64,000 bases of DNA, taken from positions 149,278 through 213,277 of the forward strand of contig CAZENT010000001.1 of assembly GCA_964513845.1 (NCBI GenBank). Reading direction: 5' to 3'. The notes beneath the pieces were generated by a model. The model had not been told where the DNA came from. It saw only the letters and a list, made by a program, of their open reading frames with translations, and ran no database searches. Source of the DNA: an uncultured Pseudomonadales bacterium (GTDB taxonomy: Bacteria > Patescibacteriota > Microgenomatia > UBA1400 > MFAQ01). The position numbers and the translations under genes were made by a program. Positions within the stretch are counted from its first letter, which is position 1; the number at the start of each line of letters is the position of its first letter. This document shows positions 1 to 64,000 of this stretch, piece by piece.

Positions 1-1
1 C

Positions 2-247
2 TATTTGAGAAAAATAAATCGATTGTTCCGAAAAAAATGGATAAAAAGAGTGAGTGTTTTTCGAAAGCCTTTTGCCCAGCCAGTTTTCCCCATAAATTAC
101 TCAGAAGAGTTGCCAAAGATGAAAACGAAGCTGGCTGGACTGTATCTTGCCAACATGAGTATGGTTTATCCATTTGATCGCGGAACAAATTATGCGGTGA
201 AGATGGGGAATGAGGTAGCCAAACAAGTGTTGGGTGACTTAAGATAA
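2..247 (+). CDS. Partial CDS (3' end only; 5' end off-window): C-terminal fragment of a FAD/NAD(P)-dependent oxidoreductase (amine-oxidase / UDP-galactopyranose-mutase-like C-terminus)
   Basis: Reading frame is open from position 2 to the stop at 245-247 with no upstream stop. The tail ...LAGLYLANMSMVYPFDRGTNYAVKMGNEVAKQVL resembles the C-terminal FAD-binding helix of amine-oxidase/Glf-type flavoenzymes. Assignment is weak. Confidence 0.3.
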   Translation, partial: YLRKINRLFRKKWIKRVSVFRKPFAQPVFPINYSEELPKMKTKLAGLYLANMSMVYPFDRGTNYAVKMGNEVAKQVLGDLR

Positions 248-251
248 TAGT

Positions 252-2207
252 ATGTGGAGTGCAGACCTATTGATTATCCTCAAGGCATACATAATTAGTG
301 TGGGTGTGCAGTTTTTGGTGTGGCCATTGATAAGACGTATTTTCCCCAGACTACCCGACGAAGGCTGGGCTTTGGGAAGAGTAATAGTTACCCTGGTGAG
401 CGCATTGATTATTTGGCAGCTGAGCTATTTGGGGATGGCCGACAATAACACAGGGAGACTGTATGCGGTCTTGGGAGTGTTTGGTCTGATTAGCTTATGG
501 CTGGTTATTATGAATGGAATAAAGGCTTTTACGGTCACAAAAGCGACGGCTAAGATTATTGCCATTGAAGAGTATTTGTTTTTGGTGGGTTTTGGAATAA
601 TGGCGTTGATAAGAGCTCACGCACCAAACTTGGATAGCCTGGAAAAGTTTATGGATTTCGGTTTTCTAAATCAGTACTTGGTGTCCCCCACACTGCCCGT
701 GTCGGATATGTGGCAGGCAGGACAAACGATTAACTATTATTCTTTTGGGCATTACTGGGCAAGTATCTGGGTAAGGCTCTGGGGAGTTAGCCCGGCGGTT
801 GGGTATAACCTAATGCTTGCTTTTATCTTTGGAACTTCGATGGGCTTAGTGTTTTTAGCCTGCAAAACGCTGTCGGGAAGCAAGCCCTCCAAAGCCACCA
901 CAATAGGAGGAATTGTTGGCGCGTTGTCGGTAATGGTGGCAGGAAACAGCCATGTGATTTGGTATTTGTTAAAAAACAAGAGTATTGACAATTATTGGTA
1001 TGCTGAAGCCACCAGATTCATCCATAACACCATTCACGAGTTCCCTAGCTATAGTTTTGTAGTTTCGGATTTGCATGGCCACGTACTCGATTTGCCGGTG
1101 ATTTTGAGCTTTCTTGTGATATTGTTTGCCTGGCTGGAGAACAAGAAAAAAATTTACGAAGTGATTATGGGAGTATTGTTTGGGGTAATGATGATGACCA
1201 ATACCTGGGATGTGGCTGTTTATGGCTTGGTGCTTTGTGTTTTGGGAGTGCAAATAATAGTAACCAAGCCGGGAGAAATAAAAAAACTATTACTGTCTGG
1301 AGGAGTAATTTTGATTTCGATGCTTTTGGTTGCTTTGCCTTGGTGGCTATCATTTAAATCTATTTCCAATGGAGTAGCGCCGGTAATAGAAAGATCTCCT
1401 TTTTGGCAGTTACTGGTTTTGTGGGGCGGTGGAATGGTGGTTAATATTTTGGCAGTTTTAGTTGAAGGAAAGGGAGAGAAAAAAATGGTGATTCGAACAC
1501 TGGCTTTGAGCTCGATCTTTTTAATTGCAATTCCAGAGTTTGTTTATGCAAAAGACATTTATCCCAATCACCCAAGAGCTAATACAATGTTTAAGCTGAC
1601 TTATCAGGCTTTTATTATGATGGGTATTTTGCTGGGAACTACTTTTGGAAATATTATCGATAAAAGCAGAAAGGTCTCAGCTTGGTGGAGATCGGCGGTA
1701 ATTGCAATTCTTTTTTGGATTTTTGTGGGCACAATGAGCTTTCCCATGACGGCTTTTGCTACATATTATAGTAATTTTTCAACATATTATGGACTAAGTG
1801 GCGAGAGATGGATGGAAACAAAGTTGCCAGAAAACTATGGAGCAGTGAAGTATCTACGAGCCAACGCAGATGGAAAAAATATGGTTGAGGCTGTGGGTGA
1901 TAGTTATACACTTATGAATGCGGTTTCGGTATATTCCGGAGTGCCAACAATTCAAGGCTGGAGAGTGCATGAGTGGCTGTGGCGAGGGGGCTATGGAGAG
2001 GTCGCTGTTCGAGAAGAAGAGGTTAAAAACATTTATCAAGATGAAGATGTTGAGAAGACGGCAAAAAATTTGAAGAAATACAACGTAGGTTGGATTTTGG
2101 TTGGACAAAATGAACAAATAACATACAAAGTAAACGAAGAAAAATTGTGGCAGTTAGGAGACGTGGTTTGGAGGGAGGGAGAGTCCTATTTGGTCAAAGT
2201 ATATTGA
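252..2207 (+). CDS. Polytopic integral membrane protein, DUF2298/YYY-like putative GT-C-type glycosyltransferase
   Basis: 651 aa with 12 or more hydrophobic helices in the N-terminal 470 aa, a conserved-looking TINYYSFGHYW motif, and a C-terminal ~180-aa soluble domain. Lies next to an LCP-family gene. Confidence 0.45.
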   Translation: MWSADLLIILKAYIISVGVQFLVWPLIRRIFPRLPDEGWALGRVIVTLVSALIIWQLSYLGMADNNTGRLYAVLGVFGLISLWLVIMNGIKAFTVTKATAKIIAIEEYLFLVGFGIMALIRAHAPNLDSLEKFMDFGFLNQYLVSPTLPVSDMWQAGQTINYYSFGHYWASIWVRLWGVSPAVGYNLMLAFIFGTSMGLVFLACKTLSGSKPSKATTIGGIVGALSVMVAGNSHVIWYLLKNKSIDNYWYAEATRFIHNTIHEFPSYSFVVSDLHGHVLDLPVILSFLVILFAWLENKKKIYEVIMGVLFGVMMMTNTWDVAVYGLVLCVLGVQIIVTKPGEIKKLLLSGGVILISMLLVALPWWLSFKSISNGVAPVIERSPFWQLLVLWGGGMVVNILAVLVEGKGEKKMVIRTLALSSIFLIAIPEFVYAKDIYPNHPRANTMFKLTYQAFIMMGILLGTTFGNIIDKSRKVSAWWRSAVIAILFWIFVGTMSFPMTAFATYYSNFSTYYGLSGERWMETKLPENYGAVKYLRANADGKNMVEAVGDSYTLMNAVSVYSGVPTIQGWRVHEWLWRGGYGEVAVREEEVKNIYQDEDVEKTAKNLKKYNVGWILVGQNEQITYKVNEEKLWQLGDVVWREGESYLVKVY

Positions 2208-3278
2208 TTACTGTTTGCCTTTCAAAAGATTGTCGAGATATTTTTTGAGCGCAGACCAACTGTTGTCTTTGGGCATGAGAACCCATTCTCCTTTGTACTG
2301 TTTGGTAGGAGGATTGTAGAGAATGGTGAGACCATTTTCATCAGGCTGATCAGAGAAGGTAACAGAACGAACCGGATTATTCTTGGTTTCGAGAGCTATT
2401 TTGGCAAGAGTGGGATAGAGATTGTGACCAATATTGGTTTTTAGATTGCGATCTAATATGACAAAAAATGAGTCGAGTTTGTTTTTGTCGAGCAAAAAGT
2501 CAGGGGTGAGCATTTTTTGACGAAGAGCGGAAATGACTTGTTGTTGGCGTTTGGAACGAGCAAAGTCCGTACCCTCGTCGCCCACCGAGTGACGCGAACG
2601 AACAAACTTGAGAGAGGTTTCACCATCCAAATGAGCAGAACCCGTGGCGAAAGTAATGGATTCGTAACGAGAAGAAATTGGCATGGCGTTTTCTTTACCT
2701 AGAATTGGAAACTCGGAGTCAGTGAAGCCGGGGTTGACATCAACATCAATACCCCCAAGAAGATCAATGGTTTCTTTAAAAATAGTGAAGTTAACAATGG
2801 CCGTGTAGTGAATAGGAGTACCCAGATCTTCGAGAATGGCAGCCTCAGCCATCTGAATTCCGGCACCAGGACTAGCTTCTTCGCCGTAGTAATAAGCGGT
2901 GTTTATCTTGGCCTGAAGAGAAGGAACCCACAAATCACGAGGCACGCTAATCATAACCGGTGACTTGGTTTCGTGATTGTAGGAAAGAACAATTATGGTG
3001 TCAGCAAGATTGGGAGAGTCGGTGCCTTCCCCCCTTATACCAAGTAATAAAAAATTAGTGACACCATTGGTGTTATCCAGATTTTCGACAGGAGAACCAA
3101 AAAATCCAAGTAAATCTTGAGGTTTGACATGAAATCGAGAGAGGAGGTTGAAACCCTGAGCACCCAGCAAACCTAGGCCTGTCAGGAAAAGCAGAATCAA
3201 AAGAATGACAAGATGACGCCTTATAAAAGAGGCGAGGCGAATAAGAACCCTGACTGGTCTAATGTGGATTAGTTTCAT
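2208..3278 (-). CDS. LytR-CpsA-Psr (LCP) family cell-envelope glycopolymer phosphotransferase
   Basis: N-terminal TM anchor, then the LCP core LLLGIRGEGTDSPNLADTIIVLSYNHETKSPVMISVPRDLWV and the arginine-rich SRHSVGDEGTDFARSKRQQQV region. Confidence 0.85.
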   Translation of the reverse strand: MKLIHIRPVRVLIRLASFIRRHLVILLILLFLTGLGLLGAQGFNLLSRFHVKPQDLLGFFGSPVENLDNTNGVTNFLLLGIRGEGTDSPNLADTIIVLSYNHETKSPVMISVPRDLWVPSLQAKINTAYYYGEEASPGAGIQMAEAAILEDLGTPIHYTAIVNFTIFKETIDLLGGIDVDVNPGFTDSEFPILGKENAMPISSRYESITFATGSAHLDGETSLKFVRSRHSVGDEGTDFARSKRQQQVISALRQKMLTPDFLLDKNKLDSFFVILDRNLKTNIGHNLYPTLAKIALETKNNPVRSVTFSDQPDENGLTILYNPPTKQYKGEWVLMPKDNSWSALKKYLDNLLKGKQ

Positions 3279-3982
3279 TATGGAAGACTGTTGATGATGC
3301 CGGCAAAAAGAGTTGGCTCAAGACTGTCAGTGCCAACCAATACACCGTCGATACGATTTTGGTCAACAAAGGATTTGACGTTGTCGGCGGTGACAGAACC
3401 ACCGTACAAAACAGGGGCAAGATTGTCGATGAGGAAACTTATTTGATTAGTAACGTGATTGGCCTCAACGGGGTCAATGGGCTTCCCTGTGCCAATAGCG
3501 GCTATCGGCTCATAAACAAAGAAACAGCGAGAAACGTCGATATTCTTTTGGAAGAGTTCTTTGATTTGTTCATCAAGATAAGGAAGGTCGATGCAAACAA
3601 TGGGGGTGATGGAGTTCTCCAGAAGGAGTTTGGCTTTTTCGGCAACCATCTCACTGGTTTCGTTGAAATCGCGACGACGTTCGGAGTGGCCAACAATACA
3701 ATAACTGACCAATTCTCCAAGCATGTTGGCAGTGATTTCTCCGGTGTGTTTACCTGGAGCTAGATGAGAAACGTCTTGAGCACCGGTGATGATGGGAATT
3801 TCTAAGTCGGAGAGTTTGTGGTTAAAAGCAGCAATGTCAGTGAAAGGAAGACAAAGAATAACAGAAATGCCTGAAGAAAATTTAGGGTTAAGCGCTTGGA
3901 TGCCATCAATCCAGATTAATGACTCGGTGAGATTTTGATTACTTTTCCAGTTGCCAATAACGTACTTCATGGTTTGAGTCAA
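3278..3982 (-). CDS. tpiA: Triosephosphate isomerase
   Basis: VIGNWKSNQ N-terminus, the catalytic CIVGHSERR motif, and AYEPIAAIGTG with a Ser-for-Trp variant. Confidence 0.9.
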   Translation of the reverse strand: MTQTMKYVIGNWKSNQNLTESLIWIDGIQALNPKFSSGISVILCLPFTDIAAFNHKLSDLEIPIITGAQDVSHLAPGKHTGEITANMLGELVSYCIVGHSERRRDFNETSEMVAEKAKLLLENSITPIVCIDLPYLDEQIKELFQKNIDVSRCFFVYEPIAAIGTGKPIDPVEANHVTNQISFLIDNLAPVLYGGSVTADNVKSFVDQNRIDGVLVGTDSLEPTLFAGIINSLP

Positions 3983-4015
3983 TTATATGCTAAGTTTGCA
4001 ATACAATATATTGGA

Positions 4016-5932
4016 ATGAGTGATTTTTTAACAGGACTAAATGAGGAACAAAAAGAAGCGGTAACCTACGGAAAGGGACCACTTTTAATTTTGGCAGGGG
4101 CAGGCTCCGGAAAAACGAGAGTGTTAACTTACAGAACGGCATATTTAATCCAAGAAATGGGAGTGGAGCCGGAAAAAATTGCGTTACTGACTTTTACAAA
4201 CAAGGCGGCAGAGGAAATGAGACAAAGAGTAAAAAGCCTGGGAGGAAAAGCGGGAACTTTGGGTTTTTCGGGAACTTTCCATACTTTTTGCGCCAAGTTG
4301 TTACGTGAGTATGGCCCAAACGTGGGGGTGATGCCGAACTATGTGATATTTGATAGTGATGACTCGGAAGCAGCCATGAAGAAAGTACTTAAGGAGATGG
4401 ATATTGACCCAAAAGAAAGTAAGCCGGCAATGTTTTTGGCGGTAATTAGTAAAATGAAAAATGATTTGGTGAGTGTGACGGATGCCGAGACGACAGCTAG
4501 TGATTATTTCCGCCGAATGGTGGTAAAAGTGTGGAAAGCGTATCAAGACAAGTTACAAAAAAATAACGCGGTTGATTTTGATGATCTATTAGTTAAGGCC
4601 GTCGCATTATTAAAAATCGAGCGTATTAAAGAGGAGGTGAATAATCGGTTGGAATGGATTTTGGTGGATGAGTATCAAGACACAAACAAGGCACAGTTTG
4701 AGCTAACAAAGCATTTGGCTGGGAAAAAACAAAATATCACAGCGGTGGGTGACGCTGCTCAGGCAATTTATTCTTTTAGAGGAGCAGATTACCGTAATTT
4801 GGTGCTGTTTAAAAGCGAGTACCCGAAAGCGGCAATGGTAAGCCTGCCAATGAATTATCGATCGACACAAAATATTTTGGACACGGCTTACGGAGTGATT
4901 AGTCACAACACAACTCACCCAACGCTACATCTGGAAACCACAGAGGGGGCAGGAGAGATGGTAAGTATTTTTGAGGCTGGAGATGAGCGAGATGAAGCAA
5001 AATATGTGATTGAGCAGGCAAGAAAAATGTCAGAAGAGGATGGCGGGGTGGCAATTTTGTACAGAACAAATGCCCAGTCACGCGCTTTTGAAGACGAGCT
5101 GATGCGCCGAGATATCCCCTACAAATTGGTGGGTGGGTTGCGATTTTATAATCGCGCAGAAATTAAAGATTTGATCGCTTATTTGAGAATACTGAACAAT
5201 CCTGAAGAAGAAATCAGCCGAGGAAGAATTGAAAAATTAGGAAAGAGAAGAATGGAAACTTTTGACAGATGGCTTGAGAAAAAATCTAAAGAAGAGCGAG
5301 AAGAAAACCCGGGAAAATTGCTGGAGGAGATTATAAATGTGGTCGATTTCTTGGGAAGATTTGACGAAAGAGATGAAGATGATGTGGCCAGAATAGAAAA
5401 TATTAACGAACTTTTGGCTGTGGCTTCCGATTACAAAAATGTCGAGAAATTTTTGGAAAGTGCGGCTTTGGCCGAGTCGGATATCAAACAACACAAATCA
5501 AACGCCAAAATTACTTTGATGACGGTACACGCAGCCAAGGGGTTGGAGTTCGAAAATGTTTTTGTGGTCGGATTAGAAGAAGGATTGTTCCCCCATTCTC
5601 GTTCAATGCTTTCCGGTGAAAAAGAAGAAATTGAAGAGGAGCGACGCTTGGTATATGTAGCCATGACACGAGCAAAAAAAATCCTAACGTTGTCTTGGGC
5701 GAGAAACCGTCTGGTTTTTGGAGGACGTCATTCTTCAATTCCGTCGCGATTTTTGTCCGAAATTCCAGAAAATTTGTTGAAAAAAATAGGAGGGGTTCGG
5801 GAAGTGGAAAGAAAAATGTCCAAACCGGCACCAGAAATGGATGAGTTTGGAGAAAAGAAAAGAATAATTGTGCAAGACTGGGAAATTGCCGAAGCCACAA
5901 AGGATGATTTTGCCGAGATTGATAATTGGTAA
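4016..5932 (+). CDS. pcrA: ATP-dependent DNA helicase PcrA/UvrD (SF1)
   Basis: Carries GAGSGKTRVLTYR (motif I), VDEYQDTN (motif II), SFRGAD and YRSTQNIL. The ORF-track start at 3935 overlaps the tpiA 3' end; the ATG at 4016 (MSDFLTGLNEEQKEAV) is the likelier start. Confidence 0.85.
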   Translation: MSDFLTGLNEEQKEAVTYGKGPLLILAGAGSGKTRVLTYRTAYLIQEMGVEPEKIALLTFTNKAAEEMRQRVKSLGGKAGTLGFSGTFHTFCAKLLREYGPNVGVMPNYVIFDSDDSEAAMKKVLKEMDIDPKESKPAMFLAVISKMKNDLVSVTDAETTASDYFRRMVVKVWKAYQDKLQKNNAVDFDDLLVKAVALLKIERIKEEVNNRLEWILVDEYQDTNKAQFELTKHLAGKKQNITAVGDAAQAIYSFRGADYRNLVLFKSEYPKAAMVSLPMNYRSTQNILDTAYGVISHNTTHPTLHLETTEGAGEMVSIFEAGDERDEAKYVIEQARKMSEEDGGVAILYRTNAQSRAFEDELMRRDIPYKLVGGLRFYNRAEIKDLIAYLRILNNPEEEISRGRIEKLGKRRMETFDRWLEKKSKEEREENPGKLLEEIINVVDFLGRFDERDEDDVARIENINELLAVASDYKNVEKFLESAALAESDIKQHKSNAKITLMTVHAAKGLEFENVFVVGLEEGLFPHSRSMLSGEKEEIEEERRLVYVAMTRAKKILTLSWARNRLVFGGRHSSIPSRFLSEIPENLLKKIGGVREVERKMSKPAPEMDEFGEKKRIIVQDWEIAEATKDDFAEIDNW

Positions 5933-5948
5933 ATTGTTACAATGAAAT

Positions 5949-6440
5949 ATGAATAATGTTGAAGTAAGAAAATCTCCCATTCAAGGAACTGGAGTGTATT
6001 CGCTTAAAAATTTTATTGAAGGAGAAATAATATTAAGTATTGATGACTCCCAAGTTGTGACAGATCCTTCGACACTATCAGATGAAGATAATGAGTATAA
6101 CTGCGATTATCTAGATAACGGAAAGGTAGTCTTGATGAAAGATCCGGAGCGTAGTATTAACCACTCTTGTGACCCTTCAACTTACATTAAAACAATTGAC
6201 GGAATCAGAAAAGTTATTGCCAAGAAAAATATAAAAATCGGTGATGAGATAACTTTTGACTATGCCATAAATGGCGAAAACGAGGGATCGTTCGTGTGTC
6301 GATGTGGAAGCGATAGGTGTCGAAAGATATATAACGGAAATTTTTTTAAGCTGCCGATAGAGCTTCAGAAAGAGTATTTACCCTTCCTAGATGATTGGTT
6401 TGTAAACAAGCATAAAGCTGAGTTAGATAAGCTAAAATAA
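5949..6440 (+). CDS. SET-domain protein (putative protein-lysine methyltransferase)
   Basis: NHSCDPS (the SET N-H-S/C motif), the ELTFDY-like FDYAING motif, and a post-SET Cys cluster CRCGSDRCRK. Confidence 0.65.
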   Translation: MNNVEVRKSPIQGTGVYSLKNFIEGEIILSIDDSQVVTDPSTLSDEDNEYNCDYLDNGKVVLMKDPERSINHSCDPSTYIKTIDGIRKVIAKKNIKIGDEITFDYAINGENEGSFVCRCGSDRCRKIYNGNFFKLPIELQKEYLPFLDDWFVNKHKAELDKLK

Positions 6441-6443
6441 ACT

Positions 6444-7460
6444 GTGATAATCGAAGTAGCTGAAAAAGATAAACAAAAATTTGACATGGCGGCTCGCCAT
6501 CCGTTGCAGTCTTGGGCATGGGGTGAGTTTCGCAAAAAAACGGGAGTTGGTTTGTCCCGATTGGGTTTTGGAGAAAAAAACATTGAGAATTCTTTCCAGA
6601 TTACCTGGCACAGTATTCCCTACACTCAGTTTTGTATTGGGTATTGTCCAAAATCAGTGGTGCCAAGTATTGAAGAGGTCAAAGCAATTCAAATAGAGGC
6701 AAAAAAGAGGAAGGCTATCTTTGTGAAGTTTGAGCCAAACGAAAGAATTAATCAGAGCACAGAAAAGAGTATTCATTCTCTGGAAAAGGACTTTAATTGG
6801 GTAAAGGGAAAATCATTGTTTACAAAATATACATTTCAGCTAGATATTTCTAAAAGCGAAGAGGAACTGTTGAAAAACATGCACCAAAAAACGAGGTACA
6901 ACTTGAGGTTGGCCGAGAAAAAAGGAGTTGAAATTATTGAAGATAATAGCGAGGCGGGATTTGAGGATTACTGGAAATTAATGGAAGAAACAACAAAACG
7001 TCAAGGTTTTTTTGCTCACGGGAAAAATTATCACCGTAAAATGTGGCAAACAATGACCGAGTCAGGACAAGGACATCTTTTTAAAGCTGTATACGAAGGA
7101 AAAACTTTGACAACGTGGATGATATTTATTTTAAATGACGTTATTTATTACCCATATGGAGCCTCAAGCAATGAAAATAGAGAGGTGATGGCCAGTAATT
7201 TGATGATGTGGGAAGTGATTCGTTATGGCAAAAAACAAGGTTGTAGATTGTTTGATATGTGGGGCAGTCTGGGACCCGAGCCAGATGTACACGACCCTTG
7301 GTATGGCTTTCATAAATTTAAGCAAGGATATGGGGCAGAGTTGGTAGAGTTTTTGGGAAGTTTTGATTTGGTGATTTCTCCGACATTATATAAAATTTAC
7401 GGACTGACCGATAAAGTGCGCTGGGTGGGACTAAAATTATTGGCTGGACTCCGAAGGTAA
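6444..7460 (+). CDS. FemAB-family peptidoglycan interpeptide-bridge aminoacyltransferase (paralog 1)
   Basis: FemAB/MurM-like layout: N-terminal HPLQSWAWGEFRKKTG, TRYNLRLAEKKGVEI, and a C-terminal GNAT-like half. Confidence 0.65.
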   Translation: MIIEVAEKDKQKFDMAARHPLQSWAWGEFRKKTGVGLSRLGFGEKNIENSFQITWHSIPYTQFCIGYCPKSVVPSIEEVKAIQIEAKKRKAIFVKFEPNERINQSTEKSIHSLEKDFNWVKGKSLFTKYTFQLDISKSEEELLKNMHQKTRYNLRLAEKKGVEIIEDNSEAGFEDYWKLMEETTKRQGFFAHGKNYHRKMWQTMTESGQGHLFKAVYEGKTLTTWMIFILNDVIYYPYGASSNENREVMASNLMMWEVIRYGKKQGCRLFDMWGSLGPEPDVHDPWYGFHKFKQGYGAELVEFLGSFDLVISPTLYKIYGLTDKVRWVGLKLLAGLRR

Positions 7461-8282
7461 ATGGAGGATATTCGTCAAAATATTGGCTGGGCGGGACACT
7501 TAAAGCATCGCGGCTGGAAAACGGTGAAACTGAAATCTTCTGATGGTCGACATACGATTCAAGCTTTTATCTTACGGCTTGGTTGGTGGCCATTTTCGAT
7601 GATGAAAATTCAAAGAGCCATTTATGATCCTGATTTTAATGAATTAAAGAGAATTAAAAGAAAATATTGGGTTGTTAACTCAATTGTTGAGCCACAAAAA
7701 GTGCAAAATCCAGAGGCCTTTAGACGAGCAGGCTATCGCCTAACTCGATTCCCGTATTTGGCGATGAGCTCTTACATTAACAACCTGACAAAAAGTGAGG
7801 GTGAGATTTGGTCTGGTTTGTCGGAGAACGCCAGAAGATTAATTAATAAAAATAAAGAGGTAATAATTGAAAAAGCGAGCCCAAAAGAGTTTTGTAAATT
7901 TTGGAAAAAGTCATCAAAAATCTGGATTATGCAGCCAGCAGAAGTGGAAAATTTGATCAAAAGTTTCAAGGGAAAAGTGAGATTAACCATGAGTCGAGTT
8001 GGAAATGAGTATCACTCCGGACTGATGGTGGTTTATTCAAAAGACACAGCTAACTATTACATGACTTGGACGAGCGAGCTAGGCAGATTGTCTGGAGCTC
8101 ATTACAAATTGGTATGGGAGGAAATGCTTGAAGCAAAAAGAAGAAAGATGAAGTATTTTGATTTTGAAGGGGTATTTGATCCTCGTTGGCCACAAAAAAA
8201 GTGGAAAGGTTTTACGGAGTTTAAACGACGTTTTGGGGGAAAATTGGTGCAGTTTCCTGGAGGATTTTTTCGTTGGCTGTAG
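7461..8282 (+). CDS. FemAB-family protein (paralog 2, shorter)
   Basis: C-terminal KLVWEEMLEAKRRKMKYFDFEGV resembles the FemAB/lipid II aminoacyltransferase C-terminus. Sits directly after paralog 1, separated only by a stop and start codon. Confidence 0.45.
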   Translation: MEDIRQNIGWAGHLKHRGWKTVKLKSSDGRHTIQAFILRLGWWPFSMMKIQRAIYDPDFNELKRIKRKYWVVNSIVEPQKVQNPEAFRRAGYRLTRFPYLAMSSYINNLTKSEGEIWSGLSENARRLINKNKEVIIEKASPKEFCKFWKKSSKIWIMQPAEVENLIKSFKGKVRLTMSRVGNEYHSGLMVVYSKDTANYYMTWTSELGRLSGAHYKLVWEEMLEAKRRKMKYFDFEGVFDPRWPQKKWKGFTEFKRRFGGKLVQFPGGFFRWL

Positions 8283-8290
8283 ATAGTAAA

Positions 8291-8322
8291 AACCCACCCT
8301 TTTTAGGGGGTGGGTTAACAGT
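8291..8322 (-). terminator. Intrinsic terminator hairpin (AACCCACCC / GGGTGGGTT, 9-bp stem) between convergent genes
   Basis: Perfect 9-bp stem 8291-8299/8308-8316 with an 8-nt loop. A T-run follows on the minus strand. Confidence 0.6.
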
Positions 8323-8326
8323 TGTT

Positions 8327-9073
8327 TTATTCTTGATAAGCTTCATAAGCTTCGGGGCGAATTACATCTTTCCGAAGCAACATCAACAATTCCGGTAGAG
8401 ATTTTTCGGGATAGGGAAGATACTTTCCTCCACCGCCACCGGATCCGATCATAAGACCGCCATCTTTGAGAATGCTATACAGAGAACGACCATCCCTCAT
8501 TTTCATACGAGTGCGACCCTTGGTACAGACTTCGACAATCATGGCGTTGAGCGAGGTGATGATTTCGTCCCTGTCAAACAGATTGTCATTGGCCAGTTTA
8601 GCTGCGGCGATGATTCTAATTAACAATTCGGCCGAAATTACATCGGAAACTTTGTCTTTTCCCGCAATGGCGGAGCTTCCGGTAACTTCACGAGACTGGT
8701 CAAGCCAGAATTTTTCTTTGACTAGCCAGTCGTTTGGGGTTAGTCCCCATAAATTTCCGGCCAAATTAAAAATGGCAATTTTTCGTTCCATCTCAGTCCC
8801 TTCGGCCACATTTATTCCGGGTAAATATTCCGACTTCATTTTTGAGATGTCCAAATTACAATAGACTGCATCGAGAAGACCGCGAGTAAATACTCCTTCT
8901 CCGCAGGCTATCCGCCTCCCAACTTCAGTCCAGACAGTCTGATAATCAATTTTCACTTGTTGTCTCCTTAAAAGTGCAAGATTTGGGGATATTATAACAA
9001 ATGCTTCAACTATAGGGCTTTTCCCAACTTTCCACTTCGCCTTCGACGAGATAAAAGAGCGGATTAAGTTCAA
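8327..9073 (-). CDS. Hypothetical protein (no confident family)
   Basis: 248-aa ORF with a Gly5 stretch near the C-terminus. Its first 68 nt overlap the 3' end of the upstream pdg-like gene, so the true start may be internal. Confidence 0.4.
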   Translation of the reverse strand: MNLIRSFISSKAKWKVGKSPIVEAFVIISPNLALLRRQQVKIDYQTVWTEVGRRIACGEGVFTRGLLDAVYCNLDISKMKSEYLPGINVAEGTEMERKIAIFNLAGNLWGLTPNDWLVKEKFWLDQSREVTGSSAIAGKDKVSDVISAELLIRIIAAAKLANDNLFDRDEIITSLNAMIVEVCTKGRTRMKMRDGRSLYSILKDGGLMIGSGGGGGKYLPYPEKSLPELLMLLRKDVIRPEAYEAYQE

Positions 9074-9437
9074 AGTGTTCGATTTTGTTTAAAGTATCCA
9101 GGTCTTTGGGAGAGCGATGGAGTAGTTTATTTTTTAGATGAATCGTTTCATAAATTACCTGACCCGAGTTAACAGCAATCGAAACAGGTTTTGTTTTCTG
9201 AAGTTTTGACGGGTCAAAACAGTAACCTCTTATACAGGATTCGTCATATATGACATGAAGAAAAATATTGATGGCTGAAATTGGATCTGAGGAAGAACGA
9301 AAGCGCGATAGCTGAGGGTGATTGCGGTAACCGTTGGTGTTTCCTTCAAGGACCTTGCGAGCAAGAAGCGCTTCGCGCCAAACAGCCAGAAGACCTTTGG
9401 TGTCGAGGTGTTTGGGATGTAGGCTCCAAAGACGCAT
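9006..9437 (-). CDS. Pyrimidine-dimer DNA glycosylase (T4 endonuclease V / DenV-like)
   Basis: N-terminus MRLWSLHPKHLDTKGLLAVWREALLARKVL matches the conserved start of bacterial Pyr_excise family proteins. Confidence 0.55.
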   Translation of the reverse strand: MRLWSLHPKHLDTKGLLAVWREALLARKVLEGNTNGYRNHPQLSRFRSSSDPISAINIFLHVIYDESCIRGYCFDPSKLQKTKPVSIAVNSGQVIYETIHLKNKLLHRSPKDLDTLNKIEHFELNPLFYLVEGEVESWEKPYS

Positions 9438-9703
9438 TAGAAAAGGGTTTTTTGTTTGGGTAATATTTCAAAATTATGCAAAAGATCTGGGACTTCAATT
9501 TTTTTAATTTTCGATGTATGGCCAGAAATTAGTGAAATTTGAGAGGGTGAAATGGAAAAATATTTGGCAAGGGACTTGATGATAGCGTCGTTGGCTCGGC
9601 CATCAACTGGAGGCTCTTTGACAGAAACAGCATAAGTATTCTGATCGATTTGAACCACCTTTTCCTGTTTCTTTTTGGGTTTGGCAATTATGGTTAGGAG
9701 CAT
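9437..9703 (-). CDS. DUF167 (YggU) family protein
   Basis: DGRANDAIIKSLAKYFSISPSQISLISGHTSKIKKIEV matches the YggU signature (dGkAN ... sG.tsr.K). Confidence 0.75.
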   Translation of the reverse strand: MLLTIIAKPKKKQEKVVQIDQNTYAVSVKEPPVDGRANDAIIKSLAKYFSISPSQISLISGHTSKIKKIEVPDLLHNFEILPKQKTLF

Positions 9704-9704
9704 A

Positions 9705-10367
9705 TTACCAATTGATGGGCTTCTGATTGTGAGCTATTAAATACTCGTTCGTTTGGCTAAAGGGGTGACTGCCAAAAAAACCATTGTAAGCAGAAAGGGG
9801 CGAGGGATGAGCTGATTTGATGACCAAATGTTTCTCCGTATCGATAAAGGCGCCTTTTTTCTGGGCATAGTTTCCCCAAAGAATAAAGACAAGATTGGAC
9901 CTCGATTCCGCAAGACGATGAATAATGGCGTCGGTAAATTGTTCCCAGCCTTTGTTTTGATGAGAACCTGCCTGATGAGCCCTGACAGTAAGAGTGGCAT
10001 TGAGAAGCAAGACCCCTTCTTTGACCCAGTGTTCCAAGTTGCCAGATTGAGGGCGGGCTTTACCGATGTCTGCGGTCAGCTCTTTATAAATGTTTTGTAG
10101 AGATGGCGGAAGTGCGACACCGTCCGGAACAGAAAAAGATAGACCGTGAGCCTGACCTGGGCCATGATAAGGATCTTGCCCAAGAATTACGACTCTAACC
10201 TTGTCGACCGGAAGACTGTCTAGAGCATTGAAAATATATTTGCCTGGCGGATAGACTTCTCCTTTTTTGTACTCTTCATGAAGATACTGAGAGAGAGATT
10301 GAAAATATGGCTTCTCAAACTCGTCCCCAAGCAAGGCTTTCCAGGTTTTTTCGAGCTTAACTTCCAT
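9705..10367 (-). CDS. ung: Uracil-DNA glycosylase (family 1)
   Basis: GQDPYHGPGQAHGLSFSV (water-activating loop) and the HPSPLSA motif. Confidence 0.9.
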   Translation of the reverse strand: MEVKLEKTWKALLGDEFEKPYFQSLSQYLHEEYKKGEVYPPGKYIFNALDSLPVDKVRVVILGQDPYHGPGQAHGLSFSVPDGVALPPSLQNIYKELTADIGKARPQSGNLEHWVKEGVLLLNATLTVRAHQAGSHQNKGWEQFTDAIIHRLAESRSNLVFILWGNYAQKKGAFIDTEKHLVIKSAHPSPLSAYNGFFGSHPFSQTNEYLIAHNQKPINW

Positions 10368-10967
10368 CTAGTTGCCGGAAGGAATGTTGGCCGGCATGGT
10401 CGGAATATTTTTCATCATTTCACTCAAATCTGTGAATTGAACGTCTGAAGGAATGGTGAATTTGCTGTTGTCGACTATCCAGTTGGTACATTTCATGGCC
10501 ACTTTTTCATCAAGATCGACTGCTCCCCCCTGAGAATTGCCACCTTTTGACTCTTCTTCTGCCGGTTCAACTATTTTCATTTTCATTCCTTGAGATTTTG
10601 AGTCAACGTTCCATGAGTACATGAAGGAACCATCTGAGATCATGCGCATGTTCATTTTGGGAATTTCTTTGTCGGTACTGGTAACGGAAACATCTTGGGC
10701 CATTTTTTTGCCGGAGATGTAGATTGTTCCAACTGTGTCTGTTTTGGTTCCGTCATCGTCAGTGCTGGTTGTGGTAACAGTGCATTTTTGGTTTTTTCCA
10801 ATAGCGAGAAGTTCACGTAAAGAAGAAGATTGAGATTGTTCTACTTCTGTTTCCTCGGGCTTGTTTTCACCGTCTTGATTTTCGGTTCCAACTGGAGCTT
10901 TGGTGGTGCAAGCGGAAAGAAAGATAGCGAAAAAAATAACGAGAGGAAAAACGGCTTTTTTACTCAT
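10368..10967 (-). CDS. Lipoprotein, function unknown
   Basis: Signal peptide MSKKAVFPLVIFFAIFLSAC with an LSAC lipobox; the M7 start at 10967 is likelier than the track start. Acidic low-complexity linker, then a ~120-aa domain. Confidence 0.5.
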   Translation of the reverse strand: MSKKAVFPLVIFFAIFLSACTTKAPVGTENQDGENKPEETEVEQSQSSSLRELLAIGKNQKCTVTTTSTDDDGTKTDTVGTIYISGKKMAQDVSVTSTDKEIPKMNMRMISDGSFMYSWNVDSKSQGMKMKIVEPAEEESKGGNSQGGAVDLDEKVAMKCTNWIVDNSKFTIPSDVQFTDLSEMMKNIPTMPANIPSGN

Positions 10968-11038
10968 ATATTCGTAGTATAACAAATAGAAAGAGACTTG
11001 TTATCAAGCCAATTCAAAAGGGTGGTATAATATAGGCT

Positions 11039-11707
11039 ATGACATATTTTAACCGAGGTGGAGGTGACAGTCGATCCCAATTTTATAGTCCAAGAGAAGG
11101 TTTTGGATCAAGAGGTAATGACAGAGGATCTGAGAGAAAAGAGATGTTTGACGCAGTGTGCGCCAAATGTGGCTCAGCTTGTCAGGTTCCTTTTAAACCA
11201 AATGGCAGAAAAGAAGTTTTTTGTAGTAAATGTTTTGGTGAAATGAACGGTGAAGAACCTCGTGGTGGTGGAAATAGATTTGAGAGTAGAGGCAATGACA
11301 GAGGTTTTGGAGACAGACCAAGGTTCGACAAACCCATGTTCAGTGCTATTTGTGATGAATGTGGAGATAACTGCCAAGTTCCTTTTGAACCAAGAAATGG
11401 CAAACCAGTTCTTTGTAGTGATTGTTTCGCTAAAAAGGATGGTGGAAGAGACTTTGCTCCAAGATCATTCTCACCTTCAGCCAGACCAGCAAACACTTCC
11501 AGCAATATTGATCTTAGTGAACTATGTGCCAAATTGGACAAAATCATTAAATTGCTTACTCCTGAGTCTCCCAAGAATATAACTGAGAAAATAATTGAAG
11601 AGATTGAAGCCAGTTCCGGAAAAGAAGTGGTTGCTCCTAAGAAAAAGGCTAAGAAAGCCACATCCTCCAAAGGCGGATTGAGTACAAAGAAAATCGTAAA
11701 AGAATAA
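11039..11707 (+). CDS. Tandem CxxC-x17-CxxC zinc-ribbon-like repeat protein with a Lys-rich C-terminus
   Basis: Two ~85-aa repeats, each RGNDRG ... MF(D/S)A(V/I)C(A/D)(K/E)CG..CQVPF(K/E)P..G(K/R)..(F/L)CS.CF. The C-terminus KKKAKKATSSKGGLSTKKIVKE looks nucleic-acid-binding. Confidence 0.6.
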   Translation: MTYFNRGGGDSRSQFYSPREGFGSRGNDRGSERKEMFDAVCAKCGSACQVPFKPNGRKEVFCSKCFGEMNGEEPRGGGNRFESRGNDRGFGDRPRFDKPMFSAICDECGDNCQVPFEPRNGKPVLCSDCFAKKDGGRDFAPRSFSPSARPANTSSNIDLSELCAKLDKIIKLLTPESPKNITEKIIEEIEASSGKEVVAPKKKAKKATSSKGGLSTKKIVKE

Positions 11708-11734
11708 TTTTTAATTAAGCAATTAAAACAAAAA

Positions 11735-11757
11735 GAGACTCTTTGGAGTCTCTTTTT
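11735..11757. terminator. Bidirectional intrinsic terminator (GAGACTC / GAGTCTC stem flanked by A-run and T-run)
   Basis: 7-bp stem with a 4-nt loop, an A-rich 5' flank and TTTTT 3' flank, between convergent genes. Confidence 0.6.
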
Positions 11758-11771
11758 GTAATGTACACTAA

Positions 11772-12449
11772 CTATCTCTTTCTAATTATTTTGCTGAGAA
11801 TGAACAGCGCTCCTATGATGACAAGATTGAGAAGAATACTGGCACAGATAGTTTTCCATAAAATGTCGAGGATGGTCCAGACAAAGGAGTTGGAGCTAAG
11901 AAAAATTTGAAAACCAAAATACCAAGCGGCTAAAGCGACAACTAGAGAAATAATCACAAAGGGAAGAGCTTGTTTGATATCTGGCCAACTGGGAAAGAAG
12001 GAGTTGGCGATGGTGAAGAATAAATAACCTTCAAGAAGAACAATCCAGTAATTACCGGAAAAATAACTTGTCTGAATCAAAGAAGCAAGCCAGATTAAAA
12101 GAGCAATGCCAGTAATAAAAGGGGCGATGCCAACGAGAAATCCTCTAATCGGATTGAGCTTTTGGGTCTGAACGGAGCCTAGAGCCACGCTAGTATGATT
12201 ATCATTTTCTTCATCTAAATACTCGGGGAATATTTCGATTTTGCCCGTGCGAGCTCCTGTAAGAGCTGCGACAAGAAAATGGGAAATCTCATGAACAATT
12301 GTGCCGGGAAGAAAAATGATACTCCAGATAACAATGGCTGAGTGTTGACTGCCTCCAAGCCGATGAACAAGTCGGGAAATATCGGTGGTCATTTGCTTTT
12401 TGGTAAGAAAAAGACCAAGGAGAGATAGAATTACAAAAAGTAGAGGCAT
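11772..12449 (-). CDS. Integral membrane HExxH protein (putative DUF3267-like zincin metallopeptidase)
   Basis: Six or so TM helices; VHEISHFLVAALTG carries an HExxH motif on the first cytoplasmic loop/TM boundary. Confidence 0.4.
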   Translation of the reverse strand: MPLLFVILSLLGLFLTKKQMTTDISRLVHRLGGSQHSAIVIWSIIFLPGTIVHEISHFLVAALTGARTGKIEIFPEYLDEENDNHTSVALGSVQTQKLNPIRGFLVGIAPFITGIALLIWLASLIQTSYFSGNYWIVLLEGYLFFTIANSFFPSWPDIKQALPFVIISLVVALAAWYFGFQIFLSSNSFVWTILDILWKTICASILLNLVIIGALFILSKIIRKR

Positions 12450-12470
12450 TAATTAATTCTATATCACCTA

Positions 12471-12501
12471 TTGACCTTCCAGTTACTGGAAGGTGTATAG
12501 T
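12471..12501 (+). promoter_or_regulatory. MerR-type promoter: -35 TTGACC, 19-bp spacer containing the perfect dyad CTTCCAGT-T-ACTGGAAG, -10 TATAGT
   Basis: TTGACC (12471-12476), 19-nt spacer (12477-12495), TATAGT (12496-12501). The MerR-family ORF starts 8 nt downstream. A 19-bp spacer with an internal dyad is the hallmark of MerR-regulated promoters. Confidence 0.65.
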
Positions 12502-12508
12502 CGTTTAA

Positions 12509-12919
12509 ATGAAGAAATATTCTATTGGACAAGTGGCAGAAATAACCGGACTTTCGACAAAAACGTTACGTTTTTATGAAGAAAATGAAATTATTGAGAG
12601 CGCTTCGCGTAAGGAAAACGGATACCGATATTTTTCTGAAGAAAATTTAGATGAAATTAAGCTTATTAAATATGCCAAAGATCTAGGATTGCCTCTTTCG
12701 GAAATCAAAAAACTAATGATCGGCTGTACAGGCGGAGATTGCAAACAGACAAAAGCATATAACGAAAAAGTAATTGGTGATTATGTGGCGTTGTTGACCG
12801 AGAGAATAAAACAGATGGAAATATTAAGAAAGAGATTGCGAGAGGTACAAAAAAATGGACCATATTGCTGTGATGTTCTTCAACAATTATCAATTAACAA
12901 TGGAAAGCGAGGTGAATAA
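12509..12919 (+). CDS. MerR-family transcriptional regulator, metal-sensor type (Cys73, Cys78, Cys120, Cys121)
   Basis: N-terminal wHTH MKKYSIGQVAEITGLSTKTLRFYEE, a coiled-coil dimerisation helix, and C-terminal Cys pairs (CTGGDC ... PYCCD) placed as in the metal-binding loops of ZntR/CueR/MerR. Confidence 0.8.
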   Translation: MKKYSIGQVAEITGLSTKTLRFYEENEIIESASRKENGYRYFSEENLDEIKLIKYAKDLGLPLSEIKKLMIGCTGGDCKQTKAYNEKVIGDYVALLTERIKQMEILRKRLREVQKNGPYCCDVLQQLSINNGKRGE

Positions 12920-12922
12920 TAT

Positions 12923-12985
12923 ATGAAAAACTGTACATGCTGTGGCAGTGAGTGCAAATGTGGAGATTGTAAGTGCGGTAAGTAA
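12923..12985 (+). CDS. 20-codon Cys-rich micro-ORF MKNCTCCGSECKCGDCKCGK (metallothionein-like peptide); absent from the ORF track because of its size
   Basis: ATG at 12923 lies 4 nt after the MerR stop, preceded by GAGGTGA (SD-like) 8 nt upstream. 7 Cys in 20 aa in C-x-C / C-C arrangements typical of metallothioneins. Confidence 0.45.
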   Translation: MKNCTCCGSECKCGDCKCGK

Positions 12986-13122
12986 GATTTGTTGACGCTT
13001 GGTCCGCGGCTGAGCGTCAAAGAGTCGTGGAGAATTTTGATAAGTATTGTGGACGCAGGCGATTCTTCGTCTGATTCTTGGTAGGCTAGCCTTGCGTGGA
13101 TTTTAGAAGCTAACTTGCTTGA

Positions 13123-13710
13123 TTATTGTATTCCAAAATCAATTTTTCTTTGTTCAATAATTTTATTTTCAATTTCGGGATTGTAAATCGCTTCGACTTC
13201 GAGGAGAGAAGAAAATGTCTGAGCAATACAAAGGTATTTATCCCGACTTGGAAAGTCAAAATACTTGACCGAAAGATTTTCATGTACAAAGGGCTTAAGT
13301 TTTTGATCTTTGGAAAAATTAAAGAAAATGGCGACAGTTTCTTGACGGTTTTTGTGAAGCAGATAAGTTAAAGAGAGCCAAATAACTTTGGCCATCCGGG
13401 CAAGATCACAGTAAACTGTAATTTTGTCTGTGGAATTAATTGTTCGAGAGACAAATTCTAAATTTTGTGGAGTGGTGAGTGACTGGTCTTCTAGTTCAAC
13501 CAATATTCCTGGATTGAGTTTGATAATGTAGTTGCGAACTGTCTCTGCTTCGGATATTTCCGGGGATTTGCTGTTTGTGTGGCCACCACAAACGATAATT
13601 TTTTCGACCTGGTTTTCTTGAGTTTCTTTGACAACCATTTCGACATATTGTCGGTATTCTTGATTTGACTCTTCAAATACTCCGTAACAGAGCAAGATGT
13701 TTATTTTCAT
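13123..13710 (-). CDS. DUF218 (YdcF/ElyC/SanA-like) domain protein
   Basis: MKINILLCYGVF ... EKIIVCGGHTNSKSPEISEAETVRNYII fits the DUF218 core. The M31 start at 13710 avoids overlap with the upstream gene end. Confidence 0.6.
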   Translation of the reverse strand: MKINILLCYGVFEESNQEYRQYVEMVVKETQENQVEKIIVCGGHTNSKSPEISEAETVRNYIIKLNPGILVELEDQSLTTPQNLEFVSRTINSTDKITVYCDLARMAKVIWLSLTYLLHKNRQETVAIFFNFSKDQKLKPFVHENLSVKYFDFPSRDKYLCIAQTFSSLLEVEAIYNPEIENKIIEQRKIDFGIQ

Positions 13711-13787
13711 ATTATTTAGTATAGGGGTTTTGTGATATTTGGTCCGTGGGGTTGCGCCATTTGTTGCGAAAATAATGGGTGGAAATT

Positions 13788-16787
13788 CTATCTTTGGCAA
13801 TGACTTTTAAACGGACAGGTGGCACATTTGGTGAAGTCTTCGGTACGGGTGAAGTCCAGGTCGCGGATCTTAGCAACAGAGTCTTTGATTTCTTTTTTTA
13901 GATTGGTGACATCTTCATCGGAGATAATGAAATTTTCTCGGTGGAAATTATTTTGGGCATCGGGCTCAAGGAAGTCTATCTGCGTTTCTTTAACTTCGTA
14001 CTGAAAAGATTTATCCAGCTCGGCCAAAAGCTGGTAGAAAGTGAGCTGACGTTTGTAATCGCCGTCGGAGTTCTTGGTGTTGCCTTCTATTTCATTTCTG
14101 GTTTTGGATTTTCCTGTTTTGTAATCGATGACACGAACGTGATTGTTGGTATGAGATTGCTTCGTCGTCCCTACTCCTCGCAATGACGGAGTCGTGTACT
14201 CGATGCGGTCAACTTTGCCAGTAAGAGCAATATCATCGAGATGAATTTGAGAAGTGAGAGAGGTGCCGAAGTTTTTTTCGGTAAAAAGACAGGCTGTGAA
14301 ATCTTTGGCATAGTGATCGTAATATGCGGTGAGAACTTTTTTACCATGAGCGAGGCGATCTTTGAAATCGGTTTCGGTCATGATTTCTCTTTGGAGAGCG
14401 GCTTCAAAATCATTGAGGAAAATTTCTTTTGGTTCTAATTTGCCATTATTTAGCTCTCTATACAGCTGCTCAAGGGCGTAGTGAACGGCGGTACCGAAAC
14501 ACATGGCCGGAGCTTTAGCTCTCGGGATCCTGTAGAGATTATCGAGCTTGAATTTATAGTGACAGCGGAGATATGTATTGAGGGAGGTTGGGGAAAACTT
14601 GAGGTCTTTGACTATTTCTCGCAGATACTCGGCTTCGCCATCGTGAAGAGTGACTTCGGCGGCTGGAGACATAAGGGAGGCGAGAATTTTGGTGGCGGCA
14701 CTTTCGAATTTTTTGGTGTCCACTTTTTCAATATTTTCTTTCGGCAAGTCTTCAAGGAACATTGCAGGAAAAATCATTTTTGCAGAGTTTGGATACTCGG
14801 TAGAGCCGGTGAGGTAAAGATTTTGTTTGGCTCTTGTGAGGGCTACATAAAAGAGACGGCGTTCTTCGGCATTCTTATCCTCCTTATCGGTATCTTCGTA
14901 AACGATAATGCCGTCGGGGAGCTTAATCATTTCTCTTTTGGCTTTGTTGCCCCAGTGAGTATCGGCAAAACGATATATGTAAACAGTATGCCACTCGAGA
15001 CCTTTGGCTTTGTGGGCAGTGGTGAGGGTGACAGCGTTTTCATTACCAATGAGGACTTGCTCCTCGAGCTTTAGGCTATTCTCCTCCATGATGCCCAGGT
15101 TATAGACGTAACCAAAAAGATCGAGATTGGGAAAAGAAGCAGACTGAGATTTGACGTCGTCAAAGAGAGTGCCGAAACGATTGAGTTCGATGATGGGCTG
15201 GGGAAGGCTCAAAATATATTCGAGAATCCCCGACTCTTGAAGAATCATCTGGAACATTTCAGGGAGAGTGTGGGTAGCAGCTTTGGAATTCCAAGATACA
15301 AATTTGAGATACGCCTCGACGACTTTATCGTCAAGCTCAGGATGATCGGACTGGAGAGAATCTACTAGGGATTTTCTTTCTTGATGAGCAGCTCTACTAA
15401 TTTTGAGAATGGAAAGTGGATTGAGATGAAAATAGGGATAGTTTAATACGGTAAAGAGGTCGAGATCATCGACAGTGTTGTGCAGAGTCGTGGTTACTCT
15501 TAAAATTTTGAGAAACTGGCTGACAAGAGGGGTGGCCAAAATATTGGTGCCACCTTCGAGGCGATATGGAATGTTTTTTTGTTTGAATAAATTGACCAAG
15601 ATATCGACGTCTTTGTTTTCTTTGACTATCACTGCAAAACCTTTGGGGCTTGCCCCCTTTTCAATTTTTTCTTGGATGTCACTCGTTATGAATTCGTCCT
15701 CAAGAATGGTGGAGCTAAACTCGACGGTTTTGATTTTCTGATCTTTCAAATCGGTATTGGAGTGGAGGGCAGTTTCTCCCAAGAGCGCGGCGGCGGAGTC
15801 GAGAATGGTTTGGGTGGAACGATAGCTTTGATCGAGAACTATTTTGGTGTGACCAGGGAAGGATTTTTCAAATTCGCGAACATTTTCTTTGCTGGCGCCC
15901 TGGAAACGGAAAATACTTTGATTAGGGTCTCCGACCGCAAAGATATTGGCATTTTCTCCCCAAAAACTGGCAAGAGCGAAGATGAGGCGGTTTTGGGCCG
16001 AGTTGGTGTCTTGATATTCATCGACTAAAAGATACTGGAATTTTTCTTGGTAACCCAAGAGAAAATCGGCGTCTTTTTCAAAGGCTTCGACAACCCAGTT
16101 GATCATGTCATTGAAATCAAATCTGCCTAATGACGTCAGTTTGTTTTGATATTTTTCGTAAATATCTAAGAGATCGAGATTTTTGCCAACTAGTTTTTCT
16201 TTCTCGAGACGAGCAGTTTTGCTGAGATTGTCTTTTTCAATTTCATATTCGTCTTTGAGAAGTGAAACCAGTTGCGAGTATTTTTCGATGGTGAAGCCCT
16301 CGCGCTTAAGGTCGGAGATACTACTTAAGATGTAGGGGAGATAAAAGAGGGTGTCACCTATGGGTTTTAAGAGGACGAAGTTTCCCTGCTGCAAAATTTC
16401 TTGGATAATTTGAATCTTTTCTAGATCGGTGACGTTTTGCATACCGGCAGGCTTACTAAATCTCTCTGGATTTTGGGCAATAACATCGGCGCAAAAAGCA
16501 TGAAAAGTGGTGACTTGGACAAGATAGCCGTCTTTACCAATTAGTTTGATGAGACGCTCACGCATTTCTTTGGTGGCCGCTTCGGTAAAGGTGAGGGCAA
16601 GGATGGAGCTGGGGTCAGTGTCAGTTTCTTTGAGAATATTGGCAATTCTGGTGGTGAGAACTTGGGTTTTGCCTGTGCCTGGACCTGCGAGAACCAAAAC
16701 AGGACCCTCGATAGTATCGACAGCTTTTCTTTGCGCGTCGTTTAATTTTTTATACACTGAGTCAAATTCGAGAGTGGTTTGAGGCAT
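13788..16787 (-). CDS. UvrD-like SF1 helicase fused to a C-terminal PD-(D/E)xK nuclease with a Cas4/AddB-type 4-Cys Fe-S cluster
   Basis: N-terminus AGPGTGKTQVLTTR, VDEYQDTN, SFRFQGAS, YRSTQTIL. C-terminal ~250 aa carry RCHYKF ... VIDYKTGKSK (D/ExK) ... CATCPFKSHC (C-x_n-CxxC-x5-C). Confidence 0.8.
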   Translation of the reverse strand: MPQTTLEFDSVYKKLNDAQRKAVDTIEGPVLVLAGPGTGKTQVLTTRIANILKETDTDPSSILALTFTEAATKEMRERLIKLIGKDGYLVQVTTFHAFCADVIAQNPERFSKPAGMQNVTDLEKIQIIQEILQQGNFVLLKPIGDTLFYLPYILSSISDLKREGFTIEKYSQLVSLLKDEYEIEKDNLSKTARLEKEKLVGKNLDLLDIYEKYQNKLTSLGRFDFNDMINWVVEAFEKDADFLLGYQEKFQYLLVDEYQDTNSAQNRLIFALASFWGENANIFAVGDPNQSIFRFQGASKENVREFEKSFPGHTKIVLDQSYRSTQTILDSAAALLGETALHSNTDLKDQKIKTVEFSSTILEDEFITSDIQEKIEKGASPKGFAVIVKENKDVDILVNLFKQKNIPYRLEGGTNILATPLVSQFLKILRVTTTLHNTVDDLDLFTVLNYPYFHLNPLSILKISRAAHQERKSLVDSLQSDHPELDDKVVEAYLKFVSWNSKAATHTLPEMFQMILQESGILEYILSLPQPIIELNRFGTLFDDVKSQSASFPNLDLFGYVYNLGIMEENSLKLEEQVLIGNENAVTLTTAHKAKGLEWHTVYIYRFADTHWGNKAKREMIKLPDGIIVYEDTDKEDKNAEERRLFYVALTRAKQNLYLTGSTEYPNSAKMIFPAMFLEDLPKENIEKVDTKKFESAATKILASLMSPAAEVTLHDGEAEYLREIVKDLKFSPTSLNTYLRCHYKFKLDNLYRIPRAKAPAMCFGTAVHYALEQLYRELNNGKLEPKEIFLNDFEAALQREIMTETDFKDRLAHGKKVLTAYYDHYAKDFTACLFTEKNFGTSLTSQIHLDDIALTGKVDRIEYTTPSLRGVGTTKQSHTNNHVRVIDYKTGKSKTRNEIEGNTKNSDGDYKRQLTFYQLLAELDKSFQYEVKETQIDFLEPDAQNNFHRENFIISDEDVTNLKKEIKDSVAKIRDLDFTRTEDFTKCATCPFKSHCQR

Positions 16788-17003
16788 GTATCCATATTAT
16801 AACGAGAAGATAACAAAACCCCCCGAGATTAATCGAGGGGTTAAAACTTTTAGGGAAAAAATGTTTGAACAACACCATCAAGAATATCAATTCAGAAGGT
16901 GAATAGAATAAAAAAGGAGCAGAGGAGGTTATATCCCGGAACATTGACAGCAGTTGAAGCTACCGAAGTCGATGATCCAATAACGTATATCAGTTTTCCT
17001 CCT

Positions 17004-17429
17004 TTAGGAAAAATCAATAAATTTCTTTGTTTGTTGTTTTGAGAAGCGCTGGGCAATTGCATCGACGATATCGATGAACATAAAAACAAAAACTGCAAGA
17101 CTGATAAGTAGCCCGACAATGGTGGTCGGATAGTGAGGGTCGGGATTGAAAATGATCAAGTAGGATACGACAGTAATTGCCCATAAAATACCTGACCCAA
17201 ACCCGAGCTTACTATTTTTATTACTAATCATAAAGAATTTGCATATGATCGTAATACTCATCCAAACCGCATAAAGAAATGCAAAGATGAAAAATTCTGT
17301 CGGTTTGGAGTTATGAGCTGAGTATAAACTCCAAAGAACCGGAGTGGTCATTATGAGAAAAAATAATTGGATATTTATAAAAATCAATCCAGTTTTCTGC
17401 CTACAAGAAAAGTAATTTTGAAAGGGCAT
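17004..17429 (-). CDS. Hypothetical small membrane protein (4 TM)
   Basis: Only hydrophobicity pattern; no recognised motif. Confidence 0.35.
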   Translation of the reverse strand: MPFQNYFSCRQKTGLIFINIQLFFLIMTTPVLWSLYSAHNSKPTEFFIFAFLYAVWMSITIICKFFMISNKNSKLGFGSGILWAITVVSYLIIFNPDPHYPTTIVGLLISLAVFVFMFIDIVDAIAQRFSKQQTKKFIDFS

Positions 17430-17501
17430 TGAGTTTCTCCTTTTTGGAAACGTGAATCAAATTGTTGCGATATTTTACCCAGTTTGTCCCTAAATGTCAA
17501 T

Positions 17502-18500
17502 CTATAGGGTATTGCTTGGAGGAATTTCTTCGGTATCGAGTCCGGACTTGAGACTGTGAGAAGACTCGAGTTTATTACCTATCTGATTCATGGTTTGAGC
17601 CGTGGTGTTCATGGAGTTGTAAGCGTTAGTGAGATGCTTGCCCAAAAGAGTGAAGTTTTCGTTTAATTTTTCGTAGTCTTTTTGGACAGCTCTTAAGAGG
17701 GTAAAGACTTCAGCCGTTTTACCGGCAATTTTTTGGCCCTCCAGGGAAAGGAGAATGGTTTGAAGGTTAGCGTATAAAGTAGTTGGAGAAACAGGATAGA
17801 CCCGAGAATCGCGAGAGATATCTAGAATCTCCTGCTCATTCACAATTTCATAATAGACAGACTCTGAGGGAATATACATGAGGGCAAAGTCGAGAGTGCC
17901 TTCTTCGGGAAGAATGTATTTACCGGAGATGTCTTTTATGTGTTTTTTGACGTCACGAATAAAAGCCGATCTCGCCAGAGTTTTTTCTGATTGAGTGTCT
18001 GATTGGTAAATCTTCTGAAAATTTTCCATGGGGAATTTGGAGTCAATGGGGAGAATACCGGCTTGGGTTTTGATGGCAGCATCGACAATGGCACCACTTT
18101 TGAAATGGTGCTGGAGAACATAGCCAGTTTTCGGGAACATCTGAGAAATTAAGTCTTTGAGAACTTGTTCACCGATGTTGCCTCTTAATTTAGGTGATTT
18201 AAGATAGTCTTGAAGATCTTTCATGGAACGACTGACTTCACCAAAGGCACCGGCTTCTTTTTTTAGATCTCCGATGACCGTGGTGGCCTGATCCAGACGA
18301 GAAAAAAGTTCACGATAGTTTTGCTGGAGCGAGGCTGTAGTTGTTCTGTTGGTAGTGTCAAACGACTGTTGGAGTGATTTGAGCCAGGCATTGAGGGTGG
18401 GATCGGTTTTGGGCTGAGATAACTGAGACCTGAGAAGAAAATACAGAATGAGTAAGCCAAGGAAGAGAAAAACAATTACAATTATGGTATCAGTTGACAT
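17502..18500 (-). CDS. rmuC: DNA recombination protein RmuC
   Basis: N-terminal TM, a coiled-coil region, then the RmuC nuclease-like core LRGNIGEQVL ... PIDSKFP ... MYIPSESVYYE. Confidence 0.85.
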   Translation of the reverse strand: MSTDTIIVIVFLFLGLLILYFLLRSQLSQPKTDPTLNAWLKSLQQSFDTTNRTTTASLQQNYRELFSRLDQATTVIGDLKKEAGAFGEVSRSMKDLQDYLKSPKLRGNIGEQVLKDLISQMFPKTGYVLQHHFKSGAIVDAAIKTQAGILPIDSKFPMENFQKIYQSDTQSEKTLARSAFIRDVKKHIKDISGKYILPEEGTLDFALMYIPSESVYYEIVNEQEILDISRDSRVYPVSPTTLYANLQTILLSLEGQKIAGKTAEVFTLLRAVQKDYEKLNENFTLLGKHLTNAYNSMNTTAQTMNQIGNKLESSHSLKSGLDTEEIPPSNTL

Positions 18501-18517
18501 GAATTCATTTTACATTA

Positions 18518-18889
18518 ATGGAACGAAACAAACACGAAAGAAATAAGAAGTACGGATGGCTGATATTTTTTGCACTACTCAACTGGATAGCTATTGCATT
18601 GACTGTTTGGAAAATTGATCCTGATAATATGGCGAATTTCTTGTTTCACGGAAGTTACTTGCCGATGGGAATTTTACTTACAGGCGGAATCTTTTGGCTT
18701 CTTTCAATCTTGATGCTCTCCTCTGTGCGCGCCCTTAGGTGGACTTTGGGCATTATGATGTATATATATTTAAGAATTTGGGGATTAGGATCGATTTTGA
18801 ATGGCGTTTTGATTTTGGGATTACTGTCTGTTTGGGAAGTGTATAGTTACAAGAAAAAACCAAGGGAGACTGTGTTACACTTTGATTAA
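18518..18889 (+). CDS. Hypothetical membrane protein (4 TM)
   Basis: Hydrophobicity only. Confidence 0.35.
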   Translation: MERNKHERNKKYGWLIFFALLNWIAIALTVWKIDPDNMANFLFHGSYLPMGILLTGGIFWLLSILMLSSVRALRWTLGIMMYIYLRIWGLGSILNGVLILGLLSVWEVYSYKKKPRETVLHFD

Positions 18890-19021
18890 TTAAAGTTATA
18901 AGAGCTTGCTCGATTTTCCATCGTAATTTCATTACTATGATGAAAAACCTTGCGCTTCCTCTTATATTTGACACCCATAATAGCCTATGGCATTATGGTC
19001 GTATATTATTTAGGACAGAAT

Positions 19022-19384
19022 ATGCAACTTTCAAACAATCCACTCAACAAGACAATCGAGAAACAGCTTTCGGAAATGATGTATGGAATTTTGGCTGAAC
19101 TTAAAACTCCTGAAGAAGTAAAAATGGTAATGGGTGATATTCTTACCGAAGGAGAACGAGTGGCAATATTGAAACGCTTGGGAATTGCGGTGTATCTGGA
19201 CAAAGGAAGAAACTACGAAGATATAAAAAATAATATTAAGGTAAGTTCGGCGACCATCGCTTCGGTGGCAGAAAACTTGGGCAACTCCGGTTGGCAAGAA
19301 ATGATAAAAAGAATAAAGGCAGAAGAGTGGGCAAGTGAGTGGACCAACAAAATTTCTGGAGGTATAAAAAAGATTTTTGGATAG
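19022..19384 (+). CDS. TrpR-like protein (YerC/YecD family)
   Basis: LTEGERVAILKRLGIAVYLDKGRNYEDIKNNIKVSSATIASV matches the YerC/YecD Trp-repressor-like HTH. The track start at 18950 adds a hydrophobic extension, so ATG 19022 is preferred. Confidence 0.6.
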   Translation: MQLSNNPLNKTIEKQLSEMMYGILAELKTPEEVKMVMGDILTEGERVAILKRLGIAVYLDKGRNYEDIKNNIKVSSATIASVAENLGNSGWQEMIKRIKAEEWASEWTNKISGGIKKIFG

Positions 19385-19398
19385 GGTAAAATCAACCC

Positions 19399-20811
19399 AT
19401 GGGAAAGTATTACATCACAACAACATTGCCGTACATTAATGCGGAACCCCACATCGGGTTCGCCATGGAAATAGTTCGCGCTGACGTAATGGCTCGCTTG
19501 CATAGGGCTATGGGAGATGATGTTTTCTTTAATACCGGCACTGATGAACATGGTCAGAAAATTTATCAGAAGGCAATAGAGCTCGGAATTGATCCACAAA
19601 AATATTGTGATGAATTTGCTGCAAAATTTTCAATATTGAAAGATGCCTTTAATTTGTCCTACAACAGTTTTATTCGCACTACAGATGAGCATCACATTAA
19701 AGCGGCGCAGGCGTTTTGGAAACTGTGTGACGAACATGGCGATATATATAAAAAGAACTACAAAATAAAATATTGTGTTGGATGCGAATTGGAAAAAACT
19801 GATTCTGACTTGACTGATGGCAAGTGTCCGATTCACCCGAATTTGGAACTGGAAATCCGCGAGGAAGAAAATTATTTTTTCAAGTTTTCAAACTACGCCG
19901 ATAAATTGCTTGAACTATATAAAAATCAACCCGATTTTGTGCAACCCGATTTCCGCCAAAATGAAATGAAAGTTTTTGTGGATAATGGTTTACAAGACTT
20001 TAGTATTTCGCGTTTGAAAACAAAAATGCCTTGGGGAGTTGAAGTTCCTGGTGACCCTGATCAGGTAATGTTCGTCTGGTTCGATGCTCTTGTAAACTAC
20101 ATTTCTTGTCTGGGTTGGCCCGAAAATAAAGCCAGGTTTGAAGAGTATTGGCCTGGAGTGCAAATTTGCGGAAAAGATAATCTTCGTCAGCAAACAGCGA
20201 TGTGGCAAGCAATGTTGATGTCAGCCGGACTACCTACCTCAAAACAAGTCTTGGTTGAGGGTTTTATCACTTCCGGGGGAGCAAAAATGAGTAAAAGTTT
20301 GGGGAACGTAATCGATCCTCTCGAGTATGTAGAAAAATACGGAACTGATGCGGTGCGCTATTTCTTAACAGCGGAGCTGTCTGTCTTTGAAGACTCAGAT
20401 ATGACACGTGAGAGATTTGAAGAAGCATTTCAAGCGAGTTTGGCGAATGGAATTGGCAACTTGTGTGCCCGTGTGGCGGCCATGTCGGAAAAAGAAAATC
20501 TTAAAGTAGCTTCCGAAAAATTAAGCATCAGAAAAGAAGTGGTGGAGAAACTTTCAGAATATAAATTTGATGAAGCGATGGCCTTGATTTGGGAAGAAAT
20601 CAGAAAAGCTGATGCTTTAATTAATCAAAGGCAGGTATGGAAGCTTGAGGGAGACGAAAAAAATACTTCCTTGACTGAATTGGTAAAAATGATTCGACAA
20701 GTTGGAACCGATTTGGTTCCTTTTATGCCCACGGCGGCGGAAAAGATTTTGACTCAGTATGGTGTGGAGGAAATTAAAAAAACAGAAAACCTGTTCCAAA
20801 GACTTCCATAA
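19399..20811 (+). CDS. metG: Methionyl-tRNA synthetase (short form) with a noncanonical HIGF in place of HIGH
   Basis: PYINAEPHIGFAMEIVRADV ... TGTDEHGQKI, zinc knuckle YCVGCELE ... GKCPIHP, a KMSKS motif, and a C-terminal anticodon-binding helical domain. Confidence 0.85.
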   Translation: MGKYYITTTLPYINAEPHIGFAMEIVRADVMARLHRAMGDDVFFNTGTDEHGQKIYQKAIELGIDPQKYCDEFAAKFSILKDAFNLSYNSFIRTTDEHHIKAAQAFWKLCDEHGDIYKKNYKIKYCVGCELEKTDSDLTDGKCPIHPNLELEIREEENYFFKFSNYADKLLELYKNQPDFVQPDFRQNEMKVFVDNGLQDFSISRLKTKMPWGVEVPGDPDQVMFVWFDALVNYISCLGWPENKARFEEYWPGVQICGKDNLRQQTAMWQAMLMSAGLPTSKQVLVEGFITSGGAKMSKSLGNVIDPLEYVEKYGTDAVRYFLTAELSVFEDSDMTRERFEEAFQASLANGIGNLCARVAAMSEKENLKVASEKLSIRKEVVEKLSEYKFDEAMALIWEEIRKADALINQRQVWKLEGDEKNTSLTELVKMIRQVGTDLVPFMPTAAEKILTQYGVEEIKKTENLFQRLP

Positions 20812-21591
20812 ATGTTAATTGATACGCACTGTCATCTGACAGACCCGAAAATTACAGACATTAAAGATGTGATTGTGAAGTCTCGTGAAGCTGGTGTGAA
20901 GCAAATGTTTTTACAACCGACTGATATTGAGGAATCAAAAAGAGTAATTGTCGTGGCTGAACAAGAGAGTTTATACGCCATGGTAGGAGTGCAACCCGAG
21001 TTTTTGGATACTGTGATAGATATTGATCAAATGATTTACGAGATGGAAGAAATGATAGGAAAATCAAAAAGGGTGATTGGGATAGGAGAGATTGGTTTGG
21101 ATTTTTATTGGGATAGAGAGAAAACAACAAAAGAGAAACAAATGAAGGTGTTTAGGGCACAGATGGAGCTGGCGGTTCATTTGAAGCTACCGGTTGTTAT
21201 TCATATGAGAAATGCAGAAGAAGAAATGAAGGAGGTGATCAACTCGATGAAGAAAGTGCCTATGGGTGAGTTTCATTGCTTTGGAGGTAGTGAGGAATTT
21301 TTAAAATACGCTCTTGAAAAGGGATTTTACATTGGCTTCGCAGGGAACATTACTTTTAAATCCGCTCACGAACTTAGAGCTCTACTGAAAAAAGTGCCTC
21401 TAAACAGACTTCTATTGGAGACAGATAGCCCGTATTTATCCCCTGAACCTGTTCGAGGAACAGTAAATATTCCTGCGAATGTTAAAATAATAGCTACAGC
21501 GATTGCAAAAGAGCTGAGTTTAGATACCCAAAAATTAATTGAACAAACCGGAAAAAACGCCATATGTTTGTACTCCTTAGACATCTCTTAA
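20812..21591 (+). CDS. tatD: TatD-family metal-dependent DNase/hydrolase
   Basis: MLIDTHCHL N-terminus, GEIGLDFYW, and HMRNAEEE regions. Confidence 0.85.
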   Translation: MLIDTHCHLTDPKITDIKDVIVKSREAGVKQMFLQPTDIEESKRVIVVAEQESLYAMVGVQPEFLDTVIDIDQMIYEMEEMIGKSKRVIGIGEIGLDFYWDREKTTKEKQMKVFRAQMELAVHLKLPVVIHMRNAEEEMKEVINSMKKVPMGEFHCFGGSEEFLKYALEKGFYIGFAGNITFKSAHELRALLKKVPLNRLLLETDSPYLSPEPVRGTVNIPANVKIIATAIAKELSLDTQKLIEQTGKNAICLYSLDIS

Positions 21592-23069
21592 AAAAATATC
21601 CTCATGGTAGTCAAAGAGCCTTAGAAATATTACCCGGATTTGTAAGCTGGATGTTTATCCTTTTTCCTGTATGGGGATCGATTTTTTGGCCTGTGGGAGT
21701 GGCCTATTTCATCATTTCTTTTAATGTTTATTGGCTTTATCGATCTCTTACCCTGTCGGTTGCTTCAGTAATGTCTTATTTCCGAATAAAAGCGGCGGAA
21801 AAATATGACTGGATGGGTGACGTTGAGGGTTTTGCTGATTGGAAAGATGTAAAACACGTAATCGTAATGCCTACATACAAAGAACCAGGCGATATCTTAA
21901 TGAGAACCTTCAAGGCTCTTGAGAATCAAACAATTGGACCAAAACAAATTATCCCAGTCCTTGCAATGGAAGCAAGAGCAGGAGAGGAAATAAATAATAG
22001 TAGAGTAAAACAACTGGAGGAAGAGTTTAAAGAAAAGTTTGCAGATATCATCTACACATATCACCCGGCCAATCTCACTGGTGAGGTAGTAGGAAAATCG
22101 AGTAATGCCGCTTGGGCGGGATTGCAGATTCGGGAGGCCTTAAAAAAACACAAGGATTGGGATATCGAAAAGATGACTATTTCTTCGGTTGACTGTGACG
22201 TAGCACTCCATCCAAATCATTTGGCTGCTCTAACATATAATTTTTTGGACGACCCAAATCGATATCACAAAATCTGGCAGGGGGCGATTGTTTTTTACAA
22301 CAACATCGAGCGTATTCCATGGCCAATGAGAGTGTTTAACAGAATTGCATCCGTGAACAACATGGCCCAACTTTCCCGACCGGATCGATTAATAAACTTT
22401 TCGACATACTCGATGAGCTTACGATTAATGGATGAAATTGATTACTGGGACACTGATGTGATTCCTGAGGATTACCGCATATTTTTTAAAACATATTTTG
22501 CGACTGGTGGAAAGGTTGAAGTGGAGCCTTTATACGTTTCAGTGTATGCGGATGCAGCAGAAGCTGATGGTTTCTGGAGAACATATACAAATACGTACGA
22601 ACAGGTTAAACGATGGGCTTGGGGGGCTTCGGATGATTCGTATATCATCAAACGTTATATTATGGACACAAAGGCGCCTTTTTGGGACAAAACAATTCGT
22701 GTTTTTAAAGTAATTGAGGATCATTTTATGTGGCCGGTAAACTGGTTTATTATCACGGTGGCCGCAAATCTTCCCCCTCTTTTGAACCCCACATTTTCCA
22801 GAACGGTGATTGGAAAAACATTACCTCAAGTCTCCTCGGCCATCTTAACCCTGTCTTTGATCAGCTTGGTGGCGATGATTTTGATCGACCTTAAAGCTAG
22901 GCCAAAAGTAAAAGGTCTGCCATGGTGGAGAAAATTTGTTTCACCTTTTGAGTTTGTGCTATTACCAGTCGTGGGTTTCTTTTTCTCTGCCCTGCCTGGA
23001 CTAGATGCTCATACCCGGCTAATGATGGGAAGATATATGGAGTACCGCGTTACTGAAAAAAAGGCCTAG
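21564..23069 (+). CDS. Membrane-embedded processive-type GT2 glycosyltransferase
   Basis: N-terminal TMs; VIVMPTYKEPGDIL (GT-A DxD region), VDCDV, Q-x-x-R-W as EQVKRWAWG, and C-terminal TMs. Confidence 0.6.
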   Translation: MFVLLRHLLKKYPHGSQRALEILPGFVSWMFILFPVWGSIFWPVGVAYFIISFNVYWLYRSLTLSVASVMSYFRIKAAEKYDWMGDVEGFADWKDVKHVIVMPTYKEPGDILMRTFKALENQTIGPKQIIPVLAMEARAGEEINNSRVKQLEEEFKEKFADIIYTYHPANLTGEVVGKSSNAAWAGLQIREALKKHKDWDIEKMTISSVDCDVALHPNHLAALTYNFLDDPNRYHKIWQGAIVFYNNIERIPWPMRVFNRIASVNNMAQLSRPDRLINFSTYSMSLRLMDEIDYWDTDVIPEDYRIFFKTYFATGGKVEVEPLYVSVYADAAEADGFWRTYTNTYEQVKRWAWGASDDSYIIKRYIMDTKAPFWDKTIRVFKVIEDHFMWPVNWFIITVAANLPPLLNPTFSRTVIGKTLPQVSSAILTLSLISLVAMILIDLKARPKVKGLPWWRKFVSPFEFVLLPVVGFFFSALPGLDAHTRLMMGRYMEYRVTEKKA

Positions 23070-23097
23070 ATATACTTGCCTGATATATACTCAAGTT

Positions 23098-23445
23098 GTG
23101 GCAGAAAGTAAAAAAATACCAACATCCGTAGTACTTTTTTGGACAGGAATATTTCTGGTTGTAATTATGGGAGGAGTATTAGCCCTGTTTTGGAATAAGC
23201 TGCCACCCCAACTACCCTGGTTGTATTCGTTTCCGTTTGGCGAAAAACAGCTGATAGACAAGATCTGGTTTGCGGCAATTTTTGCCGGAACAGGAATTGC
23301 TCTTGTGACAACTAGGGTAATAGCTAACTGGGCAGGCAAGGATGACGTGACGGTGCAAAACACAGTAATGATTGGGGTGATGACGGCCGTTGTCTTGATG
23401 GCGGCAAGCTTTTTCCGAATTATGACAATATTCCTCAACGTATGA
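23098..23445 (+). CDS. Small 3-4 TM membrane protein (possibly GtrA-like flippase accessory) in the glycopolymer cluster
   Basis: Hydrophobicity and position between the GT2 and WecA-like genes; it overlaps the next gene by 4 nt. Confidence 0.35.
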   Translation: MAESKKIPTSVVLFWTGIFLVVIMGGVLALFWNKLPPQLPWLYSFPFGEKQLIDKIWFAAIFAGTGIALVTTRVIANWAGKDDVTVQNTVMIGVMTAVVLMAASFFRIMTIFLNV

Positions 23446-24515
23446 ACCCAGCTGTAATGATCACAGCGGTTCCTTTTTTAATCGCCCTTGTGATTAGCTT
23501 GATGGTGACTCCTTTAACGATTTTGTTTTTCAAAAAAAGGGGCTGGATGATCGATCCAAAGAAAAATCCACATCCGGCGCATATTCACAAAGAACCGGTG
23601 CCAAAGGGAGGTGGAATTCCCATCTATTTCGCAGTACTAGTGACGGTAATGCTGCTTTTGAAACCTGACAATCACCTAACCGCGATTGGGGTGGCCGGAC
23701 TTTTGACCTTGATTGTGGGTCTGATTGATGACGTTAAAGGTATGAGCCCATTTCCGCGATTGGGAATGAATTTTTTGGTGACGGCGATAATTGTGGGATC
23801 AGGAATTGGTATTGCCTATATCAGCAATCCTTTTGGTGGGGTAATTGATTTGTCGAAACTCAAACTGGGATTTGACTTTTTTGGAGCACATCATGAAATT
23901 TGGATACTGGCGGATTTATTTGCTTTGCTCTGGATTCCGTCTCTGATGAACGCGATAAACTGGTCTTCGGGAGTTGATGGGCAAATTAGCGGAGTAATTA
24001 CGATTGCCGCCGCGGTATTGGGCTTGATTTCTTTGAACTTTAGCGCGGATATTACTCAATGGCCTGTGGCAACTCTGGCTTTTGCAACGGCGGGCGCTTT
24101 TGCGGGATTAACGGTGTTTCACTTTTACCCACAGAAAATTATGCCCGGATACTCGGCAACAAGTTTGGCTGGATTGCTTTTGGGTGTAATTTCTATTTTA
24201 GCCACGGCGAAGGTGGGCGCTTTGATTATCGTTTTAGGAATTCCCCTGATAGACTTTGTGTATCTTGTGATAAAGCGAATAATGTCCGGAAAATCACCCG
24301 TATGGGGAGATAAGAGCCATTTACATCATAAATTGTTGGATCTGGGCTGGGGAAAGAGGAGAGTGGCCTTGTTTTATTGGTTTGCCGCATTGGTGTTGGG
24401 AGTTGCGGCTTTGAGCTTCGAAGCTAGAACGAAGCTCTTAATCATGATAGGATTGGTAATATTAATGACAGTATTTATCTTATGGCAGTACTCATCGCAC
24501 TATTCAAAACAGTAA
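23442..24515 (+). CDS. Polyprenyl-phosphate N-acetylhexosamine-1-phosphate transferase (MraY/WecA GT4 family)
   Basis: LIDDVKGMSP (DDxxD) and NAINWSSGVDGQ (NAINxxDGxDGL-like) with ~10 TM helices. Confidence 0.75.
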   Translation: MNPAVMITAVPFLIALVISLMVTPLTILFFKKRGWMIDPKKNPHPAHIHKEPVPKGGGIPIYFAVLVTVMLLLKPDNHLTAIGVAGLLTLIVGLIDDVKGMSPFPRLGMNFLVTAIIVGSGIGIAYISNPFGGVIDLSKLKLGFDFFGAHHEIWILADLFALLWIPSLMNAINWSSGVDGQISGVITIAAAVLGLISLNFSADITQWPVATLAFATAGAFAGLTVFHFYPQKIMPGYSATSLAGLLLGVISILATAKVGALIIVLGIPLIDFVYLVIKRIMSGKSPVWGDKSHLHHKLLDLGWGKRRVALFYWFAALVLGVAALSFEARTKLLIMIGLVILMTVFILWQYSSHYSKQ

Positions 24516-25414
24516 GACCTAGACAGTGGTTGAAAAACTTTGCTTTGTATGGAGCTTTAATTTTTACTGGTCTTTTGTATCAAAAAGGTGCATTTGGATT
24601 GGTGACACAGGCCTTTTTTGTATTTACAATTCTTTCTAGTGCCACGTACATTTTTAACGATCTGCTGGATATAAAAACAGACAGATTACACCCTTTCAAA
24701 AAAAATAGACCAATTGCCTCGGGAGCCCTTCCGATTCCGGTGGCATTATTTGCCCTTGTTGTAGGAGTGTTTGTTGGCTTGTCTTGGGCGTATACCTTAA
24801 ATTTATACTTCTTCATAAGCTGTTTGGTTTACCTCTTTATTCAAGTGCTTTATACAGGCTATTTAAAGAAGGTGGCCATTGTAGACGTAATTGTGATTGC
24901 TTTGGGGTATTTGATTCGTGTATACGCCGGGGCTTTTGTTATTTCTGCCCACATGGATGTGTGGTTCTTGCTAACGATCATTTCGGCTTCATTATTCCTA
25001 GCTGTGGGAAAACGAAGAGGGGAAATGACAATGATGATGGCTCAGGGTAATGGAGCTTCAACGAGAGAAGCGCTAAAAAGCTACACTGAAAAACTGCTGG
25101 ATATATATACAGCCATGTTTGCAACAGCAACCTGGATTACGTATTCTTTGTTCACCTTCAATCATCCAAAAATCGTGCCAGATGGTAGAGCCCTGTCTTT
25201 AATCTCGATCTTGCCAAAAACTTTGATATCGGAAAAGTGGATGATGCTGACCATCCCGTTGGTTGTATACGGAATTATGCGATACCTCCAGCTGATTTAT
25301 GAAAAGAATGAAGGAGAAAGTCCTGAGCGTGTTTTGCTTTCAGACAAACCGCTAATACTTACGGGAGGATTGTTAGTGGTGACAACTATCGGAGTCTTGT
25401 ACTATATTGGCTAA
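24482..25414 (+). CDS. UbiA-family prenyltransferase, decaprenyl-phosphate phosphoribosyltransferase (DPPR synthase)-like
   Basis: NDLLDIKTDRLHPFKKNRPIASG (NDxxDxxxD plus the RLHP...NRPIA block typical of Rv3806c-type enzymes) with ~9 TMs. Confidence 0.65.
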   Translation: MAVLIALFKTVRPRQWLKNFALYGALIFTGLLYQKGAFGLVTQAFFVFTILSSATYIFNDLLDIKTDRLHPFKKNRPIASGALPIPVALFALVVGVFVGLSWAYTLNLYFFISCLVYLFIQVLYTGYLKKVAIVDVIVIALGYLIRVYAGAFVISAHMDVWFLLTIISASLFLAVGKRRGEMTMMMAQGNGASTREALKSYTEKLLDIYTAMFATATWITYSLFTFNHPKIVPDGRALSLISILPKTLISEKWMMLTIPLVVYGIMRYLQLIYEKNEGESPERVLLSDKPLILTGGLLVVTTIGVLYYIG

Positions 25415-25416
25415 CT

Positions 25417-26310
25417 TTATTTAATCAGCTTGGCGTAGGTGGAAGAAACGAAGCCCCATTTGCCACTTAGATACTCGATATAGTACCAGCTGGCGGTAGA
25501 GTCTTCAGCTTTGTAGTTGAACTTGTCCCCAGGATTAACCTGAGCCAGCTCGACACCTGTAGTTGAGGCTGCGTCCCTGACTCTTAAAAATCCTGTAGGG
25601 GTGGTAAGAATCTCAATGTAGGGCTTTACCAGGTCAGCAGAGGCGGTTGCTTGTTTGGGAAGCGGAGTAATGACTGTTTTGGTGGGTGTAGGCGTAATTA
25701 GGCCGGCTGAAGGGGTGGCAGAAGCAATTGTTGGGGTGGGGGTGGGAGTAATATCAAGAGCGGCCATGGTGAAGTTCAAAATTAGTCGATATCCAGGCTG
25801 AACTGAGGCGTTGACGATTTTATCTTGGAAACCCGGGTTAGTGAAGGTAAAGACATGAGGGCCGGATTCGATATCGATGCTCTTGGGTGAGAAACCTTCA
25901 GGCTTGCCATCAACACTAATCGTGGCGCTGGCCGGAAGACTGACTATACTCACAGCGGCAGCCTTGTTATTACTTAGTTTTTCAAAAGACAGAGTGTAAC
26001 TGTGAGATTTGTCTGGGGTTTCGCCGAATTCGCGATGAACCGTGGTGAGAGTGCCTCCCAAGAGGTCAACCTTGCCCTCCCACGTCTGGCCGCTATCAAC
26101 TGCGGTCATTTGTACGGTGTAGGTGCCTGGTTTTTTGTTGTCTGCATAGTAAGGAGTTTTGCCAACAGACTCACCGTTGACGATAACATTGGCATCGGGA
26201 TGAGCAGTGACTTGAATGCCGGCTTTTTTGGCGAAGGGATTGAGATTACATCCGGCGAGAAAAATTGAAAAGATAAGAGTGGCTAGGAGCCTAGTATAGT
26301 TAGTCTTCAT
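25417..26310 (-). CDS. PEGA-domain lipoprotein with a C-terminal SH3b-like domain
   Basis: Signal peptide and lipobox LAGC, PEGA-like VIVNGESVGKTPY, a TPTPTP linker, and C-terminal WYYIEYLSGKWGFV (SH3b-like). Confidence 0.5.
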   Translation of the reverse strand: MKTNYTRLLATLIFSIFLAGCNLNPFAKKAGIQVTAHPDANVIVNGESVGKTPYYADNKKPGTYTVQMTAVDSGQTWEGKVDLLGGTLTTVHREFGETPDKSHSYTLSFEKLSNNKAAAVSIVSLPASATISVDGKPEGFSPKSIDIESGPHVFTFTNPGFQDKIVNASVQPGYRLILNFTMAALDITPTPTPTIASATPSAGLITPTPTKTVITPLPKQATASADLVKPYIEILTTPTGFLRVRDAASTTGVELAQVNPGDKFNYKAEDSTASWYYIEYLSGKWGFVSSTYAKLIK

Positions 26311-26391
26311 TTGTGTCTATGATAGCAGATTGTGTCAAGTTGGCGAACAACTACAAATTTTTTATCACTAGGGTAAAAATATGTTTAAGTG

Positions 26392-26465
26392 AGGCCGAGG
26401 CGGGATTCGAACCCGCGAATGAGAGTTTTGCAGACTCTTGACTTGGACCACTTGTCTACCCGGCC
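26392..26465 (-). tRNA. tRNA-Cys (anticodon GCA), 74 nt, CCA not encoded
   Basis: Manual fold: acceptor GGCCGGG/CTCGGCC with one G-U pair, discriminator U73, anticodon stem AGAGU/ACUCU, loop CUGCAAA (U33-GCA-A37), T-arm GCGGG-UUCGAAU-CCCGC, and a D-loop with GG. Confidence 0.8.
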
Positions 26466-26620
26466 ACCTCAGGCACTATTTTATCATTTTTGAATTACAT
26501 TATTGCATTATATTGACTTTTGGGTTTTGTTTGGTAATAATAAATTGTGGAGCGAGACAAAAGAGGTGGATATAACAGAAAAAAATAAACGAGGACTTCT
26601 TCAAAAAATGGTCGCCAAAA

Positions 26621-27265
26621 ATGGCATATGTATTGGGATTTATTTATGCCGATGGAGCGGTTGAAGACTGTAGATCGTCTTCGAGAACGTGTTATTTGTT
26701 GTTATCAAATAACGACATTAAAATTCTTAAAGAAATGCTGTCTGTTATGTCTACCGAACAGACTATCCATAGAGTAGACCCTCGAACGATAAAAATACGA
26801 GATAAGGAATATTGGTGTAAGACATCGTACTATGTCAGGATTGGAAACAAAATAATCTACGATGATCTGATTAAATTAGGTCTGTGTCCTCGAAAATCCT
26901 TAGTCATCGAATTACCAGAAATACCTGATAAATATTTTGAATATTTCCTTCGAGGATATTTTGACGGAGATGGGTGTATCAACATTGAGAAAAATAAGAA
27001 GAATAGGGTGAATATTATTTTTACTAGTGGAAGCAAACTGTTTCTTGAACAATTGGCAGAAAAAATTGTTGGCGTGTACCCAAGAATTAAAAGCTCAGTC
27101 TCTTATGGATTTGGGGCATATAAATTGAGATATAACTGGAGAAATGCACTTATGATTGCAGGATATATTTATCGAGATGTGCACAATGCACCATATTTAG
27201 AATACAAATACACTAAATATTTGCATTATTTAAATTCTAGAGTTAATAGAGATTTCCTGCCTTGA
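26621..27265 (+). mobile_element. Free-standing LAGLIDADG homing endonuclease (double-motif, monomeric type)
   Basis: Two LAGLIDADG motifs, LGFIYADGAV and LRGYFDGDGCI, about 100 aa apart. Located between tRNA-Cys and gap, not inside an intron or intein. Confidence 0.75.
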
Positions 27266-28328
27266 TTACCTCTTCAATGAGGCGATTGGAGTAACCCCAT
27301 TCATTGTCATACCAGGCCAGAACCTTTACTAAAGTGCCATCAACGACACGGGTCATGTCGAGATCGACAATGCTCGATTCCGGACGCCCAACAATGTCAG
27401 AAGAAACTAAAGGCTCGTCGGTAACTGCTAGAATTCCGCGATATCTGGGGTCATTGGCAGCATCGATGAATATTTGATTTACCTCATCGACCGAGGTGGC
27501 GTGTCGGGTAACAAAAGTAAAATCGGTGATAGAGCCGGTGATGACCGGAACACGAAGGGAGATACCATCAAACAATCCTTGAAGCTCAGGAATTGCTTGC
27601 GTGGCGGCAATGGCAGCCCCAGTGCTGGTGGGCACGATATTTTGAGCGGCTGCACGAGCACGACGAAGATCTCTGTGTGAGTTGTCTTGAAGATTTTGAT
27701 CGTCGGTGTAGCCATGAACTGTGGTCAGCATGGCTTTAAGAATGCCAAGCTTGGAGTGAAGAATGTCGGCAACCGGAGCAACGCTATTGGTTGTACAAGA
27801 GGCGTTGCTGATGACGGAAAGCGTGCCTGTGCGATCTTTGGTGATTACATCTTGATCGTTGACTCCTAAAACAGCTGTGGGAACACCTTCTCCTTTGGCT
27901 GGGGCAGAGAGGATGACAAAACGGGCACCTCCCTGAAGATGAAGAATGGCTTTGTCTAGACTGGTAAATGCACCGGTAGACTCAATAACAGCTTCGGCAC
28001 CAAACTCAACCCAAGGAATTTTGACAGGATCGCGCTGAGCCAAAACAGGGATTTTATATGTTTTCTTGGGATGTTCAACAATGAGATAGCCAATTAGAGG
28101 TTTGGCGTCAGTAACATCTTTGGGATCTTGTGTTTCTTCTGAGGAAACGGAGTAGGGAAGAGTGCCATAGGCTGTGTCATAGCGAAGGAGGTGAGCCCAG
28201 CCGGCAACATTGAGAGAGCCAGATGTGTTGATGGCAACTAGAGTGGAGTCGTCTAAATGGCTTTGTAGCCAAACACGCATTGCTGAACGACCGATTCGGC
28301 CAAAACCATTAATCGAAAAATTAACCAT
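27243..28328 (-). CDS. gap: Glyceraldehyde-3-phosphate dehydrogenase
   Basis: INGFGRIGR Rossmann motif and the ASCTTN active-site Cys. Confidence 0.9.
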   Translation of the reverse strand: MVNFSINGFGRIGRSAMRVWLQSHLDDSTLVAINTSGSLNVAGWAHLLRYDTAYGTLPYSVSSEETQDPKDVTDAKPLIGYLIVEHPKKTYKIPVLAQRDPVKIPWVEFGAEAVIESTGAFTSLDKAILHLQGGARFVILSAPAKGEGVPTAVLGVNDQDVITKDRTGTLSVISNASCTTNSVAPVADILHSKLGILKAMLTTVHGYTDDQNLQDNSHRDLRRARAAAQNIVPTSTGAAIAATQAIPELQGLFDGISLRVPVITGSITDFTFVTRHATSVDEVNQIFIDAANDPRYRGILAVTDEPLVSSDIVGRPESSIVDLDMTRVVDGTLVKVLAWYDNEWGYSNRLIEEVIKAGNLY

Positions 28329-28346
28329 AGGGCGGGCTATATATAA

Positions 28347-29324
28347 CTATTTCAGTTTAGCATTTTTGAGGACTTCCAGCACTGGATGAGTGCCTGTGGC
28401 CAAGAAATCAAGCATAGCGCCGCCTCCTGTACTCACAAAGTTGAAGTCTTCATAGGAGAAGCCGAGTGCTGAGATGGCAGAAAGAGTGTCTCCACCACCA
28501 ACCACGGAAAAGGCATTGGAGTCGATAATAGCCTGAAAAACGGCCTTCGTAGCCTTGTCGTGAGTTGAGTCTTCGTACATGCCTAGTGGACCATTAAGGA
28601 TAATAGTTTTGGCTTGATTAATCTCGCGTAAAAAGAGAGCGATAGTGTTTTCATTTAGATCAAGGCCGTCAAGAGTTCGGTCTTCTGCCTTGGCAAATAA
28701 GCCTCCAAGAAGGGTTTTGTCGAACTTGGTGGCTATTTGATTGATGATTTCGAGCTTGTCTAGCTTCGCTCCCGAGGCTAAAAGAAGAGTGGGATGAAGG
28801 GGATTGATTAGCACTTTTTTGAGGGTCTCGATCTCCAAATCGAACCTGAATCCGGTCACAGTTGGTAAAACTTCGGGTATAAGGCTTAAACTGGTCGATT
28901 CGTGGTAATTTGCGAATGATTCGTAAATGTAGATATCAGCCCCTTGAGCCAAATCCTCCGCGTATCCCCTATCTATTTTTTCTTCACGAGAGTCAAAGCG
29001 CAAGTTTTCCATCATGACTAGGGGGAGTTCCCCTGTCCAGCCCTCCCCTGGAGAAAAACCCGAAGGAAGGAGTAAAATATCTTGATTTAGCAATCTTTTT
29101 AGACTATCTCTAGCTGGAGCCAGGCTCAAAGAGGGAGTCTCCCCTTCTGGTCGGCCAAGATGGCCAATAATTTTGGTTTTTTTGGCGTGTTCGAGACAGA
29201 ATTGTATTGTTGGAAGAAGCGTCTGGAGACGATAGTCGTTCTCAACCTCGCCCTCTTTGAGGGTCACGTCGAGATCAGCTCGAAGTAAAACGTTTTTATT
29301 TTGAATCAGTTCTTTGGTTAACAT
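28347..29324 (-). CDS. pgk: Phosphoglycerate kinase (short, 325 aa)
   Basis: LLRADLDV, HLGRPEGE, and the GGGDTLSAI (GGGAS-type) C-terminal motif. Confidence 0.8.
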   Translation of the reverse strand: MLTKELIQNKNVLLRADLDVTLKEGEVENDYRLQTLLPTIQFCLEHAKKTKIIGHLGRPEGETPSLSLAPARDSLKRLLNQDILLLPSGFSPGEGWTGELPLVMMENLRFDSREEKIDRGYAEDLAQGADIYIYESFANYHESTSLSLIPEVLPTVTGFRFDLEIETLKKVLINPLHPTLLLASGAKLDKLEIINQIATKFDKTLLGGLFAKAEDRTLDGLDLNENTIALFLREINQAKTIILNGPLGMYEDSTHDKATKAVFQAIIDSNAFSVVGGGDTLSAISALGFSYEDFNFVSTGGGAMLDFLATGTHPVLEVLKNAKLK

Positions 29325-29431
29325 AGATAGATTAAGGATATACCAAATTGAGGGTTATAGGTTTGACTTTGGGTATTTGATATGGTATGATACTGTTCGC
29401 TTGAGAAATTCAAGCATTTTTTGTACTTAAT

Positions 29432-29446
29432 GCGGGATATTCCCGC
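29432..29446. promoter_or_regulatory. Perfect palindrome GCGGGA-TAT-TCCCGC just upstream of the M23 peptidase start (candidate operator)
   Basis: 6-bp arms with a 3-nt spacer, 68 nt upstream of ATG 29514, embedded in an AT-rich promoter-like context. Confidence 0.3.
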
Positions 29447-29513
29447 GTTTATGATACTAAACATAATACCAAAAACCAGAACATCAAACCCGATCTCTAA
29501 ACTTATCAGACCG

Positions 29514-30047
29514 ATGTTCGAAGGAAAAACTATTAAGGCCGCCTTGGGTGGAGTCATTTCAATGACCTCCCTGGCTTCCGGATTAGTTTTCCTACCAATA
29601 GACCAGACAGTGGTCGCCGCTAATATACAAACTCTTAATACCGAGATTCCTGTCGAAACTCGTAAGAGTTATGCAAACGTACTCCCCGCTTACACGGGTA
29701 TTTCTCAGGGATTCCATTATGGACACCCTGGAATTGACCTTACAGCTCCTTTGGGATCAAAAATATTTCCCATTAAAGATGGAGTTGTTATTAAGGTTCA
29801 GTACCTTAGATATGACTATGGTCGTGCTGTGTGGATTGATAACGGAAACGGAACAATCTCACTATATGGACACATGGGTAAAATTTTTGTCAACGAAGGA
29901 GATACCGTTACAGCTGATAAGCCTATTGGAGAAGTTGGATTGACCGGAAAAACTACCGGACCTCATCTTCACCTTGAGGTGATCAAAAACGAGAAGAATA
30001 TCAACCCTCAGCCTTATTTGGCTTTGGGTGCGGTGAATAAGAGATAA
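29514..30047 (+). CDS. M23-family zinc metallopeptidase (peptidoglycan endopeptidase)
   Basis: HYGHPGIDLTA (HxxxD) and GPHLHLEV (HxH) motifs with a signal-anchor N-terminus. The ATG at 29514 is preferred over the track start at 29421. Confidence 0.8.
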   Translation: MFEGKTIKAALGGVISMTSLASGLVFLPIDQTVVAANIQTLNTEIPVETRKSYANVLPAYTGISQGFHYGHPGIDLTAPLGSKIFPIKDGVVIKVQYLRYDYGRAVWIDNGNGTISLYGHMGKIFVNEGDTVTADKPIGEVGLTGKTTGPHLHLEVIKNEKNINPQPYLALGAVNKR

Positions 30048-30190
30048 ATAGAGTTTCCAACAGAATTGCACAATACTTTGATTGATTTATCAATCATTTA
30101 TCTTGTGTGGATAACTCAATTATTTTGTGGAAATCTGTTTTTAGTCGACTCTATTATTGTTATTATTAAAACTTATTAAGCATAAAAAAA

Positions 30191-30212
30191 GACCCCGTGA
30201 GGGGTCTTTTTT
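30191..30212. terminator. Bidirectional intrinsic terminator (GACCCC-GTGA-GGGGTC, A-run/T-run flanks) between M23 and groEL
   Basis: 6-bp GC-rich stem, 4-nt loop, AAAAAAA upstream and TTTTTT downstream. Confidence 0.7.
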
Positions 30213-30257
30213 GTTGCTATTTTCGGAGTTATCCGCCAGAGGCGGATGATAAGTACA

Positions 30258-32188
<1,931 letters not shown>

Positions 32189-32357
32189 ACTTGAAAATTA
32201 TTAATTGATAATGACTGAGACACGAGTATAACAGTTGTGAAGCTATTTTTTTATAAGTAAGAGCTTACTCCGCCTCCTTTCAATAATAATTATTATTGAA
32301 ATGTCGCTGTGCGTTTCCTCTTATATTCGCTTGTAACTTCGTTACAATGCTTGAATA

Positions 32358-32382
32358 TAGCACTCATGACCCATGAGTGCTA
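32358..32382. promoter_or_regulatory. CIRCE operator (HrcA binding site) upstream of groES: TAGCACTC-N9-GAGTGCTA
   Basis: Matches the CIRCE consensus TTAGCACTC-N9-GAGTGCTAA in 8 of 9 positions per arm. Confidence 0.75.
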
Positions 32383-32426
32383 TTTTTATATAAATGAAAC
32401 CCCTTTGTCAAGACCTAGAAAATCAG

Positions 32427-33347
32427 TTAGTTGCCAGTAAAAATATTCCAAGTGGAAGTTTTCCATTTATTACCTTCTCTGACAAACGATATTGATGTCA
32501 GTTTTCCATTAGGATCATTTTCTATATAAAATTTAATATCAAATTTAACTGGTTCAGTGTTGTAGAAATCTTCCTCTTCTTTCGCAGAATGGTATTCATT
32601 CAAAACTTCGAATGTTTTATATTGCGTATAGACAGTTCCTGGCCAGTCAATATTTTCAACTTGTTTTTGGGCAGATACTGTTAAAAATGACATTGCCTTA
32701 TTTCGATCATTGTTGATAATGCTTTCTGAGTAACCCTGAATAGCCTCACGTAATTGTGTCTTGTTGCTTGGTTGCGGAGATAAACTTATGTCTGCAAATT
32801 TGAAGGTGGAAATAAATTGAGTAAAGGTGGGTAAATCTAAACTCCCAACACCACAACCCGGTCCAAGACATTGAGAATAAGCAACCAACAAGTATTTGTT
32901 GTTGGATAAATTAAATTCTCTTTGCGTTTCAAACGTATTTCCTTTTGGCTTTCCTTCAAAGATTGTTCCTGTAACAATCTCCCCTAATTTAAGTGTAAAT
33001 TGAAATTCCTTGTCCTTTGATCTTGGATCAACCTCAAGTGTCCACATGTTGGGGTACTTGAAACTATAGCCATAGGTTGTATTTGTATAAGTTTTCCAGT
33101 CCGCAGTTACGTCGATGGTGGGGGTGGGAGTTTCAAGGCCAACAGAGGTAATGGCAACAGTTGGAGTTGGGGTAGCGATGGCTGTTGAACTTTCTGTCAT
33201 GGGGACAAATCGAGAGGCAAGAACACCAATGAGGATACCAAAAAGAATTAAGGCAATAACAATTAAAAAGGTTTTTAGAAAGCCTGATTTTTTAGACGAT
33301 AAGGGTGCTGCTGGTGCGGGAGGAAGTAATGGGGGTTGAGACTCCAT
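32427..33347 (-). CDS. Membrane-anchored protein with a Pro/Thr-rich linker and a C-terminal globular domain (hypothetical)
   Basis: TM helix FLKTFLIVIALILFGILIGVLA and a TPTPT linker. The track start at 33701 overlaps the upstream ATPase gene by 410 nt in another frame, so the start is uncertain; M119 at 33347 is one candidate. Confidence 0.4.
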   Translation of the reverse strand: MESQPPLLPPAPAAPLSSKKSGFLKTFLIVIALILFGILIGVLASRFVPMTESSTAIATPTPTVAITSVGLETPTPTIDVTADWKTYTNTTYGYSFKYPNMWTLEVDPRSKDKEFQFTLKLGEIVTGTIFEGKPKGNTFETQREFNLSNNKYLLVAYSQCLGPGCGVGSLDLPTFTQFISTFKFADISLSPQPSNKTQLREAIQGYSESIINNDRNKAMSFLTVSAQKQVENIDWPGTVYTQYKTFEVLNEYHSAKEEEDFYNTEPVKFDIKFYIENDPNGKLTSISFVREGNKWKTSTWNIFTGN

Positions 33348-36300
33348 CTGTGTCGTTACTGGGGTTGTCGTTTCCAGTTGGGATATTTCCTCCAGGGGCG
33401 GGTTCATCTTTGATTGTGGCAGGAAGACTGGCTCCGGGTTCATCGACTGGGGCTGGGAGGGAAACTCCTCTATCGGGGATAGAGAGGGATGAGTCTGGTC
33501 GGCTGACCAGTTCTCCGGCGGAGTGATCGTCTGGTTTGATGGTGCGGGAGGAAGAGTCAGATCCTGTGTTTGAAGAGAATCTTGAGGAAGACTGTCTTGA
33601 GGATCCGGTGTCTGATTTGGGTTCATTTTGGTTGTGGTGATTAATAACTTTTGTTTCTGATGCAAGAATGCCCTTTGTTTTAAGAATCTCAAGGGCAGCA
33701 CTGGTAATTCTTAACTTGCCTCCCTGGGACGAGGATTTGGCTAGCTCAAGAGCCTCAGTGAAACTTACCCATTTGAAATCATTATATTCTTCATCTGAAG
33801 GGAACTTCAAACTACTTGATGAGGAGGTGGCATAGAGAAAATAATAGGTTTTCCCCTTCATGGTGACAGAAACACCGGAGTCGGTTTTTAGATCTTTAAG
33901 TCCTTGTTTGTCTGGTGGAAACTCAATACGATCGACAGACACAAAAGTAGGCTTGAAACTGGTTTGTTTGACAAAATCTTGTCCTAGCTCTTCTGTCATT
34001 TCGCGTTTGAAAGCGTCCGTAAGAGTCTCTTTGTTGTCTACTCCCCCTTGAGGAAGCTGCCATAGATTGTGAATTTTGTGATAAACGAAAAGAATTTTGC
34101 CGGAATTTATGAAACAACCAACTACGCTGGGACGGAAACCTTCTTGACGGTCTTTGTCTAGATCTTCCACGTTTGGCTCTTTTGAGGCGTTGGTCGGAGA
34201 TTGCCGCGTCGCTTCGCTTCTCGCAATGACGGGAGTTGGTTGAGATACTGTTGAAGCGGGTTGATTGCTTGGCGAGGATTGCCGCGTCGGAGTATCTTCT
34301 CTTTTCTGAGATGGACTGGTGTGCGATGCCGTGGTTGAGGCAGATAATGAGGGGACCTGAGAAGGGTTTTGAGTACGAGTATCAGTTTGTGCAGGAAATG
34401 ATTGAGGCGTATACGGTTTGGGGGATGATTGTTGAGGGCGATATGGCGTAGCTTGGGAATACGATCGATCTTCACCCCGAGGTCCTTGAGGCTTAGATGA
34501 TGATCGATAGTCTTGTTTGGGAGGAGGTGCGCTGGGAGAATAGACTGAGGCTTGCGTCATGTCGAGAGCTTCGGTTTTGCGGTAGTACTGCTCTTCGCTC
34601 ATGGCGATAATTTTTTCGCGATTGCCATTTTTGTTTTCTGGGAGAGGGAGGGTGGTGGCAGCAAAAGGATTAGAAATGGAAGCGTTGACGGAAATTTTGA
34701 CGATGATTTGATATCTAGCTAACCCAACAAGATCATCTTGGGTATAAAAATTACCGAGCTCGTTCATCAGACGATTAGCATCGGCGGCGCCAACAACAAA
34801 ACTAATGAGGGTACCGGCGTTTCCAAAAATAGCATCTTGAATTTCTATGGGAAGCTGAGCGGTGTACTGGTTAGCAAGAATCAGGTTCAAACGATACTTA
34901 CGAGCCTCGGAGAGAATTTTGATAAAGGATGTGGTGGCAAAGTTCTGGAACTCATCAACATAAAGAAAGAAGTCTTTTCTTTCGCTTTCGGCCATGTTGG
35001 CACGATTCATGGCAGCAATTTGAATTTGAGAGATAAACATGGCACCCAGAAGAGCGGCGTTGTCTTCTCCAATTTTGCCCTGAGGTAGATTGAGGATGAT
35101 GATTTTGCCGCTATTCATCAAGTCTTCAAAATCAACCGTGGACTTGGGATGACTAATGATGTCACGAATTGTGGGTGAAGTGATGAATTGACCAACTTTG
35201 TTTAGAATAGGAGAAATAGCTTCGGACTGGAATTTTTCGGAATATTTGTCGTATTCATCGTGCCAGAAATTGTGAAGCACTGGATCTTGAACTGCGGCAA
35301 GATATTCTTCGCGCCAAGGTTTGTTGGTGAGAAGTCTGGGAACATCTAGAAGAGTGGCACCAGGCTTGGCTACCAAAGTGAGAAGGGTGTTTCTGAGAAT
35401 GTATTCCAAACGAGGACCCCAGGAGTTGCCGTAGAGTTTACTGAAAATGGACACGATACCGGAAGCAACTAGCTCGGCATAGGCTTGGTTTTTGACGTAA
35501 AGAGGGTTCAGGTGAAATGATTTACCAACAACAGAAGGATCAAGATAAGCAACGTCGTTAATTCTGTCTGCTGGGATGTAATCAAGAAGATGTTCGGCCG
35601 TGTCGCCGTGAGGATCAACGAGAGCCATGCCCTCTCCATGACGAATGTCACTAATAGCCATGTTGGCCAAAAGAGTGGATTTACCGGTACCGGATTTACC
35701 CAAAACGTAAACGTGACGACGGCGATCTTCCCCTTTTTTCATGCCAAAAGAAACCATGCGATTTTTGTATTCGGTTTTGGCAAAGAAATTAATTTCGTGC
35801 TTTTCTTCTTCAGACATGTCTTCGGCAATGGGAAGATTGGCTGGCGGTTCTCCACGCAGAGTTTTACCCCAAGCAATACCTTTGATGTTGGCAAGATTAA
35901 AGCCCGGAAGATGATAGATGGCGGCAATTTCGGCGTAGTTTAGATATTGATATTGATTTGAGTAACGAGCGGAACGATCAATGATCATTTCACGAAGTTT
36001 TTTGAGTGAGGTAGGGCTAACAACCTTGAGTCTAAAACTGTTGCCTTCAGACAAAGAATAGGTACCAAAGGCGGCCGAAATTTGAGAGATAAGCTGATTT
36101 GAAGAGGTAACGCTTGAGGAAACAGCAACCAGACGAATATCACAACCAAAAGCTTGATAAACGAGTTTCTTTTCAATAAAAGGCTTTTGGGTACTGGGCT
36201 GAGCCTTTACGCCCTCAGCGACAGGAGCGGGTTCTAATGACTTTCGAAGGGCTTTTTGCCAGTTTACTGGAGCAGCAAATAGACAGATTTGGATGACTGC

Positions 36301-36735
36301 AGCTTGGCCAGATGGAATCCTGGAAAGGCTACCCAAAATAGCGGTCATTTGATCAACTTTCTCGTCTTCAGTAACATTTATAGGAAGAGATGAGGGTGCA
36401 GAAAGAACCAACTGACCCATCTGAGGCTCTCCATGATTAAGCCAGTCGGCAAGATAATCCTTCATGGGGGTAATGAGAGCTGTGGGGTACTGAGCGGCAA
36501 TTTGAGAACGAACTAGATGCTCCAGACGCTCTGGACAAGCGATTACAAAATAGGTTGTTTGGTTGAGATTAGCTATCTCAAGAGTAATAGTTTCGTAGGT
36601 ATTGAGGAGCCTATCCATAAAACTAGCCTTGAGAGAAGACTTAATTGAAGCTAAAAACTCGACAAAAGCAGCTTGGCCCGTGAGCGAGTCTTTGGCAGGA
36701 CGAATCTGCAGTACCGAATATTTGGGCAAGGCCAT
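33292..36735 (-). CDS. FtsK/HerA/VirD4-superfamily P-loop ATPase (DUF87/TrwB-like) fused via a ~130-aa disordered linker to a canonical NUDIX hydrolase domain
   Basis: Walker A VYVLGKSGTGKSTLL plus ALVDPHGD; Walker B FFLYVDEFQNFAT; coupling-protein-like ARKYRLNLILANQYTAQL. S/P/Q/T-rich linker. Nudix box GGVDNKETLTDAFKREMTEELGQ (G-x5-E-x7-REUxEExGU). S-rich C-terminal tail. Confidence 0.75.
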   Translation of the reverse strand: MALPKYSVLQIRPAKDSLTGQAAFVEFLASIKSSLKASFMDRLLNTYETITLEIANLNQTTYFVIACPERLEHLVRSQIAAQYPTALITPMKDYLADWLNHGEPQMGQLVLSAPSSLPINVTEDEKVDQMTAILGSLSRIPSGQAAVIQICLFAAPVNWQKALRKSLEPAPVAEGVKAQPSTQKPFIEKKLVYQAFGCDIRLVAVSSSVTSSNQLISQISAAFGTYSLSEGNSFRLKVVSPTSLKKLREMIIDRSARYSNQYQYLNYAEIAAIYHLPGFNLANIKGIAWGKTLRGEPPANLPIAEDMSEEEKHEINFFAKTEYKNRMVSFGMKKGEDRRRHVYVLGKSGTGKSTLLANMAISDIRHGEGMALVDPHGDTAEHLLDYIPADRINDVAYLDPSVVGKSFHLNPLYVKNQAYAELVASGIVSIFSKLYGNSWGPRLEYILRNTLLTLVAKPGATLLDVPRLLTNKPWREEYLAAVQDPVLHNFWHDEYDKYSEKFQSEAISPILNKVGQFITSPTIRDIISHPKSTVDFEDLMNSGKIIILNLPQGKIGEDNAALLGAMFISQIQIAAMNRANMAESERKDFFLYVDEFQNFATTSFIKILSEARKYRLNLILANQYTAQLPIEIQDAIFGNAGTLISFVVGAADANRLMNELGNFYTQDDLVGLARYQIIVKISVNASISNPFAATTLPLPENKNGNREKIIAMSEEQYYRKTEALDMTQASVYSPSAPPPKQDYRSSSKPQGPRGEDRSYSQATPYRPQQSSPKPYTPQSFPAQTDTRTQNPSQVPSLSASTTASHTSPSQKREDTPTRQSSPSNQPASTVSQPTPVIARSEATRQSPTNASKEPNVEDLDKDRQEGFRPSVVGCFINSGKILFVYHKIHNLWQLPQGGVDNKETLTDAFKREMTEELGQDFVKQTSFKPTFVSVDRIEFPPDKQGLKDLKTDSGVSVTMKGKTYYFLYATSSSSSLKFPSDEEYNDFKWVSFTEALELAKSSSQGGKLRITSAALEILKTKGILASETKVINHHNQNEPKSDTGSSRQSSSRFSSNTGSDSSSRTIKPDDHSAGELVSRPDSSLSIPDRGVSLPAPVDEPGASLPATIKDEPAPGGNIPTGNDNPSNDTDGVSTPITSSRTSSTLIV

Positions 36736-36754
36736 AGTACTAGTATATACAAAA

Positions 36755-37366
36755 CTAGATCGAAGCGGGAGCGGAAACGATGGTTTGGACCGGCTGTTTG
36801 GAGCCTGAATCGACTATCTTTATCTCGGAGAAAAGAACGTTTTCGATAATGAGACCTTTGTCGGCAAAGAGCTTGTTGAGCTCATCTTTAAGAGCGTTTT
36901 CGATTTTTGAGCGTTCGGCACCTATTTCGTCTGATTTGTATTGGCTAAAGCTGGATGAAATACGACTTCGAGAGTAAGGGCGAACAACTTTGGATATAAA
37001 GTTGTCTCCAATATTTTCCCAGAGCTCAGGAGCATTGGCTTTATCGAGCTTAAAAAGAATGGAGCCTTCGATGGAGATAGTTTTGTTGTCTTTGGTCATG
37101 GCAACAATAGGCTCATCCCCTAGTGACTCTTTTTGAGAAAGATCAAAGCCGTGACGGATGGTGTACTCAAGAATTTGAGCGTTGAAAAGTTTGGCAATCT
37201 GCCAAAAAGGGATTTTGAGGTGAAGTCCAGGTCCCCAGACACGCTTGAGAACACCTAAACCACGATCATAAACACAGGCAACATGTCCTGGAGGAACGGA
37301 TATAAAAAAACCGCCGACGATTTCGTCAACGAGGAAGGATACAACCAATTTATCAAAGTCTGCCAT
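36755..37366 (-). CDS. SPFH/band-7 (stomatin/prohibitin/HflC-like) domain protein
   Basis: VPPGHVACVYDRGLGVLKRVWGPGLHLKIPFWQ is typical of the SPFH N-terminus. Confidence 0.65.
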   Translation of the reverse strand: MADFDKLVVSFLVDEIVGGFFISVPPGHVACVYDRGLGVLKRVWGPGLHLKIPFWQIAKLFNAQILEYTIRHGFDLSQKESLGDEPIVAMTKDNKTISIEGSILFKLDKANAPELWENIGDNFISKVVRPYSRSRISSSFSQYKSDEIGAERSKIENALKDELNKLFADKGLIIENVLFSEIKIVDSGSKQPVQTIVSAPASI

Positions 37367-37377
37367 AGCTTCTTATA

Positions 37378-38184
37378 TTATATCGTCTTTTCAGGTGAAG
37401 TTGGGGTTGGCATGGGTGGAAGAGGTGTGTCTGAGGCTGGTTGGACTTCGGTGACTGGCTCGGGGGCGGCTTTTTTGGTGAAGGAGTAATAAAGATAGAG
37501 TGCTTGTTTGATAAGGCGAACCACCATGGTGAATGCGAGGGAGGTGATGATGTAGACTTTTTTGCCTGCCGGAAGGAACATAAAAATGACAAAACAGATG
37601 ATAGGAAAAATGATAACCAGAGAAACGAAGTCTTTTTGGCTCGGCTTGACTGGAGAAAAATATAGGTGCATGGCTTCGTTGGCGGCAATCATTAAACTCT
37701 GAATGATATTCAGGGAGTTGTTGGTGCGAGATAGGTCATAAATCCCAAGGAACATAAGATCGATGGGGGTTTGAATCTTAGGCATAAATTTATAGATCAG
37801 ATGAAGATCGGCACCCTCAAGACCGGTGGTAAAAATACGATAGAGCATGACGATAACGAGAGCCTGGAAAATAACGTTAAAAATCTCCGACAAAATAGCT
37901 CCCGGTTTTTGACGCATGATTCGGTTTGTCTCCGACTTGAGCTTGATGGGATCAGAGGCGAGCTCAGTTTTAAGTTGTTTGATTTGTTGGGAAATTTTGT
38001 ATTTGTCTTCGTCGGAGCGATCACCGATGGCATCGATGGGTAGAAAAATAATACGAACAGCTACGGCGAACAAAATCATGGCGATACCCATGTCCGGATT
38101 AGGAAAAATCTGACCAACTAACCAGTAAATACCAACGAGTAGATTAAAAAATGGTTGATAAAAATAAGTGGTAAAAATATCCAT
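37378..38184 (-). CDS. YidC/Oxa1-family membrane insertase (second, divergent paralog)
   Basis: GIAMILFAVAVRIIFLPI (the conserved TM2 R) and five TMs with a C-terminal Pro-rich tail. The canonical yidC is at 52106-52858. Confidence 0.6.
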   Translation of the reverse strand: MDIFTTYFYQPFFNLLVGIYWLVGQIFPNPDMGIAMILFAVAVRIIFLPIDAIGDRSDEDKYKISQQIKQLKTELASDPIKLKSETNRIMRQKPGAILSEIFNVIFQALVIVMLYRIFTTGLEGADLHLIYKFMPKIQTPIDLMFLGIYDLSRTNNSLNIIQSLMIAANEAMHLYFSPVKPSQKDFVSLVIIFPIICFVIFMFLPAGKKVYIITSLAFTMVVRLIKQALYLYYSFTKKAAPEPVTEVQPASDTPLPPMPTPTSPEKTI

Positions 38185-38195
38185 GACTGGAGTAA

Positions 38196-39011
38196 TTATA
38201 GCGAGTTATGGTCAAGATGCTGAGTTAATACTTGAGAAAGGTCTTTTTTATGAAAGAAGGCTGAGTGAATAGAAACAACTTCGGTGGTTTTTTTGGGGAG
38301 CATGTAGAGATACTGAAGAATATACAGAAAAAAATTTAAGGGAGCAAAAAATAGACATAGTTTTTCTGATTTTTTTTGAGAAATCCCCTTTCTAGATATT
38401 TCTTGGTATGCGTTGGCAAGGTATCGAGAGGTCCAACAATTTTGTTTGATAAACCTAGCATGAGTATCTCCCCTGTCGAACAAAGGAAGTGTTTGAAGCA
38501 CTTCGTGAGCAGTGTAGAGATTGCGACGAGTTTGAGGAACAGAAAGTGAAGCAGTATCTAACCAGAGATTGGGGCAAAAAGAATTCGTTTCTTTGGGAGT
38601 GATATCCCCCGGATGACGGCGATTAAACTTAAGTGACAAAAAGAGAAGGAAAAAGGGCCGGGTTAACCAAAGAGTATTTTGGGAGGTGACAATTAGTAAG
38701 TCCAGATCGTCGTTTTTGTGGCTGTTGTTGGCGGAAACAGATCCGGTAAGGGCAATTAATTTTATCGAAGGAAAAAGCCAGGCATATTTAAGAAGTTTTT
38801 GAGCGTAAAAAATTTTTTTGAGGGTAGTCTTATTAAGTGTTTCTCTGAGTTTGGTGTCTTTTGAAGAAAGTGGGTGGAGATATTTTTTTACTGACGAAGG
38901 AGAAATTGGACGAGAGGTAATTAGCCAGTAATGGACTTCTTGTGGCGAAAGAGGGAAATGAAAAAAAGCCGAGTAGGCAATGGTCTTGGCTACGGAGTTG
39001 GCAAGATTCAT
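38196..39011 (-). CDS. Pol-beta-superfamily nucleotidyltransferase-like protein (GS...DDLDLL), possibly with a C-terminal HEPN-like R-x5-H
   Basis: LTGSVSANNSHKNDDLDLLIV is the minimal NTase signature (hG[GS] ... [DE]h[DE]h). RRNLYTAH in the C-terminal half fits Rx4-6H, but that could be chance. Confidence 0.4.
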   Translation of the reverse strand: MNLANSVAKTIAYSAFFHFPLSPQEVHYWLITSRPISPSSVKKYLHPLSSKDTKLRETLNKTTLKKIFYAQKLLKYAWLFPSIKLIALTGSVSANNSHKNDDLDLLIVTSQNTLWLTRPFFLLFLSLKFNRRHPGDITPKETNSFCPNLWLDTASLSVPQTRRNLYTAHEVLQTLPLFDRGDTHARFIKQNCWTSRYLANAYQEISRKGISQKKSEKLCLFFAPLNFFLYILQYLYMLPKKTTEVVSIHSAFFHKKDLSQVLTQHLDHNSL

Positions 39012-39014
39012 GTC

Positions 39015-40484
39015 TTAGGGGGCAGGCGTGGCGGCAGGAGCAGCGACTAATCCGTATTGAGACAGAACTTGAATGAATCCGCTATTTAGGGTGGAAAGTG
39101 ACTTAGCTGAGTCTTGGTTTTGGGCTACAGCGTTGACGGCATCTTCCAGATATTTTATTAGGCGTGAGTTAAGGGCGGTTTTGGCATCTCTGGTGTTGCT
39201 GGCGGTGTAGAAAGTGCGAGCCGTGTCTAGGCTTGTTACGTAGGGAGCAACGACAGGATTGTTTTGAGCTAGATTAGCCACGGCTTTATTTGCCGGTGCT
39301 TGGGGATACTCTCTGTCTGCCAGTGCAGCATCAAACAAAATTTGTTGAGCTTTGGCTGAGGCTAGGAAACTAATAAATTTCCAGGCTTCCTGAGGATGTT
39401 TGGAGTTTTTACCAACAGCTTCAAACCAAAACGAGGTCCAGTTGACGGTATCTGAGTCCGGAAGTTGAGGAACGGAAACGGTTTGCCAAGAAAGAGAAGG
39501 GTTGATCGCCTTGATCTCCGGTGCCCTCCAGATGGGAGCAATAATCATAGCAACCTTTTCATTGGCAAAAGCAACGGTTGAGGGTGGCATGGTGTCATCC
39601 CAAACTCTGTGCTTCGTAACAAAATCAGTGTAATAGGTAATTGTGGCAGCAACTTCGGCACCTTTTAGATCGGTGAGCTTAACACCTGCCTGAAGAAGCA
39701 TTAGACTTACGATATCGGACCAGTTGTCTACATTGGAGGTGTTCCCTAGAGCAATACCGGCGCGATTTAGCCTGCCTGTAAGCGGATCAACTTCTTTGAG
39801 AGTTTTGGCGGCGGTAAGAACATCTTCCCAGGTTTTGGGCGGAGTAAGTGATTTTTGTTGAAACATGGCGTTGTTTACATATAAAGCAAGCCCGTCCATA
39901 GCAATAGGAACACCATATACCTGAGTTCCAGAAACTAACATCTTGGACACAATGGGGTAAAAATTGGTGGACATTTCTGTAGCCGAAACAGAGTTGGCTG
40001 GAGCCGGAAAAAGATTCTTGGCAAATAAAGGAAGCCAGGTGGAATGAAGCCTGACAATGTCTGGCGAGCTTTGACCCTCGAGAGCGGTTTTGAGACGATC
40101 TTGGTAATCTTGAGGGCTTTGTAACTGATAGCTGATTTTTATACCTGGATTTTGTTTCTCGAACTCATCAATAACTGGCTTCATAACCGATGATGGCTCC
40201 CAAAGTCCGTAATAAGTAAGCGAAACGGTTTGCCCTGAAGTAACAGATTGAGAAGTTGATTTTGAACCAAGAAGTTTGGAAACACCAAAAACTATTAGCC
40301 CAATTACGATAACGCCGGCGAGGATAGGAAGAATAATTTTGAGCGGAGAAGGCTTAACAACGGGTGGCTTGGCTGAGTCTGGAGCTTGATAGCTGGGTGG
40401 TGGTGGAGTAGCTTCTTCCGGTGTGGGTAAAGGAGTTACATCCCCTGGTGTTGATGGTCCTGGAATTGGGAATTGATTGTCCAT
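39015..40484 (-). CDS. Extracellular solute-binding protein (family 1, sugar-type) with a Pro-rich cytoplasmic tail and TM anchor; orphan (no permease nearby)
   Basis: SBP_bac_1-like core (SLTYYGLWEPSSVMKPVIDEFEKQNPGIKISYQ) preceded by N-terminal PxxP repeats and a TM helix. Confidence 0.55.
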   Translation of the reverse strand: MDNQFPIPGPSTPGDVTPLPTPEEATPPPPSYQAPDSAKPPVVKPSPLKIILPILAGVIVIGLIVFGVSKLLGSKSTSQSVTSGQTVSLTYYGLWEPSSVMKPVIDEFEKQNPGIKISYQLQSPQDYQDRLKTALEGQSSPDIVRLHSTWLPLFAKNLFPAPANSVSATEMSTNFYPIVSKMLVSGTQVYGVPIAMDGLALYVNNAMFQQKSLTPPKTWEDVLTAAKTLKEVDPLTGRLNRAGIALGNTSNVDNWSDIVSLMLLQAGVKLTDLKGAEVAATITYYTDFVTKHRVWDDTMPPSTVAFANEKVAMIIAPIWRAPEIKAINPSLSWQTVSVPQLPDSDTVNWTSFWFEAVGKNSKHPQEAWKFISFLASAKAQQILFDAALADREYPQAPANKAVANLAQNNPVVAPYVTSLDTARTFYTASNTRDAKTALNSRLIKYLEDAVNAVAQNQDSAKSLSTLNSGFIQVLSQYGLVAAPAATPAP

Positions 40485-40549
40485 AATAAAATATCAGCTA
40501 AAATAGTAGAGTTGGATTGTACACCACACTCTATTAGAGTATAGCAAGA

Positions 40550-42265
40550 ATGAATAAATTTAAAAACCTGATATGGATACTGGTAATCAGTATTTTAGCG
40601 ATAGGAGCGGCTTATGCCGGATATCGTCTGGCGTTTAGAAGTCTAATTTTTCCAAAAGTATCCGTGGCCGGAATTGCCGTTGGAGGCATGGATAAAGTTA
40701 CAGCACTAAAGCTAGTTAATAAATATTTCACTACAAACCCGAACTCGATAATACTGAGAATAAATGAAAAAGAGATCGATAACCTGGGCGAGATAGGTGT
40801 CGTGCGTGATTTTAACTGGGCTGTGGAACAAGCTTTTATGGTAGGACGAAATGGTAATCTACTCACCCAGATTGCAGAGCAGTTTAATACACTCTTTTAC
40901 TCTAGAGATATATCTGTGCCGATTAACTACGATGAAGAAGAGTTGGCCGGACTTGTCGACCAGCTAGCAACTGATTACAACCAAAAACCTGTTTGGCCAA
41001 AATTGACGGTTGAAAACAATGTAATCGTGGCTGTTCCCGGAAAAGACGGTATTGAGATTAATAAGAACGCTTTGGTTGGCGACGTAAAAAAAAGCTGGTC
41101 TTTACCAGACAAACAAATCGTGGATGTATCTCGTGAAGTTGTATCGGTTAAGGAGAATAAAGAGTTGGTGAATCAAGCAATTTCATCATTAAATAAATGG
41201 GGTGATAAAAAGTTGATTCTTAAACAAGAAAATTTTGAAACTAGCTTGGAAAAAAATGAGATGATGTCTCTTTTTGGGCTCAACAAAGAGTTAATAAATG
41301 AAGATCAGTTTAAAACTTTAATGGCCAGAATCCAACAACAAGTGGAAACAGACCCAAAAGATGCGGTGTTTCGCTTTGAAGGAGGAAAGGTGCTTGAGTT
41401 TAAGCCTGAGATCATCGGAAGGGTGATTGATGTACCGGCGTTCAATGAAAAATTAGCTCAAGCTTTAATTGCGGCCGACAATGAAGTGTTAGAAATTCCA
41501 GTGATTGTGTCTTACCCAAAAATTAAAGCAGAAGATGTTAACAGTTTAGGAATTAAAGAGTTATTAGGAGAAGGAAAATCGTCTTTCTCACACTCGATCC
41601 CTGGAAGAGTTTTTAATGTGAATCTGGCCTCTTCACGAATTAACAGCACGGTTGTGGCTCCAGGAGAAGTGTTTTCTTTTAATAACTCTGTGGGTGATAT
41701 TTCAAGAGCATCTGGTTATCAGTCGGCATACATCATTAGTGGAGGTAAAACAGTTCTAGGTGATGGTGGTGGAGTATGCCAAGTGTCAACAACGGTCTTT
41801 CGAGCTGCTTTGAATGCCGGATTACCAATTACCGAGAGAAAAGCTCATGCGTATAGAGTTGGTTACTACGAACAGGACAGCAAGCCTGGAATTGACGCGA
41901 CAGTGTACAACCCAACAGCTGATTTGAAGTTTGTGAACGATACCGGAAATCATATATTGATTCAAACAAATGTCGATACAAAAAATTACAAGATGAGTGT
42001 GCAAATTTACGGAACAAAAGATGGAAGAGTGGCAATAGTCTCTGAGCCAAAAATTTCCGGACAGTCGGCTCCTCCAGCAACTTTATATGTCGACGATCCC
42101 ACTCTCCCTCTCGGGCAGATGAAACAGATTGATTGGTCGGCTTGGGGAGCAAAGGTGTCTTTTAACTACAAAGTGATGCGGGGAACTGAAACTGTTTTGG
42201 AAAAAACTTTTTACAGCAATTATCAGCCGTGGCAGGCGATTTATCTTAAGGGGACGAAGATATAG
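40550..42265 (+). CDS. VanW-family protein
   Basis: GGGVCQVSTTVFRAALNAGLPITERKAHAY is the VanW core; an N-terminal TM is present. Confidence 0.8.
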   Translation: MNKFKNLIWILVISILAIGAAYAGYRLAFRSLIFPKVSVAGIAVGGMDKVTALKLVNKYFTTNPNSIILRINEKEIDNLGEIGVVRDFNWAVEQAFMVGRNGNLLTQIAEQFNTLFYSRDISVPINYDEEELAGLVDQLATDYNQKPVWPKLTVENNVIVAVPGKDGIEINKNALVGDVKKSWSLPDKQIVDVSREVVSVKENKELVNQAISSLNKWGDKKLILKQENFETSLEKNEMMSLFGLNKELINEDQFKTLMARIQQQVETDPKDAVFRFEGGKVLEFKPEIIGRVIDVPAFNEKLAQALIAADNEVLEIPVIVSYPKIKAEDVNSLGIKELLGEGKSSFSHSIPGRVFNVNLASSRINSTVVAPGEVFSFNNSVGDISRASGYQSAYIISGGKTVLGDGGGVCQVSTTVFRAALNAGLPITERKAHAYRVGYYEQDSKPGIDATVYNPTADLKFVNDTGNHILIQTNVDTKNYKMSVQIYGTKDGRVAIVSEPKISGQSAPPATLYVDDPTLPLGQMKQIDWSAWGAKVSFNYKVMRGTETVLEKTFYSNYQPWQAIYLKGTKI

Positions 42266-42477
42266 AAGTTAATCTTCTCGTTTCTTCCGTGCATATCCAT
42301 ATAAAAAACCAGATGCTCTTTCACCCAGCGTGAAAGCCATCTATTTTTTGCAGCCGAAAATTCTTGGAGTACCAAGAAACCAGGCTTTTCGGCTTTGCGC
42401 AATATTTTTTATATTGGACATGCACTACGAAACTACGAAGATGTTATTAGGTGTTCGCCTTGATATAAAATAGTGGA

Positions 42478-43506
42478 ATGAAAATATTAGCCATCGAGAG
42501 TACTTGCGATGAAACTGCGGCAGCGGTGGTGGAAAATTGTGGGGCGGGAGTAAAAATTCTATCCAATGTGGTGGCTAGCTCGATGTTGATGCACCAAAAA
42601 TATGGCGGAATTGTACCGGAAGTGGCTGCGAGAGAACAAATAAAAAGCATTGTGCCCGTAATCACGGAAGCTGTCGGCGAAGATAAAGATAATGTTCAAG
42701 GAATTGCTGTGAGCTACGGTCCGGGATTAATGGGGAGTCTTTTGATGGGAGTGGAGTCTGCAAAAGCCTTGGCTTGGGCTTGGAGCAAACCTCTTTATTC
42801 TGTAAATCACATGGCGGCGCATGTTTTTGCCAACTGGATTGTGGAAGAGGAGCTTGGAAGCGTGCCAGAGTTCCCTTGTGTTGGCTTGGTGGTGAGCGGG
42901 GGGCACACTGATTTAGTCTTAATGAAGAACGTGAAAGATTGGCAGTGGATTGGTGGAACTCGTGATGATGCCGTTGGGGAAGCTTTTGATAAAGCAGCTA
43001 GGCTTCTTGGACTGCCCTACCCTGGCGGTCCCGAAATATCTAAAGCAGTAGAAAGAGTCACCGAAGAAATGAAAGAGAAATTTGGAAACAAATATAGATT
43101 GCCGCGACCACTTTTGAATGAAGACAGTCTTGATATGAGTTTTTCAGGATTAAAAGCAGCGATTTCGAAAGTTGTGACTGGGCTTGAAAAAATCGATGAT
43201 GAAACTCGCGATATGTTGGCCTGGGAGTTTTCGGAAGCAGTAATTGAAATACTGGTTAAAAAAACCATGAAGGCGGTAGAAATATACAGACCAAGGAGTG
43301 TATTGATGGCCGGAGGTGTAGCGGCAAACAAACAGCTTCGAGAAAAGTTAAGGCTGGAAGTGGAAAATTCCGAGAGAAAGTTTTTTTGTCCTGAACTAAA
43401 ATATTGTGGAGATAATGCGGCCATGGTGGGAGCTGTGGCAATACTGTCTCCTCATGAAGTAAAAGTGGCGGAGTTAAAACCAGATCCGAGTGTGGCTACG
43501 GTTTAA
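42478..43506 (+). CDS. tsaD: tRNA N6-adenosine threonylcarbamoyltransferase TsaD (Kae1/Gcp)
   Basis: MKILAIESTCDETAAAVV with the HMAAH / GVAAN metal-binding motifs. Confidence 0.9.
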   Translation: MKILAIESTCDETAAAVVENCGAGVKILSNVVASSMLMHQKYGGIVPEVAAREQIKSIVPVITEAVGEDKDNVQGIAVSYGPGLMGSLLMGVESAKALAWAWSKPLYSVNHMAAHVFANWIVEEELGSVPEFPCVGLVVSGGHTDLVLMKNVKDWQWIGGTRDDAVGEAFDKAARLLGLPYPGGPEISKAVERVTEEMKEKFGNKYRLPRPLLNEDSLDMSFSGLKAAISKVVTGLEKIDDETRDMLAWEFSEAVIEILVKKTMKAVEIYRPRSVLMAGGVAANKQLREKLRLEVENSERKFFCPELKYCGDNAAMVGAVAILSPHEVKVAELKPDPSVATV

Positions 43507-43527
43507 AAATGGGGTTAAAATAATGAA

Positions 43528-43983
43528 ATGATGGATTCATCTTCAGAAATTGTTGGGGGTTTGGGAGTGGCTAAAAACACAGAAGAGCCAAAAACAATAA
43601 TTGATGGTTTGAGCGAAGTGCCTGAGAACATTGTACAAGAGGAAACAATTGGAGATTTAGGAGTTACCTTAGAAGATTCTCCTGTAATTGAAGTTGAGGA
43701 ACCTCTAACTGGAGACTGGATAACTATTGGACTCATAGGCGTTAAGCGACCTAATCCCGAGTTTGTTTCTGAAGATGAGGCTGTAAACTTGTTGGATGAG
43801 GTATTTCTTAAATTAAGAAAGGTGGCTGGAATGAAAGATGAGCTCAAGAAACAATTTGGTGATTTGTCTGACAAGTGTATTGATTTGATAAATAAATTGA
43901 AACGAGGGGAAATGTCTGCAAAAGAAGCGTTGAGCCAGCTTGATGGGGAAAAACAAAATGATGATAAAATAGAGGAGCGTTGA
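43528..43983 (+). CDS. Acidic hypothetical protein
   Basis: ORF only; no motif recognised. Confidence 0.3.
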   Translation: MMDSSSEIVGGLGVAKNTEEPKTIIDGLSEVPENIVQEETIGDLGVTLEDSPVIEVEEPLTGDWITIGLIGVKRPNPEFVSEDEAVNLLDEVFLKLRKVAGMKDELKKQFGDLSDKCIDLINKLKRGEMSAKEALSQLDGEKQNDDKIEER

Positions 43984-44096
43984 TCGAGGCTTGTCACTTC
44001 GGGAGCAAGGGAAGAAATCAAAGAAAACTTTTATAGATTCCGGATCAAGTCCGGAATGACTTTGAAACTAGAACCCAAATAAACAAGTACAATACG

Positions 44097-44161
44097 AGGT
44101 GGTACCGCCTGAAATGGCCCTCGTTAGTCCCCTTCACCGGAGATTAACGAGGGCTTTTTTT
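44097..44161 (+). promoter_or_regulatory. T-box-like antiterminator/terminator element in the valS leader
   Basis: GAGGTGGTACCGCC (T-box core, consensus AGGGUGGNACCGCG, with UGGU to pair a tRNA with A73) followed by terminator GCCCTCGTTA-N18-TAACGAGGGC-TTTTTTT. The 5' half of the terminator can pair with the T-box to form the antiterminator. Confidence 0.6.
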
Positions 44162-44214
44162 AATATAGAATTATTTATATAGATTTCGGGTCAAGCCCGG
44201 AATGACAAAGAAAA

Positions 44215-46302
44215 ATGAATAAAAATTACGACCACACACAGTACGAAGATAAACTCTATAAAACTTGGGAGGAAAGTGGCGTGTTTACTCCCCCGACAGG
44301 AGAAGAGTTAAAAAAGAGCGGTAAGAAACCTTTTACAATTATCATGCCTCCACCCAATGCAAATGACCCATTGCATATTGGGCACGCGATGTTTGTGACG
44401 ATTGAAGATATTTTTATTCGCTTTCATCGTATGAAAGGTGAGGCTGCCTTGTGGCTTCCAGGCACGGATCATGCAGGAATTGAAACACAGTTTGTTTTTG
44501 AGAAAAAGCTAGCCAAAGAAGGCAAGAGTAGATTTGATTTTGATCGTGATGCTTTATACAAAATGATTTGGGATTATGTAAAGAAAAATGGAGAAGTGGC
44601 CATCAACCAAATGAAGAAGTTAGGAGCGACCGCTGACTGGAGCAGATATAAATTTACGCTCGACCCTGAGATTGTGACCGAGGTAATTAATACTTTTAAG
44701 AAGTTACACGAGGACGGGCTAATCTACCGGGCCGAAAAATTGGTGAATTACTGTACTAAGTGCGGCACTGCGTATTCTGAGCTTGAGGTAGAACACCAAG
44801 AGAGAGAGGACAAGATTTATACGATCGACTATGGCTTATTGAAAGTGGCCACTACAAGACCCGAAACCATGTTGGGTGACACAGCTGTAGCTGTAAACCC
44901 TAAAGACAGTAGATTTAAAAATTTAATTGGCAAAACGGTTACGGTGCCGCTTATTAATAGGGTGATTCCCATCATTGGAGATGAAATGGTGGATATGGAG
45001 TTCGGGACAGGAGCAGTAAAAATTACTCCAGCACATGATCCAAATGACTGGGAAGTTGGAGTTCGACATAATTTGGAAACAATAGCCGTTATCGGCACAA
45101 ATGGAAAAATGACGAGTGATGCGGGTGAGTATGCCGGACTATCGGTGGCTGCTTGCAGAGAAAAAATATTAGAAGATTTGAGGATCAAGTTGGTGGAAGT
45201 AAAACCATACTCTCACAGCGTGGGTGTTTGTTATCGCTGCGGACGCACGATTGAACCGCTACCTATCAAACAGTTCTTTATCAAAGTAAAACCCTTGACA
45301 GAAAAAGCTTTGGCTGCTCTCGACTCAAAAGAGACCAGAATTCTAGGTGCGGGAAGAGACAAGATTTTGCGTCACTGGCTAACGAACCTCCGCGACTGGA
45401 ATATTAGCCGACAGATTGTCTGGGGAATTCGTATGCCTGTATGGTACAAAGACGAGAACAAAACTGAGTATGTGGTTTCGGAAATATCGCCAGGCGAAGG
45501 ATATATTCAAGAAACAGATACTTTTGATACCTGGTTCTCTTCCGGTCAATGGCCCGTGGTTACTTTGAAAACAAATAAACCCGGAGATTTCGAAGCATAT
45601 TATCCGACTGACATTATGGAAACTGCATACGACATTCTCCCCTTCTGGGTGATGAGAATGATGCTTTTGTCTATTTACTTAACTGGAAAATCACCGTTTA
45701 AGTATGTATATCTTCATGGTTTAGTGCGAGATGAAAAAGGACAAAAAATGAGTAAGAGTAAGGGAAATGCAATTAATCCCCTTGATCTGTGCACAAAATA
45801 CGGCACAGATTCAGTACGTATGGCTCTGGTGATGAGCACCACGGCAGGACAAGATAGTAATACGGGTGAAAATAAAGTGCGAGGAATGCGAAATTTTGGA
45901 AACAAGATTTGGAATGCAGGAAGATATATTGATGAGCTTAAGAACCCAAGAGCTCAAGAGCCAAAGGATGAAGAGAGTTTAACTGTTAAAACCAATACCG
46001 GTGAAAAAGATGAGGAGTTCAAAATTAAACTACTGAGCGTCACCAAAGAGATAACCAAGCTCCTTGATCAGATGAAGGTTGGGCTGGCGTCTGAGACGGT
46101 CTACAACGAGTTCTGGCATTGGTTTTGTGATGAGGGTATTGAACTGAACAAGCAAAAACTAGTTAGTGACACGGCTTTGAATGAGGGATACAAAACAATG
46201 CTAGCCCTGCTCCACCCGTTTGTGCCTTTTGTAACTGAAGCAGTATGGCAAGAAATGTATGCAAATGAGGGAATGTTAATCTCATATTCGTGGCCAAAAT
46301 AG
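44215..46302 (+). CDS. valS: Valyl-tRNA synthetase (short form lacking the C-terminal coiled-coil)
   Basis: PPPNANDPLHIGHAM (HIGH), TDHAGIETQ, KMSKSKGN, and a ValRS-type editing domain. Confidence 0.75.
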   Translation: MNKNYDHTQYEDKLYKTWEESGVFTPPTGEELKKSGKKPFTIIMPPPNANDPLHIGHAMFVTIEDIFIRFHRMKGEAALWLPGTDHAGIETQFVFEKKLAKEGKSRFDFDRDALYKMIWDYVKKNGEVAINQMKKLGATADWSRYKFTLDPEIVTEVINTFKKLHEDGLIYRAEKLVNYCTKCGTAYSELEVEHQEREDKIYTIDYGLLKVATTRPETMLGDTAVAVNPKDSRFKNLIGKTVTVPLINRVIPIIGDEMVDMEFGTGAVKITPAHDPNDWEVGVRHNLETIAVIGTNGKMTSDAGEYAGLSVAACREKILEDLRIKLVEVKPYSHSVGVCYRCGRTIEPLPIKQFFIKVKPLTEKALAALDSKETRILGAGRDKILRHWLTNLRDWNISRQIVWGIRMPVWYKDENKTEYVVSEISPGEGYIQETDTFDTWFSSGQWPVVTLKTNKPGDFEAYYPTDIMETAYDILPFWVMRMMLLSIYLTGKSPFKYVYLHGLVRDEKGQKMSKSKGNAINPLDLCTKYGTDSVRMALVMSTTAGQDSNTGENKVRGMRNFGNKIWNAGRYIDELKNPRAQEPKDEESLTVKTNTGEKDEEFKIKLLSVTKEITKLLDQMKVGLASETVYNEFWHWFCDEGIELNKQKLVSDTALNEGYKTMLALLHPFVPFVTEAVWQEMYANEGMLISYSWPK

Positions 46303-46316
46303 AATTAATACAAAAA

Positions 46317-46341
46317 GACCCGCCTGAGCGGGTCTTTTTTT
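46317..46341. terminator. Bidirectional intrinsic terminator (GACCCGC-CTGA-GCGGGTC) between valS and rplY
   Basis: 7-bp GC stem flanked by AAAAA and TTTTTTT. Confidence 0.7.
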
Positions 46342-46355
46342 GAGTTACTAATTTC

Positions 46356-47045
46356 TTATTCTTTAGGAGTTTCTTCGGACTTGGCTTCACCTTCAGCTGG
46401 TTTTTCACTTTCAGCGCCTTCTGCTGGAGTTTCGGCACCGGTTGCATCTTCGGAAACTTCTTCGGTAACGAGAGGCTCTTCTTCTTTTTGAGGTTCTTGT
46501 AGAGAGACAACCATTTGTTCAGGGTCTGTCTTGATTTCAACTTCAGCACCAACTTTGGCATCGGAAACCAAGAGGTGATCGCCAATTTCTTTCAGCGAAC
46601 TGATGTCAAAAACGATACTTTCCGGAATTTCAGTTGGTAATGCTTCAATTTCAATTTCATTTAGAGATTGAGAGAGAACGGCCATGTTGGACGAAATCAG
46701 TTCTGACTCACCAATTATTTCAACAGGTACATTGGCGGTAACTTTTTCTTTAAGATTGACTTGGTGAAAATCAACATGCATTTTGTCACCAGTCATTGGA
46801 CTGAAAGCGACAGAAGTAACAAGGGTGGGGCGTTCTTTGTCTTCTCCTTCGACCTTAACCCAGATAAGACTGGTTTCGCCAGCTTCTTTGTAAACACGAT
46901 TGAAGTCGACGGCGTTAACTTGGATGGCCTGACTTTCAATGGTTTTTCCAAATAGATTGGCTGGTACAATACCTGTTCGGCGAAGTTGTTTAACCTTACT
47001 ACCCAGAACGGTTCTTTTGTCGGCTTTCAATATATACTTTTGCAT
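46356..47045 (-). CDS. rplY: 50S ribosomal protein L25 / general stress protein Ctc with an acidic C-terminal extension
   Basis: MQKYILKADKRTVLGSKVKQLRRTGIVPANLFG matches the L25 N-terminus. Confidence 0.8.
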   Translation of the reverse strand: MQKYILKADKRTVLGSKVKQLRRTGIVPANLFGKTIESQAIQVNAVDFNRVYKEAGETSLIWVKVEGEDKERPTLVTSVAFSPMTGDKMHVDFHQVNLKEKVTANVPVEIIGESELISSNMAVLSQSLNEIEIEALPTEIPESIVFDISSLKEIGDHLLVSDAKVGAEVEIKTDPEQMVVSLQEPQKEEEPLVTEEVSEDATGAETPAEGAESEKPAEGEAKSEETPKE

Positions 47046-47083
47046 GAGTCGTATTGTAACTTATTAGCTTCAGCTAATCAAGT

Positions 47084-49729
47084 TTACTGCCTGTTTTGAT
47101 CAAGAGTGAAGCCAAACACTGAGGTGTGAGGTGGAAGAGAAATTTTCATGGTAGACGGTTCTGCGACGAATGGTGAGGTGACGATAGTTGGGCGTAAATT
47201 TTCCGGATAGAATATTTTTAGATTAATACCTGGGTCGACAGTTCCCGGTTGACGATATTCGGTAATCGAGTATGAGAAAGGAGTAACTAAGGAGGATAAA
47301 GAGGAGGTACTGGCTTTTATAGATACCAGTGAGTCTTGATTAGTTGCAAGTACGAGAGGAATTTTATAATGGTCAAGTGTTCCTTCAGCTATTTTGGTAA
47401 CGTCTTTGGTTGATGCCGGCAGGTCATTAATTAACACCTTGTTTAGGGTTGATGGAGAGGAAAGATATATGTGATAGTTTATTGAAATAGAAGCAGATTC
47501 CACATCAGTATTTTTAGCTTTGTATTCTAATTGATACTCGTGTTGAATAGATGATGAATTAAGATTGATCGAGTGGTTTATGGTGCGATTAGACCAAGGA
47601 TATTGTCTGGAAGGATTCGTGTAAGACTCACTCAGATAGGTTGTTTCAGAAAGACAGGCGTTCGTGGAGTCAATTCCGGCACTACAAGGATGAGTAAGTA
47701 AGACTCCAGAGTATGACTGAGTAGAAATTACTCTTTCGATATTTGGATCAGATGACCATATTAGTACTTGATTGTCCCCTATCGTTTTGGCAATTGACCG
47801 ACCAATTACCGGTAAAGACAAATCGTGTTTAAACAATCTATCAAGATATTGATCAAACGCTTTCTTGTACTCAGATGAACCGGATGCCTCCAGATAGTTT
47901 GCTTTGTACTGTTCAACACTTGTTGAGTTTTCTTCGAGAAGTAGCTGTTCTATCAGTAGATTGTTGGTGGCAATGACAAAGTCCGGTTTTATCTTTAGTG
48001 CCTTCTCTATGTATTGAGATAAATTGTTTGACAGTTGAGCATAATCCGGATTTTGAACAATTTCATTAATTAATATCGGAGTTGTTGGTGCAACGGCGAA
48101 TCTTTTCAATTTTATCGGTTGAACAGTGTTTTTTTGATTAAGTGAGTCTATTTCTGAGCCCGAATAGTATTTTTTTGATATTAAGTTTCCCTGATCGAGT
48201 GTAAGGAGTAAATAGTAATCAACGCTTCCACCACTTGGCTGAAGCGAATGGCTGTTTTGGAGAAGAATCAAAAGATTTTTTACTCCCTTTTCTGAAAACA
48301 CTGCGGGAATAATATCGGTAACCTTGATGTATTGAGCAATCTGTTCTTCGAGTGTATCTAAATTTTTAAACTCTGGATTATTTTTAATTTTTTTCTCTAT
48401 AAACTCAGGAAGCTTTCCTCCACTGCTTAAGAATGATATTTGATTTAAATTTTCATATATCTGACTTAAGTTTGAATGTAAGGCAAGGCTTAGATCGCCA
48501 TATTTTATGTTTGCGTTAGGATTATTGAGCGACAAGAGGAAGTTTTCTGACATGACATAAGTCTGGTGTAAATTACCCAAACTCGTTGAGGTGTAGCTAA
48601 TGAACGAGTAAAGATTGAATATTTTTTCTGTGTATTTTGAAGATATTATATTTGAAACTGGAGTTAAATAGACAAAAACAGAGTCCCCTATTTCTTTAGC
48701 TTTATTGGAGTTATTTAGAGACTCGACTGATAGCTGAAGATTGCCTTTTAGAGCTTGGTTCATCGAAGTTTCTAGCTTGATAAGAGCGAGCGCTGTGGCG
48801 ATGACGAACACACAAATCAGCACAAAATAAATCGCAACGATTGAAATAATTATCTTTTTGATTATTTTGCCTAGTGTGGGCAGCTTTGATTCTTTTTTGG
48901 GCTTAGGTTTATAAATCCAAAGCAGCAAGCGATGCAAAATATTTAATTTTTGATGTTTGATCTCTGGAGTTGTGGGGTTGTCTGAGTACAAACTAACAAT
49001 ATTCTTAAGATCGGCAACAAGTTCGCTTTCGGGGTTCCAGTTAAGTTCTCCTCTTGATTTATTTCCCGCTGAGAGAAGAGAGTTCGCTTTTAGATTATCA
49101 TCTTCAATCGCATTAATCTCTGGCTCGTTCTGGTTTTGGCCTGAAATATACTTTTTTAGTAAATATGATAGTTCAAGATCGTGAATAGCATCGCCTAGAA
49201 TCCAAAAACTTTTTCCTGAGGTGTTCGCCAGGAACAATGTTTTCATGAGTGCATTGTTGAAATCGATAAATGAAACTGGAAAGTATAGATTTTCTCCTTT
49301 GCGAGAAATATTTATCTTTTCTGTGGTGATGGCGATGTGAAGGTATTCATCTAAAGGGGTGGCGGGTTTTGAGGTAAAACCTTGATACACATCTCGAGTA
49401 AAGACAATCCTATGGAGGGGATTGCTTTTACCCAAATCCTCAAGCATTTTTTGAAAGTAATGATTTTTTTCAATATCTATCTGATTTGTGTGAAGAAGAA
49501 CAACCACAAGTTTGCAGTCGTTTTCACGACATTTTCCATAAGTTTCAATTAAATTTTGACTTATGAAATTTAGCTCCTTGTTTAGGTCGATAAAAAATAT
49601 TTGATAGGGAGCGTGGTCGTGTTTTTTGTCAACAAATTTTATTTCCGGATGTTCTATATGAGTCTGAAAAATTGACTCAATCTCCGGATTGTTACTACTG
49701 ATGGCAACTAAGACTTCTCCCTTGGACAT
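47084..49729 (-). CDS. Large (881 aa) bitopic membrane protein; ~290-aa cytoplasmic N-domain, one TM, ~570-aa extracytoplasmic domain (DUF4012-like?)
   Basis: Single strong TM IISIVAIYFVLICVFVIATALALI. No catalytic motif recognised. Confidence 0.35.
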   Translation of the reverse strand: MSKGEVLVAISSNNPEIESIFQTHIEHPEIKFVDKKHDHAPYQIFFIDLNKELNFISQNLIETYGKCRENDCKLVVVLLHTNQIDIEKNHYFQKMLEDLGKSNPLHRIVFTRDVYQGFTSKPATPLDEYLHIAITTEKINISRKGENLYFPVSFIDFNNALMKTLFLANTSGKSFWILGDAIHDLELSYLLKKYISGQNQNEPEINAIEDDNLKANSLLSAGNKSRGELNWNPESELVADLKNIVSLYSDNPTTPEIKHQKLNILHRLLLWIYKPKPKKESKLPTLGKIIKKIIISIVAIYFVLICVFVIATALALIKLETSMNQALKGNLQLSVESLNNSNKAKEIGDSVFVYLTPVSNIISSKYTEKIFNLYSFISYTSTSLGNLHQTYVMSENFLLSLNNPNANIKYGDLSLALHSNLSQIYENLNQISFLSSGGKLPEFIEKKIKNNPEFKNLDTLEEQIAQYIKVTDIIPAVFSEKGVKNLLILLQNSHSLQPSGGSVDYYLLLTLDQGNLISKKYYSGSEIDSLNQKNTVQPIKLKRFAVAPTTPILINEIVQNPDYAQLSNNLSQYIEKALKIKPDFVIATNNLLIEQLLLEENSTSVEQYKANYLEASGSSEYKKAFDQYLDRLFKHDLSLPVIGRSIAKTIGDNQVLIWSSDPNIERVISTQSYSGVLLTHPCSAGIDSTNACLSETTYLSESYTNPSRQYPWSNRTINHSINLNSSSIQHEYQLEYKAKNTDVESASISINYHIYLSSPSTLNKVLINDLPASTKDVTKIAEGTLDHYKIPLVLATNQDSLVSIKASTSSLSSLVTPFSYSITEYRQPGTVDPGINLKIFYPENLRPTIVTSPFVAEPSTMKISLPPHTSVFGFTLDQNRQ

Positions 49730-49964
49730 TGATTTAAGTATAAACGAAGTCTGTTCATGTGTTTTATTCTGTTTTTTCAGTATCTACATATTTTAGTTTT
49801 TTTCTTATGCCTATTTTTATTTATTCCCATGCCTAGTAAATAGTTTTTTCTGTATATACTTTTCACACATGAAAATCTAAGCACGCGCACTGCTAAAGTT
49901 ATCCACACGCTTTTTCTCATAAAAAAACCCTCTTTCGAGGGTTTTTAAATATCTCCGGCTAACT

Positions 49965-50396
49965 TTATTTGTCTAGGGCTTCGTTTACCAGACAGTCTGC
50001 CTTCTTGTTTAGTTCTCTGGGGACGGTGATAAATGTCATTAACTCTACTTGTTCTTTTTCACGTAACTCTTTGACCAAATCCACCACCTGTTGACGAAGT
50101 ATTTTGAGATGGGGTAGTTTTACTTTGTATTTGCCAAGAATTTGTCTGACAATTAATTCTGAGTCCAAAATGTATTTAAGTTTTTGGGTATATATTTTTT
50201 TCTCAAGCAATACCTCTAAACTTCTAATTACGGCGGTGTATTCGGCGACGTTATTGGTGGTTTCACCAATGGTTTCTGAAATGGTAAATACTTTTTTACC
50301 GTTGGATGCGGCATACACACCAATGCCGGCTGGCCCAGGATTTCCACGCGACCCACCATCGGTATTTATTTCTAGAAGTTCATATTTTTCTTGCAT
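49965..50396 (-). CDS. rnhA: Ribonuclease HI
   Basis: INTDGGSRGNPGPAGIG, TNNVAEY, and NKKADCLVNEA motifs carrying the D-E-D-D catalytic residues. Confidence 0.85.
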   Translation of the reverse strand: MQEKYELLEINTDGGSRGNPGPAGIGVYAASNGKKVFTISETIGETTNNVAEYTAVIRSLEVLLEKKIYTQKLKYILDSELIVRQILGKYKVKLPHLKILRQQVVDLVKELREKEQVELMTFITVPRELNKKADCLVNEALDK

Positions 50397-50405
50397 GTAG
50401 GTATT

Positions 50406-51548
50406 TTAGACCATAATCGCAAGAGCGAAAAGGAAAATGAGTTTGTTTTGAGGTAAAGTCCAGGAATAATGATCAAGTGTTCCCGTAAATAGAAGAATGG
50501 CTATCAATCCTAGAACTAGGGGATTGGAAATCACTTTCAATACTTTTTGTTTAAATAGTGAGATGAAAAATATCAGAGTTCCCAATATTCCCATTTCTGA
50601 AAGATATAGATAGAACAGGTTGTGAATTGGTTGTAGTTTTGAGGGGGTTAAGAATGATCCGGGTAAGATTGATCCGAGAGCTGGTATATAGTTGCCATAA
50701 CCATTTCCGACGAGAGGATTGTGCAATATTATCCTTTTGAGATAGGAAAAATAGAATAGACGATCTGATACTGATTGGATAGTGATTGCCGTATTCTGAA
50801 GAAATGGTTGAGCAATGGATAAGAATATTGACAAATAGATAATTATTTCTGGTTTGAGATTATAGATAATGAAAGCGAGCGCAAAAATTGAAGTTTTAGA
50901 AAACGATAGGAGAATGCCTAAGAACGGAACAATCTTTTGCCATGGCTTGGATGCTTTTCGCGAAAATAGATAAAAAACAATTAATAGATATCCGGCGAGA
51001 GAGTTGGCGTGCGAAAAGGTGGCAATCGGACGAAGAATCTCAAGACCAAGTAGGTTGAGGCGACCAATTCCTGGAGTACTGGTAGAGAAAGCTCTTTCGC
51101 CAAGTAGATAAAATAGACCACCAATTGATGATTGAGATATTAATTGCAGTACTTCCAAAAATACAATTCCGACTGTACTAAGAAACAGGGGAGTACGAAT
51201 ATCAGACCATTTGATTTTTTGAAGTCTTAAGGTGATATACACAAAGAGATAAAGAATCAGACGAAGCCACCAAAATATCGAGTTTAGCGGTGAAACCGAA
51301 AAGGCGATGTTTAGAAGAATGAAGAATATAAACAGACCAAGGTTAAAAAGATTTTTTCGAAGATAACTTGCAATTGATTTGAGATTTAACAAAACTAAAA
51401 TTATCAGAAGAATGTCTAAAAAGTATATGGTGGGGGAGAGGTAATCGATTTTGATACCGGCAACACGAGAAAAGGTTGGCCAAAAATGCAGACCCAGTTG
51501 AGTGGGCAAAATAAAAACAATAATCTTAATTAAGAAGTTGCTTAGCAC
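50406..51548 (-). CDS. Polytopic membrane protein, O-antigen ligase/polymerase (Wzy_C)-like
   Basis: About 11 TMs with a larger periplasmic loop; only weak family resemblance. Confidence 0.3.
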   Translation of the reverse strand: MLSNFLIKIIVFILPTQLGLHFWPTFSRVAGIKIDYLSPTIYFLDILLIILVLLNLKSIASYLRKNLFNLGLFIFFILLNIAFSVSPLNSIFWWLRLILYLFVYITLRLQKIKWSDIRTPLFLSTVGIVFLEVLQLISQSSIGGLFYLLGERAFSTSTPGIGRLNLLGLEILRPIATFSHANSLAGYLLIVFYLFSRKASKPWQKIVPFLGILLSFSKTSIFALAFIIYNLKPEIIIYLSIFLSIAQPFLQNTAITIQSVSDRLFYFSYLKRIILHNPLVGNGYGNYIPALGSILPGSFLTPSKLQPIHNLFYLYLSEMGILGTLIFFISLFKQKVLKVISNPLVLGLIAILLFTGTLDHYSWTLPQNKLIFLFALAIMV

Positions 51549-51618
51549 TGCCCCGATTGTACAGGATAACGATATGAGGATAATCTATATAGATCCCCGC
51601 TTTCGCGAGGATGACATT

Positions 51619-52077
51619 TTATTCTGTGGGAACAATGACCATCTGACGGAAAGGCGCTTCTCCACGAGACTCGGTTTTGATTCCCGGGAATTCTGAAAGG
51701 AACATATGGATGATGCGACGTTCGTAAGAGCTAAGATTGGGGAGAATGATTTCTTTTTGAAGACTGACAGCTCTTTCGGCAGCGTCTTGGGCTAGCTCTT
51801 TGAGAGTTTCTTCACGGCGCTCTTGATAGTCATTTACATTGAGATGAAGTTTGGGCCAAACACCAAATCGCTGGAAAATAATGAGAGAAAAAATCATACG
51901 AAGCGCGGACAATCCTTCACCGTGATGACCAACAAAGACTCCAGCTGACTCCTGAGGAAGAGAAAGAGAGATGTTGACGTTTTCGTCATCGGCCAGGTCG
52001 ATCTTAATTTGATCTTCATCAAGAGCAAGTTGAGAAAGCACGTTGGACAAAATTTCTTTGATTTTTGACTGATCCAT
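51619..52077 (-). CDS. Jag/KhpB-like RNA-binding protein (R3H domain)
   Basis: R3H motif ERRIIHMFLSEFPGIKTESRGE. Sits in the canonical position after yidC. Confidence 0.7.
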   Translation of the reverse strand: MDQSKIKEILSNVLSQLALDEDQIKIDLADDENVNISLSLPQESAGVFVGHHGEGLSALRMIFSLIIFQRFGVWPKLHLNVNDYQERREETLKELAQDAAERAVSLQKEIILPNLSSYERRIIHMFLSEFPGIKTESRGEAPFRQMVIVPTE

Positions 52078-52105
52078 TTTATTTTTTAATTGATATACAA
52101 ATTTA

Positions 52106-52858
52106 TTATTTTCCGGTCACACGAGTGACAAAAAGACGAGCTTTTTTGTAAGCCGGAATAAGACCACCCCAACCGGAGAAGAAGTATTGCTGAACGAGAG
52201 AGAAGACAGTAGAAATTACCCAGAAAAGAACAAGGCCAGATTGAAAGTTGAGGGAGATAATGACCGTCATGAGAGGCATCATGTAGATCATTTGCTGCTG
52301 CATACTGGAAGCCATTTCGAGGCTGTTTTCTTCTTTTTTCTTTTCTTCTTTCTTTTTGGGATTTTTTACTTCAGACACAATGCCTGATTGCATCATAAGA
52401 GAGAAAACGAGCTGAGAAACACCAGCGAGAATGGGCATGATGTAGGTTCGGTCTGGTTTGGTGAGATCGAGATACAGGAAATAGGGGTTCATGTTGGTTC
52501 CACCAACTGATGATTGCCCGAGGAAAAACATAAACACCTGGTAGAGAGAGATGAGGATGATGATTTGAAAAATTTGAGGAAGACAACCGGCGGCAGGATT
52601 AATACCTTTTTCTTTGTAGAGTGCGATCTGGGCTTGTTGAAGTGCAGTTTTGTCGGTGTGTTTGGCTTTAAGTCTGTCTAGCTCTGGTTTGAGATCCTGC
52701 ATTTTTTTGGCAGAGCGAAGGGAGGGGATAACTAATGGAAGAAGAATTACTTTGGTGATAAGCGTGATGGCGATAATGGAAAGACCAAGGTTGCCACCAA
52801 AGAGTTGGTAGAAAAACAAGAGAGCTTGGTAAAGGATTCCGTTTATTGGTGCGAGCAT
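52106..52858 (-). CDS. yidC: Membrane protein insertase YidC (short Gram-positive/CPR type)
   Basis: IITKVILLPLVIPSLRSAKKMQ and GCLPQIFQIIILISLY signatures. Confidence 0.9.
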   Translation of the reverse strand: MLAPINGILYQALLFFYQLFGGNLGLSIIAITLITKVILLPLVIPSLRSAKKMQDLKPELDRLKAKHTDKTALQQAQIALYKEKGINPAAGCLPQIFQIIILISLYQVFMFFLGQSSVGGTNMNPYFLYLDLTKPDRTYIMPILAGVSQLVFSLMMQSGIVSEVKNPKKKEEKKKEENSLEMASSMQQQMIYMMPLMTVIISLNFQSGLVLFWVISTVFSLVQQYFFSGWGGLIPAYKKARLFVTRVTGK

Positions 52859-52860
52859 AG

Positions 52861-53091
52861 TTATTTGATTTTATCAGGAACCGGGTCGTATCCACCTTTG
52901 AAGAGGGGGTTACATCTTAGGATTCTATTAAGTGACAGTTTTGTCCCCTGAATAATACCATATTGACGGTAAGCTTTCTTGGCATAGACAGAACAAGTGG
53001 GAGAAAAACGGCAAGCAAAGGAGGAACCAAAGAATGATCTGCCGATGGCATGGTAAAGAGGAGAGAGATATTTGTGATAAAAAGAAATCAT
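52861..53091 (-). CDS. yidD: Membrane protein insertion efficiency factor YidD
   Basis: CRFSPTCSVYAKKAYRQYG is the YidD consensus. Confidence 0.85.
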   Translation of the reverse strand: MISFYHKYLSPLYHAIGRSFFGSSFACRFSPTCSVYAKKAYRQYGIIQGTKLSLNRILRCNPLFKGGYDPVPDKIK

Positions 53092-53132
53092 GCAATAAGA
53101 TTATATCCTTGCTTGAAATATTGCTAAAAGAA

Positions 53133-53987
53133 CTAATTGGATAATTTTTTTTGATTACTGCTTGATTTGATTTTTCTAAGGAAATTTTGTGAGGTAACGA
53201 TACTTTTACCAATTTCTTTCTCTAATTTTTCTCGTGCTCCACCGGCGATTTTACCTCCCCGATGAGATATTTTTTTGTTTTCTTCAAAACCATGAGGGTG
53301 TTCTGTTTTGGTGATTTCTGTTGTCGAAGCTTCTCCCAACATCGAGAAGAGGAGTTCAAGATCTGTCATGTGATCTCGAAGGTTTTGTCTTTCCAGTCCC
53401 TTTATCTTTTTGTGTTCAGAGGGAGATATGCCAAAGGCTGCCTTGGAGATTTCTGCTGTCAGAATGGCGTAATCCAGTTGCTGTCTGACTCCATGGATTT
53501 GCCATTGTTCAGTTAGATCTTCACGAATAACTATAGATCGCATTCTTTTTTCGATCCAACCATCTGGATATCCCTTGGCTTTGTAGATAGCTCTGACTCT
53601 TTTTTGGGCAAGCTCCGGATCTTCAATTTCTTGAATTCTTTCATATCCCACCTTTGCTAACCAACGCTTGAATGGTTCTGCTTTGGGAGAGGGGATGGAC
53701 TGAATAATACGAAAAACGCTCTCTGTGTTTGCACAGTCTGTATCGTATTTTTTTCCATCTGATGACGCTAATTTCAGTTGTCTACAAATTGTAGACAACT
53801 CAACTCCATCGCTTGACTTAACCCTAGTTTTCATGGCGTTCCAATACACCCTTGGTTTTTTACTATTCGTTAACGCCTCGATAACATCAACAACTGAAAA
53901 CCACCATTCGTTTTTGAAGATGATTTTTCTAATCTCCTTTTTTTGGAAAATCGCTATCCTTGTTAACTCCTCAAATTTGTTGGACAT
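53133..53987 (-). CDS. Bro-N domain protein, DinD-like (DNA-damage-inducible protein D family)
   Basis: N-terminal Bro-N-like NEWWFSVVDVIEALTNSKKPRVYW and a DinD-like central/C-terminal region. It is inserted between rnpA and yidD. Confidence 0.5.
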   Translation of the reverse strand: MSNKFEELTRIAIFQKKEIRKIIFKNEWWFSVVDVIEALTNSKKPRVYWNAMKTRVKSSDGVELSTICRQLKLASSDGKKYDTDCANTESVFRIIQSIPSPKAEPFKRWLAKVGYERIQEIEDPELAQKRVRAIYKAKGYPDGWIEKRMRSIVIREDLTEQWQIHGVRQQLDYAILTAEISKAAFGISPSEHKKIKGLERQNLRDHMTDLELLFSMLGEASTTEITKTEHPHGFEENKKISHRGGKIAGGAREKLEKEIGKSIVTSQNFLRKIKSSSNQKKLSN

Positions 53988-54018
53988 AATAACAATTTAA
54001 TCCAAACAATACCCGAAG

Positions 54019-54360
54019 TCAAGAGGATTTTAGAAGGTTGGAAAGGTCTTTTTTAAGAATTTGAAAATCGGTTTCATGAACCTGGCGTTTGGGAACGATG
54101 AGATAGTCTTTTGGAGGAATAGATGAGAGAGTATTTTCTATGATGGCAGAAGTGACTCTTTTTATCTTATTGCGATCAACGGCAAGGGAGGCAGTTTTTT
54201 TGGAGAGAAGGATGGCCAGACGAGGAGATTGAGCTTTTTTATCTTCGGGAGTTTCGGCAACTACAAGAGTAAAGAATTTGCCAAAGACGGTTTTACCGGT
54301 TTGGTTTAAACGTTCTCTATCGAAACGGAGTGATAAACGATGACTCTTTGGTAGAGCCAT
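54019..54360 (-). CDS. rnpA: Ribonuclease P protein component
   Basis: MALPKSHRLSLRFDRERL and the RNR-like KRVTSAI region. Confidence 0.8.
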   Translation of the reverse strand: MALPKSHRLSLRFDRERLNQTGKTVFGKFFTLVVAETPEDKKAQSPRLAILLSKKTASLAVDRNKIKRVTSAIIENTLSSIPPKDYLIVPKRQVHETDFQILKKDLSNLLKSS

Positions 54361-54363
54361 AGA

Positions 54364-54501
54364 TTAAACGGATAATTTAGTCCTGCCTTTGGCGCGACGG
54401 CGTTTGATGACGTTGCGGCCATCATGGGAGGCCATTTTAATACGGAAACCGTGGGTACGGACGCGTTTGATTTTGTGTGGCTGGTAGACTCTTTTTGGCA
54501 T
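54364..54501 (-). CDS. rpmH: 50S ribosomal protein L34 (45 aa; below ORF-track size cutoff)
   Basis: Manual translation gives [45 protein letters not shown], the L34 consensus. Confidence 0.85.
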
Positions 54502-54718
54502 GGTTTTATTTTATCATTGATGAGCGGAGCTTATTATACCGCATCTTTGTTGATTGCCACGATTAAAATGGATCTCTATGAGTATTGAAGAACATTCTGC
54601 GGAGATCGGGCATGAAGATACTTTGTGATGTCTTTTTGATGGGTATTTTGGGGGTTGTAGATTGTGGATAACATGGTAAAACTGAACTACACCTGCCCGG
54701 TTATTAATATTTTACGTT

Positions 54719-56101
54719 ATGGAAATTGACGCCAGTCATCTGTGGCAAGCCGTTTGTGGAGACCTTTCCGTGTCGATGTCTCAGGCCGGTTTCAATGGAT
54801 TCGTAAAACCTTGTTTTATAAGGACGGTGACTCCTATTGATAACGAGAGAATTATCGTAGAGTTAGCGGCGCCGACAGCGTATCATGTGCGCACAATTGA
54901 CGAAAAATATTTTAGTTCAATCAAGCAGTCGATGGAGAAGATCTCACATAAAAAATGTGACGTGGCTTTAATCGTCGTTGAAGCAATAAAGGAGGAGAAA
55001 GAAACTAAAACTAGCGCAAGATCTGAAAAAGAAGAAGCAAATATGAATTTGTTTGCCTCACCAGAACCAGATAAACAAGCCGGCAATAACTTAAATCCAA
55101 GATATTTGTTTGAAAATTATGTTGTTGGTAGTTCAAATCGATTAGCTTTTGCGGCCGGAAAAGCGGTGGTGGATTTCCCCGGAACAAGACACAATCCTTT
55201 GTTTATCTATGGAGGAGTAGGAGTTGGTAAAACTCACTTAATGCACGCCGTGGGCCATGAACTGGTAAAAAAAGGGGTTGGGAAGGTGGTTTATGTAACC
55301 AGTGAGCAGTTTACTAATGACTTAGTATCATCACTTCGCTCAAAAATGACAGATGCTTTTAAAAAGAAGTATCGTCAAGTTGGCGCTTTGTTGATTGACG
55401 ATGTGCAGTTCTTTGGCGGCAAAGACTCAACTCAAGAAGAGTTCTTCCACACTTTTAACGAGCTAACAAATAAGTCGGCTCAAATTGTGATGACTTCCGA
55501 TAGAAAGCCTCAAGATATTGAAGGTTTAGAAGACAGATTAAAAAGTCGCTTTTTGGGAGGAATGGCGGTAGATATCGGTTTGCCCGATTATGAAATGAGA
55601 CTCGCTATCTTGCGCCAGAAAGCTCAAGAAATTAAAGTAGAAGTGGAAGATGGTGCTTATGAGTTGATGGCTAACAACTTCAACACTAATGCACGTGAAT
55701 TAGAAGGCACTTTTGTTAAATTGGCAGTCGGAGCAAGCTTGGAAAATGGAGTGCTCACAAAAGAAATGGTGCAACAAACAATGGGTTTGCCGGCTAACTT
55801 TGTGAAGGAGATAAAAGTCAGACCGATCAAAGTAGTTTCGACGGTAGCTAAGTATTTTGATTATAGAAACAAAGATCTTCTGGGGACAAGCAGAAAGGCC
55901 GATCTGGTGGTGGCTCGACATATTGCGATGTTTCTTTTGCGCGATACTTTGAATATCCAACTGGAAAAAGTGGGGGAGATTATGGGTGGAAGAGATCACA
56001 CGACTGTGATGCACGCAGTGGAAAAAATGAAGGATGAAGTGAGTAATAATGCCGATGTACGGCGTAAAATAACGGCTATAAAACAAGCGTTATACACTTA
56101 A
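54719..56101 (+). CDS. dnaA: Chromosomal replication initiator DnaA
   Basis: AAA+ motifs GGVGVGKTHL and LLIDDVQF, plus the domain IV HTH DHTTVMHA. Confidence 0.95.
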   Translation: MEIDASHLWQAVCGDLSVSMSQAGFNGFVKPCFIRTVTPIDNERIIVELAAPTAYHVRTIDEKYFSSIKQSMEKISHKKCDVALIVVEAIKEEKETKTSARSEKEEANMNLFASPEPDKQAGNNLNPRYLFENYVVGSSNRLAFAAGKAVVDFPGTRHNPLFIYGGVGVGKTHLMHAVGHELVKKGVGKVVYVTSEQFTNDLVSSLRSKMTDAFKKKYRQVGALLIDDVQFFGGKDSTQEEFFHTFNELTNKSAQIVMTSDRKPQDIEGLEDRLKSRFLGGMAVDIGLPDYEMRLAILRQKAQEIKVEVEDGAYELMANNFNTNARELEGTFVKLAVGASLENGVLTKEMVQQTMGLPANFVKEIKVRPIKVVSTVAKYFDYRNKDLLGTSRKADLVVARHIAMFLLRDTLNIQLEKVGEIMGGRDHTTVMHAVEKMKDEVSNNADVRRKITAIKQALYT

Positions 56102-56407
56102 ATATCCACATCTTATCCCCAGGACGTGGATAACTTTCGAAAAAGTGGATTAGTAGGGGGATAAGCACAAGGAGTGTTGATAAAGATACAAAGTTATCCA
56201 GAAAATTATCAACAGAAAATGTTAGTTGTTCTGAAAATAATAGTCACAACGGTTGAATAAATGATTAAAAAGTATGGATATAACAAACGAAGATAAATTA
56301 ACAACAAGAGTAATAGGCAAGAGCCACGCTTATAATCAACAAATCAACACGACCTATTACTATCATTACTATTTTTTAGATTAATATAATAATTAGAAGG
56401 AAATTCT
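56102..56407. other. oriC: cluster of at least 7 DnaA-box-like 9-mers followed by an AT-rich DNA-unwinding element
   Basis: ATATCCACA, TTATCCCCA, GTGGATAAC, TGTTGATAA, TTATCCAGA, TTATCAACA and others within 56102-56214. AT-rich stretch 56340-56400. A perfect TGTGGATAA box also lies upstream of dnaA at 54664-54672. Confidence 0.75.
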
Positions 56408-57517
56408 ATGAAAATAATTGTTCAATCAGGAGAGCTTAAAAAATATCTGGGAATAGTAAGCAGGGGAGTGAGTAGCAGGCCTCAGTTACCAATATTGTCG
56501 GGAGTTCTTCTAAAAGCGGAAAATGATGAGGTGAGTTTAGTGGCAACCGATTTGGAAGTGAGTTTTTGGTTGAGTCTTTCGGCGAAGGTAGAAGAAGAGG
56601 GTGAAGTGGTGGTTCCGGCAAAACTATTTTCTGAGCTGGTTTCAGGTTTTCCTTCCGGCAACGTAATGATAACTGTGGAAAAACACGTGGTAAAAATTGA
56701 AGTTGATGGAATTGTATCGGAAATAGTGGGCCAGGGAGCTGAAGACTTCCCCAGTATCCCCAGAGCAAGTAAGGCTCAAGTAGTTCTTCGAAGCGGAGAC
56801 TTTAGACAAAAAGTGGATAGAGTGTGTGTGAGTGCGGCCAGAGACGACACTCGACCAGTGTTGACTGGAGTACTTTGGGAAATTAATGAAGAAAAAGTGT
56901 CTTTGGTGGCGACTGACGGATATCGATTGTCGGTGGATAAGTTGACTTTGTCAAAAACAGAACTAGAAAAAGAAACGAGATTAATTTTACCTGCAAGATC
57001 TTTGCAAGAAATTTCAAAAATGTTGGGTGAAACCGGTGTTGATGTTTTTTCTTTGGAGTTTAGTAAGGAAAATCAACAAGTCATTTTTAAAGTGGGAGAG
57101 ATTGAGGTAACTTCGAGATTGATTGCAGGCGAGTTCCCGCCTTATCAACAGATTATGCCGAATACTTACTCGTCGAGAGCTGTCTTTGGTAAAGCAGAGA
57201 TACTAGAAGGCGTCAAAAGAGCTAATTTGTTTGCTCGAGATAATGCCAATATTATTAAGTTGCAAATGGAAAAAGATGGTGTGGTGGTTCGAGCTGAGAG
57301 TTCTCAGATTGGTACAAGTGTAAGTAAGGTAGAGGCAGTGGTTGAGGGTGAAGAATTAACAGTGGCGTTTAACGCAAGATATTTACTGGATTATCTGGCC
57401 AGCAGTACTTCGGAAAAAGTAGTATGGGAAACAGAGGGAGAACTGAAACCCAGTGTTTTTCGTAACGAAGATGAAGAAACTTGGGTGCAGGTGGTAATGC
57501 CTGTTAGGGTGCAGTAA
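56408..57517 (+). CDS. dnaN: DNA polymerase III beta sliding clamp
   Basis: Three-domain clamp (369 aa) in the standard position after dnaA. Confidence 0.9.
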   Translation: MKIIVQSGELKKYLGIVSRGVSSRPQLPILSGVLLKAENDEVSLVATDLEVSFWLSLSAKVEEEGEVVVPAKLFSELVSGFPSGNVMITVEKHVVKIEVDGIVSEIVGQGAEDFPSIPRASKAQVVLRSGDFRQKVDRVCVSAARDDTRPVLTGVLWEINEEKVSLVATDGYRLSVDKLTLSKTELEKETRLILPARSLQEISKMLGETGVDVFSLEFSKENQQVIFKVGEIEVTSRLIAGEFPPYQQIMPNTYSSRAVFGKAEILEGVKRANLFARDNANIIKLQMEKDGVVVRAESSQIGTSVSKVEAVVEGEELTVAFNARYLLDYLASSTSEKVVWETEGELKPSVFRNEDEETWVQVVMPVRVQ

Positions 57518-57971
57518 TCCAGTCGACTCTTACAAATTCAAGATCTTTTTCTGAAATATCGAAATAGTTTAGCCATGAAAATAAGTTTTCTCTGTTTTCT
57601 TTTACAGGAGTTTCGATTGTAATTGTGTATGTGGCGTTTGAATAATCGTATTCAATTTGGAATCCTGTTTCGATTATCGGAGAATTTTTACGAATAAAAG
57701 ATAAATTTTTGTCGATTCTAGCTTTGTCGGTTTTACTATAATCTTCTAAATTTTTTTTAAATTGTGTATTCCATTCTTCTGTTGACTCAACTGGGTTTAT
57801 CGGAGGTAAGACAATTGAAGCGCTTGGAGTTGATATTTCCGGAATGCTTTTTGTTATTTTTTTTGATAATGAAATAGAGTCAATGATTTGAATTATGAGG
57901 AAAAGAATAACAATCAATAATATTCCTCCCAGTATTTGATATTTTTTTGAAATATTTATTTTCATAGACAT
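57504..57971 (-). CDS. Bitopic membrane protein (N-terminal TM plus periplasmic domain), candidate VirB8/PrgL-like T4SS component
   Basis: TM ILGGILLIVILFLIIQII. Sits last in the T4SS-like gene array. No motif-level support. Confidence 0.35.
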   Translation of the reverse strand: MSMKINISKKYQILGGILLIVILFLIIQIIDSISLSKKITKSIPEISTPSASIVLPPINPVESTEEWNTQFKKNLEDYSKTDKARIDKNLSFIRKNSPIIETGFQIEYDYSNATYTITIETPVKENRENLFSWLNYFDISEKDLEFVRVDWITAP

Positions 57972-57976
57972 TTATA

Positions 57977-60721
57977 TTATGGAACAACTGCCCACATTCG
58001 GAATAGTTTGTATGATGTATCAAGAGTGTGAATATAGTTTTCACCCATCCATGGATCCATAGTGGTTATTTGATTTCCTTCGTGGGCGACGATGACCAGA
58101 AGATGCCCACACCATCCTCCACCACAAGCCATATCACCTGTTGCTAAAATCATGCCACAGTTCGAGAGAACGCTGTCAGCTTCGGCAAGATCTGATCCGA
58201 TATCGGTAACTGAAAGTCCACTTTCGGAAAGAATTTTTAAAGAGTTAAAATTGTCTGACCCACAAGAAACGTAAGGTATTTTGCCATCATAGACACGTGG
58301 TGGAGAATTGCTATCCCAGTAAACATATCCTCCGATTGAGTGTTGCCAATGCCAGACATCAGTAACATTTGAAGTTACACCAAAGCCGTTTAAAATCATG
58401 GTCATAGAAGCACTACTACAACCTGATGACCCAATTCGACAACTGCCAGCTGGTGAACAGTTTTTACAAAAAACGCCTGCCCATTCGGGGTCTCTTTGTG
58501 AAATAAAAATTCCTTCGGTATTAGCACAACCTGTGGCAGAGGTACGAGTTTTTGGAATTGATTCGAGTTGAACAAGAGTAGAAATAAGGGGGGCGACAAC
58601 AATGGAAGAAACATAAAAGAAGAAACCTACAAGTACGCCTAAAACAAGAGTGCCCACAGCAGAACTGGCGGCGGTTGTTGTGGCGGAACCGATTCCGGAA
58701 AAAAATTTGGATACTGCTGAAACAGCACCAACAACAGGAACGATGAGAACATCTCTAGTTTTAATTTTTTCACCATAGACAGAAACAGCTACTTTTTGAA
58801 CGACATTGACAGTTCCTTTTATGACAGAGAGAATAATGTCTCCAACAAGCCAGATTATAGCAGGAATAGCACCAACTCCTGTTGCTGCAAGACCAAATTT
58901 TGCACCAATACTGACTGCCAGTTTGGATAGAGCTTTCCCAAGACCTTTTTTTGTAAGTTCGGTGGCGATTTTCGTTCCGGCTTTAATGGCTGCTTTTCCT
59001 GCCGTAGAAGAAAGAATTTTTTTAACAACATAGTCACCTACTTTTTTGCCAACCCACGATCTAACGGCACCAATAGGATCTTCAACTATTCGAAAAATAT
59101 TGCCAAAAACAACGGGGAATTTGTCAGATATTTTTGAGAAAAATTTTGTGACAGGTTGAGTTAATTTTGTCCAACCAGTGATAATTTTATTAATATTTTT
59201 TCCTATAGGAGTGTTTGCGAATTTTCCAAGCACAACAGGCACTTTGGTGATTTCTTTTCCTAAAGGTGAGTTGGCAATTCTTCTGATCTGAGTGCCGGCT
59301 GCATCAAATAAATCCTTATTGGATTTGAAAAGTTTACCAAGTTCTGATTCGGGATTGTTTTTTGCGTAGAGACGGGCTTTGGCAAGTAAGGTTGGGGTGA
59401 GCCCTTTGCCGTATAAAAGGATAGCTTGGGGAGAAAGATCGGGATCTTGAGTTTTGGAATTAGTTACTAAAGCAGCGGACATCTCGGCTTGATAGCCGGC
59501 GTGAGCATTTAGCTCTCCAGGCATGTTGTGACGAATCGCTGCTTCTAGAAGCGCTGCGTCGTCGAGAGAAGAAAATAGGCGCGGCTGAACACCATTGTTT
59601 TCGAGATTGGAATGAATGGAGATAAAGACATTGTTGGCGAGCTCAATTCGATCGAGAGTGTCAGGGTCTTTTGATAGTCTTGTTTGACTGTCTTTATTAA
59701 ATTCTTGAAAAGCGACAGCTTGATTGTCAACAAAGACATCGAGTTGTTTGGGAAGATTTTCTATTTTTTGAGCAAGTTTTTGATTTGTTTCGGTGAGAGT
59801 TTTAATCTGAATAAGTTTGATTTCCAGATCTACGACTATATTTTGTTTGACTTCTTCTGCGTATTTTAAGAGAATAATTTCGTTTTCAGCAATTTGAGCA
59901 GTTAGGGTGGCTGCTTGTGTGGTTTGAGTATTGACCGCGTCGTAGACAGAGTGAACAAAATTTGAAGAAATTTTAGATAGATTTTTTTGATCTTCGGCTG
60001 ATAAATCTGAGATGTTAATCAATAGTGAGGCGGATTGAATGGCAACATCAATATTGGTAACACAAATGGAGTTTAGCTCCACAGCCTCTTCGATGATTCT
60101 GTTTTGCGCTTCTACAGATAACTTTAAAAAGCTTTCATGAGTAAGAGCAACTTCTCTCACTGCTGCGTAAGAAGCAGCTAAAGCAGTTTTTTTTGAGTCT
60201 GATTTTGGAGAACCAAGCGAGATTAATACTTTATCTGCGTCTTGAAACTTTTCTCCTCTGGCTTGTCTTTTTTGTTTGTTAAGAAGAGCTTTTTGCTTTA
60301 TCTTTGAATGGGCAATAGCTATTTTGACCTGTTCGGCAACCGATCTCTGAGAGTTTGATTTTATCTCTTCGCTTTCGAGAAGGGCTTTGTTTTTCTCGTA
60401 CTCAGCAACTAAAGACTCGAGTTCTGGGGGAATGGAGGCTTCGGGTTTTGTTTCCTCTTCTTCGTTAAGAGAATTGAGTTTAATTATTAGCTTTTCGATT
60501 TCACCTGAGCCGGCAATATATTTTTGAAAAGAGTAGACGTCGATTATTCTAGGATCAATACGATCATCAGGGAAAAATTTAGGCCAGTATCCTTCATACA
60601 ACGAATAAGCTTTGTTTAGAATTTTTAAAATTCTAGAATTTAGTTTGTCTTCTGAAACAGCCAAATACGAAAGAGAGTTCTTTAGATCCTTAATGTCTTG
60701 CGAATAATCATTTTTTGCCAT
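57977..60721 (-). CDS. T4SS-associated membrane protein with a C-terminal papain-like cysteine peptidase domain (C39-like/CHAP-like); PrgK/TcpG-type cell-wall hydrolase analog
   Basis: Coiled-coil N-domain (~560 aa), amphipathic Lys-rich repeats, 2 or more TMs near residues 600-700, and a C-terminal domain with candidate catalytic Cys (GSSGCSSASMTMIL) and His (GGWCGHLLVIVAHEG). Confidence 0.5.
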   Translation of the reverse strand: MAKNDYSQDIKDLKNSLSYLAVSEDKLNSRILKILNKAYSLYEGYWPKFFPDDRIDPRIIDVYSFQKYIAGSGEIEKLIIKLNSLNEEEETKPEASIPPELESLVAEYEKNKALLESEEIKSNSQRSVAEQVKIAIAHSKIKQKALLNKQKRQARGEKFQDADKVLISLGSPKSDSKKTALAASYAAVREVALTHESFLKLSVEAQNRIIEEAVELNSICVTNIDVAIQSASLLINISDLSAEDQKNLSKISSNFVHSVYDAVNTQTTQAATLTAQIAENEIILLKYAEEVKQNIVVDLEIKLIQIKTLTETNQKLAQKIENLPKQLDVFVDNQAVAFQEFNKDSQTRLSKDPDTLDRIELANNVFISIHSNLENNGVQPRLFSSLDDAALLEAAIRHNMPGELNAHAGYQAEMSAALVTNSKTQDPDLSPQAILLYGKGLTPTLLAKARLYAKNNPESELGKLFKSNKDLFDAAGTQIRRIANSPLGKEITKVPVVLGKFANTPIGKNINKIITGWTKLTQPVTKFFSKISDKFPVVFGNIFRIVEDPIGAVRSWVGKKVGDYVVKKILSSTAGKAAIKAGTKIATELTKKGLGKALSKLAVSIGAKFGLAATGVGAIPAIIWLVGDIILSVIKGTVNVVQKVAVSVYGEKIKTRDVLIVPVVGAVSAVSKFFSGIGSATTTAASSAVGTLVLGVLVGFFFYVSSIVVAPLISTLVQLESIPKTRTSATGCANTEGIFISQRDPEWAGVFCKNCSPAGSCRIGSSGCSSASMTMILNGFGVTSNVTDVWHWQHSIGGYVYWDSNSPPRVYDGKIPYVSCGSDNFNSLKILSESGLSVTDIGSDLAEADSVLSNCGMILATGDMACGGGWCGHLLVIVAHEGNQITTMDPWMGENYIHTLDTSYKLFRMWAVVP

Positions 60722-60726
60722 ATCAG

Positions 60727-62574
60727 TTACAAAGATTCTGCTTGTTGTTTGCGTGCTTCGAGTACTTCTGAAGGCTTGGTAGTGGAAAGAGCGTGTTCGT
60801 CTGGGGAGGAGATTACTTTGATGGCAACATGATTTTGTCCGGCAAAGAAAATACCTTCTCCGACACCGGCTGAAACTAAAAGTTGTTTTTCTCCTTGGGA
60901 GAGATAGAAAACTTCGGCTATTTGATTGATAGCGGCTGAAGATTGTTTGAGAAGGAATTTGAGGGCAGAGTTGGTAATGATGGCTTTACCATAGGGAGAG
61001 GCTAAAAAGTCGTCAACGTTTTGAGAGATGACAGTAACACCAAGATAGTATTTACGGGCACGCTTGACAAAACCTTGGAGAATCTTGGCAGAGTCTTCGT
61101 AGCGCATAAGATACCAGGCCTCATCTACAATGAGCATGCGTTTACGAAGATTTTTGCGTATTTCTGTCCAGACAAAGTCAAGAATCATAAACATAACGAT
61201 AGGACGAATCTCATCAGCAAGATCGCGCATGGAAAAAACTGTAATAGGAGCATCGATATCGATATTTGATTGCTGATCGAAAGTGCCTTTGATACCGCCC
61301 ATGACGTATCGCTCTAGTCTGGCAGCTAGTACCTTGGCTGTTTGATCTTCCATACCGATGATGGCACGGTAAAGATCTTCCATACGAGGAGGTTCTTGGG
61401 TGTGTGTGGCAGGATCATCAGTGATGTTTTTCTGACGATAGGTGAGAACGAGGGCGCGATTCATGGTGGCCTCTTCCATGGGGGACATGGCACCAATCAT
61501 GATTTTAAGTAAGGAAATGAGGAAAAGATATTTGTAGCCCATTTCATCTTCAGTGCTTTCTAAAGGCCTCGCAATTTGAAACGGATTAATTTTGTGGGGA
61601 GAGTTGGCAGAAAAAGAAATGTAGTTTCCGCCTACGGCTTTGGTGACCATTTCATATTCGTTTTCCGGATCGAGAATGATGATTTGGGTGTCAAACATTA
61701 AAGAGCGAAGAATTTCTAGCTTAACGGCATAGGACTTACCGGCACCGGCTGTGGCCAGAACGAGCATGTTGGCGTTTTCGAGAGAGAAACGATCGAAAAT
61801 AATGAGAGAGTCGTTGTGAGCATTGATTCCGTAAAGAATACCTTGGTTGTCTGAAAGTTCGGAGCTAGTGAAGGGAAAGGTGGTGGATAGAGCAGTTGTG
61901 TCCATGTTTCTTGTGATCATCAGCTTGTCTTTGCAGTATGGAAGAGTAGTTTTGAAGGCATCCTCCATAGAGAGTGAGGCGACTTTGCTGATAATGAGCA
62001 GAGAAGCGAGCATGCTTTGAACCTGAGAAGTGACAGTGTTGAGCTCTTTTTCGGACTCGGCAGAGATACTGATGTAAAGAGAAAACTGGAAAAAGCGTTC
62101 GGCACCTTTGACTAGCTGTGCCTGAAGTGTTTTAGCGTCTTCTAAAGCCGCTTCGGTGGCGGCTTGGGGAATACGACCTCTTTCGATGTCAGTGTTAATC
62201 TCGGCTTCCATTTCGGCCAGGCGACGCCTGAGGCTATCAAGAGTGTCTTTGGAGTCACTAGGATAGATGTACATGGAGATATCAAGAGAGTGATTGAAGT
62301 TTACGAGAGGAGCAAGCCAGTTGGCGGAAACATAACGAGGGTAACCAGTGACAAAAAGAGTGCGAATGTAGTTGTCGTCAATCTTGATAAAAGAAAAATC
62401 AACTTCGATGGAGGAGGGAGCTAAAACATCTTGAATTGAAGCGGCGTTGGTAGTGTCTTTGATGGCCGAAAGAGGAGCTCTGGGCTTTTCTTCAGTTGAT
62501 GTGACAGGAGCCGCCGAGACAACGGGTGGTGTTTCGGTCTTTTTGGCACCAAGAGAAAAGAGATTTAACCCCAT
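60727..62574 (-). CDS. virB4: VirB4/TrbE/CagE-family T4SS ATPase (C-terminal about three quarters)
   Basis: CagE_TrbE_VirB region (YIRTLFVTGYPRYV), Walker A LATAGAGKSY, Walker B MLIVDEAWYLM, and DPENEYEM. Confidence 0.8.
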   Translation of the reverse strand: MGLNLFSLGAKKTETPPVVSAAPVTSTEEKPRAPLSAIKDTTNAASIQDVLAPSSIEVDFSFIKIDDNYIRTLFVTGYPRYVSANWLAPLVNFNHSLDISMYIYPSDSKDTLDSLRRRLAEMEAEINTDIERGRIPQAATEAALEDAKTLQAQLVKGAERFFQFSLYISISAESEKELNTVTSQVQSMLASLLIISKVASLSMEDAFKTTLPYCKDKLMITRNMDTTALSTTFPFTSSELSDNQGILYGINAHNDSLIIFDRFSLENANMLVLATAGAGKSYAVKLEILRSLMFDTQIIILDPENEYEMVTKAVGGNYISFSANSPHKINPFQIARPLESTEDEMGYKYLFLISLLKIMIGAMSPMEEATMNRALVLTYRQKNITDDPATHTQEPPRMEDLYRAIIGMEDQTAKVLAARLERYVMGGIKGTFDQQSNIDIDAPITVFSMRDLADEIRPIVMFMILDFVWTEIRKNLRKRMLIVDEAWYLMRYEDSAKILQGFVKRARKYYLGVTVISQNVDDFLASPYGKAIITNSALKFLLKQSSAAINQIAEVFYLSQGEKQLLVSAGVGEGIFFAGQNHVAIKVISSPDEHALSTTKPSEVLEARKQQAESL

Positions 62575-62597
62575 GATTAAGTATAACCGAAAAGGGG

Positions 62598-63254
62598 TTA
62601 TTTAGGGATTAAAGAAGGGTTGATTTGAGCTGGGCTGAGTGTGGTTGAGCCTTGGTTGTAGATAGTGTAGAAAAAAGTAACAAGATCGCTGGTTGTTAGT
62701 TGGGAAGCTTTGAGCCCTAAACGAGCAAACTGTCGAATTAAATGATCGCGACGAGGATAGAGAACAGTAGAAGCTTTTTCTTCGATATACACCAGGTCAA
62801 AAGGAGGTTTTTGAGGAGCTTTGGCAAAAGGATTGAAGTTGGATTTGGACAGGCCAAGTTCGATAGCTGAAAAAGGAATAATCACATAAAACTTTTTTTC
62901 CAAAACACGGTTTTCTTTGACAAGGGATTTGACAAACTGGCGATAAGCCAGAAGCTGTTCCTTAATTTTTTGGGAAGAGACAGACTGAATACGGGTATCG
63001 ATGAGATTGAGGTAGTCGGAAATATTTTTTCTCTGGGAACGGATAAGGATTTGAACAGGGAAAGAAAGAGAGTTTAGAAGGCCAGCGTAGGCATAAATCG
63101 TAGCATCTTGTTCCTCTTCTGAGAGAAGATTGAAGTTGATGGCGGTGGTTTTGAGAACCAAGGCGGCTGAACCATCTTTGAGAAAAACGAGATGATCTTT
63201 GATGGCATAGATATCGAGATGTTCTTGGGTAGAGGCTTTGATGTTGTCGGGCAT
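62598..63254 (-). CDS. VirB4 N-terminal domain encoded as a separate ORF (split VirB4), or a frameshifted pseudogene fragment
   Basis: IKDHLVFLKDGSAALVLKTTAINFNLLSEEEQDATIYAYAGLLNSLSFPVQILIRSQRK matches the VirB4 extreme N-terminal region. It ends 23 nt before the VirB4 ATPase ORF, in a different frame. Confidence 0.5.
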   Translation of the reverse strand: MPDNIKASTQEHLDIYAIKDHLVFLKDGSAALVLKTTAINFNLLSEEEQDATIYAYAGLLNSLSFPVQILIRSQRKNISDYLNLIDTRIQSVSSQKIKEQLLAYRQFVKSLVKENRVLEKKFYVIIPFSAIELGLSKSNFNPFAKAPQKPPFDLVYIEEKASTVLYPRRDHLIRQFARLGLKASQLTTSDLVTFFYTIYNQGSTTLSPAQINPSLIPK

Positions 63255-63259
63255 TTTCT

Positions 63260-64000
63260 TTATTGAGCTTGGATTTTAAGAGGTTTGACAATGTCTCCGG
63301 TAAGTTCGAGAGAGTAAGGAGCAAAGGAAAAGCCTTCTTTTTCGGCGAGAATTTGGAAAAGACCAGAGTCAAGAGGCCTGGCGAACATAAACTGCCCAAG
63401 TTTGTTGCTCTTGGTGGCACGAAGAGTGAGATTGTCTTTTTTGATTTCCACCATAACGCTGTCGAGGATATGTCCTGAAGGGGTGAGAGTCAAACCAACA
63501 AGAGTGTTGGGCGTGGTAGGAGTAAAAGGAATGGGGAGGTTGGTGGTGGGAGCCGGAGCTTGGGCAACAGGGGCTGTTTGAATAGCTGGAGCCGGCTCGG
63601 GTGGGGCAATTGGAGTAGTAATGGGTTCTGGTGAAGGAGTTGGTTGAGTAGCCGAAGGAATTTCTTGGGGTGGAGTTTGAGCCGGAGCTTGGGCAACAGG
63701 GGCTGTTTGAATAGCTGGAGCAGCGGGCTGGTCCGGAGTAACCGTTTTTGAGGCTTCGGTAATCTCGATACGAGCATTGGTGACGGGCTGAGCGATTGCT
63801 AGATTATTTTCTTTTGTGGGGACGGCAGTTTCGGTGCTTGATGGGCTGGCGACAGTTCTTTTCCAAGAATATTGGGTGGGTGAGTAGATAGATTTGATGA
63901 AAGCGATTAGCCAGACATCAAGAGAGCGACCTTGAACGGGAACGAAGGCTATGCCAACACCAAGTAGAAGGAAGGCAAAGACGATGGGGTATTTGAAGAA
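63260..64000 (-). CDS. Partial CDS (5' end off-window): N-terminal TM segment, Pro/Ala/Thr-rich linker with a 129-nt tandem repeat, and a C-terminal beta-sandwich-like domain
   Basis: Manual translation of the minus-strand frame continuous with ORF 63260-63493 is open to the window edge: ...FFKYPIVFAFLLGVGIAFVPVQGRSLDVWLIAF ... PAAPAIQTAPVAQAPA ... EPAPAIQTAPVAQAPAPTTNLPIPFTPTTPNTLVG-LTLTPSGHILDSV.... The track ORF 63490-63777 is the off-frame L/P-rich reading of the same repeat. Confidence 0.6.
   Translation of the reverse strand, partial: FFKYPIVFAFLLLGVGIAFVPVQGRSLDVWLIAFIKSIYSPTQYSWKRTVASPSSTETAVPTKENNLAIAQPVTNARIEITEASKTVTPDQPAAPAIQTAPVAQAPAQTPPQEIPSATQPTPSPEPITTPIAPPEPAPAIQTAPVAQAPAPTTNLPIPFTPTTPNTLVGLTLTPSGHILDSVMVEIKKDNLTLRATKSNKLGQFMFARPLDSGLFQILAEKEGFSFAPYSLELTGDIVKPLKIQAQ
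63550..63721. repeat. Two copies of an identical 43-nt core (129-nt period) encoding the APAIQTAPVAQAPA linker repeat
   Basis: GAGCCGGAGCTTGGGCAACAGGGGCTGTTTGAATAGCTGGAGC at 63550-63592 and 63679-63721. Confidence 0.8.

Follow-up and report, generated by a model that had tools for sequence, protein, structure and literature searches.

Genes and features of the array

The window analysed here, a 64-kb stretch of DNA, stems from a Candidatus Collierbacteria-like genome (Patescibacteria) and contains an array of six minus-strand ORFs (Table 1) for a solute-binding protein (SBP), a nucleotidyltransferase-like protein (NTase), a YidC-family insertase (YidC2), an SPFH protein, an ATPase-NUDIX protein (ATPase), and a Pro/Thr-rich membrane protein (PT-rich). 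All six were found where a previous sequence-only reading had placed them, and the tight packing that it described was confirmed: from SBP to ATPase, successive genes are separated by 3, 11, 11, and 19 nt, and the ATPase and PT-rich ORFs overlap. Five of its six family assignments were borne out, the exception being a HEPN hint for NTase. The window was compared with further loci (L001 etc. and the P0114 contig below), which are mostly MAG or metagenome contigs, some of them short.

Table 1. Coordinates of the genes, the NUDIX domain, and the flanking and internal signals of the array (window positions)
Feature	Position	Strand	Remarks
TACAAT, candidate SBP-NTase promoter	40516..40521	-	65-nt divergent spacer, vanW / SBP
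SBP	39015..40484	-	solute-binding protein of family 1 (carbohydrate-type), membrane-anchored; leads the SBP-NTase pair
NTase-like	38196..39011	-	winged helix + Pol-beta-fold nucleotidyltransferase + C-terminal helical domain
TATAAT, 10 nt before YidC2 ATG	38195..38200	-	NTase last sense codon + TAA stop
YidC2	37378..38184	-	divergent second YidC/Oxa1-family insertase; Pfam 60KD_IMP 3.2e-15
TATAAT, 10 nt before SPFH ATG	37377..37382	-	ATA + YidC2 TAA stop
SPFH	36755..37366	-	small prohibitin-like Band-7 protein, 203 residues; Band_7 1.5e-25
TATACT, 6 nt before ATPase ATG	36742..36747	-	leaderless-type geometry
ATPase-NUDIX	33292..36735	-	1147 residues; soluble; DUF8128 + TrwB/VirD4-like P-loop ATPase
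NUDIX domain	33742..34131	-	residues 869-998; intact Nudix box G-x5-E-x7-REMTEELG
PT-rich	32427..33626	-	Pro/Thr/Gln-rich single-pass membrane protein; variable, dispensable; alternative start 33347; long ORF to 33701
TTGACA box accompanying CIRCE	32406-32411	-	groES-groEL side of the array
CIRCE operator AGCACTC-N9-GAGTGCT	32359..32381	-	sole match in the window, 0 expected by chance

The identity of SBP is confirmed by Pfam SBP_bac_8 (1.3e-34) and SBP_bac_1 (2e-33), its nearest solved structures are sugar/maltose SBPs (8art, 1e-20), and its single TM segment spans residues 50-68. It clearly belongs with the carbohydrate ABC SBPs (MalE-like, Pfam SBP_bac_1/8) and shows the membrane anchoring typical of monoderms. 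It differs from them, however, in having no adjacent transporter genes and in having an NTase-like gene as a partner in all examined loci. No ABC permease or ATPase gene for SBP was found by the family scans of the window, and no cognate one lies beside it in L001-L005, L081, L082, L089, and L092.

As for NTase, its gene begins only 3 nt past the SBP stop codon, and no separate -10 box precedes it. The Pfam match is weak (NTP_transf_2, 2e-3), and the nucleotidyltransferase identity is upheld by the Pol-beta fold of the AF2 model (pLDDT 92.8) together with the Pol-beta signature (G[SG] ... D-x-[DE]). The G-S...D-x-D motif, the NTase core, and the helical C-terminal domain are shared with two-domain Pol-beta NTases (kanamycin NTase/ANT(4'), MNT antitoxins). 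The HEPN-like RxnH proposed for this protein did not hold, because no R-x4-6-H/all-helical HEPN domain was found in it, and this candidate is ruled out by structure and conservation. In sister lineages, NTase is fused to or adjoins an RfaE-II-like sugar-phosphate nucleotidyltransferase.

YidC2 exceeds the gathering cutoff of 60KD_IMP (56.9 bits, cutoff 35) and stays below that of TIGR03592 (53.5 bits, cutoff 84.3). According to its hydropathy profile, it has three strongly hydrophobic segments, with an Arg in the first (AVAVRIIFLPI). Calling it a second YidC was correct, since a canonical paralogue is encoded elsewhere in the window (52106-52858, 60KD_IMP 1.5e-45); the two share 21% identity over 94 residues (E 9e-5). 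The YidC2 subfamily is narrow, with 19 cluster representatives at E<1e-30 among 1.84 billion. Like the monoderm YidC pairs (SpoIIIJ/YqjG; S. mutans YidC1/YidC2), the window has two short YidCs, the canonical one in an origin-region context by jag/khpB and the second copy specialised. In contrast to these pairs, YidC2 is extremely diverged, confined to a narrow Microgenomates group, and always has an SPFH gene next to it. We know of no description of an SPFH gene following a YidC paralogue for the Gram-positive paralogues.

SPFH exceeds the gathering cutoff of Band_7 (90.7 bits, cutoff 23.6), the nearest solved structure being prohibitin 1 (1.3e-9), and the protein has a weak N-terminal hydrophobic segment (residues 7-25). 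As the sequence-only reading had supposed, YidC2 and SPFH belong together: they adjoin wherever the DNA downstream of a YidC2 homologue (at least 37% identity) is visible. SPFH keeps 64-90% identity in loci where YidC2 falls to 37-44%, and the pair has so far been found downstream of SBP-NTase only. No NfeD, second SPFH paralogue, or FtsH is adjacent to SPFH, and these families are absent from the window scans. The combination of a YidC/Oxa1 insertase with an SPFH-family protein is also seen in YidC-HflK/C-FtsH and in the mitochondrial Oxa1-prohibitin ring. Unlike HflK/HflC, however, the window has a single 203-residue SPFH instead of a pair, and its link to YidC2 is gene adjacency only. YidC, HflKC, and FtsH have been described as functionally linked (PMC7618853; bioRxiv 10.1101/2025.05.31.656883).

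Both halves of the ATPase-NUDIX assignment were confirmed (DUF87 2e-5, NUDIX 1.2e-12). The P-loop domain is of the FtsK/HerA type with a TrwB fold, and the top structural match is the TrwB coupling protein, not HerA. A long linker, predicted to be disordered, joins the ATPase part to the NUDIX domain, which resembles RppH and Ap4A hydrolase, and the protein ends in a further disordered stretch. As regards a TM anchor, no hydrophobic segment rises above threshold across the 1147 residues. The NUDIX domain scores 48.4 bits in Pfam (cutoff 21.1), its NCBIfam matches, all under cutoff, are led by RNA pyrophosphohydrolase models, and its PDB matches are Ap4A hydrolase (8.5e-7) and RppH. The Nudix box, GGVDNKETLTDAFKREMTEELGQ, fits G-x5-E-x7-R-E-U-x-E-E-x-G-U save for a non-hydrophobic last position.

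VirD4/TrwB-type T4CP homologues of Patescibacteria have been described by Quinonero-Coronel et al. 2025 (PMC12102498). In comparison with them, the window ATPase lacks the N-terminal membrane anchor and has an N-terminal DUF8128 domain, owing to which it can be aligned with VirB4 over its full length. Its C-terminal extension bears NUDIX, whereas sister clades have S1 or nothing there. Around the ATPase in about 75 loci of other Patescibacteria lie VirB4/PrgI-like genes, or sigma-r4/TopA/DprA, or SecDF, and HMMs made from YidC2 and SPFH detected neither family up to 10 kb away. A VirB4 type IV secretion cluster (57504-63777) lies 21 kb from ATPase in the window and adjoins it in L006, L007, and L009. 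The annotated and scanned window ORFs included no relaxase family. The ORF downstream of ATPase in L005 has a PDB sequence match (1.9e-9) to NE1496/2fbl, a CYTH/triphosphate-tunnel enzyme, and no CYTH domain by Pfam or NCBIfam. What is added C-terminally to the ATPase (NUDIX, S1) or encoded next to it (CYTH) consistently suggests that its substrate is a nucleic acid or a nucleotide.

PT-rich was rightly described as membrane-anchored (TM segment at residues 144-162 in long-ORF numbering), but its start at 33347 was not confirmed. The M-[ND]-P start common to five genomes (the window and L001-L004) corresponds to MNP at 33626, so that the overlap with the ATPase ORF amounts to 335 nt, not 56. 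This conserved start sits inside the ATPase ORF in the +1 frame, and the same frame is used in all five genomes. The ectodomain has faint PsbP-like matches only, and the gene is absent from L081 and the P0114 contig. The +1 relation in five genomes led us to consider a programmed +1 frameshift that would fuse the ATPase tail to PT-rich; both frames are of low complexity.

Conservation of the array across loci

Besides the window, the full six-gene set is found in L001-L004 only; L081 and the P0114 contig retain the five genes other than PT-rich (the five-gene core). All 7/7 Collierbacteria-clade contexts (the window, L001-L004, L081, and P0114) share the order SBP-NTase-YidC2-SPFH-ATPase, which persists to about 57% ATPase identity. 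The modules come apart in L005, L082, L089, and L032. L089 reads vanW / SBP-NTase-(CTP_transf)-YidC2-SPFH-groES-groEL, without ATPase and with the CTP_transf gene inverted between SBP-NTase and YidC2-SPFH. YidC2 and SPFH are missing from L005 (SBP-NTase-ATPase-CYTH-TA-TA-groESL) and from L082 (SBP-NTase::CTP_transf-MFS-VIT1-groESL). Neither SBP-NTase nor YidC2-SPFH is split in any examined context.

The slot that holds the array is framed by a backbone of L25, leuS, tsaD, and vanW on one side and groES-groEL, M23 peptidase, pgk, and gap on the other, and the order of leuS, tsaD, vanW, groESL, M23, pgk, and gap is held in the loci that conserve the array. The conservation of the neighbourhood therefore does not go beyond general synteny, as the modules separate and the housekeeping flanks are equally conserved. 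The array is ordinary conserved synteny, and where housekeeping flanks are part of the synteny, no common function can be read from it. The idea of a six-gene unit is contradicted in part by L089, L005, L082, L081, and P0114, as well as by the predicted internal -10 boxes described below.

Spacing, promoter-like boxes, and terminators

In the window, 28 of the 40 co-directional pairs (70%) have a gap of at most 25 nt, the median gap is 7, and coding sequence makes up about 95%. For runs of six tight co-directional genes, the expectation is about 1.16 per window; this window has two, the second being 57504-63777. Since tight gaps are the background pattern of this genome, spacing is uninformative on operon status. 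A TATAAT-like box ends 3-15 nt upstream of 24/61 gene starts, compared with 5.2% of random positions (binomial P 1.5e-15), and SD-like cores precede only 2/61. The window boxes agree with TANNNT, the published signature of leaderless genes (PMC3160421). Because this SD-free, leaderless-type pattern is window-wide, spacing gives no ground for inferring a single transcript. The same caution applies to Patescibacteria (about 95% coding, no Shine-Dalgarno, promoters inside upstream stop codons), where short gaps should not be equated with operons.

The -10-like box before YidC2 is kept in L002, L003, L004, L081, L088, and L089 at 7-10 nt upstream (16 nt in L089), and that before SPFH in L001-L004, L081, and L088 at 6-11 nt. 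The ATPase TATACT box is found 6 nt upstream in L001-L004 as well and 8 nt upstream in L081; a -10-like box lies 3-12 nt upstream in 32/33 Microgenomates ATPase loci. All three boxes are conserved while the surrounding sequence diverges. Those of YidC2 and SPFH, at 10 nt, are slightly past the 5-8 nt peak, and no good -35 elements were seen by eye upstream of the internal -10 boxes in the compared sequences. With regard to the operon that had been deduced from spacing, the short co-directional gaps thus stand, whereas the absence of internal promoters is at odds with the conserved predicted -10 boxes.

A hairpin with a U7 tail inside the SPFH ORF (37311-37332, -11.5 kcal/mol) is an unlikely internal terminator, being kept in the window and L004 only. 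No terminator comparable to that of groEL (-19.8 kcal/mol) occurs inside the array. Taken with the persistence of the five-gene core, this makes co-transcription and some functional coupling possible. On the downstream side, exact CIRCE copies are found upstream of groES in L001, L002, and L004, and CIRCE marks groES-groEL as a unit of its own, with which the array ends. The array itself would be transcribed by read-through from the SBP promoter, with YidC2, SPFH, and ATPase each having an additional leaderless start.

Interpretation of the array

The array is probably made up of three modules that were inherited independently, likely have promoters of their own, and came to lie side by side in this lineage. 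They would occupy a slot in the deeply conserved chromosomal backbone of a Collierbacteria-like Patescibacteria genome. The first, the SBP-NTase bicistron, might serve sugar-nucleotide or envelope chemistry. The second would be the fast-evolving YidC2 with the highly conserved prohibitin-like SPFH; as in the comparable YidC-HflKC-FtsH and Oxa1-prohibitin systems, YidC2 may insert some of the membrane proteins within a ring or scaffold formed by SPFH. The third would comprise the pan-Patescibacteria DUF8128/T4CP-like ATPase, here with an RppH-like NUDIX, and then the dispensable PT-rich protein. The ATPase could be a hexamer that uses NTP to translocate nucleic acids or nucleotides or serves as a coupling ATPase for them, perhaps in partnership with the VirB4 type IV secretion cluster 21 kb away.

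Alternatively, SBP, NTase, YidC2, and SPFH, with or without the RfaE-II-like protein, might cooperate in the envelope as a four- or five-gene unit, e.g., in sugar uptake and activation combined with the insertion or organisation of the membrane enzymes using that sugar, with ATPase and PT-rich as unrelated later insertions. The string SBP-NTase-CTP_transf-YidC2(-SPFH) does recur in L088, L089, and L092, where identity is just 33-45%, and YidC2-SPFH lies downstream of NTase or CTP_transf in all visible contexts. However, L005 and L082 have SBP-NTase without YidC2-SPFH, CTP_transf is inverted between the pairs in L089, and YidC2 and SPFH each have their own -10 box. Moreover, leuS-vanW and groESL are conserved over an equal distance, so that shared ancestry alone accounts for this order, and we consider such cooperation unlikely.

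The sequence-only reading favoured one operon for one membrane-associated machine, in which YidC2 and SPFH would assemble or organise a complex of ATPase-NUDIX, PT-rich, and SBP/NTase. The order of five genes kept throughout the Collierbacteria-clade contexts and the lack of a strong internal terminator are in its favour. The membrane bias noted earlier is also real: SBP, YidC2, and PT-rich have clear TM segments, and the SPFH N-terminus is weakly hydrophobic. In Agrobacterium, T4SS components are reported in SPFH-containing detergent-resistant membranes (PMC8656257). Against a single machine, however, the modules separate across loci (L089 without ATPase, L005 and L082 without YidC2/SPFH, L081 and P0114 without PT-rich), and ATPase, which has no TM segment, occurs phylum-wide apart from its array partners. 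The housekeeping flanks are just as well conserved, the internal -10 boxes are conserved, and spacing is uninformative, which makes this explanation quite improbable.

A more specific arrangement has a slim chance of being right. YidC2 and the prohibitin-like SPFH would form a dedicated insertase in a cage, specialised in Collierbacteria for building a membrane platform where the T4CP-like, anchorless ATPase-NUDIX docks and through which the T4SS handles host-derived nucleic acid or nucleotides. If so, the five-gene core, although modular in origin, would function as a supra-operon.

An anti-phage or abortive-infection island of NTase, SPFH, and a HerA-like ATPase-NUDIX effector is hardly credible: the ATPase P-loop region matches PADLOC mad8 (1.1e-17) and HerA models, NUDIX matches PDC-S07, and the slot of L005 carries two Gp49/HTH toxin-antitoxin pairs, but these PADLOC matches are isolated (generic P-loop and NUDIX) with no multi-component system, SPFH, NTase, YidC2, and PT-rich have no PADLOC match and SBP has one (E 0.0081), TrwB outranks HerA, NTase has no HEPN domain, and the clade-wide core synteny from leuS/vanW to groESL is the reverse of what one expects of a variable defence island.

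The strictly conserved pair of YidC2 and a prohibitin-like protein could serve as a simple bacterial model for cooperation between insertases and SPFH scaffolds. The T4CP-like ATPase, anchorless and present across the phylum, bears on the role of the relaxase-less T4SS of Patescibacteria and of their unlinked coupling-protein homologues.

Composition and conservation of the array

All six minus-strand ORFs were found where the sequence-only reading had placed them, and its SBP, YidC, SPFH, and ATPase-NUDIX calls were confirmed by Pfam. The products are a family-1 solute-binding protein (SBP) of carbohydrate type, a YidC-type insertase (YidC2; 60KD_IMP match exceeding the gathering score), a prohibitin-like SPFH/Band-7 protein, and an ATPase of DUF87/HerA type that carries a NUDIX domain. 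The Pro/Thr/Gln-rich (PT-rich) protein contains a single TM helix and resembles PsbP only faintly. We infer the functional roles of all array products. The closest relatives of the ATPase gene (58-78% identical) are found in Candidatus Collierbacteria MAGs, with more distant ones Patescibacteria-wide, and a YidC2 protein with 100% identity is recorded in public assemblies. Many public MAG records with Patescibacteria synteny (L001, L002, L004, L007, L011, L013, and others) are titled 'uncultured Pseudomonadales' or 'Gammaproteobacteria', apparently taxonomic mislabels.

The comparison included 80 loci around ATPase homologues and further contigs reached via individual proteins. Six-gene order is intact in L001-L004, and a five-gene core missing the PT-rich gene is present in L081 and the contig of homologue P0114, where the ATPase is 57-62% identical and its C-terminal domain is absent or S1. 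In all these loci the unrelated flanks are likewise conserved in order, with L25, leuS, tsaD, and vanW on one side and groES-groEL, M23 peptidase, pgk, gap, and a PEGA protein on the other. The six-gene array is real, yet ordinary for the window genome.

In more distant loci the array splits along fixed seams. L089 shows vanW / SBP-NTase-(inverted CTP_transf)-YidC2-SPFH-groES-groEL and has no ATPase (YidC2 and leuS identities of 39% and 43%, respectively), L088 NTase-CTP_transf-YidC2-SPFH, and L092 SBP-NTase-CTP_transf-YidC2. L005 (Shapirobacteria) carries SBP-NTase-ATPase, a CYTH-like protein, two Gp49/HTH toxin-antitoxin pairs, and then groESL, YidC2 and SPFH both being absent. In L082 the order is SBP-NTase::CTP_transf-MFS-VIT1-groESL, and in L032 NTase::CTP_transf-SBP / vanW is convergent with the ATPase. 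Neighbourhood conservation holds for close relatives and breaks down further out, and the proposed six-protein membrane machine is unsupported, since its modules separate in L089, L005, L082, and L032. An abortive-infection role also finds no support, as PADLOC matches are confined to generic ATPase and NUDIX parts, apart from one SBP match at E 0.0081.

Two pairs remain unbroken: SBP-NTase, and YidC2-SPFH, the latter adjacent wherever DNA 3' of YidC2 (at least 37% identity) is visible. SPFH identity holds at 64-90% where that of YidC2 drops to 37-44%. The best-supported reading of these gene orders is a mosaic built from SBP-NTase, YidC2-SPFH, and a T4CP-like ATPase, the last varying both in its tail and in the membrane protein encoded after it. 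The modules occupy a slot upstream of groESL that takes different cargo per lineage, and this region behaves as an insertion hot spot. The slot of the tandem L005 toxin-antitoxin pairs, between ATPase and groES, holds MFS and VIT1 in L082.

In sister lineages the nucleotidyltransferase-like protein (NTase) is fused or adjacent to a cytidylyl/adenylyltransferase (CTP_transf). The latter is closest to RfaE domain II, with sub-cutoff matches at E 1e-21 to 1e-28; its gene is missing at the corresponding position of the window genome. Together with the SBP type, the RfaE-II-like partner points weakly to sugar-nucleotide or envelope chemistry for the SBP-NTase module. As for YidC2-SPFH, published work documents a YidC-HflKC-FtsH functional link in E. 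coli (PMC7618853; bioRxiv 10.1101/2025.05.31.656883).

Spacing and transcription signals

The array's gaps (3, 11, 11, and 19 nt, then an overlap) had been taken to suggest an operon. However, they are uninformative and not meaningful: coding sequence fills about 95% of the window, 28 of 40 co-directional neighbour pairs lie no more than 25 nt apart (median gap 7 nt), and opposite-strand genes also abut. With 28 of 61 adjacent pairs co-directional and tight, the expected number of six-gene runs of this kind is ~1.16 per window; 2 are observed, the second being the VirB4 cluster.

Shine-Dalgarno cores precede 2 of the window's 61 starts, compared with 9.8% of random positions. A TATAAT-like hexamer ends 3-15 nt upstream of 24 (5.2% of random positions, P 1.5e-15), with distances peaking at 5-8 nt, and such a near-start box is a published signature of leaderless genes (PMC3160421). 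Leaderless-type starts occur window-wide (e.g., 11039, 16787, 36735, 47045, and 62574); a literature search found no published description of them in Patescibacteria. The upstream gene's stop codon forms part of several boxes. The YidC2, SPFH, and ATPase boxes are kept across related loci while the surrounding sequence is not, the ATPase box being present in 32 of 33 Microgenomates loci. Since the NTase gene has no such box upstream and starts 3 nt past the SBP stop, SBP-NTase looks like a true bicistron, presumably driven from the 65-nt vanW/SBP spacer.

The sole terminator-like hairpin within the array, 34 nt inside the SPFH ORF, is present in the window genome and L004. It was rejected as a conserved internal terminator because synonymous changes remove it in L001-L003 and L081. 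Read-through over the array is possible, yet these signals do not allow one common transcript to be deduced; the transcription pattern is a prediction from sequence. At the downstream boundary, 5' of groES, an exact CIRCE (HrcA operator) repeat, which occurs once in the window and is retained in L001, L002, and L004, is accompanied by a TTGACA box. The promoter/terminator scan flagged this repeat as terminator-like. An example of a real terminator in this genome is the strong bidirectional one at the groEL end.

Features of the window and of comparison loci
Sequence	Position	Feature	Detail
Window	39015-40484	SBP	
Window	38196-39011	NTase	
Window	37378-38184	YidC2	
Window	36755-37366	SPFH	
Window	33292-36735	ATPase	
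Window	32427-33626	PT-rich	
Window	33292-33626	ATPase/PT-rich overlap	
Window	38195-38200	YidC2 box	TATAAT; preceding gene's last codon + TAA stop
Window	37377-37382	SPFH box	TATAAT; preceding gene's last codon + TAA stop
Window	36742-36747	ATPase box	TATACT
Window	37311-37332	Hairpin	-11.5 kcal/mol, then U7
Window	32406-32411	TTGACA box	
Window	32359-32381	CIRCE	AGCACTC-N9-GAGTGCT
Window	30185-30212	Intrinsic terminator	-19.8 kcal/mol, A-run/T-run flanking; between convergent M23 peptidase and groEL
Window	54719-56101	dnaA	
Window	56408-57517	dnaN	
Window	57504-63777	Type IV secretion (VirB4) cluster	continues beyond window end
Window	57977-60721	914-aa protein	weak C39-like peptidase end
Window	60727-62574	VirB4-like ATPase	
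Window	62598-63254	218-aa protein	conserved together with VirB4-like ATPase
Window	26391-26465	tRNA-Cys	
Window	26621-27265	Homing-endonuclease-like ORF	LAGLIDADG_3, 1.2e-9
Window	53133-53987	BRO-N protein	
L032	7295-8617	NTase/CTP_transf	
L082	1342-2694	NTase/CTP_transf	P0359
L088	672-1202	CTP_transf	
L089	9401-9931	CTP_transf	
L092	2375-2863	CTP_transf	
L005	12471-12965	NE1496 match	PDB 2fbl/3typ, E 2e-9
L005	13045-14405	Two Gp49 (HigB-like)/HTH pairs	

The ATPase and its partners

In the window and at homologous positions in L001-L004, the ATPase ORF, with its disordered C-terminal tail, and the PT-rich gene, with its Pro/Thr/Gln-rich N-terminal part, share 164-335 nt; the PT-rich gene lies in the +1 frame in each of these five genomes. 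In the window genome and L004 the ATPase stop falls inside Lys codons just ahead of the PT-rich TM helix. Across ATPase homologues P0113-P0120 and L005, the ATPase add-on is varied yet consistently nucleotide- or RNA-related: NUDIX in the window clade, an S1 domain in a sister clade, and, as a separate gene 3' of the Shapirobacteria ATPase, a match to NE1496, a CYTH/triphosphate-tunnel enzyme.

Elsewhere, the DUF8128 ATPase neighbours VirB4/PrgI-like type IV secretion genes, which it directly adjoins, and dnaA-dnaN (L006, L007, and L009), a sigma-region-4/HARE-HTH protein with topA and dprA (Saccharibacteria), or secDF. HMM searches for YidC2 and SPFH around the ATPase, out to 10 kb, came up empty in all of these other ~75 loci. 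The window's own type IV secretion cluster also adjoins dnaA and dnaN; the proximity to dnaA has been described before (PMC12102498).

Other features of the window

GC skew is positive in all 2-kb bins (0.02-0.34, window 1-64000) regardless of gene strand, with no sign change across dnaA-dnaN, so that the usual origin switch is not visible in the window. Between the yidC-jag genes and dnaA lies a BRO-N domain protein, whose family is characteristic of phages and viruses. The free-standing LAGLIDADG-type ORF adjoins tRNA-Cys and, among fetched loci, is common to L005 only. A SET-domain protein, of a kind uncommon in bacteria, is encoded directly 5' of two tandem FemAB-family genes (5949-6440; 6444-8282).

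Follow-up and report, generated by a model that had tools for sequence, protein, structure and literature searches.

The window analysed here is a stretch of 64,000 nucleotides from a Collierbacteria-like CPR genome, in line with an earlier sequence-only reading that had called the host CPR-like. The region of interest spans the end of a 151-aa ORF, the valS gene and the interval between them (Table 1). The identity of valS was called with the NCBIfam valS equivalog NF004349, and the encoded valine--tRNA ligase (ValRS) lacks the C-terminal ~165 residues of the 860-residue profile. The 151-aa ORF was searched against Pfam and NCBIfam with zero matches, and exact-protein look-ups of the window ValRS and of the first ORF of the window matched no record. 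No Shine-Dalgarno sequence was found 5' of the valS ATG. The sequence-only reading had placed a T-box-like element at 43984-44214, immediately before valS; the leader described below begins 7 nt earlier, at ~43977, and ends at 44161, the remaining nucleotides separating it from the valS start codon. Its total length is ~150 nt without the insertion in Stem II.

Table 1. Features of the valS leader and of its surroundings, in window coordinates.
Feature	Position	Strand	Basis and details
Upstream ORF, 151 aa	43528..43983	+	C-terminus conserved at protein level in L081
Predicted promoter P1 (extended -10, TGaTAAAAT)	43962..43970	+	Predicted; TGnTAAAAT-like boxes 6-10 nt 5' of the K-turn in all leaders
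Stem I (K-turn and 6-bp helix)	43977..44006	+	RF00230 alignment, invariance, covariation; K-turn GC 43977-78, bulge GUU 43979-81, GA 43982-83, partners GA 44003-04 and GC 44005-06; helix 43984-89 with 43997-44002
Apical specifier loop CUUGUCA	43990..43996	+	GUC (Val codon) 43993-43995, then conserved purine A 43996
Stem II	44009..44076	+	Base GGG 44009-11/CCC 44074-76; internal loop AAGAAA 44012-17 opposite AACUAGAA 44066-73; upper helix 44018-23/44060-65
Insertion in Stem II apical loop, with hairpin repeat copy 1 (AGATTCCGGATCAAGTCCGGAATGAC, 44035-44060)	44024..44059	+	Repeat family; most relatives without the insertion
A-rich single-stranded linker AAAUAAACAAGUACAAUA	44077..44094	+	15-22 nt in relatives; conserved RAGUA-HAAUR motif
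Antiterminator	44095..44123	+	A1 CGAGG 44095-99/CCUCG 44119-23; bulge UGGUACC 44100-06; A2 GCC 44107-09/GGC 44116-18; loop UGAAAU; T-box core GAGGTGGTACCGCC at 44097-44110
Intrinsic terminator	44117..44161	+	15-bp stem with one mismatch, arms GCCCTCGTTAGTCCCC (44117-44132) and GGAGATTAACGAGGGC (44139-44154), then U7 (44155-44161); 5' arm reuses the A2 and A1 3' strands
Possible second promoter (-10-like TAGAAT)	44166..44171	+	Putative, from a consensus scan; 3' of the terminator
Hairpin repeat copy 2 (AGATTTCGGGTCAAGCCCGGAATGAC)	44181..44206	+	Terminator-to-start-codon interval; most relatives without copy 2
valS, valine--tRNA ligase, 695 aa	44215..46302	+	NF004349 826 bits (cut-off 704); TIGR00422 805 bits; Pfam tRNA-synt_1, Anticodon_1

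The T-box core and its UGGU bulge, which had been noticed in the sequence-only reading, were borne out by folding. The isolated 29-nt antiterminator segment adopts as its minimum free energy structure (((((.......(((......)))))))), at -9.0 kcal/mol, which is the canonical antiterminator geometry of a 5-bp helix (A1), a 7-nt UGGUACC bulge and a 3-bp helix (A2), and it matches its RF00230 counterpart with high posterior probability. Its 3' strand is shared with an intrinsic terminator, as expected for the T-box-type switch that had been proposed 5' of valS, and the alternative pairing of the terminator 5' arm with the T-box is clear in the folds. Of the terminator previously described, the run of seven T stood, whereas the 10-bp stem gave way to a longer one; the consensus terminator scan missed this structure, which its rules on loop size and mismatches excluded. 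The distance from the upstream stop codon to the T-box core is ~113 nt, close to the ~110 nt first estimated. The terminator-containing folds (-28 to -36 kcal/mol across all leaders) are far more stable than the antiterminator. Compensatory changes occur in four terminator pairs outside the antiterminator overlap, the overlapping part never varies, and both CGAGGUGGUACCGCC and GGCCCUCG are unchanged in 14/14 leaders. Only the segments used in both alternative pairings are frozen, which is the signature of a switch.

Contrary to the sequence-only reading, which recognised neither Stem I nor a specifier loop, both are present at the very 5' end of the leader. The base of Stem I is a K-turn (GA motif, GC-GUU-GA ... 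GA-GC), the U and GA of which are supplied by the UGA stop codon (43981-43983) of the 151-aa ORF, and in the RF00230 alignment AGCGUUGA...GGGAGC occupies the Stem I base with high posterior probability. A GUN specifier, which the earlier reading had suggested looking for, is found in the apical loop. The UGA and GAG of the K-turn are unchanged in 14/14 leaders, as is the GUCA of the loop, always 5' of valS, while the three loop bases preceding GUCA vary (CUU, CCA, UUA, CUA, UUU, CCC, GUU); across leaders the loop is a 7-nt YYNGUCA carried by a 5-6-bp helix. Two-sided changes were observed in five of the six helix pairs and in one pair of the K-turn stem. The specifier occupies nucleotides 17-19 from the predicted 5' end, with a purine next to it, and a valine codon ending in C is what the T-box "C rule" predicts (reviewed in PMC7583486). 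The long Stem I with its AG bulge and distal double-T-loop platform is absent, 9 nt replacing 76 positions of the model.

Stem II, the layout of which is common to the 12 subclass-A leaders, contains a purine-rich internal loop resembling an S-turn (GAA/AGUA). All bases of this loop are invariant except at the bulged position, which is G in five, A in four, C in two (the window among them) and U in one of the 12 leaders with Stem II, as compared with G in the classic S-turn. The base of the stem switches from GGG/CCC to GAG/CUC in one leader, and the upper helix covaries (UCC/GGA, UCU/AGA, AGC/GCU, UCAAAG/CUUUGA, CUAUU/AAUGG). The leaders of L100 and L102 are devoid of Stem II and measure ~115 nt including the terminator. 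The 36-nt insertion in the apical loop of the window Stem II is absent from L001, L002, L006, L007, L013, L040, L081, L082 and L087, present in L089 and found in a variant form in L004. The two copies of the hairpin repeat differ in ways that preserve the stem (A-U to G-C, C-G to U-G), and a literature search for hairpin-repeat peptides returned nothing relevant. The RF00230 alignment of "CGGAUCAAGUCCGGAA" to Stem IIA was rejected, as this hairpin is the inserted repeat, missing in most relatives.

Only 15-22 unpaired nucleotides separate Stem II from helix A1. In this linker A..AGUA is unchanged in the 14 leaders, and an all-against-all column-pair scan for a pairing partner, a IIA/B pseudoknot or a Stem III detected no conserved helix involving it; the Stem III hairpin is absent from the leader. 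The GUA/UAC complementarity between linker and bulge, and that of GUCAC/GUGGU between specifier loop and bulge, were set aside for lack of covariation. Judging from the canonical consensus aAGuG-[Stem III]-AAaUa, and from GAGCG-[hairpin]-AAUU in L070, the two halves of the RAGUA-HAAUR motif may be the purine flanks of Stem III joined directly to one another.

Comparison of the valS leaders of relatives, as the sequence-only reading had recommended, brought to 14 the number of distinct homologous leaders (the window and 13 others), all located directly 5' of valS in Collierbacteria-like genomes. The ValRSs of these lineages are 70-87% identical to that of the window. Paired cells account for 97% across the leader alignment, and 11 pairs show compensatory changes, versus 3.4 +/- 1.3 in shuffles (0/500 reach 11) and <=1 in slid controls; Stem I, Stem II and the terminator each display such changes. 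The fold of the leader has a z-score of -5.45 relative to shuffles. A purpose-built covariance model derived from the leaders, scanned over the window and ~100 loci, matched valS leaders only and no second copy of the class; in the window, metG has no leader of this kind. Genomes with tsaD instead of the 151-aa ORF at this place also carry the leader. Records in which it occurs include MFAP01000001.1, LCJG01000013.1, DDWV01000001.1 and DAOORK010000001.1. The distribution is patchy among close relatives, the leader being missing in L008, L011, L026, L094, L096, L098 and L099. ARAGORN found no tRNA-Val gene in the window or in the relatives' loci examined. The anatomy of the leader, its mutually exclusive pairings, its conservation and covariation, and the match between codon and gene are established by these data.

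The same data bear on a chance resemblance, in which an ordinary terminator of the upstream ORF would merely neighbour a T-box-like word. The RF00230 check proposed earlier gave just 18.6 bits for the window leader and 17.2 for that of L002, far below the gathering threshold of 93, and at gathering threshold the sole Rfam match in the whole window was a tRNA-Cys. The exact motif RGGTGGNACCGC occurs once in the 64 kb, a weak test against chance, knowing that a 12-nt word with one mismatch allowed was matched in 40/100 shuffles. What decides the matter is that five independent features follow one another in the canonical order (K-turn, codon and purine, S-turn-like Stem II, bulged antiterminator, overlapping terminator), and that their conservation in 14 leaders is supported by covariation and always located before valS, even where the upstream gene is tsaD. 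Coincidence is thereby effectively refuted, and we give it almost no credence. It is also worth noting that of the two failings that together were to count against a T-box, namely the lack of an RF00230 match above threshold and the lack of an antiterminator competing with the terminator, only the former was found.

Regarding expression, the predicted promoter P1 sits in the last 22 nt of the 151-aa ORF. In the genome of the window the -10 hexamer typically ends 5-7 nt 5' of the start codon; from this typical -10 spacing, the transcription start is predicted at ~43977, the first base of the K-turn stem. Past the terminator, a TACAAT box is retained 7-9 nt 5' of the valS ATG in eight relatives, a spacing typical of leaderless genes in the window genome, and this conserved -10-like box could allow T-box-independent expression of valS. 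Such a box, as TACAAT or TAGAAT at the leaderless-promoter spacing, would suit a decaying relic, that is to say a T-box descendant that no longer senses tRNA and now only terminates or attenuates transcription of the upstream gene constitutively, valS being expressed from the promoter-like box. So would the disappearance of three or four modules regarded as essential, the repeated loss of the leader in close relatives, the loss of Stem II as well in a sister lineage, and the insertion of hairpin repeats into and beside the leader. We nevertheless consider decay unlikely for the following reasons. First, a plain terminator needs neither a specifier loop nor a UGGUACC bulge, and yet GUCA and the 15-nt core are invariant in 14 lineages while the adjacent bases drift. 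Second, compensatory substitutions maintain both Stem I and Stem II. Third, the repeat landed in the apical loop, the sole site of Stem II expected to tolerate an insertion.

We regard an extremely reduced T-box that attenuates transcription in response to tRNA-Val as the best explanation of the data and as a probable one. Bacterial tRNA-Val carries A73. The promoter, the binding of the tRNA, the sensing of its charging and the role of Stem II are predicted in the following model. Transcription would start at ~43977, from the extended -10 promoter within the 3' end of the 151-aa ORF. In the emerging transcript the K-turn and the 6-bp Stem I would form, and the 7-nt loop at the tip of this stem would display the valine codon GUC with the adjacent A. 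If Stem II works as in the ileS T-boxes of actinobacteria, its S-turn-like purine loop would brace the codon-anticodon helix formed with tRNA-Val(GAC). After the ~18-nt A-rich single-stranded linker, the discriminator CGAGG-UGGUACC-GCC...GGC-CCUCG would emerge. An uncharged tRNA, once bound, would pair with UGGU through its ACCA-3' end and stabilise the weak antiterminator (-9 kcal/mol), so that the polymerase would read into valS. With a charged tRNA, or with none, GGCCCUCG would pair with CGAGGGC to form the 15-bp terminator followed by U7 (folds of about -30 kcal/mol), and transcription would stop at ~44161.

The same switch might instead respond to another signal, such as a K-turn-binding protein of the L7Ae type, ValRS itself or a small molecule, which we deem very improbable. 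K-turns are protein-binding sites, that of the leader is conserved, and YbxF binds the K-turns of T-boxes (PMC7583486); moreover, the modules giving known T-boxes their affinity for tRNA are absent. Nonetheless, the loop displays the codon GUC rather than an anticodon mimic that ValRS could recognise, the UGGU bulge is the exact complement of ACCA-3', and no ligand other than tRNA accounts for the joint invariance of the valine codon and of UGGU before valS. In addition, the Rfam families other than the T-box gave no meaningful match to the leader.

The tRNA-sensing reading can be set against the known classes of T-boxes. Like the canonical RF00230 leaders, including those of Firmicutes valS genes, the window leader possesses a K-turn at the Stem I base, a cognate specifier codon followed by a purine, a Stem II loop of the GAA/AGUA type, a 7-nt UGGUACC bulge between A1 and A2, and a terminator that reuses the antiterminator 3' strand and ends in a U-run, and it would likewise control an aminoacyl-tRNA synthetase gene. 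The canonical valS T-boxes of L070 and L076, located 5' of homologous valS genes, also carry UGGU and score 150 and 129 bits, versus 18.6 here; this common bulge sequence is indirect support for the predicted complementarity to tRNA-Val. The canonical Stem I, a ~90-nt hairpin, holds its specifier in an internal loop and carries an AG bulge as well as a distal double-T-loop platform, whereas that of the window is a 6-bp helix with an apical codon. The IIA/B pseudoknot (F-box) and the Stem III hairpin are missing, and helix A2 opens with a G-C pair in place of the G-U of the consensus steric sensor.

The likeness to the actinobacterial ileS type, drawn in the sequence-only reading, holds for Stem I, and the loss of modules is more extensive here. 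The ultrashort Stem I ileS T-boxes, which are translational (Mycobacterium, Nocardia, 6UFG, 6UFM), similarly have a short Stem I on a K-turn with an apical specifier, no tRNA-elbow platform, and an adjacent Stem II with a purine loop (an S-turn there, S-turn-like here). In the Nocardia ileS leader the specifier ends with C18 and A19 is the conserved purine (PMC7583486), which puts the codon almost as far from the 5' end as in the window leader. By contrast, the actinobacterial leaders keep Stem III and the IIA/B pseudoknot, the latter shown to be needed for tRNA binding, while both hairpins are absent here. They sequester a Shine-Dalgarno sequence, whereas the window leader has an intrinsic terminator, as the earlier reading had held in calling it transcription-terminating. 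Gene, codon and host also differ (ileS, AUC and Actinobacteria versus valS, GUC and CPR).

The glyQS T-boxes, the smallest well-studied ones of the transcriptional class, resemble the window leader in acting on transcription and in naturally missing some of the middle domain (Stem II, IIA/B). They exemplify that T-boxes can shed modules where the codon-anticodon pairing is G-C rich. Conversely, they keep the long Stem I elbow platform and Stem III, both absent from the window leader, which has kept Stem II (except in the L100/L102 subclass). Another CPR leader, L021 from Chisholmbacteria (Microgenomates group), is also found 5' of valS and has a T-box core, AAGGUGGUACCGUG, with UGGU. Its Stem I is shortened too (39 nt versus 87 in the model), but it keeps IIA-like and Stem III hairpins, scores 36 bits and is unmatched by the covariance model of the Collierbacteria leaders.

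From comparative sequence evidence, the valS leader appears to be a real, drastically shrunken T-box tRNA-sensing leader in a Collierbacteria-like genome, and a new, transcription-terminating, ultra-reduced variant of the T-box, presumably regulated by tRNA-Val. It has kept the valine codon loop, the predicted tRNA-end-binding bulge and the competing terminator, and it has lost the Stem I tRNA-elbow platform, the Stem IIA/B pseudoknot and the Stem III hairpin. The current view of T-boxes, which are a model system for RNA recognising RNA, was built from mutagenesis and structural work (reviewed in PMC7583486). The distal platform of Stem I is described as essential to transcriptional T-boxes for the quick capture of tRNA (PMC7583486). 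T-boxes with a short Stem I are said to need the IIA/B pseudoknot to bind tRNA, and Stem III, which senses the tRNA 3' end, is called "indispensable" (PMC7583486, PMC10651847). We tentatively propose, with the balance tipping slightly the other way, that a leader this reduced may still work fully as a co-transcriptional sensor of tRNA charging, even with all three of these modules gone.

A literature search combining the T-box with CPR, Patescibacteria or related names retrieved no paper linking them, and our data would extend T-box regulation to this group. Any riboswitch in a CPR 5'-UTR is notable because these genomes are tiny and their mRNAs apparently mostly leaderless. The present leaders are invisible to Rfam-based annotation and, therefore, to the T-box databases built on the RF00230 model. 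Conserved, covarying and coupled to a terminator in the absence of modules held to be essential, they are naturally occurring minimal constructs in which the need for each contact could be tested, all the more so as a sister form also dispenses with Stem II. If the proposal is true, a minimal functional T-box would consist of little more than a codon loop set on a K-turn, a linker rich in purines and a bulged antiterminator, making a sensor about as large as its tRNA ligand, and such an 80-115 nt sensor would suit the engineering of synthetic tRNA-responsive switches. The "indispensable" modules would then be accessory or, in CPR cells, replaced by a protein or by slow transcription.

The ORF that starts at 44215 is valS: its product scores above the cut-offs of the NCBIfam valS equivalogs (826 and 805 bits), comprises the class I synthetase and anticodon-binding domains (Pfam), and lacks the C-terminal coiled-coil region, like all its close homologues (681-715 aa). 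As the best ValRS matches (81-86% identity) are from Candidatus Collierbacteria and other Patescibacteria genomes, the CPR context proposed in the sequence-only reading is confirmed. The features which that reading had described in front of valS (the T-box core GAGGTGGTACCGCC, the inverted repeat followed by T7, and the ORF start) were all found. The upstream ORF has no family match in Pfam or NCBIfam, and its C-terminus is conserved in the comparison locus L081; in most relatives, tsaD directly precedes the leader or valS instead.

Positions of the valS leader elements, neighbouring genes and related leaders (window positions unless a locus is named)
Feature	Position	Details
Upstream ORF	43528-43983	151 aa, between tsaD and valS
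Predicted promoter	43962-43970	extended -10, TGaTAAAAT; within the last codons of the upstream ORF
K-turn	43977-78, 43982-83, 44003-04, 44005-06	GC 43977-78, bulge GUU, GA 43982-83; pairs with GA 44003-04 and GC 44005-06
Stem I helix	43984-89 with 43997-44002	6 bp
Stem I apical loop	43990-96	CUUGUCA, 7 nt
Stem II	44009-44076	base of 3 bp, GGG/CCC (GAG/CUC in comparison locus L007)
Stem II internal loop		AAGAAA opposite AANUAGAA
Linker	44077-44094	18 nt (15-22 nt in relatives)
T-box core	44097-44110	GAGGTGGTACCGCC
Terminator	44117-44132 / 44139-44154	GCCCTCGTTAGTCCCC / GGAGATTAACGAGGGC, then T7 (44155-44161)
-10-like hexamer 3' of the terminator	44166-44171	TAGAAT
valS	44215-46302	695 aa; matches positions 2-696 of the 860-position profile
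Small-form leader, L100	9821-9942	MFAP01000001.1
Small-form leader, L102 and L103	2842-2961	identical to each other
Chisholmbacteria valS leader, L021	2791-2982	core AAGGUGGUACCGUG

At gathering thresholds, Rfam reported no T-box in the window. The T-box model RF00230, a match to which had been proposed as a check of the element, stayed below its gathering score of 93 bits, with 18.6 bits (E = 0.044, over 43971-44125) when run in E-value mode on 43900-44300. The alignment is informative despite this low score: it places AGCGUUGA...GGGAGC on the Stem I K-turn base with a high posterior probability, and GAGGUGGUACCGCC...GGCCCUCG on the antiterminator, while 9 nt replace 76 model positions of Stem I.

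The isolated 29-nt segment 44095-44123 folds as (((((.......(((......)))))))), at -9.0 kcal/mol, i.e., helices A1 and A2 with a 7-nt UGGUACC bulge between them, and a loop; when the downstream sequence is added, the terminator wins (about -34 kcal/mol). The 5' arm of the terminator begins with GGCCCUCG, which is the 3' side of both antiterminator helices (A2 and A1). Because the antiterminator and the terminator share GGCCCUCG, the competing pairings of a T-box expression platform are present, in keeping with the alternative pairing that had been predicted. The whole leader also folds more strongly than its shuffles (z = -5.45).

The specifier loop and Stem I, previously described as unrecognisable, turned out to be there as a K-turn and a 6-bp Stem I presenting GUC in its loop. 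The K-turn UGA doubles as the stop codon of the upstream gene, the last codons of which hold the predicted T-box promoter. The loop reads NNN-GUC-A in all relatives, i.e., a C-ending valine codon and then a conserved purine, and T-boxes with a "short" Stem I present their specifier likewise (PMC7583486). Counted from the predicted 5' end (about 43977, where the K-turn stem begins, as we infer from the -10 spacing of leaderless genes), the specifier occupies nucleotides 17-19; for comparison, the Nocardia ileS T-box has its third specifier base at C18 and its conserved purine at A19 (PMC7583486). A 16-nt direct repeat (AGAAGCGTTGAGCCAG / AGGAGCGTTGATCGAG, 81%; 43923-43938 / 43973-43988) spans the K-turn start, and a 12-nt inverted repeat (92%; 44026-44037 / 44255-44266) links the flank of the Stem II insertion to the valS coding start; in sequence this rich in A/T, both probably arose by chance.

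The internal loop of Stem II can be drawn as a canonical GAA/AGUA S-turn above two further purine-purine pairs. Its only variable base is the bulged one (G, A, C or U), which makes the S-turn assignment tentative. Covariation is seen in the upper helix (UCC/GGA, UCU/AGA, AGC/GCU, UCAAAG/CUUUGA, CUAUU/AAUGG), and the apical loop, which varies freely among relatives, carries in the window a 36-nt insertion including a hairpin repeat. No conserved pairing partner of the linker was found. Its RAGUA-HAAUR sequence resembles the purine flanks of a canonical Stem III from which the intervening hairpin was removed (consensus aAGuG-(Stem III)-AAaUa; GAGCG-(hairpin)-AAUU in the Firmicutes valS locus L070), and may be equivalent to them.

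To gather related leaders we used a protein-guided genome scan, a scan of metagenome contigs for a DNA pattern, and a ValRS homologue search. The first yielded 80 valS loci from species-representative genomes, 7 of which, all Collierbacteria-like, share the core, located 77-160 nt 5' of valS; the second added four new leaders, and the third, with contig look-ups, two more of a different subtype. All 14 distinct leaders lie directly 5' of valS. In their alignment (A3), 97.1% of the cells of Stem I, the Stem II base and the terminator are paired, and 11 pairs show both-sided changes, as compared to 3.4 ± 1.3 in shuffles (0/500 reach 11) and at most one in slid controls; covariation was also run on an earlier 12-sequence alignment. 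The K-turn UGA and GAG, the Stem I loop GUCA, the linker A..AGUA, CGAGGUGGUACCGCC and GGCCCUCG are invariant in 14/14 leaders. The unshared part of the terminator covaries, and the part common to the antiterminator is frozen, as expected since it must pair in two ways.

With this structure, its mutually exclusive pairings, their conservation and covariation, and a valine codon in front of valS, the best-supported reading of the leader is a tRNA-Val-specific T-box attenuator. The anticodon of tRNA-Val would pair with the apical-loop GUC, braced by Stem II, and the uncharged ACCA end would pair with UGGU, thereby stabilising the weak antiterminator in its competition with a far stronger terminator. 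No tRNA-Val gene occurs in the window or in any of the relatives' loci examined. The main rival is that the leader is a relic which now only terminates. In favour of such decay, the Stem I distal platform, the IIA/B pseudoknot and the Stem III hairpin are absent, and a review (PMC7583486) states that transcriptional T-boxes generally require a long Stem I, that short Stem I forms require the IIA/B pseudoknot for tRNA binding, and that Stem III is indispensable; the distribution of the leader is also patchy. However, GUCA and UGGUACC, for which a plain terminator has no need, are invariant while their neighbours drift, and compensatory changes keep Stems I and II. It is also conceivable that a protein or another ligand acts on the same switch, but this would not explain the occurrence of a Val codon and UGGU together before valS.

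Boxes resembling TGaTAAAAT precede every leader. Many genes of the window are preceded by a -10-like hexamer that ends 5-7 nt from the start codon; a TAnnAT-type hexamer, beginning 11-16 nt before this codon, was counted for about 19 of the 51 ORFs, and a Shine-Dalgarno-like motif for only about five. Hence, the genome appears to rely mostly on leaderless mRNAs, and the valS 5' leader is therefore an exception. Ribosomal protein bS21 is reported to be absent from Collierbacteria in many cases, in a paper on CPR ribosomes (PMC9297842). Examples with the hexamer are the ORFs at 5949, 6444, 11039, 11772-12449(-), 13788-16787(-), 17502-18500(-), 19399, 42478, 43528 and 46356-47045(-). The methionyl-tRNA synthetase gene metG (19399-20811; Pfam tRNA-synt_1g) has no leader, its TAAAAT box ending 6 nt before the ATG; thus, T-box control is not common to every synthetase gene here. 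As a -10-like hexamer is conserved 3' of the terminator (in eight relatives TACAAT, 7-9 nt away from the valS ATG; in the window TAGAAT, 43 nt from it with a hairpin repeat in between), we suggest a second, T-box-independent and possibly leaderless valS promoter, which would also favour a relic.

This hairpin, AGATT-CCGGATCAAGTCCGG-AATGAC, occurs twice near valS, in the Stem II loop (44035-44060) and between the terminator and the ATG (44181-44206), with differences that preserve the stem. Two long minus-strand ORFs, one for a UvrD/PD-(D/E)XK helicase-nuclease and the other for a NUDIX-domain protein, contain kindred hairpins (14154-14187 and 34198-34230) bounded by AGATTGC...CTCGCAATGAC. Across the family the ends are conserved, as AGATT(S)C ... 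G(S)AATGAC, and the interior varies in ways that preserve the stem; there is no Rfam match. Copies occur at comparable places in the comparison loci L004, L081, L089 and L100 (9955-9992), and none in closer relatives; this patchiness points to mobile or insertion-prone repeats. The hairpins belong to a small family of inserted repeats rather than to the T-box. Translated, they give peptides (IPDQVRND, ...ARND) that may resemble those of spurious ORFs in many environmental genomes.

Further downstream (54719-63254), 460- and 369-aa ORFs match dnaA and dnaN of the comparison locus L091 in length and synteny, which places valS about 10 kb from what is likely the replication origin. They adjoin a type IV secretion-like cluster (TraG P-loop ATPase, 60727-62574; TraC-like protein, 62598-63254), and L091 has T4SS pilin genes in the stretch corresponding to beyond the window end.

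Similarly to the actinobacterial ileS class, which is translational, the element has an apical-loop specifier, to which it adds a transcription terminator, as the sequence-only reading had anticipated. It does not reach the Rfam membership score, and three of the modelled modules are absent. TBDB was built on RF00230 matches and on a class II model run on Actinobacteria genomes and on RF00230-detected sequences with a truncated Stem I, and would therefore not contain this class; in the literature searched on T-boxes with CPR, Patescibacteria or related names, no paper mentions both.

Full T-boxes (150 and 129 bits) precede valS in Firmicutes loci; their specifier is GUA, and they share UGGU with the window. 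The L021 leader (RF00230, 36 bits) is an intermediate, less reduced T-box with a short Stem I that keeps IIA-like and Stem III hairpins, and the ATG directly follows its terminator-like hairpin. A smaller form (about 115 nt) occurs in three Collierbacteria loci (L100, L102 and L103; RIFOXYB2_FULL_46_14 and GW2011_GWB1_44_6): Stem II is gone, and the K-turn/Stem I with GUCA is followed by 19-21 nt with GAGUAGAAUG and then the same antiterminator and terminator. In L100, about 300 nt (9500-9800) between tsaD and the T-box promoter appear non-coding, end in a terminator-like hairpin (GTCCGCTACTGAGCCAGCGGACTTTTTTT) and have no Rfam match at E <= 0.01. Many close relatives have no leader, and a -10 box stands immediately 5' of their ATG. 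The element probably works like a T-box, by tRNA binding and charge sensing, and descends from one; the picture is that of stepwise reduction and repeated loss in a streamlined lineage.

Follow-up and report, generated by a model that had tools for sequence, protein, structure and literature searches.

Introduction

The closest described relatives of the locus reported here are the T4SSs of Patescibacteria. VirB4 is present in 2,417 of 3,035 Patescibacteria genomes, and the systems of this clade combine TrsD, PrgI and VirB2 arrays with a distant T4CP and no relaxase (PMC12102498). In Microgenomatia the T4SS adjoins dnaA, dnaN, rnpA and rpmH (Quinonero-Coronel et al., 2025, Microb Genom 11:001409, PMC12102498). 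The T4SS of Southlakia epibionticum ML1 (SEML1_0006-0019) is essential (PMC10633639; PMC12857230). It is chromosomal and Gram-positive-like, its cluster includes pilin genes, and neither a relaxase nor a coupling protein could be recognised in it (Wang et al., 2023, Cell, PMC10633639). Its virB4 is followed downstream by genes for a peptidase and a lysozyme and, to judge from the low locus-tag numbers, the cluster may lie close to the genome start.

Several other systems share parts of this organization. In the Prg/Pcf system of Enterococcus pCF10, the genes for PrgI (VirB3-like), PrgJ (VirB4), PrgK (cell-wall hydrolase) and PrgL (bitopic) follow one another as their counterparts do here, and in the staphylococcal pGO1 type, as here, a TrsD-like gene of its own precedes the VirB4 gene. 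Unlike our locus, pCF10, pGO1/pSK41 (Trs) and pIP501 (Tra) are plasmid-borne, carry a relaxase, oriT and an adjacent T4CP, and have surface adhesins and no pilins. The CTn2-type elements of Clostridioides difficile, which provide the best curated VirB4 match (CD1110), differ in being mobile conjugative transposons with an integrase and a relaxase. The Ced system of Sulfolobales and ComB of Helicobacter are T4SS-derived and relaxase-free as well; those systems import nucleic acid.

Here we describe a gene cluster at one end of a 64,000-nucleotide stretch of DNA (the window), together with related loci. The source genome is a member of Candidatus Collierbacteria (Microgenomatia, Patescibacteria). 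With high confidence, we read the region as part of a chromosomal, vertically inherited T4SS that would serve contact-dependent exchange with a host bacterium. By its gene content, the cluster probably belongs to the ‘Patescibacteria clade’ of T4SSs, a clade derived from monoderm conjugation machinery (MPF-FATA).

Results

Layout of the cluster and its ATPase

All five ORFs of the minus-strand array described in the original prediction were found in place (Table 1), and the PrgI/J/K/L-like order proposed for them is reproduced by the succession of PrgI, TrsD, VirB4, hydrolase and bitopic genes. The gaps between them are 5, 23, 5 and 5 nt. The array had been said to end 14 nt inside the dnaN 3' end; the coordinates agree, the bitopic gene and dnaN being convergent. 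The dnaN orthologue in a relative (99% aa identity) carries precomputed DNA_pol3_beta domains. The window contains the promoter-distal half of the T4SS cluster.

Table 1. Features of the T4SS region and of the distant ATPase gene, in window coordinates.
Feature	Position	Strand	Remarks
PrgI/VirB3-like, partial	63263..64000	-	stop 63260-62; frame runs past window end
TrsD-like, 218 aa	62598..63254	-	profile matches to VirB4 N-region
VirB4 ATPase, 615 aa	60727..62574	-	NF045971 above cut-off
Hydrolase scaffold, 914 aa	57977..60721	-	TM segments and papain-fold C-terminus
Bitopic membrane protein, 155 aa	57504..57971	-	last operon gene
dnaN (DNA polymerase III beta clamp)	56408..57517	+	translation; orthologue with DNA_pol3_beta domains
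dnaA-dnaN spacer	56102..56407	.	DnaA-box cluster; candidate oriC / DnaA-binding region
dnaA	54719..56101	+	
rpmH	about 54372-54503	-	upstream of dnaA
rnpA	54019-54360	-	upstream of dnaA
VirD4/TrwB-type ATPase-NUDIX fusion, 1147 aa	33292..36735	-	DUF87 and NUDIX

The T4SS call is borne out by VirB4, which scores 373.7 bits against NCBIfam NF045971 (conju_CD1110; family cut-off 325 bits) over profile positions 183-734 of 752. It also matches the Pfam families P-loop_TraG (1e-28), AAA_10 and CagE_TrbE_VirB, and its top profiles are VirB4 families of Firmicutes and Mollicutes integrated conjugative elements. The translation contains a Walker A motif (ATAGAGKS) and a Walker B motif (MLIVDE at residue 480). 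Unlike the CTn2-type protein, the window VirB4 lacks the first ~180 positions of the CD1110 profile, which TrsD encodes separately. The VirB4 protein is 100% identical in two related contigs, L001 and L002; L001 has 96-97% nucleotide identity to the window. An intein is present in the VirB4 of some relatives.

Proteins encoded next to VirB4

The ORF upstream of virB4 had been described as a VirB4 N-domain. It matches VirB4_plasma (E 6e-8, profile positions 127-284) and, weakly, NF041427 TrsD/TraD (E 3.6e-4), aligns to positions 25-134 of the CD1110 profile, and has a precomputed assignment to PF26593 (TraC-like). These matches, although weak, are consistent with a TrsD-type homologue. Because the ORF is separate in every relative that shows the gene, it is not the product of a frameshift. 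By these alignments, the protein is a predicted soluble counterpart of the N-terminal domain of VirB4, encoded by its own gene.

The first gene of the array, originally described as a partial PA-repeat membrane protein, belongs to the PrgI family. Its C-terminal 246 aa are encoded in the window and include one TM helix of the two, a linker rich in Pro and Ala and a beta-rich C-terminal domain; within the linker region is an exact 43-nt direct repeat (63550-63592 and 63679-63721). A Pfam search with these 246 aa alone gave no match. The full-length orthologue in L001 (294 aa) matches PF12666 with an E value of 1.9e-7 and 32 bits, above the gathering score of 27. The PrgI-like and TrsD-like genes both adjoin virB4, as in the Patescibacteria clade, where VirB4 is likewise related to MPF-FATA (PMC12102498). 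In that survey only 22.6% of the Microgenomatia VirB3 homologues were virB4-associated, whereas the PrgI-like gene is always adjacent here. Strong purifying selection acts on VirB4, TrsD, dnaA and dnaN (dN/dS 0.00-0.02 between the window and L001).

A scaffold with exchangeable hydrolase domains

The 914-aa protein consists of a cytoplasmic helical domain (residues 1-490), 3-4 TM segments (residues about 609-710) and an extracellular, Cys-rich domain (residues about 760-914) with the papain fold of a C39-like peptidase. The peptidase assignment, part of the original prediction, is upheld by several lines of evidence. The match to C39_2 (E 0.0025) lies under the Pfam gathering score; the AlphaFold model matches Staphopain C with a probability of 1.0 and a TM-score (target) of 0.51. 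In the orthologue alignment C768, H873 and D889 are invariant, as are eight further cysteines in the domain. Among 38 orthologues with the same scaffold, 23 carry M23, two Amidase_2 and six C39_2. The hydrolase domain is thus exchanged between orthologues on one conserved scaffold.

The protein has no SLT match and no CHAP match, which rules out membership in the VirB1/PrgK/TraG-type hydrolase family: PrgK and TraG use SLT, LytM and CHAP, whereas the present protein and its orthologues have a C39-like, M23 or Amidase_2 domain on another scaffold. From its domains, it plausibly acts like a VirB1/PrgK hydrolase from outside that family. A difference from the Southlakia system is that the hydrolase here forms one protein with a large scaffold of cytoplasmic and TM parts.

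The bitopic protein and genes beyond the window

The last gene of the operon encodes an N-terminal TM helix followed by a small extracellular alpha/beta domain; gene callers place its start at the ATG at 57965, giving 153 aa. A VirB8/NTF2-like fold was sought in this protein and not found, in which it differs from PrgL/VirB8.

No VirB6-like protein had been seen in the window, and none was found among about 40 of its larger ORFs. VirB6-like and pilin-like genes had been expected past base 64000, and near-identical L001 contains both kinds, VirB6 as a candidate. Upstream of its PrgI-like gene are genes for a polytopic protein, an 840-aa secreted protein, a further bitopic protein and pilins resembling VirB2. 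The polytopic protein (575 aa) is a VirB6 candidate by topology and position: in L001 and relatives these proteins have 570-640 aa, a signal peptide and 8-9 TM segments, and lie at a conserved position 2-4 kb upstream. It matched none of the VirB6, TrbL and PrgH profiles, nor Pfam, NCBIfam or PDB chains. VirB6 homologues were scarce in the Microgenomatia of the earlier survey (PMC12102498), in contrast to this conserved candidate. Three adjacent pilin genes in L001 have PF18895 matches, two from complete proteins (37 and 42 bits; gathering score 26.6) and a weak one from a partial gene; in all there are at least three VirB2-like pilins. Their orthologues in other Collierbacteria have 51-82% identity. 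Such pilin arrays are a further likeness to the Patescibacteria clade, as are the missing relaxase and a VirD4-like ATPase encoded elsewhere (PMC12102498).

The dnaA-dnaN spacer

The cluster had been placed beside oriC. Six of the window's 22 DnaA-box-like 9-mers (at most 1 mismatch) fall within 113 bp of the spacer (56102-56214), followed by an AT-rich stretch; in L001 the spacer is 73% A+T overall. Across 34 related loci the density of DnaA boxes is 11.9 per kb in the spacer and 0.39 elsewhere, a 30-fold enrichment. The box cluster and the AT-rich stretch thus speak for an origin, but the oriC label has no backing from GC skew, because there is no sign change at dnaA-dnaN. Each of the 32 2-kb bins has positive plus-strand skew, third-codon-position skew is positive for both gene strands on both sides of dnaA-dnaN, and the sign is uniform across related loci too.

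A coupling-type ATPase with a NUDIX tail

The sole coupling-protein-like ATPase of the window had been placed at 33-37 kb. The gene was located there, 20.8 kb from the near end of the cluster (57504) and some 24 kb from virB4, and it belongs to a VirD4/TrwB-type family, but the protein is TM-less and its coupling-protein scores are below cut-off. DUF87 (above gathering score) and a C-terminal NUDIX domain were matched; conju_CD1115, a VirD4-like family of the CTn2 type, was matched weakly (E 3e-10, 39.6 bits, cut-off 250), SXT_TraD below threshold (2e-8), and a structure profile matched the TrwB P-loop. In a family alignment of 25 proteins (that of the window and 24 relatives, 49-85% identity), TrwB_AAD_bind was found in 23, TraG-D_C in 21 and T4SS-DNA_transf in six; the window protein itself matched none of the three. 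It has no TM anchor (no 19-residue segment with hydropathy > 1.37), and its first 320 aa make up DUF8128, a soluble domain. Walker A lies at residue 346, Walker B at 590 and an intact Nudix box, GGVDNKETLTDAFKREMTEELG, at 897; the best PDB matches of the NUDIX domain are Ap4A hydrolase and RppH. The gene slot is conserved in relatives, with SPFH and YidC-like genes. From this same chromosomal slot, orthologues with a NUDIX tail (15/25) or an S1 RNA-binding domain (5/25) are encoded. The ATPase is a possible partner of the T4SS.

These tails bear on the function of the system. The T4SS could be a conduit for host RNA or nucleotides, in which the TM-less ATPase would be the cytoplasmic receptor or motor and the NUDIX or S1 domain would handle RNA 5' ends; we consider this unlikely. 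The occurrence of the two kinds of tail, the intact Nudix box and its Ap4A hydrolase and RppH matches would all fit, but NUDIX domains have many substrates, and the NUDIX protein Pif is associated with conjugative DNA transfer by elements of actinomycetes. A 2026 preprint described host-RNA uptake by a cultured Patescibacterium, by a route left unresolved there, and T4SS-pilus-like tubes at the interface (10.64898/2026.06.21.733656). Against this, the ATPase gene is not adjacent to the T4SS, and the Southlakia t4cp homologue is non-essential (PMC12102498).

The system could also be a DNA importer for natural transformation or nucleotide scavenging, like archaeal Ced or Helicobacter ComB, a reading that we hold to be quite improbable. 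VirB4 and the 1147-aa ATPase weakly match CedB (E 5e-15) and CedD, yet the Ced scores are far under the cut-off (55 bits versus 700). The likeness is limited to this sub-threshold ATPase similarity, and neither CedA-like nor ComB-specific components turned up. Patescibacteria lack de novo nucleotide synthesis (PMC10633639) and no relaxase was found here, both of which would suit an importer. In Southlakia, however, competence needs type IV pili as well as comEC, and cells deleted for comEC are viable while the T4SS is essential (PMC12857230); the window offers no link between the cluster and comEC, comF or dprA.

Conservation and inheritance

The closest VirB4 homologues are all from Microgenomatia genomes, first Collierbacteria (78-96% identity), then Shapiro- and Woesebacteria (53-59%). 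The order PrgI-TrsD-VirB4-hydrolase scaffold-bitopic-dnaN-dnaA-rnpA is kept in over 30 relatives at species level, with VirB4 identities as low as 55%, and is seen in essentially every locus long enough to display the full span. The synteny with dnaN and dnaA spans Collier-, Shapiro- and Woesebacteria, at least three candidate orders, where VirB4 identity falls to 53-59%.

The original prediction had seen no relaxase or integrative-element borders in the window, and wider searches agree. No relaxase is present among about 40 of the window's larger ORFs, in the L001 extension or among 15 cluster-embedded large proteins of relatives, and no integrase among the scanned window ORFs or in the L001 extension. 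Apart from the T4SS genes, the scanned ORFs are housekeeping genes. Neither the cluster nor any of eight 22-kb loci contains a tRNA, and the window's only tRNA is tRNA-Cys at 26391. No att-like border was found, the pilin-side border lying outside the sequence examined. The conserved synteny and the lack of relaxase, integrase, tRNA and att-like border together indicate a vertically inherited chromosomal system and not an integrated conjugative element.

That the cluster is such an element or its decayed remnant by dnaN, moving its own DNA, is therefore largely refuted and most improbable: the CD1110 match to a Clostridioides conjugative transposon, the pCF10-like gene order and the presence of a VirD4-type ATPase in the genome would suit it, but the position by dnaN/dnaA is fixed, no relaxase or integrase turned up among the scanned ORFs or in the L001 extension and no tRNA in the eight 22-kb loci, VirB4 and TrsD are under strong purifying selection, and the VirD4-like gene occupies a separate, conserved slot among housekeeping genes some 21 kb from the near end of the cluster.

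Discussion

The T4SS cluster and its position by dnaA/dnaN are real and have already been described in papers from 2023 to 2025. When compared with CPR loci, our cluster matches the published Patescibacteria T4SS, dnaA/dnaN proximity included. Newer are four side observations: the hydrolase swap, the NUDIX/S1 tails of the ATPase, the VirB4 inteins and the non-flipping GC skew. Neither the swappable hydrolase scaffold nor the NUDIX/S1 tails are mentioned in the Patescibacteria survey, in which the word ‘Nudix’ occurs zero times (PMC12102498).

The suggestion that the cluster is a chromosomal host-interaction apparatus of a CPR bacterium, and not a conjugative one, agrees with its conserved dnaN/dnaA synteny and its lack of relaxase, integrase and att borders. 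In such an apparatus, VirB4 hexamers would dock at the membrane via the PrgI/VirB3-like protein and TrsD, and would, by way of the polytopic protein, power the building of a channel and of a pilus resembling VirB2 types. On the outward-facing side of the membrane, the 914-aa protein may display a peptidoglycan-cutting domain, papain-like, M23 or amidase depending on the strain. This hydrolase could open the cell wall at the contact site, either the bacterium's own or that of the host bacterium. The assembled apparatus would then mediate contact-dependent exchange of macromolecules with the host bacterium.

Southlakia belongs to a different class, Saccharimonadia, and there essentiality was established by Tn-seq, whereas the Collierbacteria system is read from genes. 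By analogy with that Tn-seq result, the Collierbacteria T4SS is probably needed for epibiotic growth. A T4SS beside dnaA/dnaN is carried by most ultra-small Patescibacteria.

Gene content and packing of the T4SS cluster

The final 6.5 kb of the window contains five co-directional minus-strand ORFs with intergenic gaps of 5, 23, 5 and 5 nt. The original prediction of this array was accurate in its coordinates and in the 14-nt overlap with dnaN. Judged by its profile matches, the 615-aa protein is VirB4. It scores 373.7 bits against NCBIfam NF045971 (conju_CD1110; curated cut-off 325 bits) over profile positions 183-734 of 752, and matches Pfam P-loop_TraG with an E value of 1e-28. The 218-aa protein matches the N-terminal part of the profile that is absent from the VirB4 ORF (CD1110 positions 25-134; VirB4_plasma, E 6e-8), and these matches uphold the earlier assignment of a VirB4 N-domain next to a VirB4 ATPase. 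It also matches NF041427 TrsD/TraD. In every relative examined the TrsD-like protein has its own ORF, in a different frame from virB4. The arrangement is therefore of the TrsD type rather than a virB4 broken by a frameshift. The full-length 294-aa orthologue of the partial gene matches Pfam PrgI (PF12666) with 32 bits (gathering score 27).

The PrgI-like gene carries an exact 43-nt direct repeat with a spacing of 129 nt in its Pro/Ala-rich linker. Relatives differ in the length of this linker (their proteins have 264-357 aa), a pattern suggesting that the repeat drives length change. In some Collierbacteria, VirB4 reaches 1100-1220 aa owing to an in-frame intein near the Walker A region. In the related locus L040, Intein_splicing, LAGLIDADG_3 and Hom_end domains occupy residues 322-859, and enlarged VirB4 proteins with an intein are also found in L041, L042, L043, L045 and L047. 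The window VirB4 has no intein. Within the operon, 19 promoter-like and 10 terminator-like sequences were counted, against 12.0 ± 4.5 and 6.2 ± 2.1 in shuffles; the excess is modest and no internal site is convincing.

Features of the T4SS locus, the coupling-type ATPase region and related contigs (window positions unless a contig is named)
Feature	Position	Strand	Remarks
PrgI-like gene, partial	coding 63263-64000, stop 63260-63262	-	exits window at 64000; one TM helix in window
Direct repeat in PrgI-like gene	63550-63592 and 63679-63721		exact, 43 nt
TrsD-like ORF, 218 aa	62598-63254	-	
VirB4 ORF, 615 aa	60727-62574	-	
914-aa ORF	57977-60721	-	
Bitopic ORF, 155 aa	57504-57971	-	start at 57965 according to gene callers, giving 153 aa
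dnaN	56408-57517	+	3′ end shares 14 nt with last T4SS ORF
dnaA	54719-56101	+	rpmH and rnpA upstream, minus strand
Bro-N domain protein, 284 aa	53133-53987	-	inside rnpA-yidD-yidC cluster
YidC/60KD_IMP, canonical	52106-52858		E 1.5e-45; rnpA-yidD-yidC position
YidC/60KD_IMP, divergent	37378-38184		E 3e-15
Coupling-type ATPase, 1147 aa	33292-36735	-	Walker A and B; intact Nudix box at residue 897
L001, outward 1 from PrgI-like gene			844-aa soluble protein, divergent orientation, no known domain
L001, outward 2	L001:4065-5792		575-aa protein, signal peptide and 8-9 TM helices
L001, outward 3			172-aa bitopic protein
L001, outward 4			secreted 840-aa protein
L001, outward 5			at least 3 VirB2-like pilin genes; two complete, above PF18895 gathering score
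Opposite-strand soluble proteins	L001:5870-8404	-	equivalents in L003, L004, L005, L010, L012, L016, L028, L031, L036
VirB4 with intein	L040:1970-5611		
NUDIX-tailed ATPase of L052	L052:8001-11174		

Vertical inheritance of the cluster

Among species-representative genomes, the nearest VirB4 genes belong to Candidatus Collierbacteria (up to 96% identity), followed by those of Shapirobacteria and Woesebacteria (53-59% identity), which places the window in the Microgenomatia (OP11) of the Patescibacteria. The order PrgI-like, TrsD-like, VirB4, large TM protein, bitopic protein, convergent dnaN, dnaA and rnpA is constant in essentially every locus of sufficient length, at least 35 in all. The remainder of the window encodes core housekeeping functions (TIM, GAPDH, PGK, GroEL, MetRS, LeuRS, TsaD, L25, UvrD, AddA-like, RmuC, YidC and cell-envelope genes), and no integrase or relaxase was found among about 40 of its larger ORFs. 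The sole tRNA in the window lies 31 kb from the cluster, and eight related 22-kb loci contain none. Between the window and L001, a nearly identical Logan contig, dN/dS is 0.00-0.02 for VirB4, TrsD, dnaA and dnaN. The fixed gene order, the housekeeping context, the lack of integrase and relaxase, the distant tRNA and the low dN/dS together exclude a recent integrated conjugative element. This agrees with the original prediction, which suggested that the cluster may not be a conjugative element and saw no integrative-element borders in the window.

The last position before dnaN is always occupied by a bitopic protein (35 loci). Its ectodomain has at least three seemingly unrelated forms, one of about 150 aa with an alpha/beta fold and two kinds of about 340 aa. 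In a few loci, the short form mostly goes with a C39-type scaffold (see below) and a long form with an M23-type scaffold. A Bro-N domain protein lies within the otherwise universal rnpA-yidD-yidC cluster of the window. Bro-N domains are typically found in phage and virus proteins. The protein is present in L001, L012, L036 and L040, and absent from L003 and L005.

Genes beyond the end of the window

L001 served as a proxy for the sequence past base 64000. It is 96-97% identical in DNA to the window over the shared 13 kb, and its VirB4 and TrsD proteins are identical to those of the window. The gene set upstream of its PrgI-like gene recurs in other Collierbacteria, and the polytopic protein is also present in Shapiro/Woesebacteria-type loci. 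Across these loci the polytopic protein measures 570-640 aa and combines a signal peptide with 8-9 TM helices and an extracellular domain of roughly 200 aa. Its topology and position make it a VirB6 candidate; the 575-aa protein had no match in Pfam, NCBIfam or PDB-profile searches for VirB6 homology. In this proxy, the pilin-like genes that had been expected beyond the window are present by their PF18895 matches, and the expected VirB6-like gene has a candidate that profile and PDB searches did not support.

Two further assignments were rejected. The 153-aa protein of the window does not appear to be a paralogue of the 172-aa L001 bitopic protein (BLASTP E 1.1). An SLT/VirB1 identity of the secreted 840-aa protein gained no support, as the protein has no Pfam, NCBIfam or PDB match. 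In our own reading, its invariant E686 and YNGGGN motif resemble lytic transglycosylases.

The interval from the VirB6 candidate to the PrgI-like gene encodes one or two soluble proteins of 380-960 aa on the opposite strand. They lack both a signal peptide and any Pfam domain, and evolve very fast (15-40% identity), with an alignment too divergent for profile use. None of 15 such proteins contains a relaxase or any other known domain. They are possible cargo, effectors or regulators.

A conserved scaffold with an exchangeable extracellular domain

In the predicted structure of the 914-aa protein, residues 1-490 form an all-helical N-terminal domain (pLDDT about 90). They are followed by 3-4 TM helices (residues 609-710) and, at the C-terminus, a Cys-rich domain. 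A Foldseek comparison of the C-terminal domain with PDB folds gave a sole meaningful match, to Staphopain C, a protease of the papain fold (TM-score on target 0.51, probability 1.0). Cys768, His873 and Asp889 are invariant in the eight orthologues with this domain, as are eight further cysteines, which fit an extracellular location.

The scaffold encoded just downstream of VirB4 thus combines a helical cytoplasmic domain and TM helices with an extracellular C-terminal domain that changes between close relatives. In the 38 orthologues, a shared, conserved scaffold (about 730 aa) carries M23 (23/38), C39-like (6/38) or Amidase_2 (2/38) domains. These are cell-wall-cleaving folds. Because they interchange on one scaffold, we infer that the protein acts as a peptidoglycan hydrolase, which is the step of the proposed mechanism best backed by this analysis. 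The variability between close strains hints that the target is the host's wall rather than the bacterium's own. The scaffold family is small: clustering at 50% identity gives about 90 clusters among 1.8 billion representatives.

Between the window and L001, dN/dS of the 914-aa gene is 0.27, compared with 0.02 for VirB4. Along the gene, stretches of dS near 0 interchange with stretches of dS near 1, the latter located at the N-terminus, at mid-gene codons 361-480 and in the C-terminal peptidase. This mosaic indicates recombinational module exchange. Pervasive positive selection was considered and rejected, as dN/dS is raised yet below 1.

The coupling-type ATPase

The 1147-aa ATPase contains no TM segment. 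Searched alone, it matches only DUF87 above threshold; VirD4-like CD1115 (E 3e-10) and SXT_TraD are sub-threshold, and there is a TrwB P-loop match. A family alignment combined the window protein with 24 relatives (49-85% identity to it). In this family, 23/25 members match TrwB_AAD_bind, 21/25 match TraG-D_C and 6/25 match T4SS-DNA_transf; the window protein itself has no match to any of the three. These matches identify the family as VirD4/TrwB-type. No physical connection between this ATPase and the T4SS was found. The original description of the protein as coupling-type holds at the family level; as a functional T4CP it is putative, and one defining feature, the N-terminal membrane anchor, is missing.

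Of the 25 proteins, 15 end in a NUDIX domain and 5 in an S1 RNA-binding domain. The NUDIX tail occurs in Collierbacteria, and S1 in other relatives, as compared in the window, L052 and the P0179 contig. Both variants share one slot: solute-binding protein, unknown protein, (YidC-like), SPFH/Band-7, ATPase, GroES/EL, PGK and GAPDH. The YidC-like gene is present in the window and the S1-type contig, and absent from the NUDIX-type L052 and L053. The window has two YidC/60KD_IMP paralogues, one in the canonical position and a divergent one that adjoins the SPFH gene and the ATPase.

A NUDIX (RppH/Ap4A-hydrolase-like) or S1 tail in a fixed slot might mean that the T4SS, or its coupling-type ATPase, handles RNA or nucleotides rather than relaxase-bound DNA or proteins and is the route of host-RNA uptake. 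We consider this improbable. It is topical because a 2026 preprint reported host-RNA uptake by a Patescibacterium with the route unresolved (10.64898/2026.06.21.733656). The two Patescibacteria T4SS papers found by literature search do not mention 'Nudix'.

GC skew at the candidate origin

Plus-strand GC skew is positive in 32/32 2-kb bins of the window. At third codon positions, genes of the plus strand have a skew of +0.24 and those of the minus strand +0.40, on either side of dnaA-dnaN alike, and in the window the sign does not change where the DnaA boxes cluster between dnaA and dnaN. The same uniform positive sign is seen in about 30 related loci, most of them from Collierbacteria (drawn from L001-L049), over the T4SS side, dnaN and dnaA, and 1-6 kb past dnaA. 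L031 is an exception, with skew near zero and a weak sign change. Shapirobacteria-type loci of the same gene order (L025, L034 and L044) have a uniform skew of the opposite sign. In the dnaA-dnaN spacer, DnaA boxes are enriched 30-fold, and this enrichment is conserved. Possibly, the skew-defined origin in these genomes is not at dnaA; another possibility is that strand asymmetry here departs from the usual bidirectional pattern. With no skew reversal at dnaA in these genomes, the published argument that proximity to the origin raises T4SS gene dosage needs checking.

Discussion

A survey of 3,035 Patescibacteria genomes found that their VirB4 clade is monophyletic and nested in MPF-FATA, with TrsD as the commonest companion of VirB4 (PMC12102498). 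PrgI/VirB3 homologues are present, VirB2-like pilin arrays are abundant in Microgenomatia and VirB6 is scarce there; relaxases are almost absent and VirD4-like genes are distant from virB4. The survey states explicitly that dnaN, dnaA, rnpA and rpmH are the most common virB4 neighbours in Paceibacteria and Microgenomatia (PMC12102498). In Southlakia epibionticum, Tn-seq showed that the equivalent cluster, SEML1_0006-0019, is essential for growth on the host (PMC10633639; reviewed in PMC12857230). The window cluster has the same dnaN/dnaA/rnpA/rpmH neighbourhood, TrsD and PrgI. It is therefore a re-discovery of a described system, and a correct one: the T4SS reading drawn from the sequence alone is confirmed as an observation and supported as an interpretation, and the comparison it proposed with CPR T4SS loci agrees with both the survey and Southlakia.

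The analysis establishes the component list, operon packing, membrane topologies and vertical inheritance of the cluster. By analogy to established T4SS biology, PrgI, the VirB3-like protein, and TrsD would bring VirB4 to the membrane, and VirB4 would drive the building of a channel and a VirB2-type pilus via the polytopic protein. The 914-aa scaffold would display a peptidoglycan hydrolase at the external surface of the membrane.

The window does not reveal a new type of system. It provides a clean Microgenomatia example with testable details: the swapped wall-cutting domain, the VirB6 candidate, the ATPase with RNA/nucleotide-related tails, and skew versus gene dosage. The polytopic protein is a candidate for the VirB6 'missing' in Microgenomatia. 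If the RNA reading of the ATPase tails were true, the T4SS would be the route by which epibionts import host RNA. Exchange of an external wall-cutting domain between strains may mirror adaptation to host wall chemistry, in a machine that is among the few with demonstrated essentiality for the epibiotic lifestyle of Patescibacteria.
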